The position numbers and the translations under genes were made by a program. A stretch of 63,786 nucleotides of DNA, the filler included, from Atractiella rhizophila (lineage: Eukaryota), in NCBI GenBank assembly GCA_021432655.1. It is 5 parts of 5 records of this genome, joined end to end, with 100 filler letters (N's around TTAATTAATTAA, not from the genome) between each part and the next. Parts side by side here need not be neighbours in the genome. Positions count along the whole stretch, not along the records: positions 1 to 16,706 come from MU271895.1; 4 more parts are not named here. One strand, given 5' to 3'. Shown one piece after another: positions 1-63,786 of this stretch (position 1 is the first letter of the stretch; each line of letters begins with the position of its first letter). Under the pieces are notes generated by a model that saw nothing but the letters and a program-made list of their open reading frames with translations, was not told the origin of the DNA and did no database searches.

Positions 1-1914
1 CCACTACGTCTTGTTCCTCAGAGAGACCCTTGGACTGGACTAATGATGGTGGGAAGACAGACAGAATCACCTGATCCTCTCCAAATGACGCCTCCTCAAG
101 CTATCCCAGCCCCTACAGCTACTCCACCAATCGAAAGACGCTATCCTGAACGGCAGAGGAGACCACCAGTCGAGTTCTGGAAGGCACCCAAGCTACCCAA
201 ACCACAGGAAGAGAGCTCTGAGGACGAGTTGGCAATGTTGGCTAAGGATTGTTGGATTATTACGGAGCCTGAAGCGTTGGAGTGTGGTTTTATGGAGGTT
301 ACTGAGCATGCCATGGCTGTAGGAGCGCAAGAAAACATCCCCAAGACGTATGCAGAAGCCATGAAGACTCCAGAGGCGAAACAGTGGCATGAGGCGACGG
401 TGAAGGAGGTTCAAGCGCACTTGGACAACAAGAGTTGGGTGCTGGTAAAGCCACTAAAGGGAGCAAAGGTCATTGGATCCAGATGGGTGTTTGCTATCAA
501 GAAGAAGTCTGATGGCTCAATTGAGCGTTATAAGGCTAGATTCGTCATCAAGGGCTTCTCCCAACGTCCTGGATTCGATTTCTTCGACACCTTTGCTTCC
601 ACAGTCAAATGGGCCACCCTCAGAACCATCCTTTCGCTTGCCTGTGTCCTAGACATGGAACTGGAGTCTGTGGACATCTCAACCGCTTTCTTGAACGGAG
701 AAATGGATGCAGAAGTCTATGCCAAACAGCCAGAAGGTCACCCCCAAGGTCCTCCAGAATACGCTCTCAAACTCCTCAAAGCAATCTATGGCACCAGGCA
801 AGGAGGACGTCAATGGCAGAAGAAACTGGACAAGGAACTCGTTTCCATGGGCTTCACCAAAGTCAAGTGTGACAGCAGTCTCTGGATCTACTCAAATGGT
901 GAAGTCAAGGTGATTGTCCCAGTCTTTGTGGACGATATAATGATTGCTAGCACGTCCAAAAGCGCTGTGGAGGAGTTCAAGAAGGAGTTAGGGAAGAGAT
1001 TCAAGCTGAGGGACCTTGGAGCGACGGAATTTTTGCTTGGAGTGAGGATTAGGCGTGATAGGAATCAGAGGAAGATGTGGTTGGATCAGGAGCAATATGT
1101 TAAGGACCTTCTCTCTCGACAGAAGATGGATAGCTGCAAGCCTGTGCTCACTCCCCTCAGTGTTGGCCACGGTTTATCGAAGCAAGACTGCCCTCAGACC
1201 AAAGAAGATGAAGAAGAGATGCGGACCATTCCCTACAGTCATGTTGTCGGCTCTCTCATGTACCTTGCAGTTGCCACACGCCCTGACATCGCCCACACTG
1301 TTTCTGTCCTCGGAAAGTTCCTCTCCAATCCTGGCAAGAGGCACTGGGAAGCTGCCAAACACCTCATGCGCTATCTCAAGGGCACTCAAGGCATGTGCAT
1401 CGAGTATTCTGCCTCAGACTTCGATATCTCTCAACCGTTCAAGGCATATTGTGATGCAGACTTTGCAGGATGCAAAGATACTGGCAGGTCTACTGGAGGA
1501 TACCTCTTAACTATTGGAGGAGGAGCAGTCAGCTGGAGCAGCAAGTTGCAATCTCTTGTGGCACTCTCAACCACGGAGGCGGAGTATATCTCAGGGGTAT
1601 CAGTAGGACAAGAGGTGGTTTGGCTTAGGAATCTTCTCCAAGAAATTGGCTTCGCTCCAAAGGGACCAACAACACTTTATACGGACAGCAACAGTGCCTT
1701 GCAAGTCAGCAAGAATCCTGAGCACCACGGGCGCATGAAGCACTTGGATCTTCGCTTCTACTGGCTCAGGGACACAGTAGAATCTGGACTGATCACCCCA
1801 GTCTTCTGCCCTGGCGAGTCTATGCCTGCAGACCTCCTCACCAAGGCCTTACCGGTTGCTGGCGTTGCAAAATTCCGTGAAATGATGGGTCTGCGCCCCT
1901 ACCCAAGTGTATGA
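1..1914 (+). CDS. Copia Pol polyprotein (reverse transcriptase + RNase H), 5'-partial
   Basis: Motifs SRWVFAIKKK..RYKARFVIKGFSQRPG, VDISTAFLNG, LLKAIYGTRQ, VFVDD, YCDADFAG, VALSTTEAEY, KHLDLRFYWLRD, ADLLTKAL; no stops or frameshifts. Confidence 0.95.
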   Translation, partial: PLRLVPQRDPWTGLMMVGRQTESPDPLQMTPPQAIPAPTATPPIERRYPERQRRPPVEFWKAPKLPKPQEESSEDELAMLAKDCWIITEPEALECGFMEVTEHAMAVGAQENIPKTYAEAMKTPEAKQWHEATVKEVQAHLDNKSWVLVKPLKGAKVIGSRWVFAIKKKSDGSIERYKARFVIKGFSQRPGFDFFDTFASTVKWATLRTILSLACVLDMELESVDISTAFLNGEMDAEVYAKQPEGHPQGPPEYALKLLKAIYGTRQGGRQWQKKLDKELVSMGFTKVKCDSSLWIYSNGEVKVIVPVFVDDIMIASTSKSAVEEFKKELGKRFKLRDLGATEFLLGVRIRRDRNQRKMWLDQEQYVKDLLSRQKMDSCKPVLTPLSVGHGLSKQDCPQTKEDEEEMRTIPYSHVVGSLMYLAVATRPDIAHTVSVLGKFLSNPGKRHWEAAKHLMRYLKGTQGMCIEYSASDFDISQPFKAYCDADFAGCKDTGRSTGGYLLTIGGGAVSWSSKLQSLVALSTTEAEYISGVSVGQEVVWLRNLLQEIGFAPKGPTTLYTDSNSALQVSKNPEHHGRMKHLDLRFYWLRDTVESGLITPVFCPGESMPADLLTKALPVAGVAKFREMMGLRPYPSV

Positions 1915-2141
1915 GGCAGTTATGGGGCGCAATAAAACTCTGTCCTCCTTCTGGGGGTTATAAGACGCCGCTTTAAGCGGCACGAGGATCTCTCTACTGG
2001 TTTTGGACAGTCAACTAATATGTTTTCTTTTTGCCATGCCGTTTCATGCTGTCCTTATTCGGTGGGAGCTTTATTGGGTGGGTAATTTGGATGGTTCTTG
2101 GATTTGGTGGGAGCTTCAAGAGGCGGCTGCCCAGGTGGGAG

Positions 2142-2295
2142 TGTTGGATTAGGTGTTATATTTCATGGTGTTGTGTTTGTGTGGTCAGCCACCTTTGTTT
2201 TGTTTACTTCACTTCGGAGTTTTAGCCCCCTAGGGGGCAGTTTAGGCGGTCATCATCTTTGACCACCAATCTCTGTCCCCTAGCTCCATCCAGCA
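2142..2295 (+). repeat. 3' LTR (154 bp) of the Copia element
   Basis: Starts TGTTGGA immediately after the purine tract AGGTGGGAG and ends TCCAGCA (imperfect terminal inverted repeat); the inverted Copia copy begins straight after. Confidence 0.8.
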
Positions 2296-3500
2296 TCAGA
2301 TTCTCTCACCAAGGTCCCTCAGCTTGAATCTCTTGCTTAACTCCTTCTTGAACTCCTCCACAGCGCTTCTGGATGTGCTAGCAATCATTATATCGTCCAC
2401 AAAGACTGGGACAATCACCTTGACTTCACCATTCGAGTAGATCCAGAGACTGCTATCACACTTGACCTTGGTGAAGCCCATAGACACGAGCTCCTTGTCC
2501 AGTTTCTTCTGCCATTGACGTCCTCCTTGCCTGGTGCCATAGATTGCTTTGAGGAGTTTGAGAGCTTATTCTGGAGGATCTTGAGGGTGACCTTCTGGCT
2601 GCTTGGCATAGACTTCAGCGTCCATTTCTCCGTTCAAAAACGCAGTTGAGATGTCCACAGACTCCAGCTCCATGTCTAGGACACAGGCAAGCGAAAGGAT
2701 GGTTCTGAGGGTGGCCCATTTGACTGTGGAAGCAAAGGTGTCAAAGAAGTCGAAGCCAGGATGTTGAGAGAAGCCCTTGATAACGAATCTACCTTATAAC
2801 GCTCAATTGAGCCATCAGACTTCTTCTTGATAGCAAACACCCATCTGGATCCAATGACCTTTGCTCCCTTTAGTGGCTTTACCAGCACCCAACTCTTGTT
2901 GTCCAAGTGCGCTAGAACCTCCTTCACCGTCGCCTCATGCCAGTGTTTTGCTTCTGGAGTCTTCATGGCTTCTGCATACGTCTTGGGGATGTATTCCTGT
3001 GCTCCTGCAGCCATGGCATGCTCAGTAACCTCCATAAAACCGCACTCCAACGCTTCAGGTTCCGTAATAATCCAACAATCCTTAGCCAACATTGCCAACT
3101 CGTCCTCAGAGCTCTCCTCCTGTGGTTGGGGCAGCTTGGGTGCCTTCCAGAACTCGACTGGTGGTCTCCTCTGTCGTTCAGGATAGCGTCGTTTGACTGG
3201 TGGAGGAGCTGCAGGGACAGGGATAGCTTGAGGAGGCATCATTTGGAGAGGATCAGGGGATTCTGTCTGTCTTCCCACCATCATTAGTCCTGTCCAAGGG
3301 TCTCTCTGAGGAGCAAGACGTAGTGGGGGTGTTACTGTTGAACCTTGGGTATAAAGGGTTAATCTGCACTGTTGGGAATGACTGGTCATTTTAGTGCAAT
3401 TGGCTAAATCCAGCAGTTACTGGCCGCTCTGGAGCAGCCTGTGGCCTGTCTGGTGCTTCTTCCCTCTCTTCCTCCACTTCCTGATCTTCTCCTTCATCCC
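2296..3500 (-). pseudogene. Decayed inverted Copia pol fragment of the same family
   Basis: Reverse complement closely matches 1-~1020; 1-bp deletion near 2790 (AAGGTAGA vs AAGGCTAGA), TAC->TAA stop near 2567, truncated after KRFKLRDLG. Confidence 0.92.
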
Positions 3501-3504
3501 TTAA

Positions 3505-3687
3505 TGTAAGGATCTAAGGCTAGGAGTAGTTGGTGGTCAATAATGAGGCATTGATGAAGTATAGAGAGACATACCCATTCTTGACCACCAACACTCCTAG
3601 GCAAAACTAAACTACATAGTGATGACTCATATGAGTCATAAGAGGCAGATGACCAAAACAACACACTGCACCTAACAAAATCCAGCA
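3505..3687 (-). repeat. Related LTR (183 bp), solo or left by internal deletion
   Basis: Minus strand runs TGCTGGATT...TTACA and shares the start pattern and the TTGACCACCAA...CCTAG block with LTR 2142-2295; no matching 5-bp TSD seen (CTTAA vs TCTGG). Confidence 0.65.
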
Positions 3688-5126
3688 TCTGGAGCAGCTT
3701 CTTTCTCTTTCCAAGCCCGCCTCGATCTGACCATCGAGCTCTACAAGCCTTGTACCAGAGCTATCATAGCTTTTCAACGTCCAAACATCACCTTAGCTGA
3801 CATTTTCTTGTACTGGATCATCATTATCACGAACATCAAAACCCTGGGCAATAACTCAATACCAGGTGATGGGCTGTTCGACCTCAGAAACAGCATCACA
3901 GAGATCTTCAACAAACGTTTGCAACCAATCATCTGCCCACGCAACCTCATTCCTCGTACAGTCTATCACTCCACCAATGATGCATACCTTGTCGCTTTCT
4001 TCCTCCATCCCTATTGGTTCCAGACTGGTGTGCTCAAGTTTGATTGTGAAGACCTCAAGGTTCGGATTGGAAAAGAGCTGATCAGCCTCTTTGAGTCAAC
4101 ATTTCAGATCGACCAATCCAGGGGACAGAACCTTGTCACACGGTTTGTTGATCAAGTGAAGCTGTATACAGACAAAGCACAACCATTCAACAGTCCATTT
4201 GTTTTCAAAAAAGATCAGCCACTTGGTTGGTGGGAAGGGCTCCCTTGCAGCCGTCAAGCTGACCTCCTCGGACCTCTTGCTGTCCAGCTCTGTTCGTTCT
4301 TCAGCGACAGAGGTGGCAAGATGGAATAATGTCTTTTATTACGTGGATTCAAAACAAATATCGCAACAAATTGAAGTGGGAAACAACCATGGATCTGGTG
4401 ATGTGTAGGGATTATTATTTGGAGGGATATAAGAAGGAGATGGAGGACACGGAAGAGGAGATTAAGCGAGATCTAGCAAAGGCAGTATAAAAAAGAGTGC
4501 CAGTTGTCACTGGAAAGCATTTGGAGAAGGATGAGAAAGATTTGAGTATTCTTGAGCGGATCGAGAAGGAGTTAGAGCCAACTGAGGAAGACAATACTTC
4601 GAAAAGCATTCCAGCAAGTCAATTGGGTGGGAGGTGGAGAATTTGAACAAAGGTTTTTAACATCCCTCAAGGGGTTGTCAGTAAATAACTGAGCATTTTA
4701 GTTTTTCATTGGACCCTGAGTCTACGTTCTCAAGAACCTTGAACCTATATTGTAGACAGCCACTTGGAGGAGGATACATAGTAATATAATAGTCATTTCT
4801 CCGCTGACACATGAATAATCCTCACTAATTTCTTTCAATTTCCATCATTCTCAGTCTCATTCTATGTAAGAATATGGAAGTTTGCATGCATGTCATTTGC
4901 CATTACGAAAAAAGAACCGGCAACGAACCATGATCAACACTACTTTTGGTAATGTGTCGTATCGTGTTGGGATGGGCCCGGCGGGTTGATCGTGCCTATC
5001 GAATCGAACTCGAATCGGGTTGTTAGCCGTGAGCACGAACACCAATGATACGTGCAAGGCCTCTCCGATATGACTCGATAGGGATATCGAGCTAGATGGC
5101 GGATTCGAGTCCGATAGCCATCCCTA
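3688..5126 (+). mobile_element. hAT-superfamily DNA transposon remnant (transposase C-terminus and right end)
   Basis: ORF 3808-4329 has AYLVAFFLHPY, PLGWW and LGPLAVQLCS, typical of the hAT C-terminal dimerisation region, then degenerates. A TAGGGATGGC hAT-type terminus lies on the minus strand at 5126-5117, with short TCGA-containing subterminal repeats at ~4998-5115. Confidence 0.7.
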
Positions 5127-5746
5127 GCAAGACCCCTGCGGTGCAAGTCCCAGTGCTTTGTGGCTCGCATTAGCAGATCCCGTTCTTGGCGGTCCTCCAG
5201 CAGTTCATTTCGACTCCCAATTCGCTAGGATCCATTACGTCTTTTGGTCGTGAAGGTCGTGCTTGCCACAATCAGGCTAGATCCAACTTCCTCTTCGGAC
5301 CACCCTGTTTCGTATTTTTAACATCTCCTAAACTGGCACATACCTTTGACCATGCGTCGTCGCTGTGCAGCACTATCCTGGGCGACAGCCGTGTACCCAA
5401 ATGTCGCCTCGATAGATCAGCGAAATGTATATGTACGGGGGAATAAGAACATCAAACCTCTTCTGTGTACATATTTCCATCCACATGTAAAAACCAATCA
5501 ACAAACGAAGCAACTAACGCTATAATCGACTATGGTCTGAGCTCTCCACACGAGCTCAACGTCTTCACTCATCAATCATGCCCGTGCCCTGGTACACTTT
5601 ATGCTGTATCTCGCATCCTTGCCCAGCGGCTTTGAGTGTACTTCGTCGTTCTCGCTTCGGCTACTGCAGTTAACTTCTCCAGGGATTTCGTGTTCCAACC
5701 CTCGAGTCGGTAGATCTCGTCTTCTACGTTGCCGTTACTGACCTCT

Positions 5747-7318
5747 TTAAGACCGTGCTACTCGCCAATGTACCGATCCCATAGCTGGCCGAAAAAGAGG
5801 TTCGCCATCTACCTCGCGACTACGACCGTAATATGGAGGCGCGAGGAGCGTTGCGTGGTACAGATCGCGGCTCCTCCAACCGTGCACAGAACCGCCAGGC
5901 GTTTTGAGGACAAGCTGGACAAATATTGTCAATGGTACGCCGTTGAGGGCTCAAACTCACATTAAATGCTGGAAAGAACATTGAATTCGCCAAAGGGTAC
6001 GTCTCATACTCTTCATTGAATGCTTTGTGGCTGTATGTGACATTGCGATCAGTTTTGTCAACATGAGATGGTCCCATGTAGCCACCAGCGCAGTACTGGG
6101 TGACAGGGAGAAATTGGAGATTTGCTTTCAAGGGATGTGCCAGGTTGGATATGCTCCAGTCGTAATAGACTTCCGGAACAACCTTTTCCATCAAAGTCAA
6201 GATGCGGCATCCGATCACTGAATACTTTGAGCAATGCCGATGCATTGATGGTTGGCATACCACTGTTGGTATCTGCCAACTCTAGCTTACATCTCTCTCT
6301 TCTTTCCCCTTCCGCGCGCTTAGATCCTATGAGGTCTTCATCGTCGATATTTTCACGAGGCCTCTACATGCAGGAGATAAGAATCTTACTCCACTAGATC
6401 GGCAGTCCTGAACCTGCTCACCTTGGCCAGGCCACTGGTCTTTGGCGCAAAAGTTCCAATACTCCTCCCGACCTGAGCTGCCCGTCGGCCAGAAAATCCA
6501 CTCATGCGCCGTCGAGAGGTACTGGCTCGCGCTTTATGCCGAACTATGGGAGCAAGTAGATCTAGAGTGGACAATATTGCATCTATCGCATCCCAATCCA
6601 TCATCGAGAATGTTGAAATGTTCGCTAGCGACCTGTTGATTGAGTCAGATTATTTGTGATGCAAATGATACAAGAACACGAAATACTAAAGCTTTCAAAG
6701 GTAATCGATCGCCATTTCTGGAATCCAGTCTGGATCCGCCATAGGATGATTGTTCTTCACCAGCCAATCCAGGTCCAGGATATAAACTGACTCTGGTTCA
6801 TCGGAGCTGGGTTCAATGATATCCGAGTTGCATAGTTCAAGCACCAGTCGCAGACTCTCATTTGCATCTTTCGTCTTGCGCGATTTCGGGTTCCGAATCG
6901 GGGAAGATGGGAGGTTGACCCTATGAAATGTCTCAGCTACCTGAAGCGGAATCAGCAAAGCGAAAGTAAGGACAGACCCCGAATGAAAAAAAGAGTTGTC
7001 CGTTTCTTTCTCCTTTTTGGTATCTTGGACACGATTCAGTCGCACGATAGGAATCGAAGCACTTGTGGACCTCACTTTCGCTGATGACCTTAGCTGTCCA
7101 TTTGGCTGCAAAGGGGAAAGTAGTGCAGCAGTTTATTTTCTGATTAGGATCGACCCGAAGGAGGTCACCGTAAGCCTTTTTTGACAATGACTAAATGCTC
7201 GGTCAGCTGACATCGGAAGAGGGTCACGAAAACTAACATAGTCAATAGAAACTTTTAACAACGTCGGAAAAATATTCGACACAAACAAATGCTCCTGGGC
7301 GAAGCATTGTAGAGTCAT
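5747..7318 (-). CDS. TET/JBP-like 2OG-Fe(II) dioxygenase (catalytic part 5747-6604 intact; upstream exons separated by two in-frame stops)
   Basis: Manual splicing gives RMSGFSGRRAAQVGRSIGTFAPK ... GYMGPSHVDKTD (HxD at 6057-6065) ... SMFFPAFNLVLKTPGGSVHGWRSRDLYHATL (distal His at 5855-5857); three GT-AG introns keep the frame. The 5' end is uncertain. Confidence 0.65.
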
Positions 7319-8178
7319 TCCTGTTTAAATTGGATATCGTTCGTACTTGCGACATGAACGAAGGAGTACGAACCAGCAACTCAGTTGATCTAATAGATTC
7401 TTCATAGTTGTGAAACGCGACAAGAGATGCCAGAATCCGCTTCTTATTTTACAAAGTCATGTTCGAAACTTTCCTTCAACTCAGTTGTGAACTACCCAAT
7501 AATGTAGCGCTCTATATTCATTGATTTCGTGCCGGTGTGGAACGTGTCTGAGTAGTTCGAGAAGTTGGTCCTGTCTTCCTCAATTGGCGTGAAACATTTA
7601 TACTTTACGGTGCTCCATATTTTATCGAGATTTGAGATATTCGGTCAATCAACCGGCGGGTGCTTCAAAGCTGGTCTTCCTCATGTTTGCTTTCGGAATG
7701 AGTTTGGGGTTTTTCAGTACCCCTGGTCTCTTCGAGGTCCCACTTCGACCCCCTAACAGTCTCGAACTGCCTGGGGAGGATGGTGCCTGGTGTGTTGCAG
7801 AGTTTCTGTCCCCACACCTGTCACGCATGAACCTAGAAAAGATGGCGAGAAGGGGGGACCATAGGCCTAGTCTTGGCCAAATCCATCAATGCGAGATGAG
7901 AAAGCTTCTCAGATCGGCTCCCAAGGAAACCACGAACCACAGGAGAAAACCATTCCTTTCCTTAGCGCATTTGTTGTTTGCATGTTATTCTTAAGGTTAA
8001 CGAACGCTAATTTTGGGTAAGGTTCAAACGGCCATTTTTATGGATATCAATGGAATCGACATACGAAACACTGGGTGGAAAGGACCCCTTCATACATGTC
8101 CATCGCAGCGCTGAGAGAATATCCGCTTTCATCGGGTCATGAGAAGGGCCGTTTGAACTCAAGTGTGCAAGCCTCAGT

Positions 8179-8374
8179 CAAAATGTCCGAGACATCGTTT
8201 CCATCCAAAATGTCCGAGATATCGCTTCCATCCAAAATGGCCGAGGAATCGTTTCCATCCAAAATGTCCGAGACATCGTTTCCATCCAAAATGGCCGAGG
8301 AATCGTTTCCATCCAAAATGTCCGAGACATCGTTTCCATCCAAAATGGCCGAGGAATCGTTTCCATCCAAAATG
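8179..8374. repeat. 27-bp minisatellite, 7 units
   Basis: Unit CAAAATG(T/G)CCGAG(AC/GA)ATCGTTTCCATC; two variants mostly alternate. Confidence 0.95.
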
Positions 8375-8761
8375 CCTTATTGCTCGTATCCATGACAGTT
8401 TCAGGAACGGCCGTTTGATTCGACTTATTTTTCGAAATCGCCGTTTAATTCACCAGTCACCCAAATCTTTCTTTGCCATTTTTAGCGTGTTAAAGTTCAC
8501 TCCTTTGTTCTCAGCCGTTTGTCGGCGATTCGAGACCGTGAGGGACCCCAATAATCTAATTGGAGATGATTCGGTATAAAAGACCATACCCCTACTCTCG
8601 TCGGTTGGACGGCGTCACCTGATATCCTGCAAAGCCGTATTTCCTCCCTGGCATACAGGCAGATAACCACCCCTGGTCTTTGGTAACCCGTCTCTTTTCC
8701 ATGACAAACTGGAGATGTGAATATCATATGCTCTTTTGTTCAGAAATAGCCAACTCTGTCA

Positions 8762-10732
8762 ATGGTAACCGATACTCCCCAATATTTGCTTTTTACCATG
8801 TCCTTTGAGGATTTGGGAACGATAGCAGACCAACCGATTGCTCTTGAGGATTTCGGATACATGTGGTCCGTCCTCTCACCACTTAAATTGAAGTTGTTGA
8901 GATGAGAATACATTAGGGGCATGTTCTCGAAAGCCCTTTCAGGAATTAAGAAGGGTCGACGGTTCGAGAACTCACTGTGGCGTCTGTGGTATGAGGAGAT
9001 GTCACCGTCTGCCACTCCATTCATGCGGGCGAGGCAGCCAAAGACAATCAAGGCAGTGCTCGAGACTTTAATTCGCCTCGCCCAGGATGATTTTGTGGAA
9101 GACAACGTCGAAGCGGCGTTGGAGAAACTAGTCGAGGCGTCTCCACATTTGACCTTGGCTTTGGGCGGCGCGAGGCTGGCTTCGGGGAGGGAAAGAGATG
9201 GATGTACCGGGGGCCTAGTGTTCAAACCACGGCCACCTGTTCCACATCCCCTGGGTAAACTCCAAATCTCTCTTATAAGCGCAAGTTCCACTGTCATTTC
9301 CCAGCCGACACTTCCGACTCCAACAGGAGCATCAGACGATGCCGTTGTTGAGCGACATGACATTACTCAGTTGGGTGGATTAGGATCGCTGAAGCGGCGT
9401 AAAACCTCGAGCTCAGCAGAGCTGAAGGGAGCGATCTCACCCAACTTGACAGGTCCACCACACTTTGCACAGGAGGTGAGGGAGCCGTCTCACCAGTATC
9501 CAAGGAGGAAGGAAGCGCCTCCCATGACTCCCAGCCGAGCCGAGACGGTCATCGGTGCATCGCCTCGTTTTTCCTCAAAGCATGTTGGTCGAATGTCTCG
9601 CGATCATGTTCACAACGATTCCACCAAACCTTCGCTCTCCCGTCGCCCCAAAGCTCCACCACGGGGAGTTGACCTCCCTTCCCCTGGCTACACCAATCCG
9701 CTGAGACCTCTCCTCCCGCTCAACCCTCCGTCGCCGGAACCAGAACGACGGAGCCAACAGATATGTGGAGGGACCAGGAGGAGGAAGATCCCCTATATCC
9801 CTCCGCCAATCAAAGCCGATCCGTTGAAAGTGATAAGGGGCTTCGAAATCGTGCCTGATGATGTTTCTTCGACGAGTCTCACCCTTCCTCAGCCCTCGAG
9901 GATTGAATGGAATATGGGGGAACAGGAGAAGCAGATCGTGTCACAGAGAGGAGAAGCAAACTTGGCGCCATCGGGACCCAAATCGTTGGAGAGAGCGATG
10001 GACCTACGCCAAATTACTCATGATCAACCGTCCGGCATTGTGGCTTCTTCCTGTGTTGCTGCTTTGTCTACGCAGGCAGAGAAGAGAGAATCGCGGCCCG
10101 TTCTTCCTCCTTCGAAACTGGCTCCGATGCTGGTTTCCTCTGCGTCTGATAAACTGCACGCGACGGATGATTTGAATTGCTCAGAAGGAGAGGAGGAGGG
10201 TGATGATGATGAATGGCAGGCAGCTTTGCAAAAGGAATGGGACGAACATAATAAGGATAAGGAGACTTGGTTCGTCAAGCGTCTTGTCTCCATAGCCCAC
10301 GTCACTCGTCCTTCTGCTCTCACCGCTATCTTTGATCCCTCCAAAGTTGATGAAGATCTACGCGCCAAAGCGATCTTATATCGGGAGGAGATTAAACGTC
10401 TATGCGCCGCTAGCAACATCACTACAGCTCTCGGAGTTAAGGGTACTGCGTCGAAGAGCGGCGCCGAGGATGACGGGGGGGTAGATGAAGAGGAGAAGCA
10501 GCAGTGTCGGTTGGAAATTGAATGGAAAGAACGACATGAAGTTCTAATGCCTCCGCCTCTATCACCAACGACGACTAGACGCAATATGTTGGCGGAAGAA
10601 TTTAGAGAAGGTCTGTGTCGGAATCTCATCAGAGAGAGTCAGGTGAGGAGACGGAATGGAGGTTATGACCCTTGGGACTGGGCAACGGCTATCAAGGATT
10701 CAATCTGCGGAAACCCGAACAGTGCCTTGTAA
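8762..10732 (+). CDS. DUF1752 (N-terminal) / DUF3295 (C-terminal) fungal protein
   Basis: After one intron (~8866-8916): YMWGMFSK...GRRFENSLWRLW (RLENxSWRxW type); C-terminal SPTTTRRNMLAEEFREGLCRNLIRE resembles the DUF3295 consensus. Start is 8762 or 8798. Confidence 0.75.
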
Positions 10733-11785
10733 GCGACGACATTAGCACTGAAGAGACTGTAGGAGACGTGAGTCAAACCGAGATTCGAGATTTTGGGAAC
10801 TTCTGTCCGTACTCCAGTTGAAGAAATCAGAGACGTCGAAGATTACACCTTAACCGAAGGATCGTTCCTGTGCCTGATAGAATTCGATGGAAAGAGGTAG
10901 AAGAGCTGAAGACAGTGTTCTTGACCACATCCACCCAACTCTTCTCTCTCTTTCCAAACAAGCCATGTGGTTCTCCAGACTGAGCACACATAGGTTATTC
11001 CCCTAAAACATCAACCTATCTAACATCTTAATCCTCTTCCCCTGTTCCATCAACATACTTTTCACATCTCCACTTGCTAACTTCCTGCCTAGCAAAATAA
11101 GCATGTAGACTCCCCCAAGGTCGTGTGCTTTGATAGACTTTGACTGTCGAGTACCTTTGAGGGTTGTGGCAAGTGGATGGAAGATGGAGACCAATTTGTC
11201 GAAGACCGAGGTGAGAGACTGGGTGAAGTTTGGCGACTCCATCATGGCATTGCTGGAGCCAGCAGGTCTTCAGCTGTGTGGACTATCTATGAGGTGTTCT
11301 AGCGGGGGTAGTCCTCGCTGTGCATCTATCAACACAAACATGGAGTTGGCCTGTTTTATGCCATTGTTGGAAAGGTCACTAAAATGTCAACCCAATTTCC
11401 ACTCGCCTTGGGACCACAGATCAATGGATTTCTGACACCAGCGCTGCACCCGCTGATTAGCGACAAATCTCAGGGACCTTCCACCATCATTTGTCCTTCC
11501 TTATCAATCTCCCTTCTAATATCTACCAGATGAGTTTGAAATACTTTTACCCGCTTCCAGAGGACGAATTCCAGGGGTGGAAAACTATCCTTTAGAGCTA
11601 GGTATCGCGTTTACGCATTACGATCGATATTCTACGTAGTAGAATAGAAGTCACTGGATTCTGCAAGCATGGGCAATAAATGCCGCAAACTGCATTGCCC
11701 GTCAGGTCATCACTGGGCATTGTGATCCCTTCGTAAGGCTCCGCCTTCATACTTCCCGTTAAGGGATGTGACGTTTTAATCAAAA

Positions 11786-11879
11786 TATACCCACCTATCA
11801 AGCAAACCAAGCCCCCCTTGACCACCCATAGCGCTCTGTACAGCGTCCCGAAGCCGTATTCCTCTCCCAGCGGCAACTT
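11786..11879. repeat. 94-bp segment duplicated at 16613-16706
   Basis: TATACCCACCTATC...CGGCAACTT reads identically at both positions; the second copy runs into an N-gap. Confidence 0.95.
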
Positions 11880-12544
11880 CATCGTTCCAAACCGCTTGAA
11901 GTACCGGCTACCACCATCACTGGACCCAGCGCATCGTAGTAACCTCATTTGCCCAACGTTCAGCGAAATGAACCACGAATCTGTGACAATGTTCCCCCTT
12001 TCCCTTGAGTGGTCAACTGACGCGCGACTCGCAAGTCCGCGACGAGATTCACTGCGGAACGTTCTGTCCCTTCTGGCAGGGAAGATCCGAAAATTGGAAC
12101 ATACCACAACCTGCAGCAAACGAATGTTGTTGGGGTGATCACCATTCGATCACAAATCTCTCTCACTCAAGTCTTGTTCAAAAGGATTAGGTTCTGCGAG
12201 CGGTTGCGGTTGCGTCTATAACAACGTCTCGATACAAAGCGCAAGGGGATGTGCTGATTGGCAGCCCCTACTGTACAGCCTCACCTGGTTCGAACTCTCA
12301 GGGAACGCTTTTGATGTCCGCAAGAAAGGCTTTAAATGTAATATTTTGTGCTTCAGTATTCGCAGCGCGGTGTACGACCGCACGCAAAACATGTGGACGA
12401 AGCGGACACCATAAATCTCTACCCTTCGCAATTGGCAATTACGTTCAGTCAAGGCCCTAACAAAAGTGGGAAAGGACGGTTAGTTTGGATATAGCTGCCA
12501 TTTGAATGATTATCGTAGGTACTTTTTAAATGCGTTGATGGCTG

Positions 12545-15212
12545 TTAGTATTGAGGGTTGTAGAAGTTATCCCGGAAAGCAACAGGTGGGTTAGGTTGAT
12601 ATCCACCCATAAAGACGTATGGCGGCCAGCCAAAGGAAGGGTGACGATGGATCGGGGCGAACTGTTGAAAGGGGACAGGAGAAACGCCATGAAGACCCTT
12701 GGGAGGCATTCCGCCGCCTGTCAACCTTTGATGGAATCCTCTGCCGCGATTCATCTGGTCGTTGTTTTCACCAGAAATCTTGCATTCAATCTTCTTGCCA
12801 TAAGGCTTATCCCTGATCTGTGGAAGAATGGGTTTGATCTGACTGACGAGCTGACCTCCTCTTAGTGACTAACAGGTTTCGCTAGGTGACTACCTACTTT
12901 GTCCCATTGGCCGCGATCAGCATAATCGAGAGCGGTTTGACAAACGTAGTTTCCAAACGGATCTAGAAGCAACCTCCCCACACCATTATCCGCCAGGATC
13001 TCATCGATAATAGCTCGTTTTTCATCTGGACCTGCAGCGCGGATGCACTATACGGCATAATCGCTCAACAGCACAATTGTGCGAAAACGGACGCACTTTT
13101 TCAACGACGTTGGAGCTAAACCTCTGCATAGACAGAGCATAGATGTTCCCCAAGAATTGGTGAACAATAGTCTCAGTGCAGTCAGCGTTGGACAGATCCA
13201 AGCAATGCTGAATAACGTAGTTGCCTGTTCGAAAGTGTCAATCACAATCCTCGGGGAAGGCGGAACAGACCGAAAGAATCTTGAACCAATATGAGAGAGT
13301 TGTCGATGACCTCCTTGACTAGTTGAGCCCTCTGCGAATGCGTCCCACGATCGATGCATTGTTGAAAGACGCAGCAGCCGTATCGATCGGTTGCAACCTT
13401 AAGACAGTTAGTGGACACCGCATTATAGATGAACTGAGAGGAATAAAATTAGTTGGTTTGCCATTGTGAGCGAAACAAACCTGGTTGTCTTGCGGAGCCA
13501 GGTGATCGAGGCACTTCTCGATGACATGCTGTCCACGCAGGTCTCGAATTAAGGTGAACACGTTCAAGTTAAGACCAGCGACCAAGCTCATGACCTGGCT
13601 TCGGGTGGAAAGGTAATCGATGATGTTCTGGACAGCTCGAGTTCCGTGCGTGTTCAACGAGATGGAGACCAGTTTGTTGGAAATAGACTTGAGGAGTGCG
13701 TCTCGCTGCTCATCAGAAGATAACTGGAATAGCTTCTGGGAGAGATGAGTGCTAACTGCTCCATGAGTTATGAGGATAAGATCTCCTTCCGTAGAGAACA
13801 ATTCGTACAGCGACCCATCATCAATTCACTGAAGTGGGGAAGAGCTCCTTGTTGATCAGATCACGATGCTTGGGGTTACCTTCCTCCAACTGCTTTTGAA
13901 GGTATCTGCTGCCGTCTTGACCCTGGGACAGTAAGTACAACCCACCCTGTAGATCTTCGAGCCTCCGAAGGCTGGCATGAAGGTTGCAGCCATACGATTG
14001 ATGTCCTTTTGATTTCCAGTCCGTAAAATGAGAGTGGAATAGAGAGCTGAAATTTCCAGCGATGCAGGTCTATCAAGCCGTCAGCTTCAGAAGGCAAGCC
14101 AAAGCTTGAAACTGATCCCATACCTTGGAAATCGCATCGGTGACAGCATCAAGGGTTGGGGAAGGTGCTCTCGGAATGGCGCTTTTGACTGGAACATGCG
14201 GGTCCTGGTCCTTGTCCTCTCTCACCAATCCCATGGATCCTACACTGAGCCGCATCACCGATTCATAAGTGCGTAGATGATCGGTTTGTGCAGCAATTTG
14301 AAACGGAAACTCAAGCGAAGCTTCTGAGCAATTAGTCTCACGACTGAGAGGAGAGCACCGGATTGCTGTACCAGACAGCACATTAGCGGAAAAGTTCTGG
14401 GTCTGTTTATCGGCAACATTGGTGCCGCCGTTCGCAGTCCTAGTGCTCGTCGCAGGTCCAGCGCCAGGACAGTCCTGAGGTTTAGGCGCCAAATCCAATA
14501 CAGCTAAAGAGGAGAGAAGTCGGCATTCCACCTCGACTTGATCAGAGTTTCCAAGGCTGGTCTTCTTGTGCGCGTGAGAGTGAGTCGTAGGAACGATGTG
14601 ATTCTCAACTTCGATGCGTTGCTTTCTTGTTCCGGGATTATGTTGACCCTGCCAATTATTGTCAATGAGTACTGGGTGATGCTAGAGATCAAGAACTCAC
14701 AGCGACCAAAGCCAGATCCTTCGGCTGCGAGCAGATGATAGAATCAGAACATCTCACGATCTCAACATTAACCTCACGTCAAGCACTTCTCTGAGCCAAC
14801 CGCTCTTCTGGCCATTCGCACTGTTACCGTTAGCACTAAGGCCCACGTTCCTTTCGTTGAGACATGGCGGATGAGGGCGAGAACCTGGAAGGACGCCATG
14901 ACCAAAAATGGAGCTGTTGCTCTTCGTCGCTCCAGCGATTCCGTTAACTGGAAGCAAGTTATCGGCGAAAGGAGACTGCTGAAGCCTAGGCTCAAATTTG
15001 GTCACTCCTAAGGAAGGGAGGGTTTTCGAATTCGTGAGGTTGCGGGGATGTGCCTCACTTCTGGAGTGTGAACAAACGAGCCAAGATTGGGAAGAGAGAG
15101 GAGAAACATGCTTCTGTTGCGTGAGTTTATTAGACAGTCGACCGCGAAGCAAGGGGACTCTTACAGGCGCTTTGCCTTGAGGCGGGGCTTCCCAATCACT
15201 CTCGATAGACAT
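12545..15212 (-). CDS. Pumilio/PUF RNA-binding protein (Puf4/Mpt5-like), multi-exon
   Basis: Eight PUF repeats recoverable by splicing: QDGSRYLQKQL, STHLSQKL, NTHGTRAVQ, DLRGQHVIEK, DRYGCCVFQQ, DSFGNYVIQH, QRFSSNVVEK, DPFGNYVCQT; low-complexity N- and C-termini. Confidence 0.88.
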
Positions 15213-16111
15213 TGAGGCGGGTAACGTTGAAGCTGAAGTATTTGACTTGAAAGTTAGACGTGGCTCAGAATTGGAGGGTCGTTGGGGATTTGCGATGATG
15301 GATACTTGTTAAAAGGCAGCCGCGGGGAAGGATGAGAAAATGCACCAGTAGTTCGTTATCAGCGTGACTGGCATGACCGTCCATTTATAGGAAGAGCCTA
15401 GCCGTATTGAATTATCGTTCTGAATGACACACAATAGGCTGGATCAACAGTGGCTGATTTTTGGATAAAGTTCAAACGGTCTTGTATGGGTTGTATCAAT
15501 GAAATCGACATGCGAAAACGAGGTGGAAGGATGTCCNNNNNNNNNNNNNNNNNNNNNNNNNTGAGCCAGAAACTTCCTCAGGACCCAAGCATTAAAAGGC
15601 ACTACCCATCGATTATCATATATAAACTCTTGGCCCCGTATCATCTTGTCTCATGTTGAGGTGGAGTAGGTGGAGTAGGATTAAAACAGGTGGGGCGTCG
15701 CCTCTCTCTTACAGGTTGACCATGGTGTAGTGGTGCCTCCTGCTGCAGAGATTGATGCTGTTTGGATCGGCGCTCTCGATTTCTAGTTTGATTTCTCTGA
15801 ATTGCACGTGGCATGAGAGTGTAGCTTGCTGCACATAACAAAATGATATGAGTGAAGAATATATAAGCCAGAGTCCACACACCTATGCTTTTTTTGCTTG
15901 ATTTGATTTGATGCTAACAGGCTCAGGGATACTATGGTAGACTGTCAGGAAGCATATTTGTGGTGAAAGAAACTGTTTCACTTGCATGAATGCTTGCTCA
16001 CTTTCCCTCATAGATGGCACACAACAGTTTTTGGCGCATGACCTGAGAAATCACGGAAAGCCTTGAAGAAATCGCGTGCACGCAGTTTGCGCACAATAGG
16101 ATTTGGCAGTG

Positions 16112-16203
16112 AAAAAATGCGACATGACTGAGACTCGAACCCACACCAACACCAATGAGTCAAGACTCAACTACCAACCATACACCAACTACACCATCAC
16201 ACG
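16112..16203 (-). ncRNA. Degenerate tRNA-like / Pol III unit inside the Helitron
   Basis: A-box-like TGGTGTAGTTGG, B-box-like GGTTCGAGTCTC in a partial T-arm, followed by TTTTTT; the acceptor stem pairs only partly. Confidence 0.45.
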
Positions 16204-16335
16204 AACTCTTTACTTTGTGGGCTTATTTGAGTAGGTAAGGACATTTTTGTCAAAGTGCCACGTCCGGTCACTTGACTCAGTCATGGAAGACAACTATTTT
16301 TTATCCTTTAAATATCCTTTAAATAAGCTTTATTA

Positions 16336-16520
16336 TATACGGTTGGAAAGGCGCTGACACGCGTATTCTGGTGGTATGCTCAGAATTTTGATGGGGTTGT
16401 TGTGGACCAAGAAGTCAATTGAGTCAGTAAGGAAAACAATTTTTTTTTCGTCTTTCAAATAGGCTTTGTTGTATACGGTTCGAAAGGCGCCGACACGCGT
16501 ATTCTGATGGTATGCTCAGA
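16336..16520. repeat. ~49-bp direct repeat pair in the Helitron 5' region
   Basis: TATACGGTT(G/C)GAAAGGCGC(T/C)GACACGCGTATTCTG(G/A)TGGTATGCTCAGA at 16336-16384 and 16472-16520. Confidence 0.85.
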
Positions 16521-16806
16521 TTACTGGCAGGGTTGTTGTGGGTGGTGAGAGAAGTGCTCAAAAGTACATGCGTGAGTCATGCTAAAAACCCGTCGTGCTT
16601 TATATATAAGGATATACCCACCTATCAAGCAAACCAAGCCCCCCTTGACCACCCATAGCGCTCTGTACAGCGTCCCGAAGCCGTATTCCTCTCCCAGCGG
16701 CAACTTNNNNNNNNNNNNNNNNNNNNNNNNNNNNNNNNNNNNNNNNNNNNTTAATTAATTAANNNNNNNNNNNNNNNNNNNNNNNNNNNNNNNNNNNNNN
16801 NNNNNN

Positions 16807-17556
16807 ATCTTACCACTCAGGCCATATTGGAGGATCGTCCTATCCCTACAATAATCACAAAGTGTATTGCTGCCGTTGAAGCTATCGGTACGGATTTCAT
16901 TTCTTGTATCATGCAAACCGCTGACCCTCCGTCAAGGGATGGAATACGAAGGGATCTATCGGAAGACAGGCGGATCGGCTCAAACGAAACTCGTCACAGC
17001 TTGTTTCGAAAAGGGTGAACCGTTCGATCTTGAAGATTCGGATCGCTTCAACGACATCGCTGCAGTTACCAGTGCATTCAAGAACTACCTTCGTTCACTT
17101 CCTATTCCTCTTTTCACCTTTGAGCATCATGAGTCCTTCATGGCCGTTGCAAGTGAGTTCCTCCCATCCATGGTGCTTGATTTCCAGTTCTGACGATAGT
17201 ATTCAGCCATGTCAGAGGCAGACGGTCGAACGGAGGTGCTCGAGAAGCTTCTTCATATGCTACCCGAGATTCATTTCAACACTGTCAAGTTCATCATGAC
17301 CCACTTGCATAGAGTCCACCTGGCCTCAGAGGAAAATAAAATGACATCTTCCAATTTGGGAGTCGTGTTTGGACGTGAGTCTATCCTTCTGTTCGTATTC
17401 AGATGAAGCTGACATGATCTGGTGAAAGCGACTTTGCTGCGGTCTTCGAATCCCGCTAGAGAGTTTTCTGATATGGGATCCAAAGCTAAAATCGTCGAAG
17501 TTCTCGTCGAGAACGCAGTTCAATTATTCTCACAGCCTTATCAGAGCTTTTTCTAA
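16807..17556 (+). CDS. Rho GTPase-activating protein (RhoGAP domain), 5'-partial
   Basis: IPTIITKCIAAVEAI..GMEYEGIYRKTGG, DIAAVTSAFKNYLRSLPIPLF, ENKMTSSNLGVVFG; three introns; starts at a gap. Confidence 0.92.
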
Positions 17557-18145
17557 CTTGTGATTATCTCCGTTTGTCATGTTTACAGAAAAGGAAAATG
17601 AAGAGGACAATAATCGAACTTGTTTCAGTTAGCTGTTTGTGTTCATAGCACTTTCTGTTGCGTTCGGTTTCTCTTCGTCTTTTCACACTCCTTCTTTCGA
17701 TTTACCATCAAGGCTGTCAAGATGAATTTCGATACTATTGTTTTGATAACTCCAGGCTTTTCTTTCCGCTTCGTCACGTCCTTAACTTGTTTTCTCTGCA
17801 TCGAAGGTAACTCTGGCCAGTCCTAGATTTTGTCTCAAGGCTTTCTTTGTCGCCATTCTTCTTTCCGTTTGTGATTTATGGTTGCTCCTCTTTCGCCTTT
17901 GTTCGACTATCGTCATCCTACTTCATGTCGTTGATACCCCACCTTACCGATTGGTTTTCTTTCAGGCTGTTGATTACTATACATTGGGACTCGTTTGCAG
18001 AAATGGAATGTGTCCTCTCACAAGACAACTATCTGCCGTTTGATGCATGCAAATGAGCAATTTCCGAAAGAGGAAATGCTTAATCTCACGCAAACTAAAC
18101 TTGAGAGAACCAACACCTCAGGTTGCGGACGGTCATAAAGCAGCC

Positions 18146-19067
18146 ATGCAATCTCCCATGTATCCCTCACCTCTCTCTGCGGTGCCACGAGATCGTTCCT
18201 CTCTCGCTTCGCAGCTGACTGTGGACTCCTCGCATTCGAGCACCCGTTTCTCGACACTATCGGTGGGCCCCAGTGGCAGTGGTAGTGCTCCCTCCAGCAA
18301 GAGGACGTCCTTGATTTACGACCGTCCAATCAACAAAACGAAGAATTCCGAGGTTGCTCTGAGCGCTTGGGAGTTTTGGTTCAGTGAGATTGTGCAGTAC
18401 ACCCAAGGACGAGTCGCGGGGATTGCTGATTTTGAAAAGAAGTTCGTCTTTCTCTTCTTGATACAAATGTACAAGTTGATTCTTCTTTGCAGGTTGAATA
18501 CGCTGGGTTACCGCGTAGGATTGTCCCTCGTCGAGCTTTATCCTCTCCGGGATTCCTTACACAGTTCTTCCTCTTCCTCCACTTCCTACCTCTCCCGCTC
18601 TGCTCCACCGACACGGATCCTCCGTCTCCTTCCCCTCCTCTCCTACATCCACACCACGCTCTATCGGCACCTCTTTGGACGAGCAGCTGACAGTCTCGAG
18701 AAGAGTACGGATAATGAGGACGAGTACATGTTGGGAGATAACAACCCGACACTCACGAGGAGCATCAATGTCCCAAGAGAAATGAGCCAGCTTTGTTGTA
18801 TGGCTTTTGTGGCGGGTATCGTGGAGGCATTCATGGATGGAATGGGGTTTGTACGTTTGTGCCATCCTGTCTTACCTTCAAAAGAGCATTGACGCATATC
18901 CTGGGCAGCCTGCACGAGTAACAGCACACAATGTACCAACGGACCAGTTCCCAAGAAAGTGCATTATCCTGATCAAACTAGACCGGTTCGGTTTTCCCTC
19001 TGCTGCCTTGCGTGTCTGAGAAACTTGGATATTCAGGTCAGTGATGGAACGAGAAGCAGCATTCTGA
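18146..19067 (+). CDS. TRS31: TRAPP complex subunit Trs31 (TRAPPC5)
   Basis: EVALSAWEFWFSEIVQYTQ, LNTLGYRVG, LFGRAADSLEKST, SQLCCMAFVAGIVEA, PARVTAH; three introns. Confidence 0.92.
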
Positions 19068-19163
19068 AGTCGAAGGATGTACAACACTTTTGTGACTTGC
19101 AATATGATGGGCACCGATGTAAAAAGATCCACTCTAGAGTGGCGATAGAAACTGGGACAAGAA

Positions 19164-21052
19164 CTAACGGCGACGGTCATCCCTATTCCTGTCGCTATAC
19201 CGTGGTCGCTTCCTCTCCTCATCCCGTTCCCGACTTCGACTTCTGCTCCTCCGCCGACTGCGCTCCTTGTCATATGTGTCCCTGTCCCGTCCTCCATCCC
19301 TCTCCCTCGCATGATCTCTCTCTCGCTCTCTCCTCCCTCCCCACCCACTATCCCTCTCCCTTCCACCATCCCATTCCCTTCTTTTCTGCCTCTGCCTACC
19401 ATCATCACGATCCACGTCCATCCCCACACCTTTCCACCGTTGACTCGCCTCCGCCTCCCTTTCATCCTGTCCTTTTGGAGGGAAAGGACAATCCTTCCGT
19501 GCGTGATCGAGGTAGCCACAATTGTAGCAGCCTTGTTGTTGTTGATTTGACTGGATTCCGTAATAAGCGCCTTCGCCTTTTCGGCCACCTTTTTCGGCTG
19601 CCCATCCAGCTTGTCGGTCCGTCGTGTCCTAATCAGAAAATTATTAGGGATGCGTCGTGATTGAAATACTGAGATAGAGAAGACGAACCTCAGCTACCAA
19701 ATGAGTCCATTTCGTCTGCGACATCTTCCCAAAGTCTCTCACTTGTAAGACTTTCGGAAGAGCGGTCGCATCTTTGATCGTCCCTTCAGTAGGTGCAGAA
19801 TAGTCGTGCTTCTTCATAATCTCGTCATCCTAAACCCAAATTGTTAAGGCTTCCTTCCAATCGGGGAGGGGAAAGGGAACGAAACGTACGGCATAAAAAG
19901 CACCCTTATGATGATATTTCTGCAAAAAGACTTGCTTGCCCTTCTGCTTCTCCTCCCTCGTCTTCCGTGCATGCTCTAAATCTTCTTTGAGTCTTACAGC
20001 TTCTGGCAACGCGCGGCGGGCTTCAACTTCCTCCCGCTCTTTCTCCCGCCTGTTGATCCCGTTAGAAAAGTGAACCGTACGAGGAGATTAAGGGACATAC
20101 GCATAACGCTCCTCTTTATCCCTCGCAAGTCGCTTGAGCTCCCTCAGCTTCCATTCCTCGAATTCCGCCTCCGGATCAAGTCCATCCGTATCGTCAAGGA
20201 AAGGAAATATATCTTCTTTCTCCTCTATCATCCAATAGACATCAAAGCGTCAATGCGGAATTCACAATGGAGAGGAAAAGGGGAGGAGAAAGGAGATAAA
20301 CGCACTGTCAGCTAATGTACGGGACAAGGTTTCTTCCACCAGTTTATGTGCCGACGCTTTACGTTCCGCCTCTTCTGCAGCTCGACGTGTCTCCTCTTCC
20401 TCGTACGAAAGGGTGGTCAGTGCAGTGTTGCGGTCTCGTCTGTAGGTGACATCAGCTAACGTGGGTAATGTAGAAAACAGACACACTTTGAGATAAAAGC
20501 CGGTTTGTAGAGCGGTTTGGGTGCAGGTTCTTCTTCACTAGATTCCTCTGATGAAGACTCTTCCGATTCGGATTCCTACACATGTTGAGTTAATAGGGCA
20601 GTTCAGCAAAACAGCATCAAATAAATACGTGCCTCTTCCTCCTCCTCCTCCTCTTTTACTCGACTTAAGAGCTCTTCAGCCTCCTTCTTAATCCTCATCT
20701 CTAATCTCCCAAATACCACATTATCTACCATCCAGCTTTGCATTGCTGGAAACAACCGGAAAGACGTACCTTCGTCAAACCTCCTCCTTTCTTCCTCCAC
20801 CAATTTCTCATCCTTAATCACGACTTTCGCTTTCGCGACTTTCTTTTTCTGTCCAATCACCCGCGCTGCAGCAGGGACGGTCAAATCCACCACCTTGTCG
20901 CCCCCAATTCGCCGCTCAGGCTCCTCCTCCACCTGCACTTGGGCAGCATCGTCGTTCTCTGAATCTGAAGTATCGCTCGCTGGGAGAGTCGCCCCCTTCC
21001 CTTTTCTATAACGTGTGGCGGCGCGGGTGGGTGCTACTGCTGGTGGAGGCAT
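19164..21052 (-). CDS. MFAP1: Microfibrillar-associated protein 1 / Spp381-like splicing factor
   Basis: DDTDGLDPEAEFEEWKLRELKRL, FLQKYHHKGAFY, LPKVLQVRDFGKMSQTKWTHL; RD/RS-rich C-terminus. Confidence 0.9.
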
Positions 21053-22115
21053 TCTCAAGTGTGGCTGAAGAGGATGAGCAGGAGACGTCAAATCTTATCT
21101 CTCAAACCTCACCATCACGTGTTATTTTCGCGCTTTCAGCAAAAGGAATGATACCTCTCTAATAAGGATCTACGGTGAAGCTTTCAAGCTTGTGGAGCGT
21201 GTTGCATTTTGCGTAATATGACGTGTCTGGTCTCTCTCTATCTTCTATTCAGCTGTTGGCAATCTTCCTTTCTGGTCGTCGCTCGCCAATTTCAAGTTAC
21301 AAAGGGAGTGCGAAACTATGCCAACTGTTCGCGATTATCTAAGTCTGAGCGCTGAGCGCTGAGTTGTTGCAGATACTCAAGAAAGCTCGTGGCCACTTTG
21401 GCAGTGGCTGGTGTGTCTCGCTTCCAAACGTCAACGTCCCCACTTCATGTGATAGGAAGGTACGAGCTGGACAAATCAAGGAAAGGGAACAAGTTTCGCA
21501 ACATCGACGCAGGAAGGTCATTGACCTTCTCGCGAACAGGTCGCGATTGAGCAGGGCTGCAACCTACTGCTCTGGATTGAGAAGCCCCAAATTCTTCCTC
21601 CAAATCCACCCGTTTGGGCGGCCGACCATCTCATTATTCAGCTTCCACTATATTGAAGCGCATCTTATCCAAACAGATCATTTACACGGGAGCAGTCGCG
21701 AAGAAGAAAACTCGGGACATCCAACCCGCTCATCAGCCTGAGCTCCCAGTTCCGTGTACGAACACCGTACTACCTCCGCAATCAAAACCTGTCCCCCACG
21801 ATCCTTTGTGCCCCTGAGTGCGGAAGTAAGTATGTACATTGGTGCTTTCTTGGCTGTTCGTTGGAGCTTCTGGAGATCTTTCATGCCCATGGACATGGGG
21901 AGAATCGAAGTTTTCGGACGGATGGTTTGGCATGGTCATGTTGGTCGTCGATTGCGGGGGAGCATCCTCCTCTCCCGAGGACGCCCGCAAATGTCATAAA
22001 AGCGATTGATCTGATTCCCACCTCAGCTTCACGCTTTCAAGCCCAAGCCCAGCTCGACTTCTTCCCCCAACAAAAAACTTCGCTAGCAACTTTCGAAAAG
22101 AAAACAAAACTGAAC

Positions 22116-24688
22116 ATGGCGGCAGTTATCGACCACAATTCGATCGACCATATCGATGTTGCGATAAGGACCAATGGCAAACACCCAACCCATCCCAAGC
22201 CTCACGTAGACTGGGAGGAGTATCTCAAGCTCCATAAAGAGAGCCTGGAACAGCCAGAGAAGTTTTGGGACCGTGTACGCCGTTTCCTTCACGGTTTTAA
22301 TTGTTGAGATGCTGAAGTAAGCAAGGTATGGTAGATGGCAAAGGAAAACCTCTACTTCCACAGGCCGTACACCACCATTTCGGCAGGCGGCTTCGAGGAA
22401 GGAGACATCCAATGGTTTGCCGAGGGGGCGTTGAACGCATCGTACAATTGTGTAGATCGCTGGGCTTACACTCAACCTGACACTGTACGTCCAATTCTCA
22501 CTTCGTCCCAAAGTTTGCGAGTTGACAATAGTACAGGCGGCCTTGATGTATGTCACCATTTCTTAGAAAACCTGACGGGAGCTCATTTGACCTGCAAAAA
22601 GATGGGAGGCAGATGAGCCGGGACAACACAAGACGGTCACATACCGCGAGCTGCTTCAAGAGGTGTCGCGAATGGCGAATATTCTCAAAGACCTCGGTGT
22701 GAGGAAAGGCGATGTGCGTACATCCCTTGCCACTCCGTATTCTGTTTTATGACGACGCTCTGCAGACCGTCGCGATTTACCTTCCCATGATCCCGGAAGC
22801 AGCCACCGCTTTCCTCGCCTGCGCTCGAATTGGAGCCATCCACTCTGTCGTCTTCGCCGGATTCTCTGCCGAATCTCTACGAGACAGGATCAACGATTGC
22901 GGTTGCAAAGTGGTGATCACAACAGACGAAGGTAAGAGGGGGGGAAAGACGATTGCGACAAAGAACATCGTCGATGCGGCCCTCAAGGAATGTCCTGGAA
23001 TCCAGAAGGTGTTGGTCGTGAGGAGGACTGGTGGAAAGGTTGAGATGAAAGAGGGCAGGGATCTCTGGTGGGAGGAGGAGAAGCTGAAGGTCAAGCCTTA
23101 CTGCCCGGTTGAGGTCATGAGCTCTGAGGATCCGCTTTTCATCCTTTACACTTCTGGTACGTCCCTTTTCGAGAGCTTGCTTTGAGTGGTTGCTGAAATG
23201 CGAGATGTAAACCAGGATCGACCGGAAAGCCCAAGGGTGTCCTTCATACTACCGCTGGATACCTTCTTGGCGCTTGTATCACGGTCAAATATATTTTCGA
23301 CGTACATCCAAAGGATATCTTTGCCTGTATGGCTGATGGTTTGTCCTCTTCTTATCTTCTCAAGTCTAAGGTGATCTGATTTCTGCTGTGAAATCAAGTC
23401 GGATGGATTACTGGTCACACCTACATCATCTACGGACCCCTCTGCAACGGTGTTACCACCGTCATGTTCGAGTCTACACCTGTCTACCCCACTCCAGCAC
23501 GCTACTGGGAGACGGTTGAGCGGCACAAGATCACACAATTCTACACCTCTCCCACAGCCATCCGTCTTCTGCGAAGACAGGGAGAGCAACACACCAAGAA
23601 CAACAAGATCGACTCCATCCGGACCATCGGCAGCGTCGGTGAGCCCATCAACCCAGAGGCTTGGAATTGGTATTGGGAGCACGTTGGCCAGAAGGAAGCT
23701 GCTGTTGTGGACACTTATTGGCAGACCGAGACGGGCAGCATAGTCATTACTCCTCTTCCTGGAGCCACGCGGGTCAAACCTGGTTCTGCTACATTCCCCT
23801 TCTTCGGTATCGAACCTGTTCTCCTTGACCCTGTCAGTGGAAAGGTGCGCTCATCTCACTCCTCATTATAACCTCGCAAACTCATGTTGTTACATTGCAG
23901 AGGGTGGAAGGCGAGAAAGACGTCGAAGGTGTCCTCGCAGTCAAACGTCCCTGGCCATCCATTGCCCGCTCTGTCTGGGGAGACCACGCCAGGTACCTTG
24001 AGACCTATATGAAGCCGTACAAGGGCTACTACTTCACGGGCGACGGTGCCGGAAGGGATAAGGACGGTTACTGGTGGATCCGTGGACGAGTTGACGGTTC
24101 GTTTCCATCTCTTCTTTCCTTGCTCTTTGTGAGCTGATGAGATGGAATGTACCCCAGATGTTATCAACGTCTCTGGCCATCGTCTCTCAACTGCTGAAAT
24201 TGAGTCGGCCCTCATTCAACATCCTGGAGTGGCAGAGACTGCCGTTGTCGGCGTTGCTGATGACTTGACAGGCCAAGCCGTCTATGGTCAGTACTTCCCC
24301 TCGATCAGCAGCATATTCAACCCTGAAATTTGACGGATAAAACAGCCTTCGTCACCCTGAAGCCTGAGTTCAAATATGACGAAAACCATGAAGAAGGGCT
24401 TGTGAAGGAGCTCGTCCTCCAAGTTAGGAAGACAATTGGTCCCTTCGCCGCGCCAAAGAAGATCTGCATCGTCCCTGATCTACCGAAAACTAGGAGCGGA
24501 AAGATAATGAGGAGGATCATGAGAAAGGTGGTTGCTGGGGAGGGAGACCAACTTGGTGACCTTTCGACCCTTGCAGATCCATCAGTTGTAGATGCGATTG
24601 TGAGCTTTTCGATTCTCTTCTACTGACGAATATAGACTAATTCGCGTTGCGCCGAAAACAGAAAACAAAAGTTGGGACCATGAAGTAA
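22116..24688 (+). CDS. ACS1: Acetyl-CoA synthetase (AMP-forming)
   Basis: [85 protein letters not shown]; multi-exon. Confidence 0.97.
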
Positions 24689-25073
24689 CGCGTGTATAAT
24701 TTAAACAGTGACGGATTTGGGATTGATATTGGTACTCGAACTTTGACTTTGCCTGCTCTCAATTGACTACACTTATCAGTACGACAATTGTATTTCTTAA
24801 CATTTGTGCGTGTGTGAATGAAATAGCAATCGAATTATTGAACCTCCATGAAATTTATTAGGGTATCGGATGACAAAGAACATCAACGATATCTACTGAA
24901 AACTAGGTGGCAGACCCTGCGCCAACTAATCAAAAGCCAAAGTCCCAGATTCTGTCCCATAAACGGAGTCAGAGATGACGGGATGACGAGCTAATAAACA
25001 TACCTGACCAGATGACTGATTGTCCCGCTGCCAATACGATCGATATAAAACAGGAAATAAAAGGTGTGCCATA

Positions 25074-25672
25074 TCAAGCCTCATTTCTGGCAGCTTCTGC
25101 CTCCCTCATTGCCTGACAGAGGTGTGTCAAAGGATCGTATCGTCCTAACATCTGTTGTCTGATACGACAATTGGCAAAATGTTCCTGTATCCAGCGTCCA
25201 GATCAGTCGATGAGTTTGCGCACTCAAGACGGCAGCATTTACGAACCTTGATGATAGCAGGCCGTTTCTTTGAATTTACGGCTATGCGATCCCAGAATAA
25301 GGATTAAAATGGTCAGATAGCGAGAAACATTACAGAATCTACAGTCCGTCACACACTCCTGCGCTAACAACCAAATATTTAAACTTGTTGTCGGGTGAAT
25401 CTCAGCCTCTCCCTTCCAACAGCGGTTGAAAGTGCCTGAGGAGAAGGTGATGCGTGTAGTGAAGGAGGCCGCCGCTGAATCGCTCGCGGTAACAAGCTTG
25501 AGCAGCGCGTCTTCCGTTATTACTACTCCTAAGGAAGAAGAATAATAGTAGACTACGGAATCCTCGTTTGGTTCTATGCCTTTCAAAAGCAAAAGAGAAC
25601 CTTGAATGTCAAAGCCACGCGACAAGCTTAGACAGCTAACTCACGCGTAAAAATTTGGTCGCGCGTTGTCAT
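25074..25672 (-). CDS. Small hypothetical protein with C-x3-C-x15-H-x3-C motif (paralogue A)
   Basis: Spliced with 3 introns: MTTRDQIFTRIEPNEDSVVYYYS...CVTDCRFSVNSKKRPAIIKEHFANC...YDPLTHLCQAMREA; aligns along its whole length with 27267-27771. Confidence 0.75.
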
Positions 25673-27266
25673 CGTCATCCGTCCTCTTTTCATTTGTTAT
25701 CATTACCACTACATCCTTCTACAACGATCTTTTAAAGATGTTCTGATGTTGTGAGGTAGGAAGTGTCGGAAGACGAGATTCCACGGCCAAAACTTCGAGT
25801 TTTCAACATCCTGCCTTCCTCCCCGCCGCAGGCCATTGGTAGTTGACTCGTTGAAGCTGAACAGCGCTGAATGTTGGGCCAGCGTTCCCAGAGCTGCCTG
25901 AAACTCGCTCGTTGCACGGATATCCAGAATTTGGCAGGAAACAACAACTGCCGTCTGCGTAGCCTCCGGAGAAAGCGATATGTTGCAAGAAGGCGCGAAG
26001 CCAAATTTCATCGGTGAGATCGCCGTCGGGGAGGAGCTTCGCGTACAACAACTCCCTACAATCCTTTTTGACTGCTTTGCACCGAAGATTCGACGGCTTG
26101 GTGTCATGATTCATCTTGCCCTTTCCCAACAGTGTAGACGAGAAATATGCTAGACCGTTGAAAAGAACTCCCACCTTTGGATCACGATGTTGCCATGATG
26201 TATGATGCCAGTGGTCGCGTCGAAAATGCATGATTTTGTTCTTCCTACACTTTCACTTGTCACTTTTGCATTGTTGCATTGCGGTTCTTGTAGATCTCGC
26301 GTCGGGACTCAGAACTCTCGTTCCCTCCTTCGGACGATTTGTCATTCCGTGTACCTTCTGTTGGTGGTTCTGTTTTCGTTTCCAAGCCTCCTTCCGTGTC
26401 ATTCGCAGGTCGGGGACTGGCAGCCCGTCACGATCCGTGTGGCACAGCTCGTCTCTGAACTCAACATTGCAGCAGGAGAACGTCGTGCAACATAGCTACC
26501 GCTCTACTCCGTCAAGGACGGGTGTGCAATTACCGTCGCTGGTCGCTGAGGACTTTGTACTACCAGTATATCTCAGTATCGGTAGCGATGCCTTCACTCC
26601 TCCCCAGTTCCAACAGGCTGACAAGCAAGAAGCGATTGCATTGATAGGGGAGATGGATGGTCCGAGCAGGTCCGAGACTGATCGCGCCAAAGCCAGGCAT
26701 TTGAGGGGGATTGACTCACTTCTGCCTACTATTTGCTGTATAACGGGGATCAACTAGCAAACATTGGTCGTTAGCATGGTCACTTGGCCTGTAATAGAAG
26801 CTAAATAATCAGCTGCTTCGCGCCGTGAATGTAGACATTCGTTTTTTTTTGTGTGGCCATTCGCTTGGGATTTAGGAGTCAGGAAGGCCATCACTTGAGC
26901 CGACGTGCCATGTATTTCGAAGTCCTCAGAGCTGTAAAGCCGTTGTTAAACGAATTGGCACACGATGGCCGGCCGAACAATGCTTTGCGAACCTAGCAAA
27001 CAGCCTAGTGTGATGAAAAAACATTACTTCGATCAGACGGAAGCCAACATGGTTGTCCTCAACAACCACTGAATGGTATCCAGCATATGCTCTATGATAT
27101 CTAGGGCAGAAGAACTTAGAATGCAATGCACACTGCTCTGTCAATATCGGTTAGAGTCATCATCCCTTCATGATTGAGAGTGAAATAAAAGCACGCGATG
27201 GGGGAAAGCGAGGAAGGAACACAAGATCCAGATCCATACTGTGGGGGACACGGAACGCATTGACAG

Positions 27267-27771
27267 ATGACGACAAGAAACCAATTATTCGATAGTGAGA
27301 TCTTCTCGCTTCCGACTGAAAAGTGTTAAATGAACGGAAAGGGCTCGAGGAGAACAAAGACGACATTGTGTACTACTTCTCCGAATCCCTCACGCGCCTA
27401 ATCACAGAGACTGCACTTCTTGACCTTCTTATGGCGGGAGATCCTTTAGCAAGCACCTACGATGTTCGAATCTCCTTTCCTCCTCTCACCGTTACGCGCT
27501 GTTGGGTGGGAGAAAAAGAAATTGACCCCACGAACTCTTTCAATAGCTGGCTATTGGGACAGAGTTGTGTTGGAGTTTGCCGCTTTGGTAATTTACTTCC
27601 CATCCATAGACAAAGCTCATTGCTCCTCCAGCGGTAACAAACAAGAAAAGACCAGCTACGATCAAGGAACATTTTATCAGCTGCAGGACGAGGAAACAGA
27701 TGAATTCAGGGAAATATGACCCTCTTGCACACTTATGCAGAATGATGAAAGAAGCTGGGGGTAGTCGATAG
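27267..27771 (+). CDS. Small hypothetical protein with C-x3-C-x15-H-x3-C motif (paralogue B)
   Basis: Spliced with 2 introns: MTTRNQLFDRLEENKDDIVYYFS...CVGVCRFAVTNKKRPATIKEHFISC...YDPLAHLCRMMKEA. Confidence 0.75.
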
Positions 27772-28162
27772 CGACTGTCCAGGAGGACAACCATCTGTTT
27801 ATCTAGGTTTTTCTGTCTGTGTGTTAGTAGCATTCTGTGATATGATCATCCTATCTTAGAAAAGTCGTCTCTCTCGTTTATGATGTGCCACCTCACTCTC
27901 GCGCATTCGCCTGTGTGAGTGGATGTCGGAAACCCTGCTTGGGAGGTTACCTCCCTATGACTACAGAACTACACGAAGCATCGTGTTCTGCCGAGTAAGA
28001 CGAGTTCTACAACATTATGCTAAGAGAGCGAAGATTGTCTATTCCACTAAATGGTACGCCGAGAATTCGTATCTAACTGGAAACCACTCCTGTTCGATAT
28101 TGCAATTACCACAAAAACCAATATCAACTATGAAAGGGCTTACAGGCACTGTTGATCCACCC

Positions 28163-28339
28163 TCAAGACCCAATACAACGCTTCACTTTGGTTCCCTCCC
28201 ATGGGCAGTATATCGGACCCTCCGTTGGGCTTGGCTTGGGTTTGGCTAATCTGCTTGTCGGAAGCTCAAGATCTTGAGGAGCAGGGAGAGCCGCCACGAC
28301 TATAAGGAGGGGAAAGAGAAAAGCGAGAAGCTGCATCAT
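28163..28339 (-). CDS. Small secreted peptide precursor (58 aa), paralogue 1
   Basis: Signal-like MMQLLAFLFPLLIVVAALP, Pro-rich spacer, C-terminal YCPWEGTKVKRCIGS*; motif shared with 29199-29384. Confidence 0.75.
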   Translation of the reverse strand: MMQLLAFLFPLLIVVAALPAPQDLELPTSRLAKPKPSPTEGPIYCPWEGTKVKRCIGS

Positions 28340-29198
28340 CTTCGTATATGGCAAGATCAGCCTCGCAAAGAGAACGAGAGTGGTATGGCTCACAAAAGCT
28401 CAGCGCAGAGAGGATGAAGGGCTTCCTGTGGTGCTGACGGTAAGGGTAATAAATACCAGGAACACTTGCTCGTCCTTTTAACTGTACATTTTCCCAAACC
28501 TTTCCTAACGTTTGTGGGTCTCTGACTCCGGAACAACTGTACGGGCAACAAGGGCCAAGCCACATCCAAGAGAAATTATCTCCTGTGCTGGACAATGCTA
28601 TTGAATTCCTTCGGGAAGGCCGAATGCGAATTGTGGAACACAAGGCAGTTATTCCGAACTCGGTATCATCCCATCAAAAGCAAACAATGAGCCAATATCA
28701 ACATCCGATGTTGGGACACAACTCAAACAGATATGTCAATGATACCCAAAAGCTCTGAGCGGTAGAATTCAACGTAGCAAAGGTGGCAGCAACCTTATTC
28801 GCTTTCGTCTCCAACGCAAAGAGAAACAGAATGGATGCAAGGATGAGCTCTCTCATCTGGGTCAGTCACGAGAATGTTCGATGAGTCATATTGTTTTCTT
28901 CCTTGAGACAGTACAGAGAACGCGTTATCTAAGAATTCACTGCTACGGCACCACCTGATAGAACAATTACAAGTTGTACTCCTAGCAAATGAAGCTATTG
29001 CGAAAACTGAGCCAGAACAAACGAAGAACCGCATGACGAGAATGAAGAGAGTGACAATGACAATGGTCCGTTCCACTGCTCCGCGAATGTCAAAGAGTGG
29101 AAAGGGGCTTGGGCTTCATCCGAGCAGGATAGGCACTTGTCCATGAGAGTTAGCAAACATTTTGATCTTGACAGAAATCTGTACATGTGCGAAGCTCC

Positions 29199-29384
29199 TC
29201 AAGAGCCAATGCAGCGCTTCGCCTTAGTCCCGTCCCATGGGCAATACTTGGGACGGTTGGTGAAGAGCGGTGTCGTCGTAGTGGCAGTAGCGGAGGTAGT
29301 AGTGGAGGTAGTAACGGCTGCCTTAGCAGTTGGCAAAGCTGCGCCAAATGCGACGAGGAAAGAGAGAAGAGCGACGACTTTCAT
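29199..29384 (-). CDS. Small secreted peptide precursor (61 aa), paralogue 2
   Basis: Signal-like MKVVALLSFLVAFGAALP, Thr-rich spacer, C-terminal YCPWDGTKAKRCIGS*. Confidence 0.75.
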   Translation of the reverse strand: MKVVALLSFLVAFGAALPTAKAAVTTSTTTSATATTTTPLFTNRPKYCPWDGTKAKRCIGS

Positions 29385-31799
29385 GAGCTTCACGCAGAGA
29401 AACACGTATCAGGCTTTTCGGCTCTGAAAGAGAGAAGACAATCAACGGCTCACGAAAGCTGCAAACAATGCTATGGATTACTCAGGATGACGAAGCGTTG
29501 AGCAAGGGAGTGCTATCTGCGAAGGAGGTGCCTCTTTTAAGGCAATTTGCAACGTTGGTGGGTCTTCATGAAAAAAGAGCGGACCTGAGCTCTCCGCAGA
29601 CGACAAAAACATCCCGCATTCAATTGTCTCTCAGTCCACCGCACTGCCTCCCTCCTGTTCGCTGCCATAAATAGTGAGGGAGGAAGGAAAGTCCAAAACT
29701 TTATTCGCTAATGACCAGGATTTACATGCAAACATGGATAGATCTGCCACGGCACGGCGTAACCGAATTATTGAACATATTGAATGCCAGATTGAACAGT
29801 CCACGCACCGCGCACACGAGAGACCCTGCATTCCAACCGATAATGCTCACGTTTGTCAGCAGATGCTGCGGTTTAACACCAATCCCCAAACAACTCCTGC
29901 ATATTCTTCACCTGCAAGGACGTCGATACCATGACACTACGGTTTGAATGAAATGAAAGGAATGAAAGGAAGATTTTGAGGTTGTTCAAACCGTCTCATC
30001 ATCCCGTGCCACGGAGTAAAAATAAGGTTTGGCCTCTGGCCATAAAACTAGGCTTAAAGAGAAACTCTCGATCTCAACAAATTCGAAAGGGCAGGTTTGT
30101 CTAGATATTCTGGATGGTATCTTTATGTATCAGGAAGACCAGAATGAAATCTGGGAAGACACAGTGTCCACCAAATCAGCATTGCTACTTTCAACCCTGT
30201 CTCTGAATCCGAGTGTTAATTCGTGCTCTTCGAGCTGTTCCTATTTCACGCCGGTGTCTGATTATTGTCAGAACAGTTTAACTTCACGCATCAACACAGT
30301 CAACCACGCAGAGGAATGTCGCTTGTCGGTTGGATGGCATTTTTGGGTGCCACCAGTAATCCGAGAAATATTTCATTCCGTCATCCCGGTCAGCCTGCTT
30401 TGGATTTTGCTTTCTCCCTCCGCTACTGTATTTACCTACAGATGCTCTAAGAGCTCACGGCTAAAATCAATCGCTTGAGTCCAAGTTGGTTTTACAACTC
30501 TGAGTTTAGACGAGCCTGCGCAATCTCCAAAAGGAAAAAAGCTTACATTAAGCTACCAAGCTTCTACCCTTGCGACAAATCTTTGACCCAGTCTTCCACT
30601 TCAGAAGTCTGGCAAAAGCGCGCTAGTTGTAGCGTTCTCTAGTTAGCCTTCAGCAACTAAACCTCCTCACCTGTGAGAGACCTGAACCAAACTTTCGTGT
30701 ATTCCGATTGTAGAGGAGAAGAGACTGTCTTGAGGAAGAGTCGGGTAGGCTGGATCCGAGAGGAAGCATGAGGTCGGCAGAGTGAAACAGTCTTCAGAAC
30801 CTCTTCATTTTTTGGGTACTCACGTGTGTTTTCCTTCATGGGAACTCCCCTTTGCATTGGTGTGTGTCATCCAGTGGCCTGTGTGAGCACGTCTATGTCT
30901 GTGTAGATTCGGCCGGCGCAAAAACCAGGCATTCCACAGCCCAACCCATCCAAAGTCTGCAGGCAGCTGCAAATGTAGCCTTGTAGTAGACTTATCGCGG
31001 TAGAGTCATTAAATGCTTTCAACATTCATTTCAGGTGTGTTCAGCCTAGCATTCGTGATACTGCTTGAATGAGACTCCGTCTTACTTGGGAAGCTGTGAT
31101 GCTTGTTATGTCGCACGAGAGTGTCACGTCCTGCCTTCTTCCAGGTCAACTGCAGTTCATGTTTTTGTTCATCTCACGAGAGCACCGATCTAACAGGGTC
31201 ACGACAGTGGGCCTCGGCTCGTTCTCCGACCTTTGAATGGGAGTTGGAGAATCCAGCTTCGGCTTCAAGCCGTTTGGATAACCTTCCAACATTCTCCTAG
31301 ATTCTCCACAGATATGAATGTCAGAACTTTGGGCGGGGCTTCCTCTTCTCCCCTCTAGTCTTCTGCCGGTGTCGTCCCCTTCTTGTCGCTGTCTCTAGTC
31401 TGCAGGCTCAAAGCCGCTTACTCTTGTACTGCCCAACCTAATCTCCGCACGCCAGCAAATCTTGGGTGACTTCTTTTCGTGATTCTCACGCTCACCACTT
31501 ATAAAAGCCAGACCGGGCGAGACCGTTGCACTTCCCCTCAAAGTCAACGGACAGCAGATTACAGCACTCGCCTCAACGGCTCTCATCGTCAATCTTTCAC
31601 CCTAAAGGACCTCCGCCCATCTGATCTGCTCACTGTGGCGAACTGGGACATTCAGATCGGTGGAGCTGTTGACGGACTTCTTCAATAAGGTCAAGCAAGC
31701 TCTGCACAGGGACACCACCGGCTACAAATAACTCTCATTCCCCTTTGTTCTCCAGCGCCAACCTCCTCGATAATCCTTGCAGCGAAATTCATTGACGGT

Positions 31800-33821
31800 A
31801 TGAGTTCTGCCACAGACTCGCCTAGGCTGGAAGAAAAGGGTGGGATGATCGTGAGTATTAGGATCCTTGGGAGATCCCTTGCACTAGCTTTTTGACTGAC
31901 CAACGCCATCTAGGCTGTTGCAGTGGCTGCTACAATATCAGCGGTAGCCTGCAGCTCTTTATCTCTCTACATCGCTTTCCTCTTCTACCAAGTCAAGCGC
32001 TCGGAAAACAAACGATGGGCTCCTGAAGTCCAGCTGAGGACGAAGTTTTTACGGACGCAGTCGGTTCCTCTTCCTTCTTTAGCACACTTGACATCTAAGC
32101 TGTGCTGCTCCAGGTTTGGACTCTTGTTTATGAATCTTTTGCTTGCAGACCTTATCCAATCAATAGGTAGGCGATAGGGGAATTGTAAGATTTATCTCAG
32201 TGATGGCATAGGTTTTGCTCTCAATTTTCATTGGGTCGCACAAGTTGGCTACATAGACGAAACCGATTCCACCTGCCAAACACAAGCAGTTGGTGAGCAC
32301 CAGTTAGCTCAACGCACGAATATCTCTAATTGAACTTTTTACAGCGATCGAAGTTGGAGATGTCGCGTCAGCACTCTTTGCGCTTGCAATCTCTGCCCAC
32401 ACGGCTTGCATTCTTGCCTTTCGTTACAAGCCACCAAAGTGGTCTGTTTGGGTCGTAATAGCGAGTATATGGGCTCTCGTCATCACTCTCACTGTCAGCT
32501 CCCGCATCCCCCTTGAAGGCGTCAGCTCATTGGCCTATAGGTTATTGGACCCGAGGCACTGGAAAGAAGCAAGGATGGACAGTTTTGTGAGTTGCCTCTA
32601 TATCAATGTTGATCGACTGAAGAAGGTGGTAGATGGTAACGCTGGTGCCTGGTGCTGGATAGCCCCCGCTTACCAAGATGAGCGATTGTATTTGCACTAC
32701 CTCTTCGTCTTTATCAGCAGTGCGTCTTTCTTCTACTACTCTGATCTATAACTAATACGGGCAAAGTGTTTGGGAGTTTTACTCTTTATACGCTCTGCGG
32801 TCTTGCCCTTAAACAAATATGGCCTTTCAATCGCGAGCTTGCTATTATCCAACGTCCACCGTCGGTTTCTGGCACGCAGTCCAGCGGGAGCTCTGGAAAC
32901 CAACGTGGGAGTAGACAAGACACCGTCCAAATGAGGGATCTCCCGAGCTTTGCGAGATTGGAGAAAATGGCACGAACGATGATTTTTTACCCCATAGTTT
33001 TCAGCTCCCTGGTTCTCCCTTTGAGTGTTTATCGACTGGCGGTGATGAACGGTCATAAGGTACGCCCTACTTTGACTGTAAGGCGATTTTGCCATTGATA
33101 GACCGACTGCAGTGGAGTCTAAAAGCGTTATGTGCAGCTGGCTTTTTATACACGACCTGTGGTGTTGCGTGCGTTTCATTGACTTTGCGTTTTCAACCTC
33201 AGGCTAACCCTACATCCTACAGAGATGTGATTATCTTTTCCTTGACGTGCGTCCTGCCTCGACCACCTTCCAAGCTTGAGCTAAAATGTAACCGTTCTTT
33301 AGGCGCAACATCATAGAAGTCAAACGGCACCGGAAGTCAGGCTCGTTAGGCAGTGGCAATAACCGAAGCGGAATCCACGTTCATCGAATCCAAACAACTT
33401 TCATTGATATGCCAAATGCAGAAGATGATCTCAAATCACCTCGTTCACCGAGAAGCTGGAAACATGATTCATCGCCAGATAGCTGGAAACACGATTCATT
33501 GGATCCCGANNNNNNNNNNNNNNNNNNNNNNNNNNNNNNNNNNNNNNNNNNNNTTAATTAATTAANNNNNNNNNNNNNNNNNNNNNNNNNNNNNNNNNNN
33601 NNNNNNNNNATTTCACTGTGACTTCTTTGGAACCTGTTGGACATTGGAGAGGATGGAGGAGGCATGAGGCCGTCGTCCATCGCCTTGTTCATCAGTATCG
33701 ATTAGAAAGAACCAACGTTTCTGCTACAGCTCCGATGACAGCTACGACTTGGCACAGGTCAACAGTCGTCAATCCTCAACCCCTTCCTGACGAAGCAACG
33801 ACCCATCTCGTGTACCCATAA
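31800..33821 (+). CDS. Git3/Gpr1-like 7TM G-protein-coupled receptor (3' end crosses a gap)
   Basis: LFMNLLLADLIQSIG, CQTQA..IEVGDVASALFALAISAHT, GNAGAWCWI...ERLYLHY, ARTMIFYPIVF..LVLPLSVYRL; many short introns; stop position tentative. Confidence 0.82.
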
Positions 33822-34218
33822 CCAAAAGTCGAGGAGCGTCAAAACGCCAGGAAGGAGGTGGAAGAAACGAAGCTTTGAGCATGTGTTGACGCGGTATACT
33901 GTAGCGGTGTCAGGTTTTGAGTGTAACGCAACGGAAGTGTGATGAACAACAATATGCAAGATTATTTCGGTGGCACAAAGAAAACTGATGCTCTGGTGAT
34001 GAAGGTTATAAAGCCTGTAAAGGTCTATGTGCATAAAAGTGCAATGAACGACGACTCAAAGGCAAACCATAAACGGCAATTCGTCAAACTGATAGTGATA
34101 CAATTACAACCGCCAGAACCACTAGCACATGAATCGTACTGATTGACGCTTAATTCGTGTGTAGCTCCTATGCCTTGAACTGTCGATTGAGGGGACGTGA
34201 AGTGTCGGAACTGAGCGC

Positions 34219-35728
34219 TTAACTACGACTGGACGGCGTCCTCTCAGCCGAGAACTCTTTAGTTACATGTTCACCTTCCACATGAACCTATCCCGTCCGA
34301 AAGCATCAACATCTCATCCAATCGTGTCATGAGATGAAACGAACCATTACTCCGACTTGCACGCCATTCGTCTCATACCCCTTCTTCAAAGTATAGCCCG
34401 TCAATCCAACGCCAGCGCTCTCCTCCTCAATCGACATTATGTCAGGCTTCTCCCTCGAATTGAGATCCAAATGCTGGTGAAGATCATTAAGGGCGACAGC
34501 AACGCCACCAAGTGATTGGTTGCGCTGACCACCTTTGGAGGCTCCTTGCGAAGAGCTGTTAGATGACTCCTTGGTATTGCGTGCTGACGCGTGGTTCCTG
34601 AAGAAGGTACCTTGTCCAACTGAGGCGATGGCATGGGCTTCCTCTGCCCGGAGGTTGAGAATAATGTGTGAGCAGGCGACAGAAGTAAGTAGCAGGGACC
34701 TTGTCAACCGAATTAATGTCGCGGTTTGGAATGAAATATGGGAGACGAACATGGGGCTGTTGACGGCTTCAAGAGCAGGATTGGGGAGAAGGTAAAAGAT
34801 CGTGTTGATCACTGCATATCAAGCATTGTCAGACTATTCGGGTTCGAAACGAATCTCAGGAGGAGAAGACGCACGATTGCAGATAAAAATGCATCCGAAG
34901 TACAATAGTCCATCTCTGAAGAAAACCTTCAAGAGCGGCGTTCTCGCACCTTGTCTCATATAATTGGTGCACTTATAGACAGTGAGGATCAGGACCACGC
35001 TGTCGAAGACGATCGGTGAGACCCAGTAAGCCACTGTGAAGTCTTTGCCATTTTTGCTTCCACCTGTCCATCAAGGACGAGTAAATATCCCCTTCATTCA
35101 AACAGGATAGGTAGGGGACGCACCAGTAGCAATGCACGGGCCAGTCCCAGATATGGGAACCGCTGTTGCACTAGAGTTATCAGACTTCGACTGCTGCAAG
35201 AAAGGTTCCCAACGTACGCCGAAAGACGTGCAAGGAAGTAAGGAGCACGGCAATTTCTCCTGTGAGAAGTGCTAAGAGACCCCAGAGAACATATTTATTC
35301 TTTTGCCAGATCGCATACGTTCTGACGAGCAATATACACTCCGAACAGACCGTCGTCCACATGCATAACCTGTCAGTCCGTCAATCATTGAAAATACTTC
35401 GTGAGTTGCAAAGTAGGAGGGACACTAACGCGGGGATCCAAATGACAAATCGTTCGCAAGTCTGCTGAGTGAAGTTGCTCAAAAAGCTGGCGAGCGATAG
35501 ACCGAGGACGATGAGAGTCCAATATCGATTGAAAAGGTACAAGATCTTGATGAGCGACCACTGATTCTTCCAAATCCTCTGATACTCTTTGGGGAGAGCG
35601 AGGATCCAATCCCAAACTGTTACAGAGTAGATAGCCGTGAAATAGATCTGTGTCACTCGTACGAGATGTTCGGCGTATGCCTGGGCTGCGAGCTCTTTGG
35701 GAGTGAGATCAGTTGTGGTAGAGGACAT
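34219..35728 (-). CDS. DUF6533-type multi-pass (7TM-like) membrane protein
   Basis: VWDWILALPKEYQRIWKNQWSLIKILYLFNRY, ILLVRTYAIW, FDSVVLILTVYK, PLLKVFFRDGLLYF, SVACSHIILNLR. Confidence 0.85.
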
Positions 35729-38011
35729 ATTGATTTGTTCTGAAGAAGAATAAAGCGAGAGTTGAGATCTTGGGAGGAGATTGCGCTTGTGAACTCAGTT
35801 CTTGCGTGAATATCTGCTCAGAACGTTGAACGGACGGACGGACTTGATCGACTTGGGCGAGGTTGAGAGTCGCGAAGAAGGAAGAAGTGACACTGTCGCC
35901 CTGAGCTCAGCGTGTCCGTTTTCTTCGAATTATCACGACTGAAAACGGAAGCAGGAACTAACCACAAAAACCGTTTGGGTGGATGACGGCTAGTGGTGAA
36001 AGGGCCGAAGGGATAGATAACTCTGGTCAACAAGCGACACAATGACAGGTTTATATATCTTCAGGGTCCAGTGAGGCACTCTGGGAAGAACGAATGCTTG
36101 AAAGTGTGGAGAACTATGTTGGAACCCTTCTTTCTGCTTCTGACTAGCCCTGAACACCACATGAGGAAACAACTGAGAACCAAAATACGACTGACTCCAA
36201 CTGTTATTCGTGAAACTTGAATGCCTCTGGCCTTCACGGGACGGGATGTTTATTACGCGAAGTGAACAGACGGTAGAATCCACCAGAAGGTCAGATGAGC
36301 GTATGCGCATTAAATATCCATTGGTTAGAGGTATGTATTAGTCGCGGGGGTTCGCTCAAGAGTGGTGGAGGAGACTGTCTCCAATTTCTTACCATCGCAG
36401 CACCAGTTGTTCCTGAGGCTGGTCTAAAACAATCTAACGCTTAATGATGACAACATAATTATGTGGTAGCACTTAGCGCATTGAGCCTGAAAACTGGGTC
36501 ACTCGCATGTCTGCCTGACGATCAATGTCGAAGAAGCTGGTTGAATGCGTTCAGGAGAACCTGCACCAAATGAAACAACTTCGTGATAGCCGAAATATTA
36601 GCTAGAGCAATCGAAACTGAGGCGGTCCTCAGAAGATCAAGTTTGAGCAGTCATGAATGGGATATGGATCAAGGACCAAACGATGCGATAGACCAGGTTT
36701 CAATGCCAAATTCTCTGACTCAAAAAAGCAGACCTCCGATCGTAGCATGCGAAATCTTGCAAACCACTAGAAGGCTGATCGGAGGAACACTGGCATTTTA
36801 TTCTGGGACATTCCTTCCACACCCACAAGAATGGGAAGACTGCGTAAGATCGCAAGAAGAGCCTTCGAAGCTCTTATTTAATTGAAGCCGGTGATCGGTC
36901 TCATTCAGGAGACAGGGGAATAGAATATACCGACGCATTGACCCAGGCGGGAGACGGTTGAAAGCGATCAACAGACTTGAACCAGCCAGGCGGTAGAGTT
37001 AGCAAGTGGCACAGCTCGTTTAAGGAGACATGTTTAAGGAGACATGGAGGAGGATGAAGGAGACGAGAGTTTAACTTGAACTGTCACTGCTGTTGCAGTC
37101 TAGTTGAAGGTGGAGAATTGCCTTGCGGGTACTAGTCTGTCGCTCGGAGCCCTGCAGCCAGCGTAATTAGGACATAGCGTCGTGAGAAAGTTCAGTGAAC
37201 TAATCCGGATGACTGAGGCGGGCAGAACTGAGGGCACCCGCTGAGGGAGGGCAATCACGGAAAGATAATCTGGACTCATCCCCCCACACCTCTTTCAAAT
37301 CTAAAATAAATGAATGACCAGCAGCACGTTTGGCTTGAGCGAAAGCCCATAAATTTCAAAGTTGCAACATTCGTCCGGCTTTTCGTGCAAAGGACGCCGC
37401 CAACCGAGAACAAGGTACAATATTAATTTTTAAGCCTCCCATAGCTGCAGGCCAAATCCCGATTAAGGAGAGGTAGGATAACGACCGCGGCTGAAACAGG
37501 GCTTCGAAATCATGTGTCTCTGCTTCTGAACGTTCCGCGCCGTTCGCTCTGCGCTCGCTCGCTGAAACTGTCAGTTGGGAGCAAAAGTCAGAACTTCGAA
37601 AACTCAGACCGATCCTGGGAAGCCAGCCGCATCAGACCTTCGTCTGCATCTTTATTAGATATCGGCGCAGAAAATGACGGATTTGACTAAGTTTGGAGGG
37701 CCTTTGGTTTGTTTGAAAGAGACAACTTGAAGGGACAACCTGCAGGAAAGGGCAACGCTTGACTAGTCCTTCTGGCCTGTGCCCCACTACACCTCTTGCA
37801 AAGAGTTCTTTGGAATAGGAAGGAATATGCCAATAGGAATCTCACCTCCTTCAGGAACATATAGTCCATAACTGAACTGCTCAATGTCGCGCTTGCTCTT
37901 GCTCTGTTCACGTCATACTCTCCCTAGGGGGCCAAACTTCAGCTTCCTGCTTCAAGCTTCAAGCTAAAACGAGGCTTTTGGATATCAGCCTGAGAGAGGG
38001 ACGTTAAACAT

Positions 38012-40377
38012 TTGATTTTACCTTGGTTCATTCCTACCAGTGGTTTGGTAAACATTTCGACTTGTCTTTGCTTACAAGATTTGCTTCTATCAGAACAGCT
38101 TAGTCTCCCCTTTGCAACTACTGGTGGTTCTGCATTTCGAAAATTTATCCGCCTAAATACGCGAACCACCGATAGATGTCCAAGGCCACCAAGGCTGCGT
38201 TTAAAGAACTTGCATTCACACCTTTCGCTTCGAGGATATGCTTCCTTTGCATCTGTAGACTCTCTTGTGAAGACATCTCAGAGTGATCCGTATCCCGACG
38301 AAGCCATAATTTTGGGGGATGACACAGTGAGTTCTTCCTTCATGCTGGTGAATTGCCCGCGAATTGATTGGTGAATAGCAGGCACAGTTAGAAAGTGATC
38401 TCAAGTCTCGACTGCATGCTCTGTTGAGTCTACTTGGTGTGCCTGATCTATTGACGACAGCGCCATCCAGACCGCCAGATGCAGAGGAAGCGGCTCCCAC
38501 ATTCATCTTCGGTGATGGCACCGACCCTTTCTTGCGTATACGAGAATGTAGGAAGTCGGTCAGAGCCATGGATGAACTTATTCAATCGCTATCTCACATT
38601 GCTAACCTCCCGGATCAGTAGTTCGACACTTGCAGATTCACTTGACGACATTTTCATTGGATTCTTTCTTCTGCAGATGCATAAGGAAGCTTGTGCCTGG
38701 GGAAAATTAGCCAGCGATGCTTACCGTGACTCTGATTCCCCTAACTCGGCGGGTCATTCTCGTTTGTTGCATAACTTGGGAAGCGTTTATGAGTATTTGG
38801 GAGATCAAGCATCTGCACTGAAAGCTCGAGTGGAATGTATCGAGATCGAAATCAAACGGCAACTGGTCCTTCAAGCGGAAGAAGCGAGAGATTCTACCCA
38901 GCGGCGGTTGCATCTCCAGGGTCTCGCAGAGTCGCTAAATAATCTCTCCGCATCTCTTAATGACGAACCTTCAAAACTGCTTGGTCTCCTTGAAGAGAGC
39001 CTTGCACATTGGAGAATTTGTTTGACGAGTCATGAAGGCTTCTCGATCGATGCTGTTGAAAAGGCGCTCGTACCATTGAGAAACTTGGCTATCCGTTTTA
39101 TCACTGACTCGGAGAATGTGCAGCTCTTCACATCCCTGTTTATAGAGCATTCAACATTTTTTGAGCGACTTCTTCTGACCTTGAATTCTCAGTCAGACGT
39201 GCCAAAAAGCCACCTGGGTTACATTTGGGGATATTTTGGCGATGCGATGGGAATTGCTTACCATAACGGAAAGCAAAAGAAGGACAATGCAGTAGAAACG
39301 TTTTACGAGCTCTCTTGCTCCGCGTACCGTCGATCGTCGGAGTTGTTGAATCTCATGTTGACTTCAGCCTCTCCTATTGAAGGGCCTCATCGTGCGATGG
39401 CCGCCAAACATCTCTGGGATTATTCCCAAAGATTTGTGCGCCTTTTGTTACGCCATCGAGAGTTCCAATCGTGTGTTGTTGAGGTTGATACGGCCCTGGA
39501 CATTGCCAAAACTCAGCTCAAAGGCGACTGGAAAGTTGCTGCCTCTGCACATCGGATAATGTCATGGAAACTGGAATGTCTGTATGAGCTTAACTGGCCT
39601 CTTCTACGAGAGAAGATATACGACAAATCGCTTACAGAGGACGATCCTGAATTGGGATGGCTAACAAGCCCGTGTCTGTTGTCTGTCTTTGGGTTCGAAT
39701 TTCTGCCAGCTCTCCAACTTCCAGAACCCAAAATTGTCCACATCACCACCCGGGAGGAATTGGTGAACCAGAAAGAACAATTTGATGATTTGACCTCTTT
39801 CTATTTCGCTCACATCGGATACTATGGTCGAATGAACGTGCACATCCTTGCTGTTCCGTACTGTGAGATGATCGTGCATGGTTTTCAGGATAGCATCGCC
39901 CAAATAGAGGCGCTGAAACCTATGACGGAATATGATCTGCTCATTCTTCGACACACCAAGACAGCGATGGCCTATGCCCAACGGTACGCTGCCATCGCCC
40001 ACACTTTGTTCCGCAATCTTGACGACGCCGAAACCTTTGTCAACGCTGCCATCACAAGCGAATTCGAATACGAACCCACAATCGGCCTCGTGTCTGCGTA
40101 CCATATACGCTCAGCTGTACTCTCACGTCGTGGTCAGAACGAAGAAGCTGGCGAGTGGCTGCAGAAGTGTTTGGACATGATGGAAAGGACGGTTGGAGTC
40201 GAAGGTCCTTCAGGTCAACTTGATGACCTTTATCGGACTGTCCTGCAGATCGTACAGGACGACGCCACAAAGCTCCAAAGGAAAGATATCGCTCAGCGTG
40301 CGCTGGAGCGAGCGACTGAGAAGGGTTGGACCTTGTCGATCACGGGTAAACCTGCCTTCTTCCTTGCTGATGGTTAA
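38012..40377 (+). CDS. Hypothetical alpha-helical, TPR-like protein (5' exons uncertain)
   Basis: Long open terminal exon of more than 550 codons with TPR-like helices (LLHNLGSVYEYLG, LAESLNNLSASL, RGQNEEAGEWLQKCL); upstream exons near 38012-38620. Confidence 0.65.
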
Positions 40378-41859
40378 ATTATTATTTCTTCTATTATACC
40401 ATTCTCAGTCCACGTTTCGGTGCTCATCACTTCTCATTCATATTTATGACAATCCGCAATTTGTCGATGTACCACTCATTTCATGTCATAAAATGTAATG
40501 TTGCATCCCATTCTCGCAATGACCTAGGGGAGTCCGTAAACAAGATACGAGTAACCAGCCTATGAAGATACACAATTGCCTTCATTGCATCCAATGCGCG
40601 CTTTATGTACAAAATAAAGGAGAATCTCGACATTTCCGACTCTTTAGAAGGCAGTTCCAAGCTCGTAACCAAAGAATCATTCCTCTGATAAGGAGGGAGG
40701 ACACTCGGCTAGCATCGATGATGGAGACACAACTATTGGGATCGTTGGACGTTTGGTATTGAGAAGAAGTTGACTGCAATGTGGCCTTTCTCACAGGCTG
40801 GGGAGTGATTTCTGGATGTTCAACACTAGACCCTTTGTGTTTTCGTTATTTTGGAAGGAGAGTCTAGAATGGGACAGTTGGAATGACACAATATTATGCT
40901 GTAAATTTTTCATCTTTACAGGTAAATGATCGCCGCTTTTGCTTTGTGCGCTTCTGCTCTGTGTATTGTATGTACAAATTAATGATGAGATATTTTTGCA
41001 AGGCTGTGCCTGGAAGACAACGCTTCGTGAAGAGATGAAGAGAGTCGCTCTCCTGGTTTGTTTCTCCTACCCCTTCTTTCAACCCGGCAAATGAGAAACT
41101 CCTTGCAATTGGCTTTTATGTATGGATGAAGAAGAGATACCTCTTCTTTCTTTCAACTGTAAAAGCATATTGCGACGTTGACCATTTCACAGAATTCTTT
41201 GGTCTTCAAACGCCTCAGAGCGCTAAAACCATAGACATCTTCGGCATGCGACTCACACCTCCTCCTGCCACTTCCGCAGACAACAAAACGTGGACCAAAC
41301 CTACCGTCACTTCGGCAGTCGCTTGCCAAGCTCAACTTCAATCTCAGAATAAAGATATTAGCGGAGTCACTGGATCACATCGATTTCACTCTCATCATCT
41401 GTCCAAAACGACGCAAAATCTGTTCTTCCCCCTTCCTCATCATCCCACTGATAACATCCCCCATCCTAAAGGAAGAAGGACGAAACCACCATCTGGGCGT
41501 TGAGACGGTATCGAGGTAAGTTGGCTAAGAGACAGAGTTTAGAAGGATGGGCACCGATGGGCGTCTGGGGGCCAATCGGAGCGGAGTGTGAGCTGCTGAG
41601 ATGCTCTGATTGGTCCTCCAACCGCTCGGGGGAATCCGGTCCCGCGTTTGTTGGGGCTTTGAAATCCCGGAAATCTGATAAAAACGTCCATCAGCTCGTT
41701 CCCCAGCCTCCCCAGCGATAGTCATCCTGACAGTGGTCCCTCAGTGATTTCTTTGCTGATTGGCAGAGCATTTTTTTATCTAGAGCTTCATAAACGACGC
41801 ATTCTTTCATCGCTTTATAACTATCGTCATAACTCCCTTCGTAATCAGCACGCCTCAAA

Positions 41860-44225
41860 ATGGAGACCATCCTCGTCCTCGGTGCTTCCTACTCTGGTCA
41901 GCCTTCCTTTTGGTCTATTCCCTTCTTTGACGATGATTGACGACTCCATGACGGCGGGTGGACAGGAGCCCGGTGCGCCGAGCTGCTCTCGCAGTCCCTC
42001 CCTCCGACACACCGAGTGCTGCTCATCGACCGCCAGACTCACTTCAACCGTACGTTGACGTTTCCTTACCCCCTCTGGCCTTACATACATATACGGAGAG
42101 CAGACGTGTACATCTTCCCTCGCCTCTCCGTCCTCCCCAACCACTCCCACAAGGCTTTCGTTCCATACACCCGTCTCCTTTCTCCACGCGCCTCCCAATC
42201 CACTATCCCTGCCGTACCTCCTCCGCCGCCAATTGATGCTGACGTCAAAAGATCAGAGTTGGAGGACGAGGAGGAGAGGATGACGTCGACGCCGAACACG
42301 ACGGGGCATGAGGTTCCATTACTGAGGTTGAGGCATGGAGAGCTCGTCAGGCTTCTAAAGAAGAAGAAGGGAGTTGGTGCTAAAGGTTTGGATAGAAAGA
42401 GGGTGTGGGAGTGGACGGACGACTCTACCACTCCCCTCATCTCTTCTTCCATACTCTCCTTCCCCAACCTCATCCCTATCAGAAAGGAAAAGGAGGAAGT
42501 GGAGGAAGTTCCAAAGGTCAAGATCACCCACACTTCCTCCTCTTGTACAGGAAACTGCGCTGGTTGCCCTTGTTCTTCCAACCCGAACCCTCCACTCCCA
42601 TTCACACCAACAGGGAACAGCATCGGTTTACCGACCGAGAAAATCTCTAGCGGCGTGGTGGAATCGTCTGTAGATGAGGAAGTCACCCTCACTTCTTCTT
42701 CCTCCTCCGCTGGGACCACACTGCGGACTAGTTCGAGCTCATCCTCGCTTTCCTCTCTCTCCTCAACCTCAGCCATCTTCTCATCCTCCTCCCTCCTCCC
42801 TGATCCCTCCGAAACCTCTCAGTCCACAGCTCCATCCTCTCCCAGGCTTTCTTCATCCTCGACCTTCTCGAGGAAGAGCACGGAATCTTTCGTTGCTCCA
42901 CAATCCCCCACTGCCAGTATGGTCCATCCTGCGTTGAGGGAGGAGAATAAGGAACATGCGCTGCTCAGAGCAAATATCGTCAAGTTGGACACGAAGAGCG
43001 TGGTGTTGGAGCTGTTACCGGACGGAGAGAGGGTTGAAGTTGCGTTCTCTCATTGCGTACTAGTACATCCCTCTCCTCATATTCTAATGCGACACCCGCT
43101 CATCTATCTTCATGGAAGGCTCTCGGCTCAACCCTCCCACCTGTCCTCGTCCCTCCACCAGGCACAACGACGAAGCCAGCCTTGATCGACTTCCTTAATG
43201 CTCAACACCTCGATATCCGACGAGCTCGGAATGTTTTGGTCGTTGGAGGTGGTGCGGCCGGCATTCAGTATGCGAGCGATATCAAGGATGCGTGGCCGGA
43301 GAAGAAGGTGACGATGGTCCATAGTCGCATGAGGGTCCTGCCGGAGTTTGAGAGGGAGGTTCATGATATTGTACGTCCCTTTCGCAGAAGTCAGAGTGGA
43401 AACTGAAACGTGCCTTGTTTTGTGCGTGGGCGAGTAGACGATGCAGAGGTTGGAGGAGTTGGGAGTGGAGGTCGTGTTGGGAGAGAGGGTCACGATACCT
43501 TCAGATGGGGAGGGAAAGCCTCAGAGGGGAGAGAAAAGGACGTACGTGACCTCCAAAGGCCGAGAGATCAAAGATGTCGATCTACTGGTTCGTCTTCCAC
43601 TTTCTCAAGCACCTACCCACTCTGTATGTCGTCCTGACTGACAACTTAGCTGCTCTGTACTGGTCAAAGACCGAACTCCACCCTCATCCGCTCTTCCTTC
43701 CAATCCTCCGTCAACGACTCTGGATACGTTAAGGTCAATCGACACATGCAACTTGTGGACGCGGAGGGAAGCGTGCTTGGTGATGGAAAGGTGTGGGCGG
43801 TAGGAGACGTGGTGGATGGGTTCGGAGCTATCAAGGCGGGACACACCGGTGCGTCGTCTTTTCCCTCCACTCTCTATTGAGAGAGAAAGGGAAACTGATG
43901 ATCTCCCCTTGTGTGATCAGGCTGGAACCAAGCGACGATCTGCGCACAAAACATCCTTCGTCTCCTCCAAAACCCTCCAGCGCAATCACAACAGCGATCC
44001 AAACCCGCTCTCCAATCATACTATCCCGGCGTACCCATGATCCGTCTCACGCTCGGCCTACGACATTCTGTCAGCCAAATCGCCGTCGATGGTGGCGTCG
44101 AGGTCAAGGTGACGGTGTTGGATGAGCCGAAGGAGGGAGAGAAGGAGGATACGGGATGTTGGAGGGCTATTTGGAGGAGGATGGGATGGAAGGAGGGCGA
44201 GGAGGATGGGGATGCTTGGATTTGA
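41860..44225 (+). CDS. AIF/AMID-like FAD-dependent pyridine nucleotide-disulfide oxidoreductase
   Basis: TILVLGASYSG, VLLIDRQTHFNHVYIFPRLSV, VLVVGGGAAGIQYASDIK..KVTMVHSR, CTGQRPNS, VWAVGDVVD..AIKAGH. Confidence 0.9.
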
Positions 44226-45430
44226 GCCTTTCTCTTGTGAAGCGCTGGCAGTCACAGTACGGTAGTCGGAGAAGGAAGTAGAGTGAAAGGATAGATGTTT
44301 TGAGCATCGATCATTCATGTCGTCGCCCGCTGGCGCTAGATACGTACACTTTCAATGACCATAGTTTCTTTTCTCTCTCCTCATCCTTTATATTGACCGA
44401 GGTCAAAGGCTCTCTCATCGGGCTTGCCGACGCGAGTCGTCACCAATGGCAAGTCACTGTGTGCGGAAACGGATGAGACGGGGTGACACACAACCTGCTC
44501 TAAGTAGCATGCTATGCGCTGTGCTATGAAAACCAACTTGAACTCGAAGGTCTTTATTAAGGGACCACAATGGTCATTTCAAAATCGCGTTTCAAGATCC
44601 AGAGCTGTCTGAAGACATTTGATAATGGAATGCTCTGCGCGAACCATCGATACATGTTCAATTCCTTAGCGATTTCAATCGCTCACGGTCGCTCGACGCC
44701 ACTGATTTTGGGACTGAGTCAAGGAAGAGCTATAGGGAGAGAAGAGTGAGTTTTGTTGTCAAGGGGCCACAAGCTGTTTAGGAGTATACATTTCCGTAAA
44801 GCGTATTGTCCCAAAACATGCTCATAGCTTCATCAATTTTATCCTGCACCGCAGTTAATCGGCTGCTCTGTTCTGTCATGAGCCTCCTTTGCGGATGGCA
44901 CGAAACTATACGCACGCTCTAAATACGTTTATTTGCTGAGAGACACAACGAAATTTGAGGTATTTGATCATTTCATAACAACTAAACGCAGAACTGGTCG
45001 ATAGGAACTAGAGTATTGCTGGACACCAGAAAATCATCATGGAGGCTTGAGAAGGAGGCAAGAGGTAACGAGGAATAGGATATACAACAACGTTCTTTCT
45101 TCTGAGGCTTGAGAGCTTGGCGGTTTGAGGATCTGAGGAGTAAAAATATGAACCAAAAGAAAAAGAATATACATATGAGAAATGGAGGAGCGAAGTTGAG
45201 ACGACGTAAAATTTTGGACTTTTTCGTTGCGTTCTTGGTGTCGTTGTGGTGTTCTTGGATAACTGAGGATTTGTACGTCGGGATGGGATGAGATGAGGAG
45301 TGATTATGCGGTTCGAGGAATGAAGGCACGAATGAAAGTAACAGAAAACCAAAATAGACATGTATGAGGTCTACCATCTTCCAATCGATCAGACTTTCAG
45401 TCATCAGCCCCAACAAAAGAAATAGCAGAC

Positions 45431-47540
45431 CTAGATCCCCTCAATCCCTAATCCCCTTTCTCCGCCGTGGCCAGCCATGAGCCTCTGCATCCTCTCACCC
45501 GCTCGCCCACTAGCTCTTCCACCCCCAACCGGACTTCCGAGAGCTCGATTGTTCACCAAGTTCCTCTTGGACGGGCTAGAATGATGCATCATCATCGTCG
45601 GAGTCGCCATCACGCTTCCAGCACCAGGAGTATACAAGCCTGGCTCAGCCCACCACCCCATTTTCTGGGTCCCAGTCATCGGCGGCGTCCAAGGAAGTCC
45701 ACGGACGCCCGCTCCCCTCGAAGGTGTCTCATTCGCGTTCCAATGCGCAATCGCCTCCCCTTCCATGGCCCTGTACTCTTCAATCGTCGGCCGGCCAGGG
45801 GTCCACATCGGATTGCTAACAGTAGGCGGCTTTCCGTACGGCTCGTTGATGACGGGGACGCCACCGACCATTTTCAATGCTGCGGAGCTCCTTCGCAGAC
45901 CTTGCACGGAAGCAGATGGGGTTTGGTCGTAGAATGGATCCTTGGTGTAGACCTGTGGAGGAGTGACTGGTCGGTACTCTGTGTCGATTCGCGGAGTGGT
46001 CGGCCCACGACGATAGGCAAAGGCTGAGGTGGGAGTGGGAGTGGGAGGAAGAGAATGAGTCGGAGGGCGTGGACGCGCTTTGGGACGGAGACCGCCGGAG
46101 CAACGGAAACAGTACCATTCATCGCCTAGCTCTTCTGCGTCTGAGAATCCGAGACAAGAGAGGTGGAACCAGACGTGACAAGCGTCGCATTGCACCATGC
46201 CTGTCCATTAACGAACGGTAAGGTCAGTAAAAGGATCATACTACAGTGAGGAACGAGGGAGGCATACATTCGCCATCGTCTCCACGAGAACAGACGCAGC
46301 TATCATCCACCGGTCCGGTCTTCTTTCGCCTCCTCATCGCACCATCTGCCTTTGCTGGCGACTCCCCCTGGACTTGACTCCGGTTCTTCAACCCCCTCCT
46401 CCTTTTCCTCGGGCTCTTCGTCTCCTCCTCCGCCTTCCTTGCATCCATCTTCTGCTTTTTGACCCTTAACAAGGTGACGAGTCCCCTTCCGCCGATAGCG
46501 ACTTCGTCCTTGGATTCGATGTATGGATTGTCATCCTCGACGACGCTCATGCCATCGTTCGCAAAGGACGCAGTAGGTTGGAGCGTGAGCGGGGGCGGAA
46601 ACTCCTCGTCTGCGCTCGAAGACTCGTCCATGAGCCAATCCTCGATCCTCCTCTTCCTTTCTCGGGACGCTATGTCGTCCTTCCAACCCTTTTTGCCACC
46701 AATTCCCTCATACTCCCACTCGTAGAGTTCTCCACCACCAAGAGGTTTGACCGGGACCTGAGAAGGATGAGGATCGGGTTCGTCAATTGGCCAACCCATA
46801 GCAAGGAGATAGTCGCGGGAGACAATACAGCGTCCCATGCTGCTCAACTCTGCTTTCACGACCTTGACATCTGCGTGTTCTCCTTCTCTCTTCTCTTCGA
46901 AAGCCTTCAACCACCTCTGAACTCCTCTCCTCCTCTCTTCTTCCCGTTTCCTCCTCATGTCCTCCTCATTCCCATTCCCGGCGGCAGAAGAAGAAGGAAC
47001 AGACGGAAATCCATCCTCCTCTCCCACCGCCACTCCGCCCTCGTAGGTCCACACCACCCGTTCCTCCCTCTCTCCCACCTCCACCCTTGCCCGACCACTA
47101 TCATCCAACTCACACACAAACCCCCTCTTCATCCTAGGACCCTTCCAATCTTTCATCTTCGGAACGACTTTCTCACCCTCCACTTTCTCTCCCGAAAGCG
47201 AGACATCAAGACAACGTCCCTTCGCAGGCGAGAGGAGCACAGACACCTCTGGCACCGGCATTGGCTGCGGTGGATCTCCGGAGGTCATAGCGTTTCCGAT
47301 CTTTTCGTCGTTTTGAGAGTAAGCCTGAGGGGGGTCCTCTGCGTCCGCCGGCGGAGGGAGGAGCGACTTTTTCTTTTGTTGTTGGCGTTTCGGCTTCGGC
47401 TTCGTCTTGGTCTTTGAACGGGACGCGGATCCTTTGCGGACCACTTTGAACATGTCCGTGAGACGAGTTTGGGAGGGATCGTGCTCGTCGATGGCCGGAG
47501 CTGGAGAGGGTGAAGGCTCCGGAGTCGAGTCTGGGGACAT
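45431..47540 (-). CDS. PHD finger protein
   Basis: CVCSRGDDG.. (intron) MVQCDACHVWFHLSCLG....WYCFRC, a C4HC3 PHD; the rest is low-complexity. Confidence 0.85.
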
Positions 47541-50410
47541 TGCGTGGTCGTTTGAAGGCGTGGGCGAGGTTGAGAAGGACGAAACGGATGAGAGGAAGCT
47601 AGGTAGAAGGTGGGTCAACTTTTCTTGTTGGATGTACATCTCCAATGCGAATGAAATGGCTGGATAAAGAGAGTGGCAAATTGATGTGATGTGAGAGGTA
47701 ACGGGGGGATATCAATGCTTTTAGAGCCCAGCATCGAAATAACGACCGCCGTTACTTGATTGCCAGCCAACGTCCGCCAGTTAAACGGGAAAGCTGGACA
47801 CTCACCTGGACTTCACACTTGCCTACAGGGTAACTGTAGAGCCAATCCCAGCGCTGAGCTACGAAGAATCAAGAGCGGTGATGGTCGTAGAGCGCAGGCA
47901 AAACTGAGTGATGGTCCAAGTTGATGAAGACAAAGGGGAGCACTCACTTTTAGGGTTCGAGCACCCCGAACCTTAGCCAACAACGCGACCAATGCGAACA
48001 GACGAAGAGGAAGAGGATGTAGTTTGGCTGGGACTGTGGTACATATTGCATGGAAACAAAAGCAGAGTGTTCGTGTAATCTGGGAGGGTATTAATGTGGT
48101 TTGGCAGGAATGAGACAGGTGAGAGCTTTGAAGAACGCGTCGAAAGTGGTGGCATCTTCCACAGCTCCATTGCCTTGGGATTCATGTTGACGTTTGACCT
48201 CCATGGGCATGTCAGAGAATGTAGAAGCACAATCAATGAGGATGAGACAACCCAGGGACTGCAAAGTTTAACTTGTTTTACATTTGCATGGTAAAACTGC
48301 AAAAGCACATTTGGCTCCCTCGGCGAACATTCAGCAGATTGGGCGAACAAGTCCAATGTAGCCCAGGATTGGGATGTCACTTGTAAGATCTTTCATATGA
48401 GAAAGCTTCAGGCATGGGAGAGTGCCTCGCAGTTTTCGCCACACAGAACTATTTCTCTCCACTAATGAGGACGTCTATTTGTTTGAAGGAGGTTTCCTTC
48501 CGCGCCAGGCACTTTTCGAAAACTGGGAAGCCTGGATCGGACGGCCGAAAGATTTATGTGTGGGATAGGAGAAATAAGGAGGGAACCATTGAATTTACAG
48601 GAATAATGTGCACTCCCCCATTACATTGAAGTTGAAGAAGCCTTCTCTTGGCGAGATCCTTCCTCGACAATTGGAACGCTGAGCCCAAAGGTGTGTCAAG
48701 CCATCCGTTATTTCCTCTGGAGAGACAAATTTCGAAGGTGTATCCAATGATCTCGAGATATTGAACATGCTTGTTGAGTTGACCTTGATAGTTCGTGTGA
48801 AGGTGGACTGTTGCCAACGGATGCAAGGTGGCCAGACTTGTCCTTCCTCCCTTTGTTGTTGTGAGATCTGATCACTGAAGAAAGAAGGGCAGTATCATGG
48901 AGGCGTCGATTACCCTCATTAAGGGATGACCTTTGGAAGTATCTGTTTCAGTCTCTTCGCGACTGGAGGAGCCATCGCCTCCAGTTCTCTCTCTTGTAAG
49001 TTGCGAAGCTACATGCTTGTGCCTCCACGAGGCTGCAGTCAAGATGACAGGATGACCTAAACATAATACGGCGCAGGGACCCTATGGTCCAAGACAGTCA
49101 GTAATGATCCCAAGGTTCTGCATGTGACACCAATCTGTATGCAGGCAGGGAACCTTTGTTCCCTCGTCACAGTTATTGCCATTATGCAACTGAGCTTACT
49201 TGACCTCATGAGTTGAGACTGTCGCAAGATCGGAACACATGTCTGCTTTCTGACACATCGGAGAATGTTCCTTCGACTTTATCTTTCTGATGCCATTCAA
49301 ATAAGTGAGAACTTTGAGACCTGCGTCGCGGCAAGCCCTGAAAGGCACTGACATCAGGTTGAAAGGAACAAGCAACGTTTTCCACCAAGGTGCTTGAGTT
49401 CTTCCGTGGCCTTTCCATTCTATCTGATCATATGCGTTACCGAACGCAATTCAGAAGTAGAAACTTTGTGGAATCATTTGTCGTGTTGTTTCCTTGTCTC
49501 TTCTGCAGAACACAGTAGGTTTGAACCTTCCTTGTTCCCTCGTGGCCGCCTCGTGGCATTTTCTGTCACTTTTGAAGTGCGGAAGGTCTTGTGAAAAGGC
49601 TCGAGCGCTGAATCCAAGAGTCTACTTGTCTCCTTGCGTGCTTCTCTTCAGTTGAAAATCGGCGGAATCCAAGCGGAAGCATAGTCCATTGCACTCAGGA
49701 TCAATGAGCTCAATCGCCAAGTTGAATCGAACAACTTTCCATTTGACTGGATGTACTTATCTCCAGCCAAACAACCACACACAAATTCAGGTTGCTCATC
49801 AATCCTTTGTTCCCAAATCTTAGTTTCAGGACAGTCATTACGCAGTTACCCCACCAGGTTCAAAAGGTCGCCTCGCCCTTTCCTTCCTTCTTTCTCCGGC
49901 CAGCTTCTCACGAAGTCAGGAGCATTCTATCTTTGTCTCTCCCCTCCCCGAGAGTCCGTGCAACTTTGGACACAAAGGGATCTGGTCAACTCAAAAGCTT
50001 AAAATCCCAATTCGTATCCTTGCTCAAAAATCGTTTAGGTCACCCCTTGTTTCTTTGATTGATTTCCCTCAGCCTGGGTCTCCAATCTCAGTGCAGGTCA
50101 ACTCTGATTGATTTGGAGGCATAAGGGCTTGCCACGCTCGCGACTGAAGCTTCTTTCTGATCATCCATAAAAGGGCTCCTTCGACACCAGCCGAAGAACA
50201 AGCGCTCTCCATCCTGTAGCTGCCTCATTTGTTTGTTTACCGTTGTAAACATGATTCCCGGTTTCAGTCTAGCTTATATCTGGATTCTCTTTTCATTGTG
50301 AGCTATCTCCNNNNNNNNNNNNNNNNNNNNNNNNNNNNNNNNNNNNNNNNNNNNTTAATTAATTAANNNNNNNNNNNNNNNNNNNNNNNNNNNNNNNNNN
50401 NNNNNNNNNN

Positions 50411-53400
50411 GTCACGGAAGCGCGCAAGTGCACCGCGCTGCCCCGCAACTCCGCCTGTCGCACCTGCCGCCTGCGCAAGGTCAAATGCGACGCGCTCCGC
50501 CCGCACTGCACGCCCTGCGTCAAGTCCGCCCGCGCGCACTCCATCCCCGTCGAGGAGGTCGGGTGCTCGTACGACGAGCCCGCCGCGTCGTCCTCCAAGG
50601 GAGGCGTTGCTGCTGGTGCTGCCGGTGCGGAGGGTGGGGAGGGAGGGGGAGGGAGGAAGAGGAGGAGGAGGGAGGATGGGTCTGCGGTTGTTTCGGGGAG
50701 TGTGGGTGGACAGGCGGGGGCGGAGGGGAGTGCGGGTGCGGGTGCGAAGGGGAAGGGAGGGAGGGTGAAGGTTTTGGAGGATAAGATTGGTGTGTTTTCT
50801 TCTTTTACTGTGAAGAAAGTGCAGTGTGTGGTGCGGGACGCGTCTTCTTTAACGCCAGTGTCAACGGCCATGTCGGCCTCTGGGCAAAGAATGGTGATGC
50901 CCGAAAATGAATTTCGGCGACTCCATCCATCCGAAATCCCTGATCGCTCACACAATCATCCATCATATTTTCTCTTTCTTATTCCCCCATGCATGTTTAG
51001 TTGTTTTCTGAGAGGATAAGAGGGGAAAATCGTCATGACTCGATCCGTTACATGATGCTCTCTGTCTTTATCAAGCATAGAGACTACGGATGGAGAATTG
51101 AACTTCATTGACATCTATAATGGAGTTCTTTACCCTCTGCTTGTCATTCACTACCGGAGAAAAGGACAATCCGCCGAGCGCGCTTTCACAAGTTGAACGC
51201 GTAATTGCTCAATGTTGGGAATAAGACAACTTGCAGAGGAACTCTTTTAGAGCGGCGAGAGTGAAGCCTTTCAAAGGAAACTTTTTACGTTGGAAGGAAA
51301 TGGGTCGAACATTACACGACACATTTCTTGTCACTGGCGATTTGAACCTAAAGGATAGAGATCGCAGTCGAATCCTCTCTCCGTTAAAGCAGATAACTGA
51401 ACGAGCTCTTTTGTAATCTATAGCTGAACTCGAACGCCTCATTCGCGAACAAGCCGCCATCAACGCCGGCAAAGCGATGACCTCCACCACCACCACCCTC
51501 CCTCCGCCCACAACGACAAACGCAACCACCTCCGCTTCCTCCTTCGGGTTCACGAGCATGCCGGAGGCGGGAACGAGCGTGTCCGTCGCTGGGACGGGGG
51601 GCGGGATCGGAGTTGGAGGCGGCGGACCGGCGATGTTCGACCCGTTCTCGACCCTCACGTCGCTCGCTGCTGGAAACGGGCTAGAGGAGAGGAGCATGAA
51701 TATGAACTTTGATTTTGGGATTGGGAGTGCGGCGTTGGGTGGCGCTGCGAAGAGTAATAGTGTTGGGCCGGGATTGACGGTGGGTGTTAGTCCCCAGCCG
51801 GGGACGGATGCTAGTCCGAGCAATTTGAGCGGTGGGGGGAATGATCCGTTGTTGGAATTGTTGTGGCCGGGATGGAGCAAGACGTTGCCTAATCCTACCG
51901 TTGTGCAAGGTTCGTCATACCCCCACTCTCGTTTGACGGTTAATTTATAAGCTGATTCGACCTGGACGGCTCACAGTGCTCGTCGACTCCTTCTTCACCC
52001 GCGATCACGCCGGCAAGAACCTAGTGGACAAAGCCAAGTTTTCCCGAAACCTCCTCCTGCCCCCTAACCACTCCTCCTTCCCCCACCTCTCCCTCATCCA
52101 CGCCATCTGCGCCATCGGAGCCCGATTCGTCTCCCGCGACACCTTCTCCTTCGAATTCGAAGGCGTCCCAAAGTACTGGCTCAGCGCCGGGACGCCCGAG
52201 AACTACCATGCCCAATGCGCAAAGGAGTTCATCGACGAAGCGATCGCACAGGGACGGAAACTGTTCCAGGTCGCACAGGCCATCGTCCTCGTCTCCTTCT
52301 ACGCTTATTCCCACGCGCGCTACGTCGAGGTCTGGCTCTATTGTGGTCTCGGAACGAGATTGGCGACCCCGCTGGGACTGAATCATCTCGAGGGAACGTA
52401 TAAGGGAGATACGGGAAAGAAGGAGAGGAAGGAAACGGCGGGGAAACCGTCGATCTTACCCCCGCCGGTGGATGATCAGGAAACGTTTGAGAGGGCGAGC
52501 ACGTTTTGGTCTGCTTTTTGTTGTGATCGGTTCGCGAGCGCGAGCACTGGGTGGGCGACGAGTATTGACGAAGCTGATATTTCAACTTTACTCCCCGTCC
52601 CTCCAGGAGCTGATGTGGGAAGTTACAACCATACTGACTCGTGAGTCCGTCTTCCAGTAGAGAGATGATGATTGAATTGATGTCGAATAGACCACTCTCT
52701 ATTTCGTCACCAGACTTCCTTACCTCGCACCCGCCACACCTTGTAACCTCCTTCCAACTCCACATCAAATCAGTGGTCCTCCTAGGTCGCGTCGTGACGT
52801 TCATGCAACGCGCTCCGTGGCCCATTGGGAAGAATCTTTGTGCGTGCTCTACTTCAAGTCATATTGGAGTGCGCTTATGCAAGGTTGATTATAGCACGAG
52901 GTGTTGCTGGTGCGCCAAAGCACTTAGCAAGCGTGCCATTGGGAACGCCTCTTGTGGATGTACGGAATAGGTTTGTCTCTGCTTAATTCATTGAAGAGGA
53001 TGTTGATCTTCGTTGATGAAGCAACGAGTTCAAACGATTGGATGCCGATGTGGTCAAGTTTAGACTTAGCTTTCCAAAGGATTATAGTAATATGTTGGCG
53101 AAAAACGAGGATGGGCAAGTCGATTCCAACTTGGTCACTGCTCATGTCATTCCTCGTATGTCTTCTTCTCTTTTTCACTTTACGGAAAGCTGACAAAGAG
53201 AGGATAGATGTGTTGGTCCCCTTGTTTTTTTCTGGCAACGGGTAGGATGGATGACTGACATTTTGTAACAGCTGCACCATCCTCCTTCATGAACCTTTCT
53301 GCAGTTTAAAAGACGAAGTATCGATGGCGAGATGTCTCACATCTGCACGAGCGATACTGTCAAGTATCTATCTACTTTGGAGCTCCAGTTACGAGATCGC

Positions 53401-54198
53401 TCTGCTCAGCCCTTTCGTCAATTGGGTATGTCATTTGCCTGCACCTCCTCTTGCGGCACTCATTTAATCGATTATGCCAGTGTTGGGCTGTCGCAGGACG
53501 TGAGTAATTTGTCCTTTTGTCAGAATGAGAGCCTGATGAGCTTTATTCATCAGGGACATTGGTCAGAGAAATTGCTGTCAAGGAACTTAAGGGAGACGCC
53601 GTTGCTGCCGCGAGTACCAGGCAAGAAGTGGAAGTCATCCTTGCCGCAATGACGGGATATGGGCAGGTACGTCATTTTGCCCGGGTTTTCTTTGCTTTCT
53701 AACTCAAATGTCGCAAAGCGAGCACCACTAGGTTTAAATTCAGCCGAAAATCTGAGACGTCTTCTCAACAATCCTTCCTGCGTGCTGGACGAGACGGATG
53801 ACCTGTGCACACTCGGGGATATCTACCCTAACGGCTCAAACATCCACCCCATCGACCCAGTCCAACCGACATCCGGCTTCCAACCCATGGAAGTCGACCC
53901 CACGAATCCCCTCGACACCCTCCTCCAACAGATGGAGAACTCGCGATCAAACTCGAACACAGATTCTCCCGCCAATTCGTCCAGCAATAATACCGAAAGT
54001 TCGCCGGGCCAGCAGCCTGGTGCGACTCCGCAGAGCATCGAGTTCTCGTCCTTCCTTCTCGGCTTTGAAAGCCCTGCTCCTTCTGGAAGCGCGATTGGCG
54101 GCCCGTTTTCGAGCCAGGCGGATCAAATGAAGACTCTGTTGGAGTTCATGGAGAAGAATGGACTGGGGGGAACGTTCAACTCGTCTGCTGGATTCTGA
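50411..54198 (+). CDS. Zn(II)2Cys6 transcription factor with fungal-specific TF domain, 5'-partial
   Basis: ACRTCRLRKVKCDALRPHCTPC...GCSY; LLELLWPGW, FPHLSLIHAICAIG, RLATPLGL, ERASTFWSAFCCDR; multi-exon. Confidence 0.92.
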
Positions 54199-55312
54199 GA
54201 GATTTATCTTATTGTGCTATCCGACTCCCTCCACTCTGTCCTATCCATTTCGCTCGCAGTTTCAGGCATTGGCTGCTTTGATGTATTGTAGATTTGATGC
54301 TTGTGACGGAATTGTCAAATTATCGCCTATCGATACTACACTTTCAGAACTTGAAAGAGTTGTGCTCCTTCGCGTATCCGATCTCGCCAGCTTCTGTAAT
54401 ACTTGTTCATCCTCCGATCTTCCCGACACGATTGTTGCTCGTGTGGAGCTGAGCTGATGTGAGCCACTACTCCTCTCTCTGCCGAAGTGGTCGGCAGCAT
54501 TGTGAGCACGGATCGGGTACCCGCTCCACCCTCTGAGCACGGATTGGCTGACATTGCATTACTGCATCACCTACCAGTGTATTATCTGACAACTTTCTGA
54601 TCATCCCCTCCGTTCATTAAAGAACTCCGTTGGGGAGAGAGCAATTTCGGGCCCCGTTCCTGATTTTCAAGGATTTCCCGACGGGTGACTCCACTGCAGA
54701 TGTACCTGTAGGCTTTCTGCATGGAATTCTTCGCAAGTGTCGGAACATCAAAAAGCTGTAGCGAGATCCCATTGTGACCCAAGGAATTCAAGAAAGCCCA
54801 GCCTGCGTCGGTTCAAGAGTTCAACTCGTATTCCTTGTTCAATCTCACGTGCTTGTACATCTCCGAACGCTGCCACAAGCGGCATCAGCGCACCGTACTG
54901 TGCTAGAAGCTTCTTTACTTGTAGTACCAAATCTACTCCAACAATACTTGACGGGACTGTGCTACGGTGTAACGGGCCAGATTCCAACCCGAATAGTCGT
55001 GCTTCTCTGCTCAGACAGGATAAAGATAAAGAGCAGGGGGCTGAGAAGCGAGGGCACTCATATTCAACACCTCTTAGCCAATCGCGCCCTCGATTCCGTA
55101 ATACGCCGCTTCTGAAGCTCAACTCCTCCATTCGCCTGTTTCTTGTTGACAAGCTGATATATAGGTGGGTGAGTTTCTCCTCATTTCTCAAAACCTTCAA
55201 CGACATTTCTGAAGATTTTCACTCAGGATTCCCTTCCCCGCTAAATACAGAACTTCACCTTCACCTCCATCATCATCGTCGCAGTTGGTCCTCAAACTCA
55301 AACGGAATAGAC

Positions 55313-56372
55313 ATGTCTCTTCGCCCTCCTCTCAAAAGAAATCAAGGTTCGTTCCCTGCTCATTCTCAAACGCTAGGAACTGATGGAATGGTCAACAGCT
55401 TGCTCAAAGGTGCGGAGTTTCTGCCCGACAGCCGAGCTAAAGTCCTCACGGCTGGGTTGTGGGTTCCAGTGCAAAGAGCGAAAAATCAAGTGCGATGGTA
55501 TGCGTTTCTCCTCTCCCCTGTACAATCCCGAGTCTGTGTCTCACTCGATTCGATTCTCTGTAGCGACCGTTCCCGCGTGCCTAGCATGTCAACGTTCGGC
55601 ACACAACCGTGGAGAAGATCCAACTCTCGTTGTCTGCCACTACCCGGATCAAACAGCGATAGAGGCCGAATACGCGTCACGGTGAGCTCCCTCTCCCTTC
55701 AAAGCACTTTAACGGAATCTGAAGTCCCACTTAGAAAAGGGAGGAAACTCAAGCCGCGGCTTTATGGGGCTGGTGAGAGTCGTGACGGCTCAGTAGAGCT
55801 CAATAACGACCGCCTCGCGATGCTGGAAGCTCGTTTATGTGCGCGGAGTTCCATGCTCAAAAGTATTAACATTGATTTCGAGGCCAGGTCGTCTTGAAAA
55901 GCTCAACACGGACCTCATGGCTGCTCTCGGTAGAAGCGCAAGCTCGTCGACCACATCAACGACCAATTCTTCACCAGAACACTTCCCCACATCCCTCACA
56001 AGCTTTCCCTTCCCACTCCATAATCCAGCAAGCTTCCCCTCTACGAGCAACAGCAACAGCAGACAAGGAAGTGCGGATCCAATCGATTATTCGAGTCTGC
56101 TCAAGTTCGAAGAGGAACATTGCAACTTCAACGCAAACACGACATCAATTCAGAACAACCTCGAACCTATCTTCGCCTCCAATCCAAACCTCGAGCCCCT
56201 TTTGGCTGCCCATCCGAGCCTCGAACCCATATTAGCATCGAATCCCAACGTGATTCAATCGAATTGGACCAAAATGCTCAATATGGAACCGATAGTCAGT
56301 GCTGAGCCAACAAAGATTGGATCAGATGAGCAGGGTCTGTTGGATCTCCTTTTATCGATCCAAAATCAATAG
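55313..56372 (+). CDS. Short Zn(II)2Cys6 protein lacking the C-terminal TF domain
   Basis: Spliced with five introns including an 11-nt micro-exon: LKRNQACSKCKERKIKCDATVPACLACQRS...VVCHY; coiled coil LAMLEARL.RLEKL; stop after GLLDLLLSIQNQ. Confidence 0.8.
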
Positions 56373-59300
56373 CTTCTTTCTCTCCACATCATGACTATGT
56401 ACCATATCTAATATGCTACTCGTGTACAACTTGAATCAAATAACGACGTACCCAAGGGTATTCAAAACATATTCAAGCATGAATGATTGCACAAGCACAG
56501 AGCACAGGATGAAGACAGAGTAGGCTAAAGGACTTCAGTTCAATAAATAAAAATCCAGAAATATTGGTGATCTCTATTCTTTTATAATCCACGGTCTTCG
56601 TCGAATTCTCCGTCAAGGTTTAGTAACGTGGGAGACTTCCTCGCAAGGGTAAACCATCGAGACCGATCCCCTTCCATCCCCTTGCAGCAGACACCAAACG
56701 CAATGCAGTATGTCATTGGCTGCGATTACCAGATTAATTGTCATTTAAATTCGAAGTGACTATTCATCAGGAGTCAGGATAGATCACCAGCATTCAAATT
56801 TCAAACCTTTCCTTTGATGCATGTGATGTGATGTGTACAATTGGCGTAATTTGGGCTTTGTGATAGGTGATAGCAATTTAGTGGTGTTCCCAGGTGTCAG
56901 CGATTATCGCCAACACTGCGATCATCTGATGCAAGTTTTGCCAGCCACAAACGGAGCAGAGGCGGGGAGCTAGCTCAAATTACAGAGAGTTAATATTTAT
57001 ATGAACAATAGAGTCATCTCACATAGAATCACGACCTCGAAGGTCACGACGTCGCTAATAGAACTCCAGTCAACCAGTGGCGAGTCGAGGCAAAAACATG
57101 ACCAGAGGTTCGAGAGGACAAAAAGGTGCTAAACAACACGTTAAATTGTGAGGAAAATCAAGAGTGTTGCATTTTTGGCTTATACAATTGTCGGCGATGT
57201 GAAAATGTGTGAAAACTACAAATGTCGGCGTGACGCTGTAACATTTCGTCCTTTCAGCGAGAGAGAGAGTAACATTGTGGAATACATAATAGCAGACATC
57301 GTAATTGTATACTCAAAGTTTGCATTGAAATAATGGCCCAGCGAGCATGAGTTGCACAAATGTTGAAACAACTTCAAGCTCAGTTTTGGAGCACCTCTGT
57401 GGAGATGAGAAAGCACATGAGTTGACGAACTCACTGAATTCGAACCCGTCGATATTTCAATTCTCAAGCACTCAAGATTAGTAACTACATGTTGTTTGAA
57501 CTTGTTCTATCCAGTCACCACTAACAATGTTGCGTGGTTGCGGTTGACAGAATGGAACACGTGACAGTCCGTCCCGCAAACCAAACGCGTTTCCAGCTGC
57601 GCGTCACAGATTTAAAAACGTCAGGCTTTCAGCATACATCAGTCCTAGTTTCAACTTACTTGTATACTTATTGGCAGCTCATTCCTCCCACACACTCACA
57701 TACTGGCAAGGTCATTGAACCTCTGAACTTGGTTGCAGTATGAAAACGTTTAGCACCTTCAAGGTCTCAGGGTTATACATATAACAGCCTCGAGTTAGAG
57801 TTTCTACAAAAGAATCCGGTAAACGAAGTTGCTTGCAGATATTAACAAGTGATTTGGGATGTGGAACATGTAGGCAAGGTGTTCCGGAATAGGCAAGGGA
57901 AGGCTTGAGCGGGATCCTTAGTATCTGCTTCTAAAGAGAGTAAGTCTGATCCTTTTTTCGATCGGCGGGCTTTGGGGATCTAGAGAGTTCGAAAGCCGAA
58001 GTCTGAACATTTGCTTGATAAGGCCTTTTACATGGTCAGCCTCATGCATGCTCATTTTCCAAGGCCTGCCCATCTTGTGAGGGGTAGAGTATACCAACGC
58101 TTACTGATTGCACCACCTGTTGATTGAGAAGGATTTCCCTTCATCGATTACATGTTTTATCGCCCTGAACACCCGCGTTCCCCGGTGAGACCTCTGTCGG
58201 AGTTGAACGTGGGGTATTTGCAACAGTGTGATGAGAAATCCTCCAATCTGATGGGAGAACTTGCGGTGTCNNNNNNNNNNNNNNNNNNNNNNNNNNNNNN
58301 NNNNNNNNNNNNNNNNNNNNNNNNNNNNNNNNNNNNNNNNNNNNNNNNNNNNNNNNNNNNNNNNNNNNNNNNNNNNNNNNNNNNNNNNNNNNNNNNNNNN
58401 NNNNNNNNNNNNNNNNNNNNNNNNNNNNNNNNNNNNNNNNNNNNNNNNNNNNNNNNNNNNNNNNNNNNNNNNNNNNNNNNNNNNNNNNNNNNNNNNNNNN
58501 NNNNNNNNNNNNNNNNNNNNNNNNNNNNNNNNNNNNNNNNNNNNNNNNNNNNNNNNNNNNNNNNNNNNNNNNNNNNNNNNNNNNNNNNNNNNNNNNNNNN
58601 NNNNNNNNNNNNNNNNNNNNNNNNNNNNNNNNNNNNNNNNNNNNNNNNNNNNNNNNNNNNNNNNNNNNNNNNNNNNNNNNNNNNNNNNNNNNNNNNNNNN
58701 NNNNNNNNNNNNNNNNNNNNNNNNNNNNNNNNNNNNNNNNNNNNNNNNNNNNNNNNNNNNNNNNNNNNNNNNNNNNNNNNNNNNNNNNNNNNNNNNNNNN
58801 NNNNNNNNNNNNNNNNNNNNNNNNNNNNNNNNNNNNNNNNNNNNNNNNNNNNNNNNNNNNNNNNNNNNNNNNNNNNNNNNNNNNNNNNNNNNNNNNNNNN
58901 NNNNNNNNNNNNNNNNNNNNNNNNNNNNNNNNNNNNNNNNNNNNNNNNNNNNNNNNNNNNNNNNNNNNNNNNNNNNNNNNNNNNNNNNNNNNNNNNNNNN
59001 NNNNNNNNNTTCTGTTCTCTTAAGTACAACGAGCAGACTTACGCAAAGAGCGGAGTAGGTGTGCCTTTCAGAAGGTTAGCTTGGAAACGCACGAGGACGT
59101 TGCGAGAGGTGAACGCCTTCACATTACGTTTCAACTCTGTTTACGTTTCAAACGAGTCGACTTCTCAGAACCGAGTACGCTATTGGCGGGGCCTGCCTCT
59201 CAACTGTAGACTATGGAGAGTATCACGATAGCACACTGAAAGATATCGGTTCCCCTCGACTATTGTGAGGTAGAAGGCGGTACCGGCTCCAACGAAATCT

Positions 59301-59705
59301 ACCGGGGTTCACGCTACACGGGCAAGTCGTACAATTGATGGTGCTGGCTTGGCGAGGATAGGTGAATGAAAGATGAACTGCAAACGCGTGGATGAGAAGA
59401 GCTAGGACGATAGGTGATAGCGAAGAAGGAATGTCCATTCAGCTCACAGGGTTTCTCAAACTTCTCTTGCGATCCCACCTCACGATGCACAGGATGATCC
59501 ACCTCCACGATACACGAGGTTCGTCTCGACAGTCATCCGTTCTGAGGTGTTCGTCAGTCCCGGATCTCCTCGACTTGCTGAACTGGTCAGGAGTGCTGAG
59601 GTCGCAATCGAATTTCGCGATCCAGAATGCGAGACTCAGTCAAGCTATAAAAGCCACTCCTTGTCTGCTGGAAACGCAACGCGCTTCTCTCGGATATCTG
59701 CAAGC

Positions 59706-61230
59706 ATGATCTCGAAGTTCTTGCCTCTCCTCTTAGCTGCCAGCGCTCTCGCTGCCCCTAGCCCCTTTGATGGTCAAATCTTCGCTTCGTGAGTGTTGTG
59801 CTTCGTTTAACGAAACTTCCGCTGATCCCTTTGTCTAGACCTTGTGGCAGCGACCTTACACCCTCTGAGGTAGCTTCTGCGGAAGCTAGCCTGCAGAGCG
59901 CATTGGATGCTAAAGGATTGACCCTTGACGACTACTCTTCCGTTGCTAAAGTCAGGACCGCTCCTGGAGCTCGCGTTGCTGCTCCTGTCAAAGTTTGTGC
60001 GTATATTTCGATGTTTTGGTGGAAATGATGTATGGACTCATGTTTCGGCAGACTTCCACAACATCTACTCCACCAACAGCTCCAGCGGCGGATACCTCAC
60101 TGATGCTCAGATTTCTAGCACCATGTCAGTCTGTTCTCACGTCATGGTTCTTATTCTGATTATTTGGTTTAGCTCCACTCTTAACTCTCAGCTCTCTTCC
60201 ACTGGTGTTACTTTCACCCTCGCTGGAACGACCAGGACTCAGAACTCCAACTGGTTCTCCAGTGCTGGACCTAACCTCAACACCGGCGCTGAAAATTCTT
60301 TGGCTATCGCCATGAAGACCGGCTTGAGGCAGGGTGGCGTTGCTGACTTGAACCTGTACACTGTTGCATTTTCGGTACGCACATTCGACCAATCCTGCTT
60401 TGCGCATAGGTGACGTTTGCTTCAGGGGTCTTTGAATGGCTTGCTAGGCTATGCGTAAGATTTCTTTCGGTGGATCGAAAAACACTTCCTAATTGGGAAT
60501 ACAGTACCTTCCCATGGTGGTATGAGGATGAGCCCGAATACGATGGAGTCGTTTACAGATATGGTATGCATTTACTCTCTTCTTGATGCCAGTCCTGACC
60601 GTAGATCGCAGACACGACCCCCGGATCCACTCTGACTGTACGCTAATGTTCCCACACCACTTTAGATGCCTTAATATTGCAACCAGAACTACAACCAAGG
60701 CAAGACCCTTTCTCATGAAGTTGGTCACTGGCTTGGTCTCTACCACGTTTTCCAGGGTGGATGCACCGGTGATGGCGGTACGTTGTCTATCATAGCTGAG
60801 ACGACGGGGATGTAAACGATTATTCAGATTTCGTATCCGACACTGCTCCTCAGGCTGGTCCTACCAGTGGTTGCCCGGCCACTGCCCCAGACACTTGCTC
60901 TGGAGGCGGAGTTGACAACGTCAGTATTTCTCCGTTCTAAATGAATACCCATCACTAACGGAGTAAACAGATTCACAATTGTAAGCATTTTCTGTGCTCG
61001 AGAGTATGTCTCATTAATATTGACTATGACCTCCATAGTCATGGATTGTGAGTTGAAATCTCTCTTGCATTGCTTCTACTTATTTATCCTTAGACACGAT
61101 CGACACTTGCAAGAACCAGTGGACCGCTGGACAGATTACTCGTCTCACGGCTGCGTAAGTCGATAATCTGTCCGCAATTCCGTTACTGACAGCCCAATGC
61201 AGGATCGATATCTACAGGGGCATCGTGTGA
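59706..61230 (+). CDS. Secreted M43 (pappalysin-like) zinc metalloprotease
   Basis: Signal peptide [72 protein letters not shown] Met-turn split over 9-10 nt micro-exons. Confidence 0.92.
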
Positions 61231-61536
61231 AGGACGGAGAAGCGCTCGACGAAAAAATGTTTCGGTGTATTGTCACAGAACTGTCGTTGAAACGATCATT
61301 GTTTATTCAAGTTGTAGCTTTGGTGCCAACTTTCTGCGAACCCAAGTACCCAGAGATCTAGTAAGCATACAAAGGCATGAATGGTGAACGATGAGCGTAA
61401 TATTACAAGTGATAACTCAAAGATAACATCATCACAGGAGAGAGGAGTGTATGGGCTCAGAGATTTGACGAGAGCTTTGTACCAGAACTGGGACCATGCG
61501 ATTTTCTTTACTCATGCTTCCTGAACCTCTTATCAC

Positions 61537-62630
61537 CTAATGACGTCGCGCCCAATTCCAACCTCCTTGAACACTTCGAGTCAGTTGCTTCTCGACTTCC
61601 TCTGCTCGACGCACTCTCACTTCTTCTTTCCGACGACGCTCTTCTCCTCCTTGTGTTTTGCCCCACACCTGTGTTCGTAGTCGTAAGACCGGGTAGGAGA
61701 TTGGGACTCCTCGTACAGCGACGAAGTAGCCCGCTTGGCAGTTATCCTCTTTCACTCGTCTTTGGTGCCTTCGCAGAGGGGCTAAGAAGGAGTGGTCTGT
61801 TAGGGAGTGGGTAATTGCTGATGGAAAAGCCACTACGACGAGGAGAGGGTTTTTTTCTTCGCTCAAAGGGAGTGAAACTACTTTCGTTGCGATGGTGCTG
61901 CCGCCTCGCAAGCTACCGCATACCTTTAGTTAACTCTTTGCTTCGCGAGGTTTCGAACGTACCTGTTTAGGCTCTCGAGCTCCTCTTCCTTCGCTTCCTT
62001 GCTGACGTTTGGTGATAAGGTTTCCTTCTTCCATTTGGACTTCTTGCTCACCTTCTTGGTAGTCAGTTTGAACTACGTTGCTGGTGTGCGTCACGTGGAG
62101 GACTACTTTGGAGTGGAACCAAACGGAGCAAAAAATTTCCTCGTTCGCTCGTCTTCTAGAGAGGTGTGAGTCCTCGTTGTGTTAGGGTCTAGCTCTTGCC
62201 TAAGGCACTTTCACAGAGCACCTCGCTAGCATAATTTGCATCGCGTGTCCGTTACCTTCTCTCCGTACCTAGCTAACCAGCAAACTAGCGTCTCTTTCGT
62301 GACCTCCGTCTTCGCTTCGTGGCAGACTGTGGAGTTCTCTTCCTTGTTAAAGTCGAGGAAAGACTCCTTGTTCCCGCTGTACAAGCGGGAGGTCAGCCAA
62401 GAAGTAGCTTAGAAGGAACCTCGCAAGCCACATACTACTTCCGCTTTTCGTGCGGGTACGGAGGAGCTCGAGTCAACCGCTCCTGTCGACACTTATAGTA
62501 CCGTTTACCACCGTCCAACCGTTCAGCGTCTTTCCAACAAGGAAACTTCGCGGAGCGAGGCTTCCTCTTTCGCTCATCGTCGGTTAGAGTTTTCCTCCTT
62601 TGGCCAACGTGATAATACACTAAGAGGGAC
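61537..62630 (-). CDS. Hypothetical basic protein, partial (5' end in gap)
   Basis: Several Lys/Arg-rich open segments separated by GT-AG intron-like stretches; no family recognised. Confidence 0.35.
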
Positions 62631-62730
62631 NNNNNNNNNNNNNNNNNNNNNNNNNNNNNNNNNNNNNNNNNNNNTTAATTAATTAANNNNNNNNNNNNNN
62701 NNNNNNNNNNNNNNNNNNNNNNNNNNNNNN

Positions 62731-63773
62731 GTAAAACTCGTCTCAACTCCCTCCATCAACTCATCTTCCGTCAGGTTGACAGATGGCTTCTGCTCCGTCA
62801 GGGCTTGCTTGCCGGCGTCAATGAGGCCCTTCAGACGGTCGCCAAATTCTTTAAACAGCTCGTCGTCATCCTCTCCGTCATCATTCTGTAGGGGCTCAAA
62901 TTGCGGCTCCGGCCCCTGGACGGAGGGCCACCAAGAGTTCGTTGAGGTGGGAGGAGGGAGCGATGGTGTGAAGTTCACGTTGAATGATGATGATGAGGGA
63001 TCGAAGGCGGGGGCACGGGATGCGACCCGACGGCGAGGAGCAAAACGATGTTGCTGATCATTGCAGATTAGGAGAATCCTGGAGATAAAAGCAACACATA
63101 CAGGAGATGGATGGATCTCGTGGTATGCTGGTGGAGCAGGTGATTGGGGCACCTGCTCCTCTTCTGAGTGTTGGGTTTCTTCCTTTGATTCCACTGCCTT
63201 TTGCTCTTGCTTCGGCTTCCCTCGATCCCTCCAAAGCTGGTAGGCAGCGTAACCAATCTGTGCATACCAGTCTCAGCAAACCATTTGTTAACCCATGTGA
63301 TACAAAGTGCATACCGCGGTTGTGTAAAGTGCTGCCTCCAACCCTACTGAAAGCAAGGTATCAGTCAGACCGCGCCTCTTTTTCATCGGTGGCTGCCCTT
63401 CAGCTAGTTCATCAACTTCTGTCCTCTCATTCAACGAAGTACCAGTGCCGCCGATTTCCTCGTTCCTTGAGTCCCCGTTTGCGGTCACACTGTCAAGATA
63501 TGAAGACGGGGTATCGAAAGTGCCTTGCACCTTTTGGCGATCTATTCCCTGAGTAGATGTTGATGGAGAGAAGGTCGAAGATACCAAGCGAGGCGTGGGG
63601 ATCGGATCGGAGGAGTACGACTGAGCGAAGTTTCGTTTCTTGCTTGCTGGAGCAAGGACACCGTGAAATGAAGTGTCACCTGAAAATGTTTCAGGCGGTG
63701 GTCTTGGGCGAGGATATCGACGTTTTGGAAGGGGAGATGACTGGAAGGTAAACGTCGAGGTGGGGTTGGACAT
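62731..63773 (-). CDS. Basidiomycete-type hypothetical protein, 3' end in gap
   Basis: ATG at 63773; KKRRGLTDTLLSVGLEAALYTTA..GYAAYQLWR, PPPAY, DRLKGLIDAGKQAL; two introns. Confidence 0.65.
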
Positions 63774-63786
63774 GATCGTTTTGATA

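Follow-up and report, generated by a model that had tools for sequence, protein, structure and literature searches.

The minus-strand locus at about positions 7375 to 5599 of the window (the whole stretch of DNA that was analysed, 63,786 nucleotides from the fungus Atractiella rhizophila) appears to be one copy of a dispersed gene family that may encode a divergent oxygenase of the TET/JBP type. The full form of the family would consist of an N-terminal domain of about 330 amino acids, probably helical, followed by a C-terminal domain of about 230 to 290 amino acids, which is most likely a very divergent Fe(II)/2-oxoglutarate dioxygenase. We rate the TET-like reading of the C-terminal domain as likely; the two parts of our preferred explanation taken jointly (a decayed copy, of a TET-like family) stand at about an even chance. 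An intact copy would bind iron through H147, D149 and H201 and 2-oxoglutarate through R212 or R214, and would oxidise a methylated DNA base, for which 5-methylcytosine is the default guess. The window copy itself would be a relic, with its start gone, at least four frame changes in its N-terminal domain and two in its C-terminal tail; the public model of 267 amino acids would survive by means of an internal Met start and a 55-nt 'intron' laid across the tail damage, and the putative catalytic core (exons 1 to 4) would remain open and correctly spliced.

The spliced gene is real and is already in the public annotation. Joining the minus-strand exons 6604-6422, 6363-6261, 6217-5961 and 5914-5747 by script yields a frame of 236 amino acids (5747-6604) with no internal stops and a stop codon at 5749-5747. 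The three introns so removed (6421-6364, 58 nt, GTGAGC..ATGTAG; 6260-6218, 43 nt, GTATGC..ATTCAG; and 5960-5915, 46 nt, GTGAGT..GTCCAG) have GT..AG borders, in agreement with the first-pass annotation of this DNA, which had proposed that three canonical introns join scattered fragments into one frame. The annotated model (P0007, which is KAH8914721.1, hypothetical protein BT69DRAFT_1342371 of A. rhizophila, Pucciniomycotina, Atractiellomycetes) spans 5599-6604 on the same strand, with exons 6604-6422, 6363-6261, 6217-5961, 5914-5813 and 5757-5599 and a product of 267 amino acids; the window reproduces it exactly once the frame is extended by another intron, the fourth (5812-5758, 55 nt), and by a final exon (5757-5599). 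Its exons were placed on the window at 97-100% identity (tblastn), GT..AG borders are present at all four of its introns, and the first three of these are the introns of the 236-amino-acid version. The fragments on which the gene was originally recognised lie in three different frames of the minus strand, and all of the motifs quoted from them were located in the spliced frame (MSGFSGRR at residues 34-41, HVDKTD at 147-152, FFPAFN at 176-181, GGSVHGW at 188-194 and YHAT at 200-203). The exons lie in different frames and are 80-96% identical to paralogues, indicating that the splice structure is beyond chance, and the paralogue models P0009, P0001 and P0002 have identical splice junctions. The gene had been called hidden, which is true of a plain open reading frame (ORF) scan but not of the public annotation. 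A single contig of 216 nt, from one sequencing run of guessed kind (0.06 of words), lies over 6807-7066, within the N-terminal-domain remnant upstream of the annotated start; the core exons had no coverage in that one run.

We searched for relatives of the core exon frame (107 amino acids) with phmmer, exhaustively, against 1.84 billion cluster representatives. Four proteins were found at E<=0.001, two of which we judged to be real: P0001 (528 amino acids, 81% identity) and P0002 (116 amino acids, 84% identity). The other two, P0003 (a repeat protein of 2675 amino acids) and P0004 (a low-complexity repeat of 508 amino acids), were dropped as spurious matches. Word-indexed protein searches gave 3 scoring candidates out of 8000, 2 out of 30 and 4 out of 7718, all from A. 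rhizophila, and contributed P0005, P0006, P0007 and P0008; a cluster look-up added P0009. In the protein databases, from which copy number and flanks were taken, the family thus comprises seven annotated proteins on five contigs, all from A. rhizophila. P0008 and P0002 share one contig, and P0006 (an N-terminal part) adjoins P0009 (a C-terminal part of 294 amino acids) on a contig of 5.5 kb. Every paralogue that spans the domain junction (P0001, P0005 and P0008) has the N-terminal domain, with about 330 residues preceding the C-terminal domain, and all seven annotated members are fragments or patched models. For the N-terminal domain (residues 1-335 of P0001), the best score in a protein language-model atlas was 0.80 (FAT, TPR-like helical repeats), with TM of at most 0.41, which we regard as a weak lead. 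Two narrower-alignment scans of metagenome contigs gave 0 of 53 and 1 of 139 candidates; the sole candidate, which matched by chance over 14 residues of an ORF for a bacterial membrane protein, was rejected, as was the one record returned by tblastn against phage genomes (E=10), which we judged to be chance. As judged from these searches, the family is so far known only from A. rhizophila.

The state of the window copy was assessed against these paralogues. Ungapped tblastn of P0006, P0008, P0001 and P0005 mapped a remnant of the N-terminal domain to 6651-7375 on the minus strand; the matching pieces are 68-95% identical and lie by turns in different frames. The frame is broken no fewer than four times before the annotated start is reached (near 7060, at 6977-6921, at about 6716 and near 6600), and any break of a single base, here or in the tail, could be an assembly error. 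The break at about 6716 is a run of A that is one A short, and the break near 6600 directly precedes the annotated start. The first 95-150 paralogue residues have no match adjoining the locus upstream of 7375, and by this comparison the window copy lacks roughly the first 70-130 residues of the N-terminal domain. At the other end, the tail of P0009 (...GRSREVDGEPLFRPAMG... and beyond) is read in one frame, whereas the window follows it in frame -3 to 5771, in frame -2 over 5795-5745 and in frame -1 from 5751, that is, with one change from -3 to -2 near 5771-5795 and another from -2 to -1 near 5745-5751. Because the window tail shifts frame twice relative to the single frame of P0009, the fourth intron of the public model (5758-5812, minus strand), through which P0009 reads straight, is probably an annotation patch over the two frame changes and not a real intron; the three-intron version keeps GRSREVDGEPLFRPAMG, as P0009 does. 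We conclude that the window copy is probably a decayed relic, a reading that takes the ancestral frame to be the one seen in the paralogue models, all of which stem from a single annotation pipeline. The putative catalytic core in exons 1 to 4 is still open.

The candidate catalytic residues, with positions taken from the spliced translation, all lie on the minus strand. An N-terminal Gly/Arg motif, MSGFSGRR (residues 34-41, 6482-6505), is shared in its MSGFSG part with P0001 and P0009 and also with P0005 and P0008; the site falls outside P0002. The HVDKTD segment (residues 147-152, 6048-6065) contains H147 (6065-6063) and D149 (6059-6057), the candidate Fe(II) ligands; H147-V-D149 has the form of the iron-binding H-x-D of TET/JBP, a motif that alone is weak evidence, and SHVD is kept in all four copies that span the site (P0007, P0001, P0002 and P0009). 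H201 of YHAT (5855-5857) is the candidate distal Fe(II) ligand; it lies 54 residues past H147, where a distal His about 50 residues downstream is expected of a TET/JBP enzyme, and YHATLL is kept in each of the three copies that reach it (P0007, P0002 and P0009). The candidate 2-oxoglutarate-binding Arg is in R212-S-R214 (5816-5824), 11 or 13 residues past H201; R212 is replaced by H in P0002, and SRE is retained in P0002 and P0009. In its order and spacing this series (N-terminal Gly/Arg, H-x-D, distal His, Arg) fits TET/JBP as far as the translated sequence can tell. An R-x5-aromatic motif was reportedly described for TET/JBP by Iyer in 2009; in the window protein it is out of register, the nearest aromatic after the candidate Arg being F222, which lies 8 residues past R214 and appears only where the tail is left unspliced, or in P0009.

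The positive evidence from beyond these motifs comes from the protein language-model atlas, in which the clusters nearest to P0007 carry PF12851 Tet_JBP, with a score of 0.95, 210 of 256 features shared and 23 of 30 hits in agreement. According to the calibration of the atlas, about one shuffled protein in 100 attains 0.95, and true members of a family typically share 170 or more features; the tool itself describes its output as a lead without an E-value. The remaining 7 of the 30 neighbours are unnamed clusters, the best of them from a basidiomycete, and among the best ten family-bearing hits all ten share family or clan with Tet_JBP. Viral Tet_JBP proteins are the nearest in atlas feature space, and the nearest clusters (262 and 295 amino acids) are similar in size to the window protein.

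No alignment-based comparison recovered this relationship. Searches against Pfam at E up to 10 gave no match for five ORF fragments, of which three bear exons, or for P0007, P0001, P0002, P0005, P0006, P0008 and P0009, so that the match to a 2OG-Fe(II) or Tet_JBP profile by which the first-pass annotation was to be checked is missing for 2OG-Fe(II) families of any kind, and none of the seven family proteins reaches the curated PF12851 cut-off of 34.9 bits. PHROGs and NCBIfam gave no family match either, with only the chance rows phrog_36753 (E 0.4) and TIGR00524 (E 0.16, 11.1 bits versus a cut-off of 185.85 bits), and PDB sequences gave chance matches only (E 0.95-1.8), none of them to CcTet. 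As a control, gp2 of phage Cooper, a recognised member, scores 26.6-28.2 bits against PF12851; the sensitivity of the profile for Tet_JBP is therefore poor, because a recognised member also falls below the cut-off.

For homology comparisons we used a reference clade from phages rather than fungi, made up of the Tet_JBP gene of phage Cooper and 98 relatives from viral contigs, of which 7 and then 29 were aligned (leaving out L046, with a stop in its translation). Comparison by hhalign with this clade gave probabilities of 0.18% and 0.13%. A hidden Markov model (HMM) of the clade scored P0007 at -1.7 bits, a value exceeded by 335 of 2000 shuffles; in a test for colinear conserved blocks, 439 of 1000 shuffles were as good; and over the 76 conserved columns of the clade we counted 20 identities versus 18.3 +/- 3.1, a value matched by 100 of 300 shuffles. 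AlphaFold2 runs on alignments of 4 and 6 sequences gave unusable models (mean pLDDT 36.3 and 31.1), and the atlas model of P0001 has a pLDDT of 0.33. These negatives are many but individually weak, because the TET/JBP family is highly divergent (gp2 falls below the cut-off, and for the PE type of fungal TET/JBP Kojima 2025, PMC12730594, needed HHpred matches at E 1.4-19 together with comparison of structures). On the positive side stands one result, which is a lead. The TET/JBP identity proposed from the motifs is accordingly borne out in part: the atlas names Tet_JBP and the H147-x-D149/H201/R212-R214 layout is in place, but no profile matches and the resemblance to the phage clade is at chance level.

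Residue by residue, the window protein can be set beside two recognised enzymes. CcTet of Coprinopsis cinerea is a 5mC/6mA dioxygenase of solved structure, for which the portion of the paper available to us (PMC11040006) gives His326, Asp328, His376, Arg385 and Phe391. The distance from H-x-D to the distal His is 54 residues in the window protein versus 50 in CcTet (His326 to His376), and the Arg follows the distal His at +11 or +13 versus +9 (Arg385). Phe391, the base-stacking aromatic 6 residues past the Arg in CcTet, has no in-register counterpart in the window protein, and the positions of Gly331 and Asp337 are taken by D152 and S158. In phage Cooper gp2, which is shown in Fig. 7 of Kojima 2025 (PMC12730594, seen in part), the residues are H171, D173, H221 and R236, giving 50 residues from H171 to H221 and an Arg at +15, in comparison with 54 and +11 or +13. 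The top hhalign segment against the phage clade, which is non-significant, pairs FPAFNLVLKTPGGSV with LPEYDVVVPCGDGSV, and this same pairing, extended without gaps, places H201 on the phage distal His H221. Global alignment with MAFFT also paired H201 with the phage distal His, and aligned the phage H-R-D to S158-H-K160, not to H147-V-D149.

One rival to the TET-like reading is that there is no dioxygenase here at all, only an orphan family restricted to this lineage, perhaps a repeat in decay, in which the H-x-D, His and Arg are coincidental and the atlas neighbours a false lead. All of the alignment-based tests are negative, as this account would have it; no member was folded by AlphaFold2 or by the atlas model, H-x-D is short and common, seven of seven annotated members are fragments or patched models, and the atlas result comes without an E-value. 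Coincidence would nevertheless have to produce a first hit at 0.95, which occurs by chance about once in 100, and to do so on the very family already named from the motifs; it would also have to account for the agreement of 23 of 30 neighbours, the 210 shared features, and the fit to TET/JBP in how the Gly/Arg motif, H-x-D, distal His and Arg are ordered and spaced. We give the orphan account a minor but real chance. A different member of the superfamily, such as an AlkB-like enzyme or a small-molecule or protein hydroxylase outside the TET/JBP clade of base oxidases, would account for the H-x-D...H...R layout, which is found throughout the superfamily; Tet and AlkB enzymes alike conserve the three metal ligands, as the available part of PMC11040006 states. 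Such an enzyme is very improbable here, given that none of the 2OG-Fe(II) families in Pfam was matched and that the ten best family-bearing atlas hits all share family or clan with Tet_JBP.

With the C-terminal domain taken as TET-like, what is left to weigh is whether the window copy is a relic or works as annotated, as an enzyme of 236-267 amino acids that starts at the Met at 6604, dispenses with the N-terminal domain and uses the remnant as promoter or leader. Exons 1 to 4 are still open; four introns with GT..AG borders and every candidate catalytic residue are in place, and the nearest viral Tet_JBP clusters in the atlas (262 and 295 amino acids) are of similar length. Nor is the core depleted in CpG: its observed/expected ratio is 0.93 (0.93-1.03 over the locus), versus 0.39-0.50 in the neighbouring transposon fragments and a window median of 0.89. 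On the other hand, given the two frame changes relative to P0009, either version of the tail loses or replaces about 20-70 residues of the C-terminus, immediately past the putative 2-oxoglutarate-binding Arg, and the N-terminal domain is present in all of the paralogues that span the junction (P0001, P0005 and P0008). We therefore consider a working enzyme at this locus unlikely, and retain the decayed copy of a TET-like family as the preferred reading.

The surroundings of the locus contain transposon debris. A reading frame for a Ty1/copia-type reverse transcriptase, open at the window start, occupies 1-1914 on the plus strand (PF07727 RVT_2, E 4e-57), and an inverted partial second copy of the element lies at 2304-3326 on the minus strand (arms 1-535/2792-3326 at 95% and 537-1024/2304-2791 at 94%). 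The first-pass annotation had placed a hAT end about 0.6 kb from the gene, and this could not be substantiated: the plus-strand ORFs formerly read as the tail of a hAT transposase (3676-4486) resemble hAT by eye only, the ORF at 3676-4329 and its continuations (3940-4326, 4289-4408 and 4290-4486) have no Pfam match (E up to 1 or 10), there is no match to PDB sequences, tblastn against plasmids returned nothing, and no terminal inverted repeats accompany them. The best pair of inverted repeats around the locus measures 17 nt (4577-4593/7572-7588) and is not convincing. The same annotation was right that no KDZ transposase is visible nearby; no transposase family of any kind was found in the 16 nearby ORFs, nor in the 23 that were scanned out of 40 ORFs of at least 150 amino acids between 20 and 63.8 kb (the 17 left out were shorter ones overlapping a scanned ORF, or ran over N runs). 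The distant large ORFs that were scanned are ordinary host genes (AMP-binding, TPR, PHD and fungal transcription factor). KDZ-linked expansions of TET/JBP in fungi were reportedly described by Iyer et al. in 2014. The combination that marks a transposon-encoded fungal TET, namely a transposase, terminal inverted repeats and target-site duplications, was not found at this locus. The first-pass annotation took the gene for a mobile or captured eraser; the family is indeed dispersed over five contigs, but nothing found around this copy marks it as mobile, and it looks decayed itself.

Transposon-borne TET/JBP genes of fungi offer the closest comparison. Kojima 2025 (PMC12730594, here as available in part) places TET/JBP genes on seven transposon lineages, including hAT7, in rust fungi, and finds only H, D/E and H to be common to all fungal TET/JBP types. 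Like the PU, AG and PE types described there, the window family is from a basidiomycete, is multi-copy and dispersed with many truncated copies, sits beside transposon debris and has H-x-D...H; like the PE type (PMC12730594, same portion), it is too divergent for ordinary profile searches. Unlike them, it has no sequence or profile match to the TET/JBP references that were compared, and the window copy is framed by no transposase, terminal repeats or target-site duplication. The N-terminal fusion of about 330 amino acids has no mention in the text of Kojima 2025 that was available (PMC12730594), the name Atractiella has 0 occurrences in the main text of that paper, and no paper in the literature searched contained both 'Atractiell*' and 'JBP'.

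We propose, tentatively and at somewhat less than an even chance, that A. rhizophila harbours an unrecognised and extremely divergent clade of TET/JBP type, with a novel N-terminal fusion, present in multiple copies without an obvious transposase and not depleted in CpG. Such a family would be an 'eraser' that either propagates itself or is retained by the host, and it would stand apart from the PU, AG and PE types. Should the TET-like reading hold, transposon-linked TET/JBP expansions would reach a further class of Pucciniomycotina, the Atractiellomycetes, with a new domain architecture and with another fungal group, after the PE type, that is barely visible to profile searches; it would also bear on how often mobile or multi-copy genes of fungi bring along an enzyme of their own that counters methylation. 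Should that reading be wrong, the locus would be an ordinary decaying orphan repeat. Either way, the window copy is probably a poor object of study, and the locus at which P0006 and P0009 adjoin looks more intact.

CpG content differs sharply between the transposon nest at the start of the window and the TET-like locus (approximately 7375-5599, minus strand; a putative divergent TET/JBP-type dioxygenase gene, KAH8914721.1). Across the nest (1-5000), the CpG observed/expected ratio is 0.35-0.52 in every 1-kb bin, and by element it is 0.46 for the copia element, 0.39 for its inverted copy and 0.50 for the hAT-like ORFs (3676-4486; likeness judged by eye). The corresponding value for the TET-like locus (5599-7450) is 0.93-1.03, against a window median of 0.89, and GpC is approximately normal in both regions. 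The low CpG of the transposons, coupled with normal GpC, is consistent with transposons of the Atractiella rhizophila genome undergoing CpG-directed mutation or methylation while the multi-copy TET-like family is spared.

The copia pieces at 1-1024 and 2304-3326 are inverted repeats of 94-95% identity, spaced 1.3-2.3 kb apart; the scaffold opens with a retroelement that is rearranged or nested. A much shorter inverted pair, 17 nt long and complementary at 16 of 17 positions (4577-4593, GCCAACTGAGGAAGACA; 7572-7588, TGTCTTCCTCAATTGGC), flanks the tail of the hAT-like region together with the entire TET-like locus; by a rough estimate, approximately 0.04 such pairs would be expected by chance in that stretch.

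The frame-broken N-terminal remnant of the locus (6651-7375, minus strand) is matched in one public sequencing run (X1, of guessed kind) by a single 216-nt contig, which aligns over 6807-7066 with one letter different. At 6921-6977 the window has 57 letters where the contig has 13, and the window stretch reads GT..AG on the minus strand. The frame containing the 13 letters of X1 resembles the paralogues (FF.RD.SGEV.LP.SP), indicating that this stretch survives in more intact form in a different sample or copy. The N-terminal domain itself (residues 1-335 of P0001, the 528-amino-acid A. rhizophila paralogue; the remnant in the window) matched no Pfam family. For the same residues, a protein language-model atlas pointed only weakly to helical repeats (FAT, 0.80; TPR-like models, TM ≤0.41), and the atlas's own model of P0001 has a pLDDT of 0.33.

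The window contains runs of N at 15537-15561, 16707-16806, 33510-33609, 50311-50410, 58271-59009 and 62631-62730 (1116 in total), and is therefore made up of several contigs; an apparent drop in G+C at 58-59 kb was rejected as a real feature of composition, being an artefact of the 739-N gap. Ordinary host genes lie beyond the TET-like locus, encoding DUF3295 (8906-10732), Pumilio repeats (13319-13825), RhoGAP (16855-17193), a TRAPP component (18044-18892), an AMP-binding enzyme (22703-23185), a TPR protein (38455-40377), a PHD finger (45431-46207) and a fungal transcription-factor domain (51937-52644). Separately, an open frame that had no family match in the search of nearby ORFs carries a tandem repeat at 8152-8420 (unit 27 nt, about 7-10 copies, 71-95% identity), encoding SETSFPSKM-like nonapeptide repeats.
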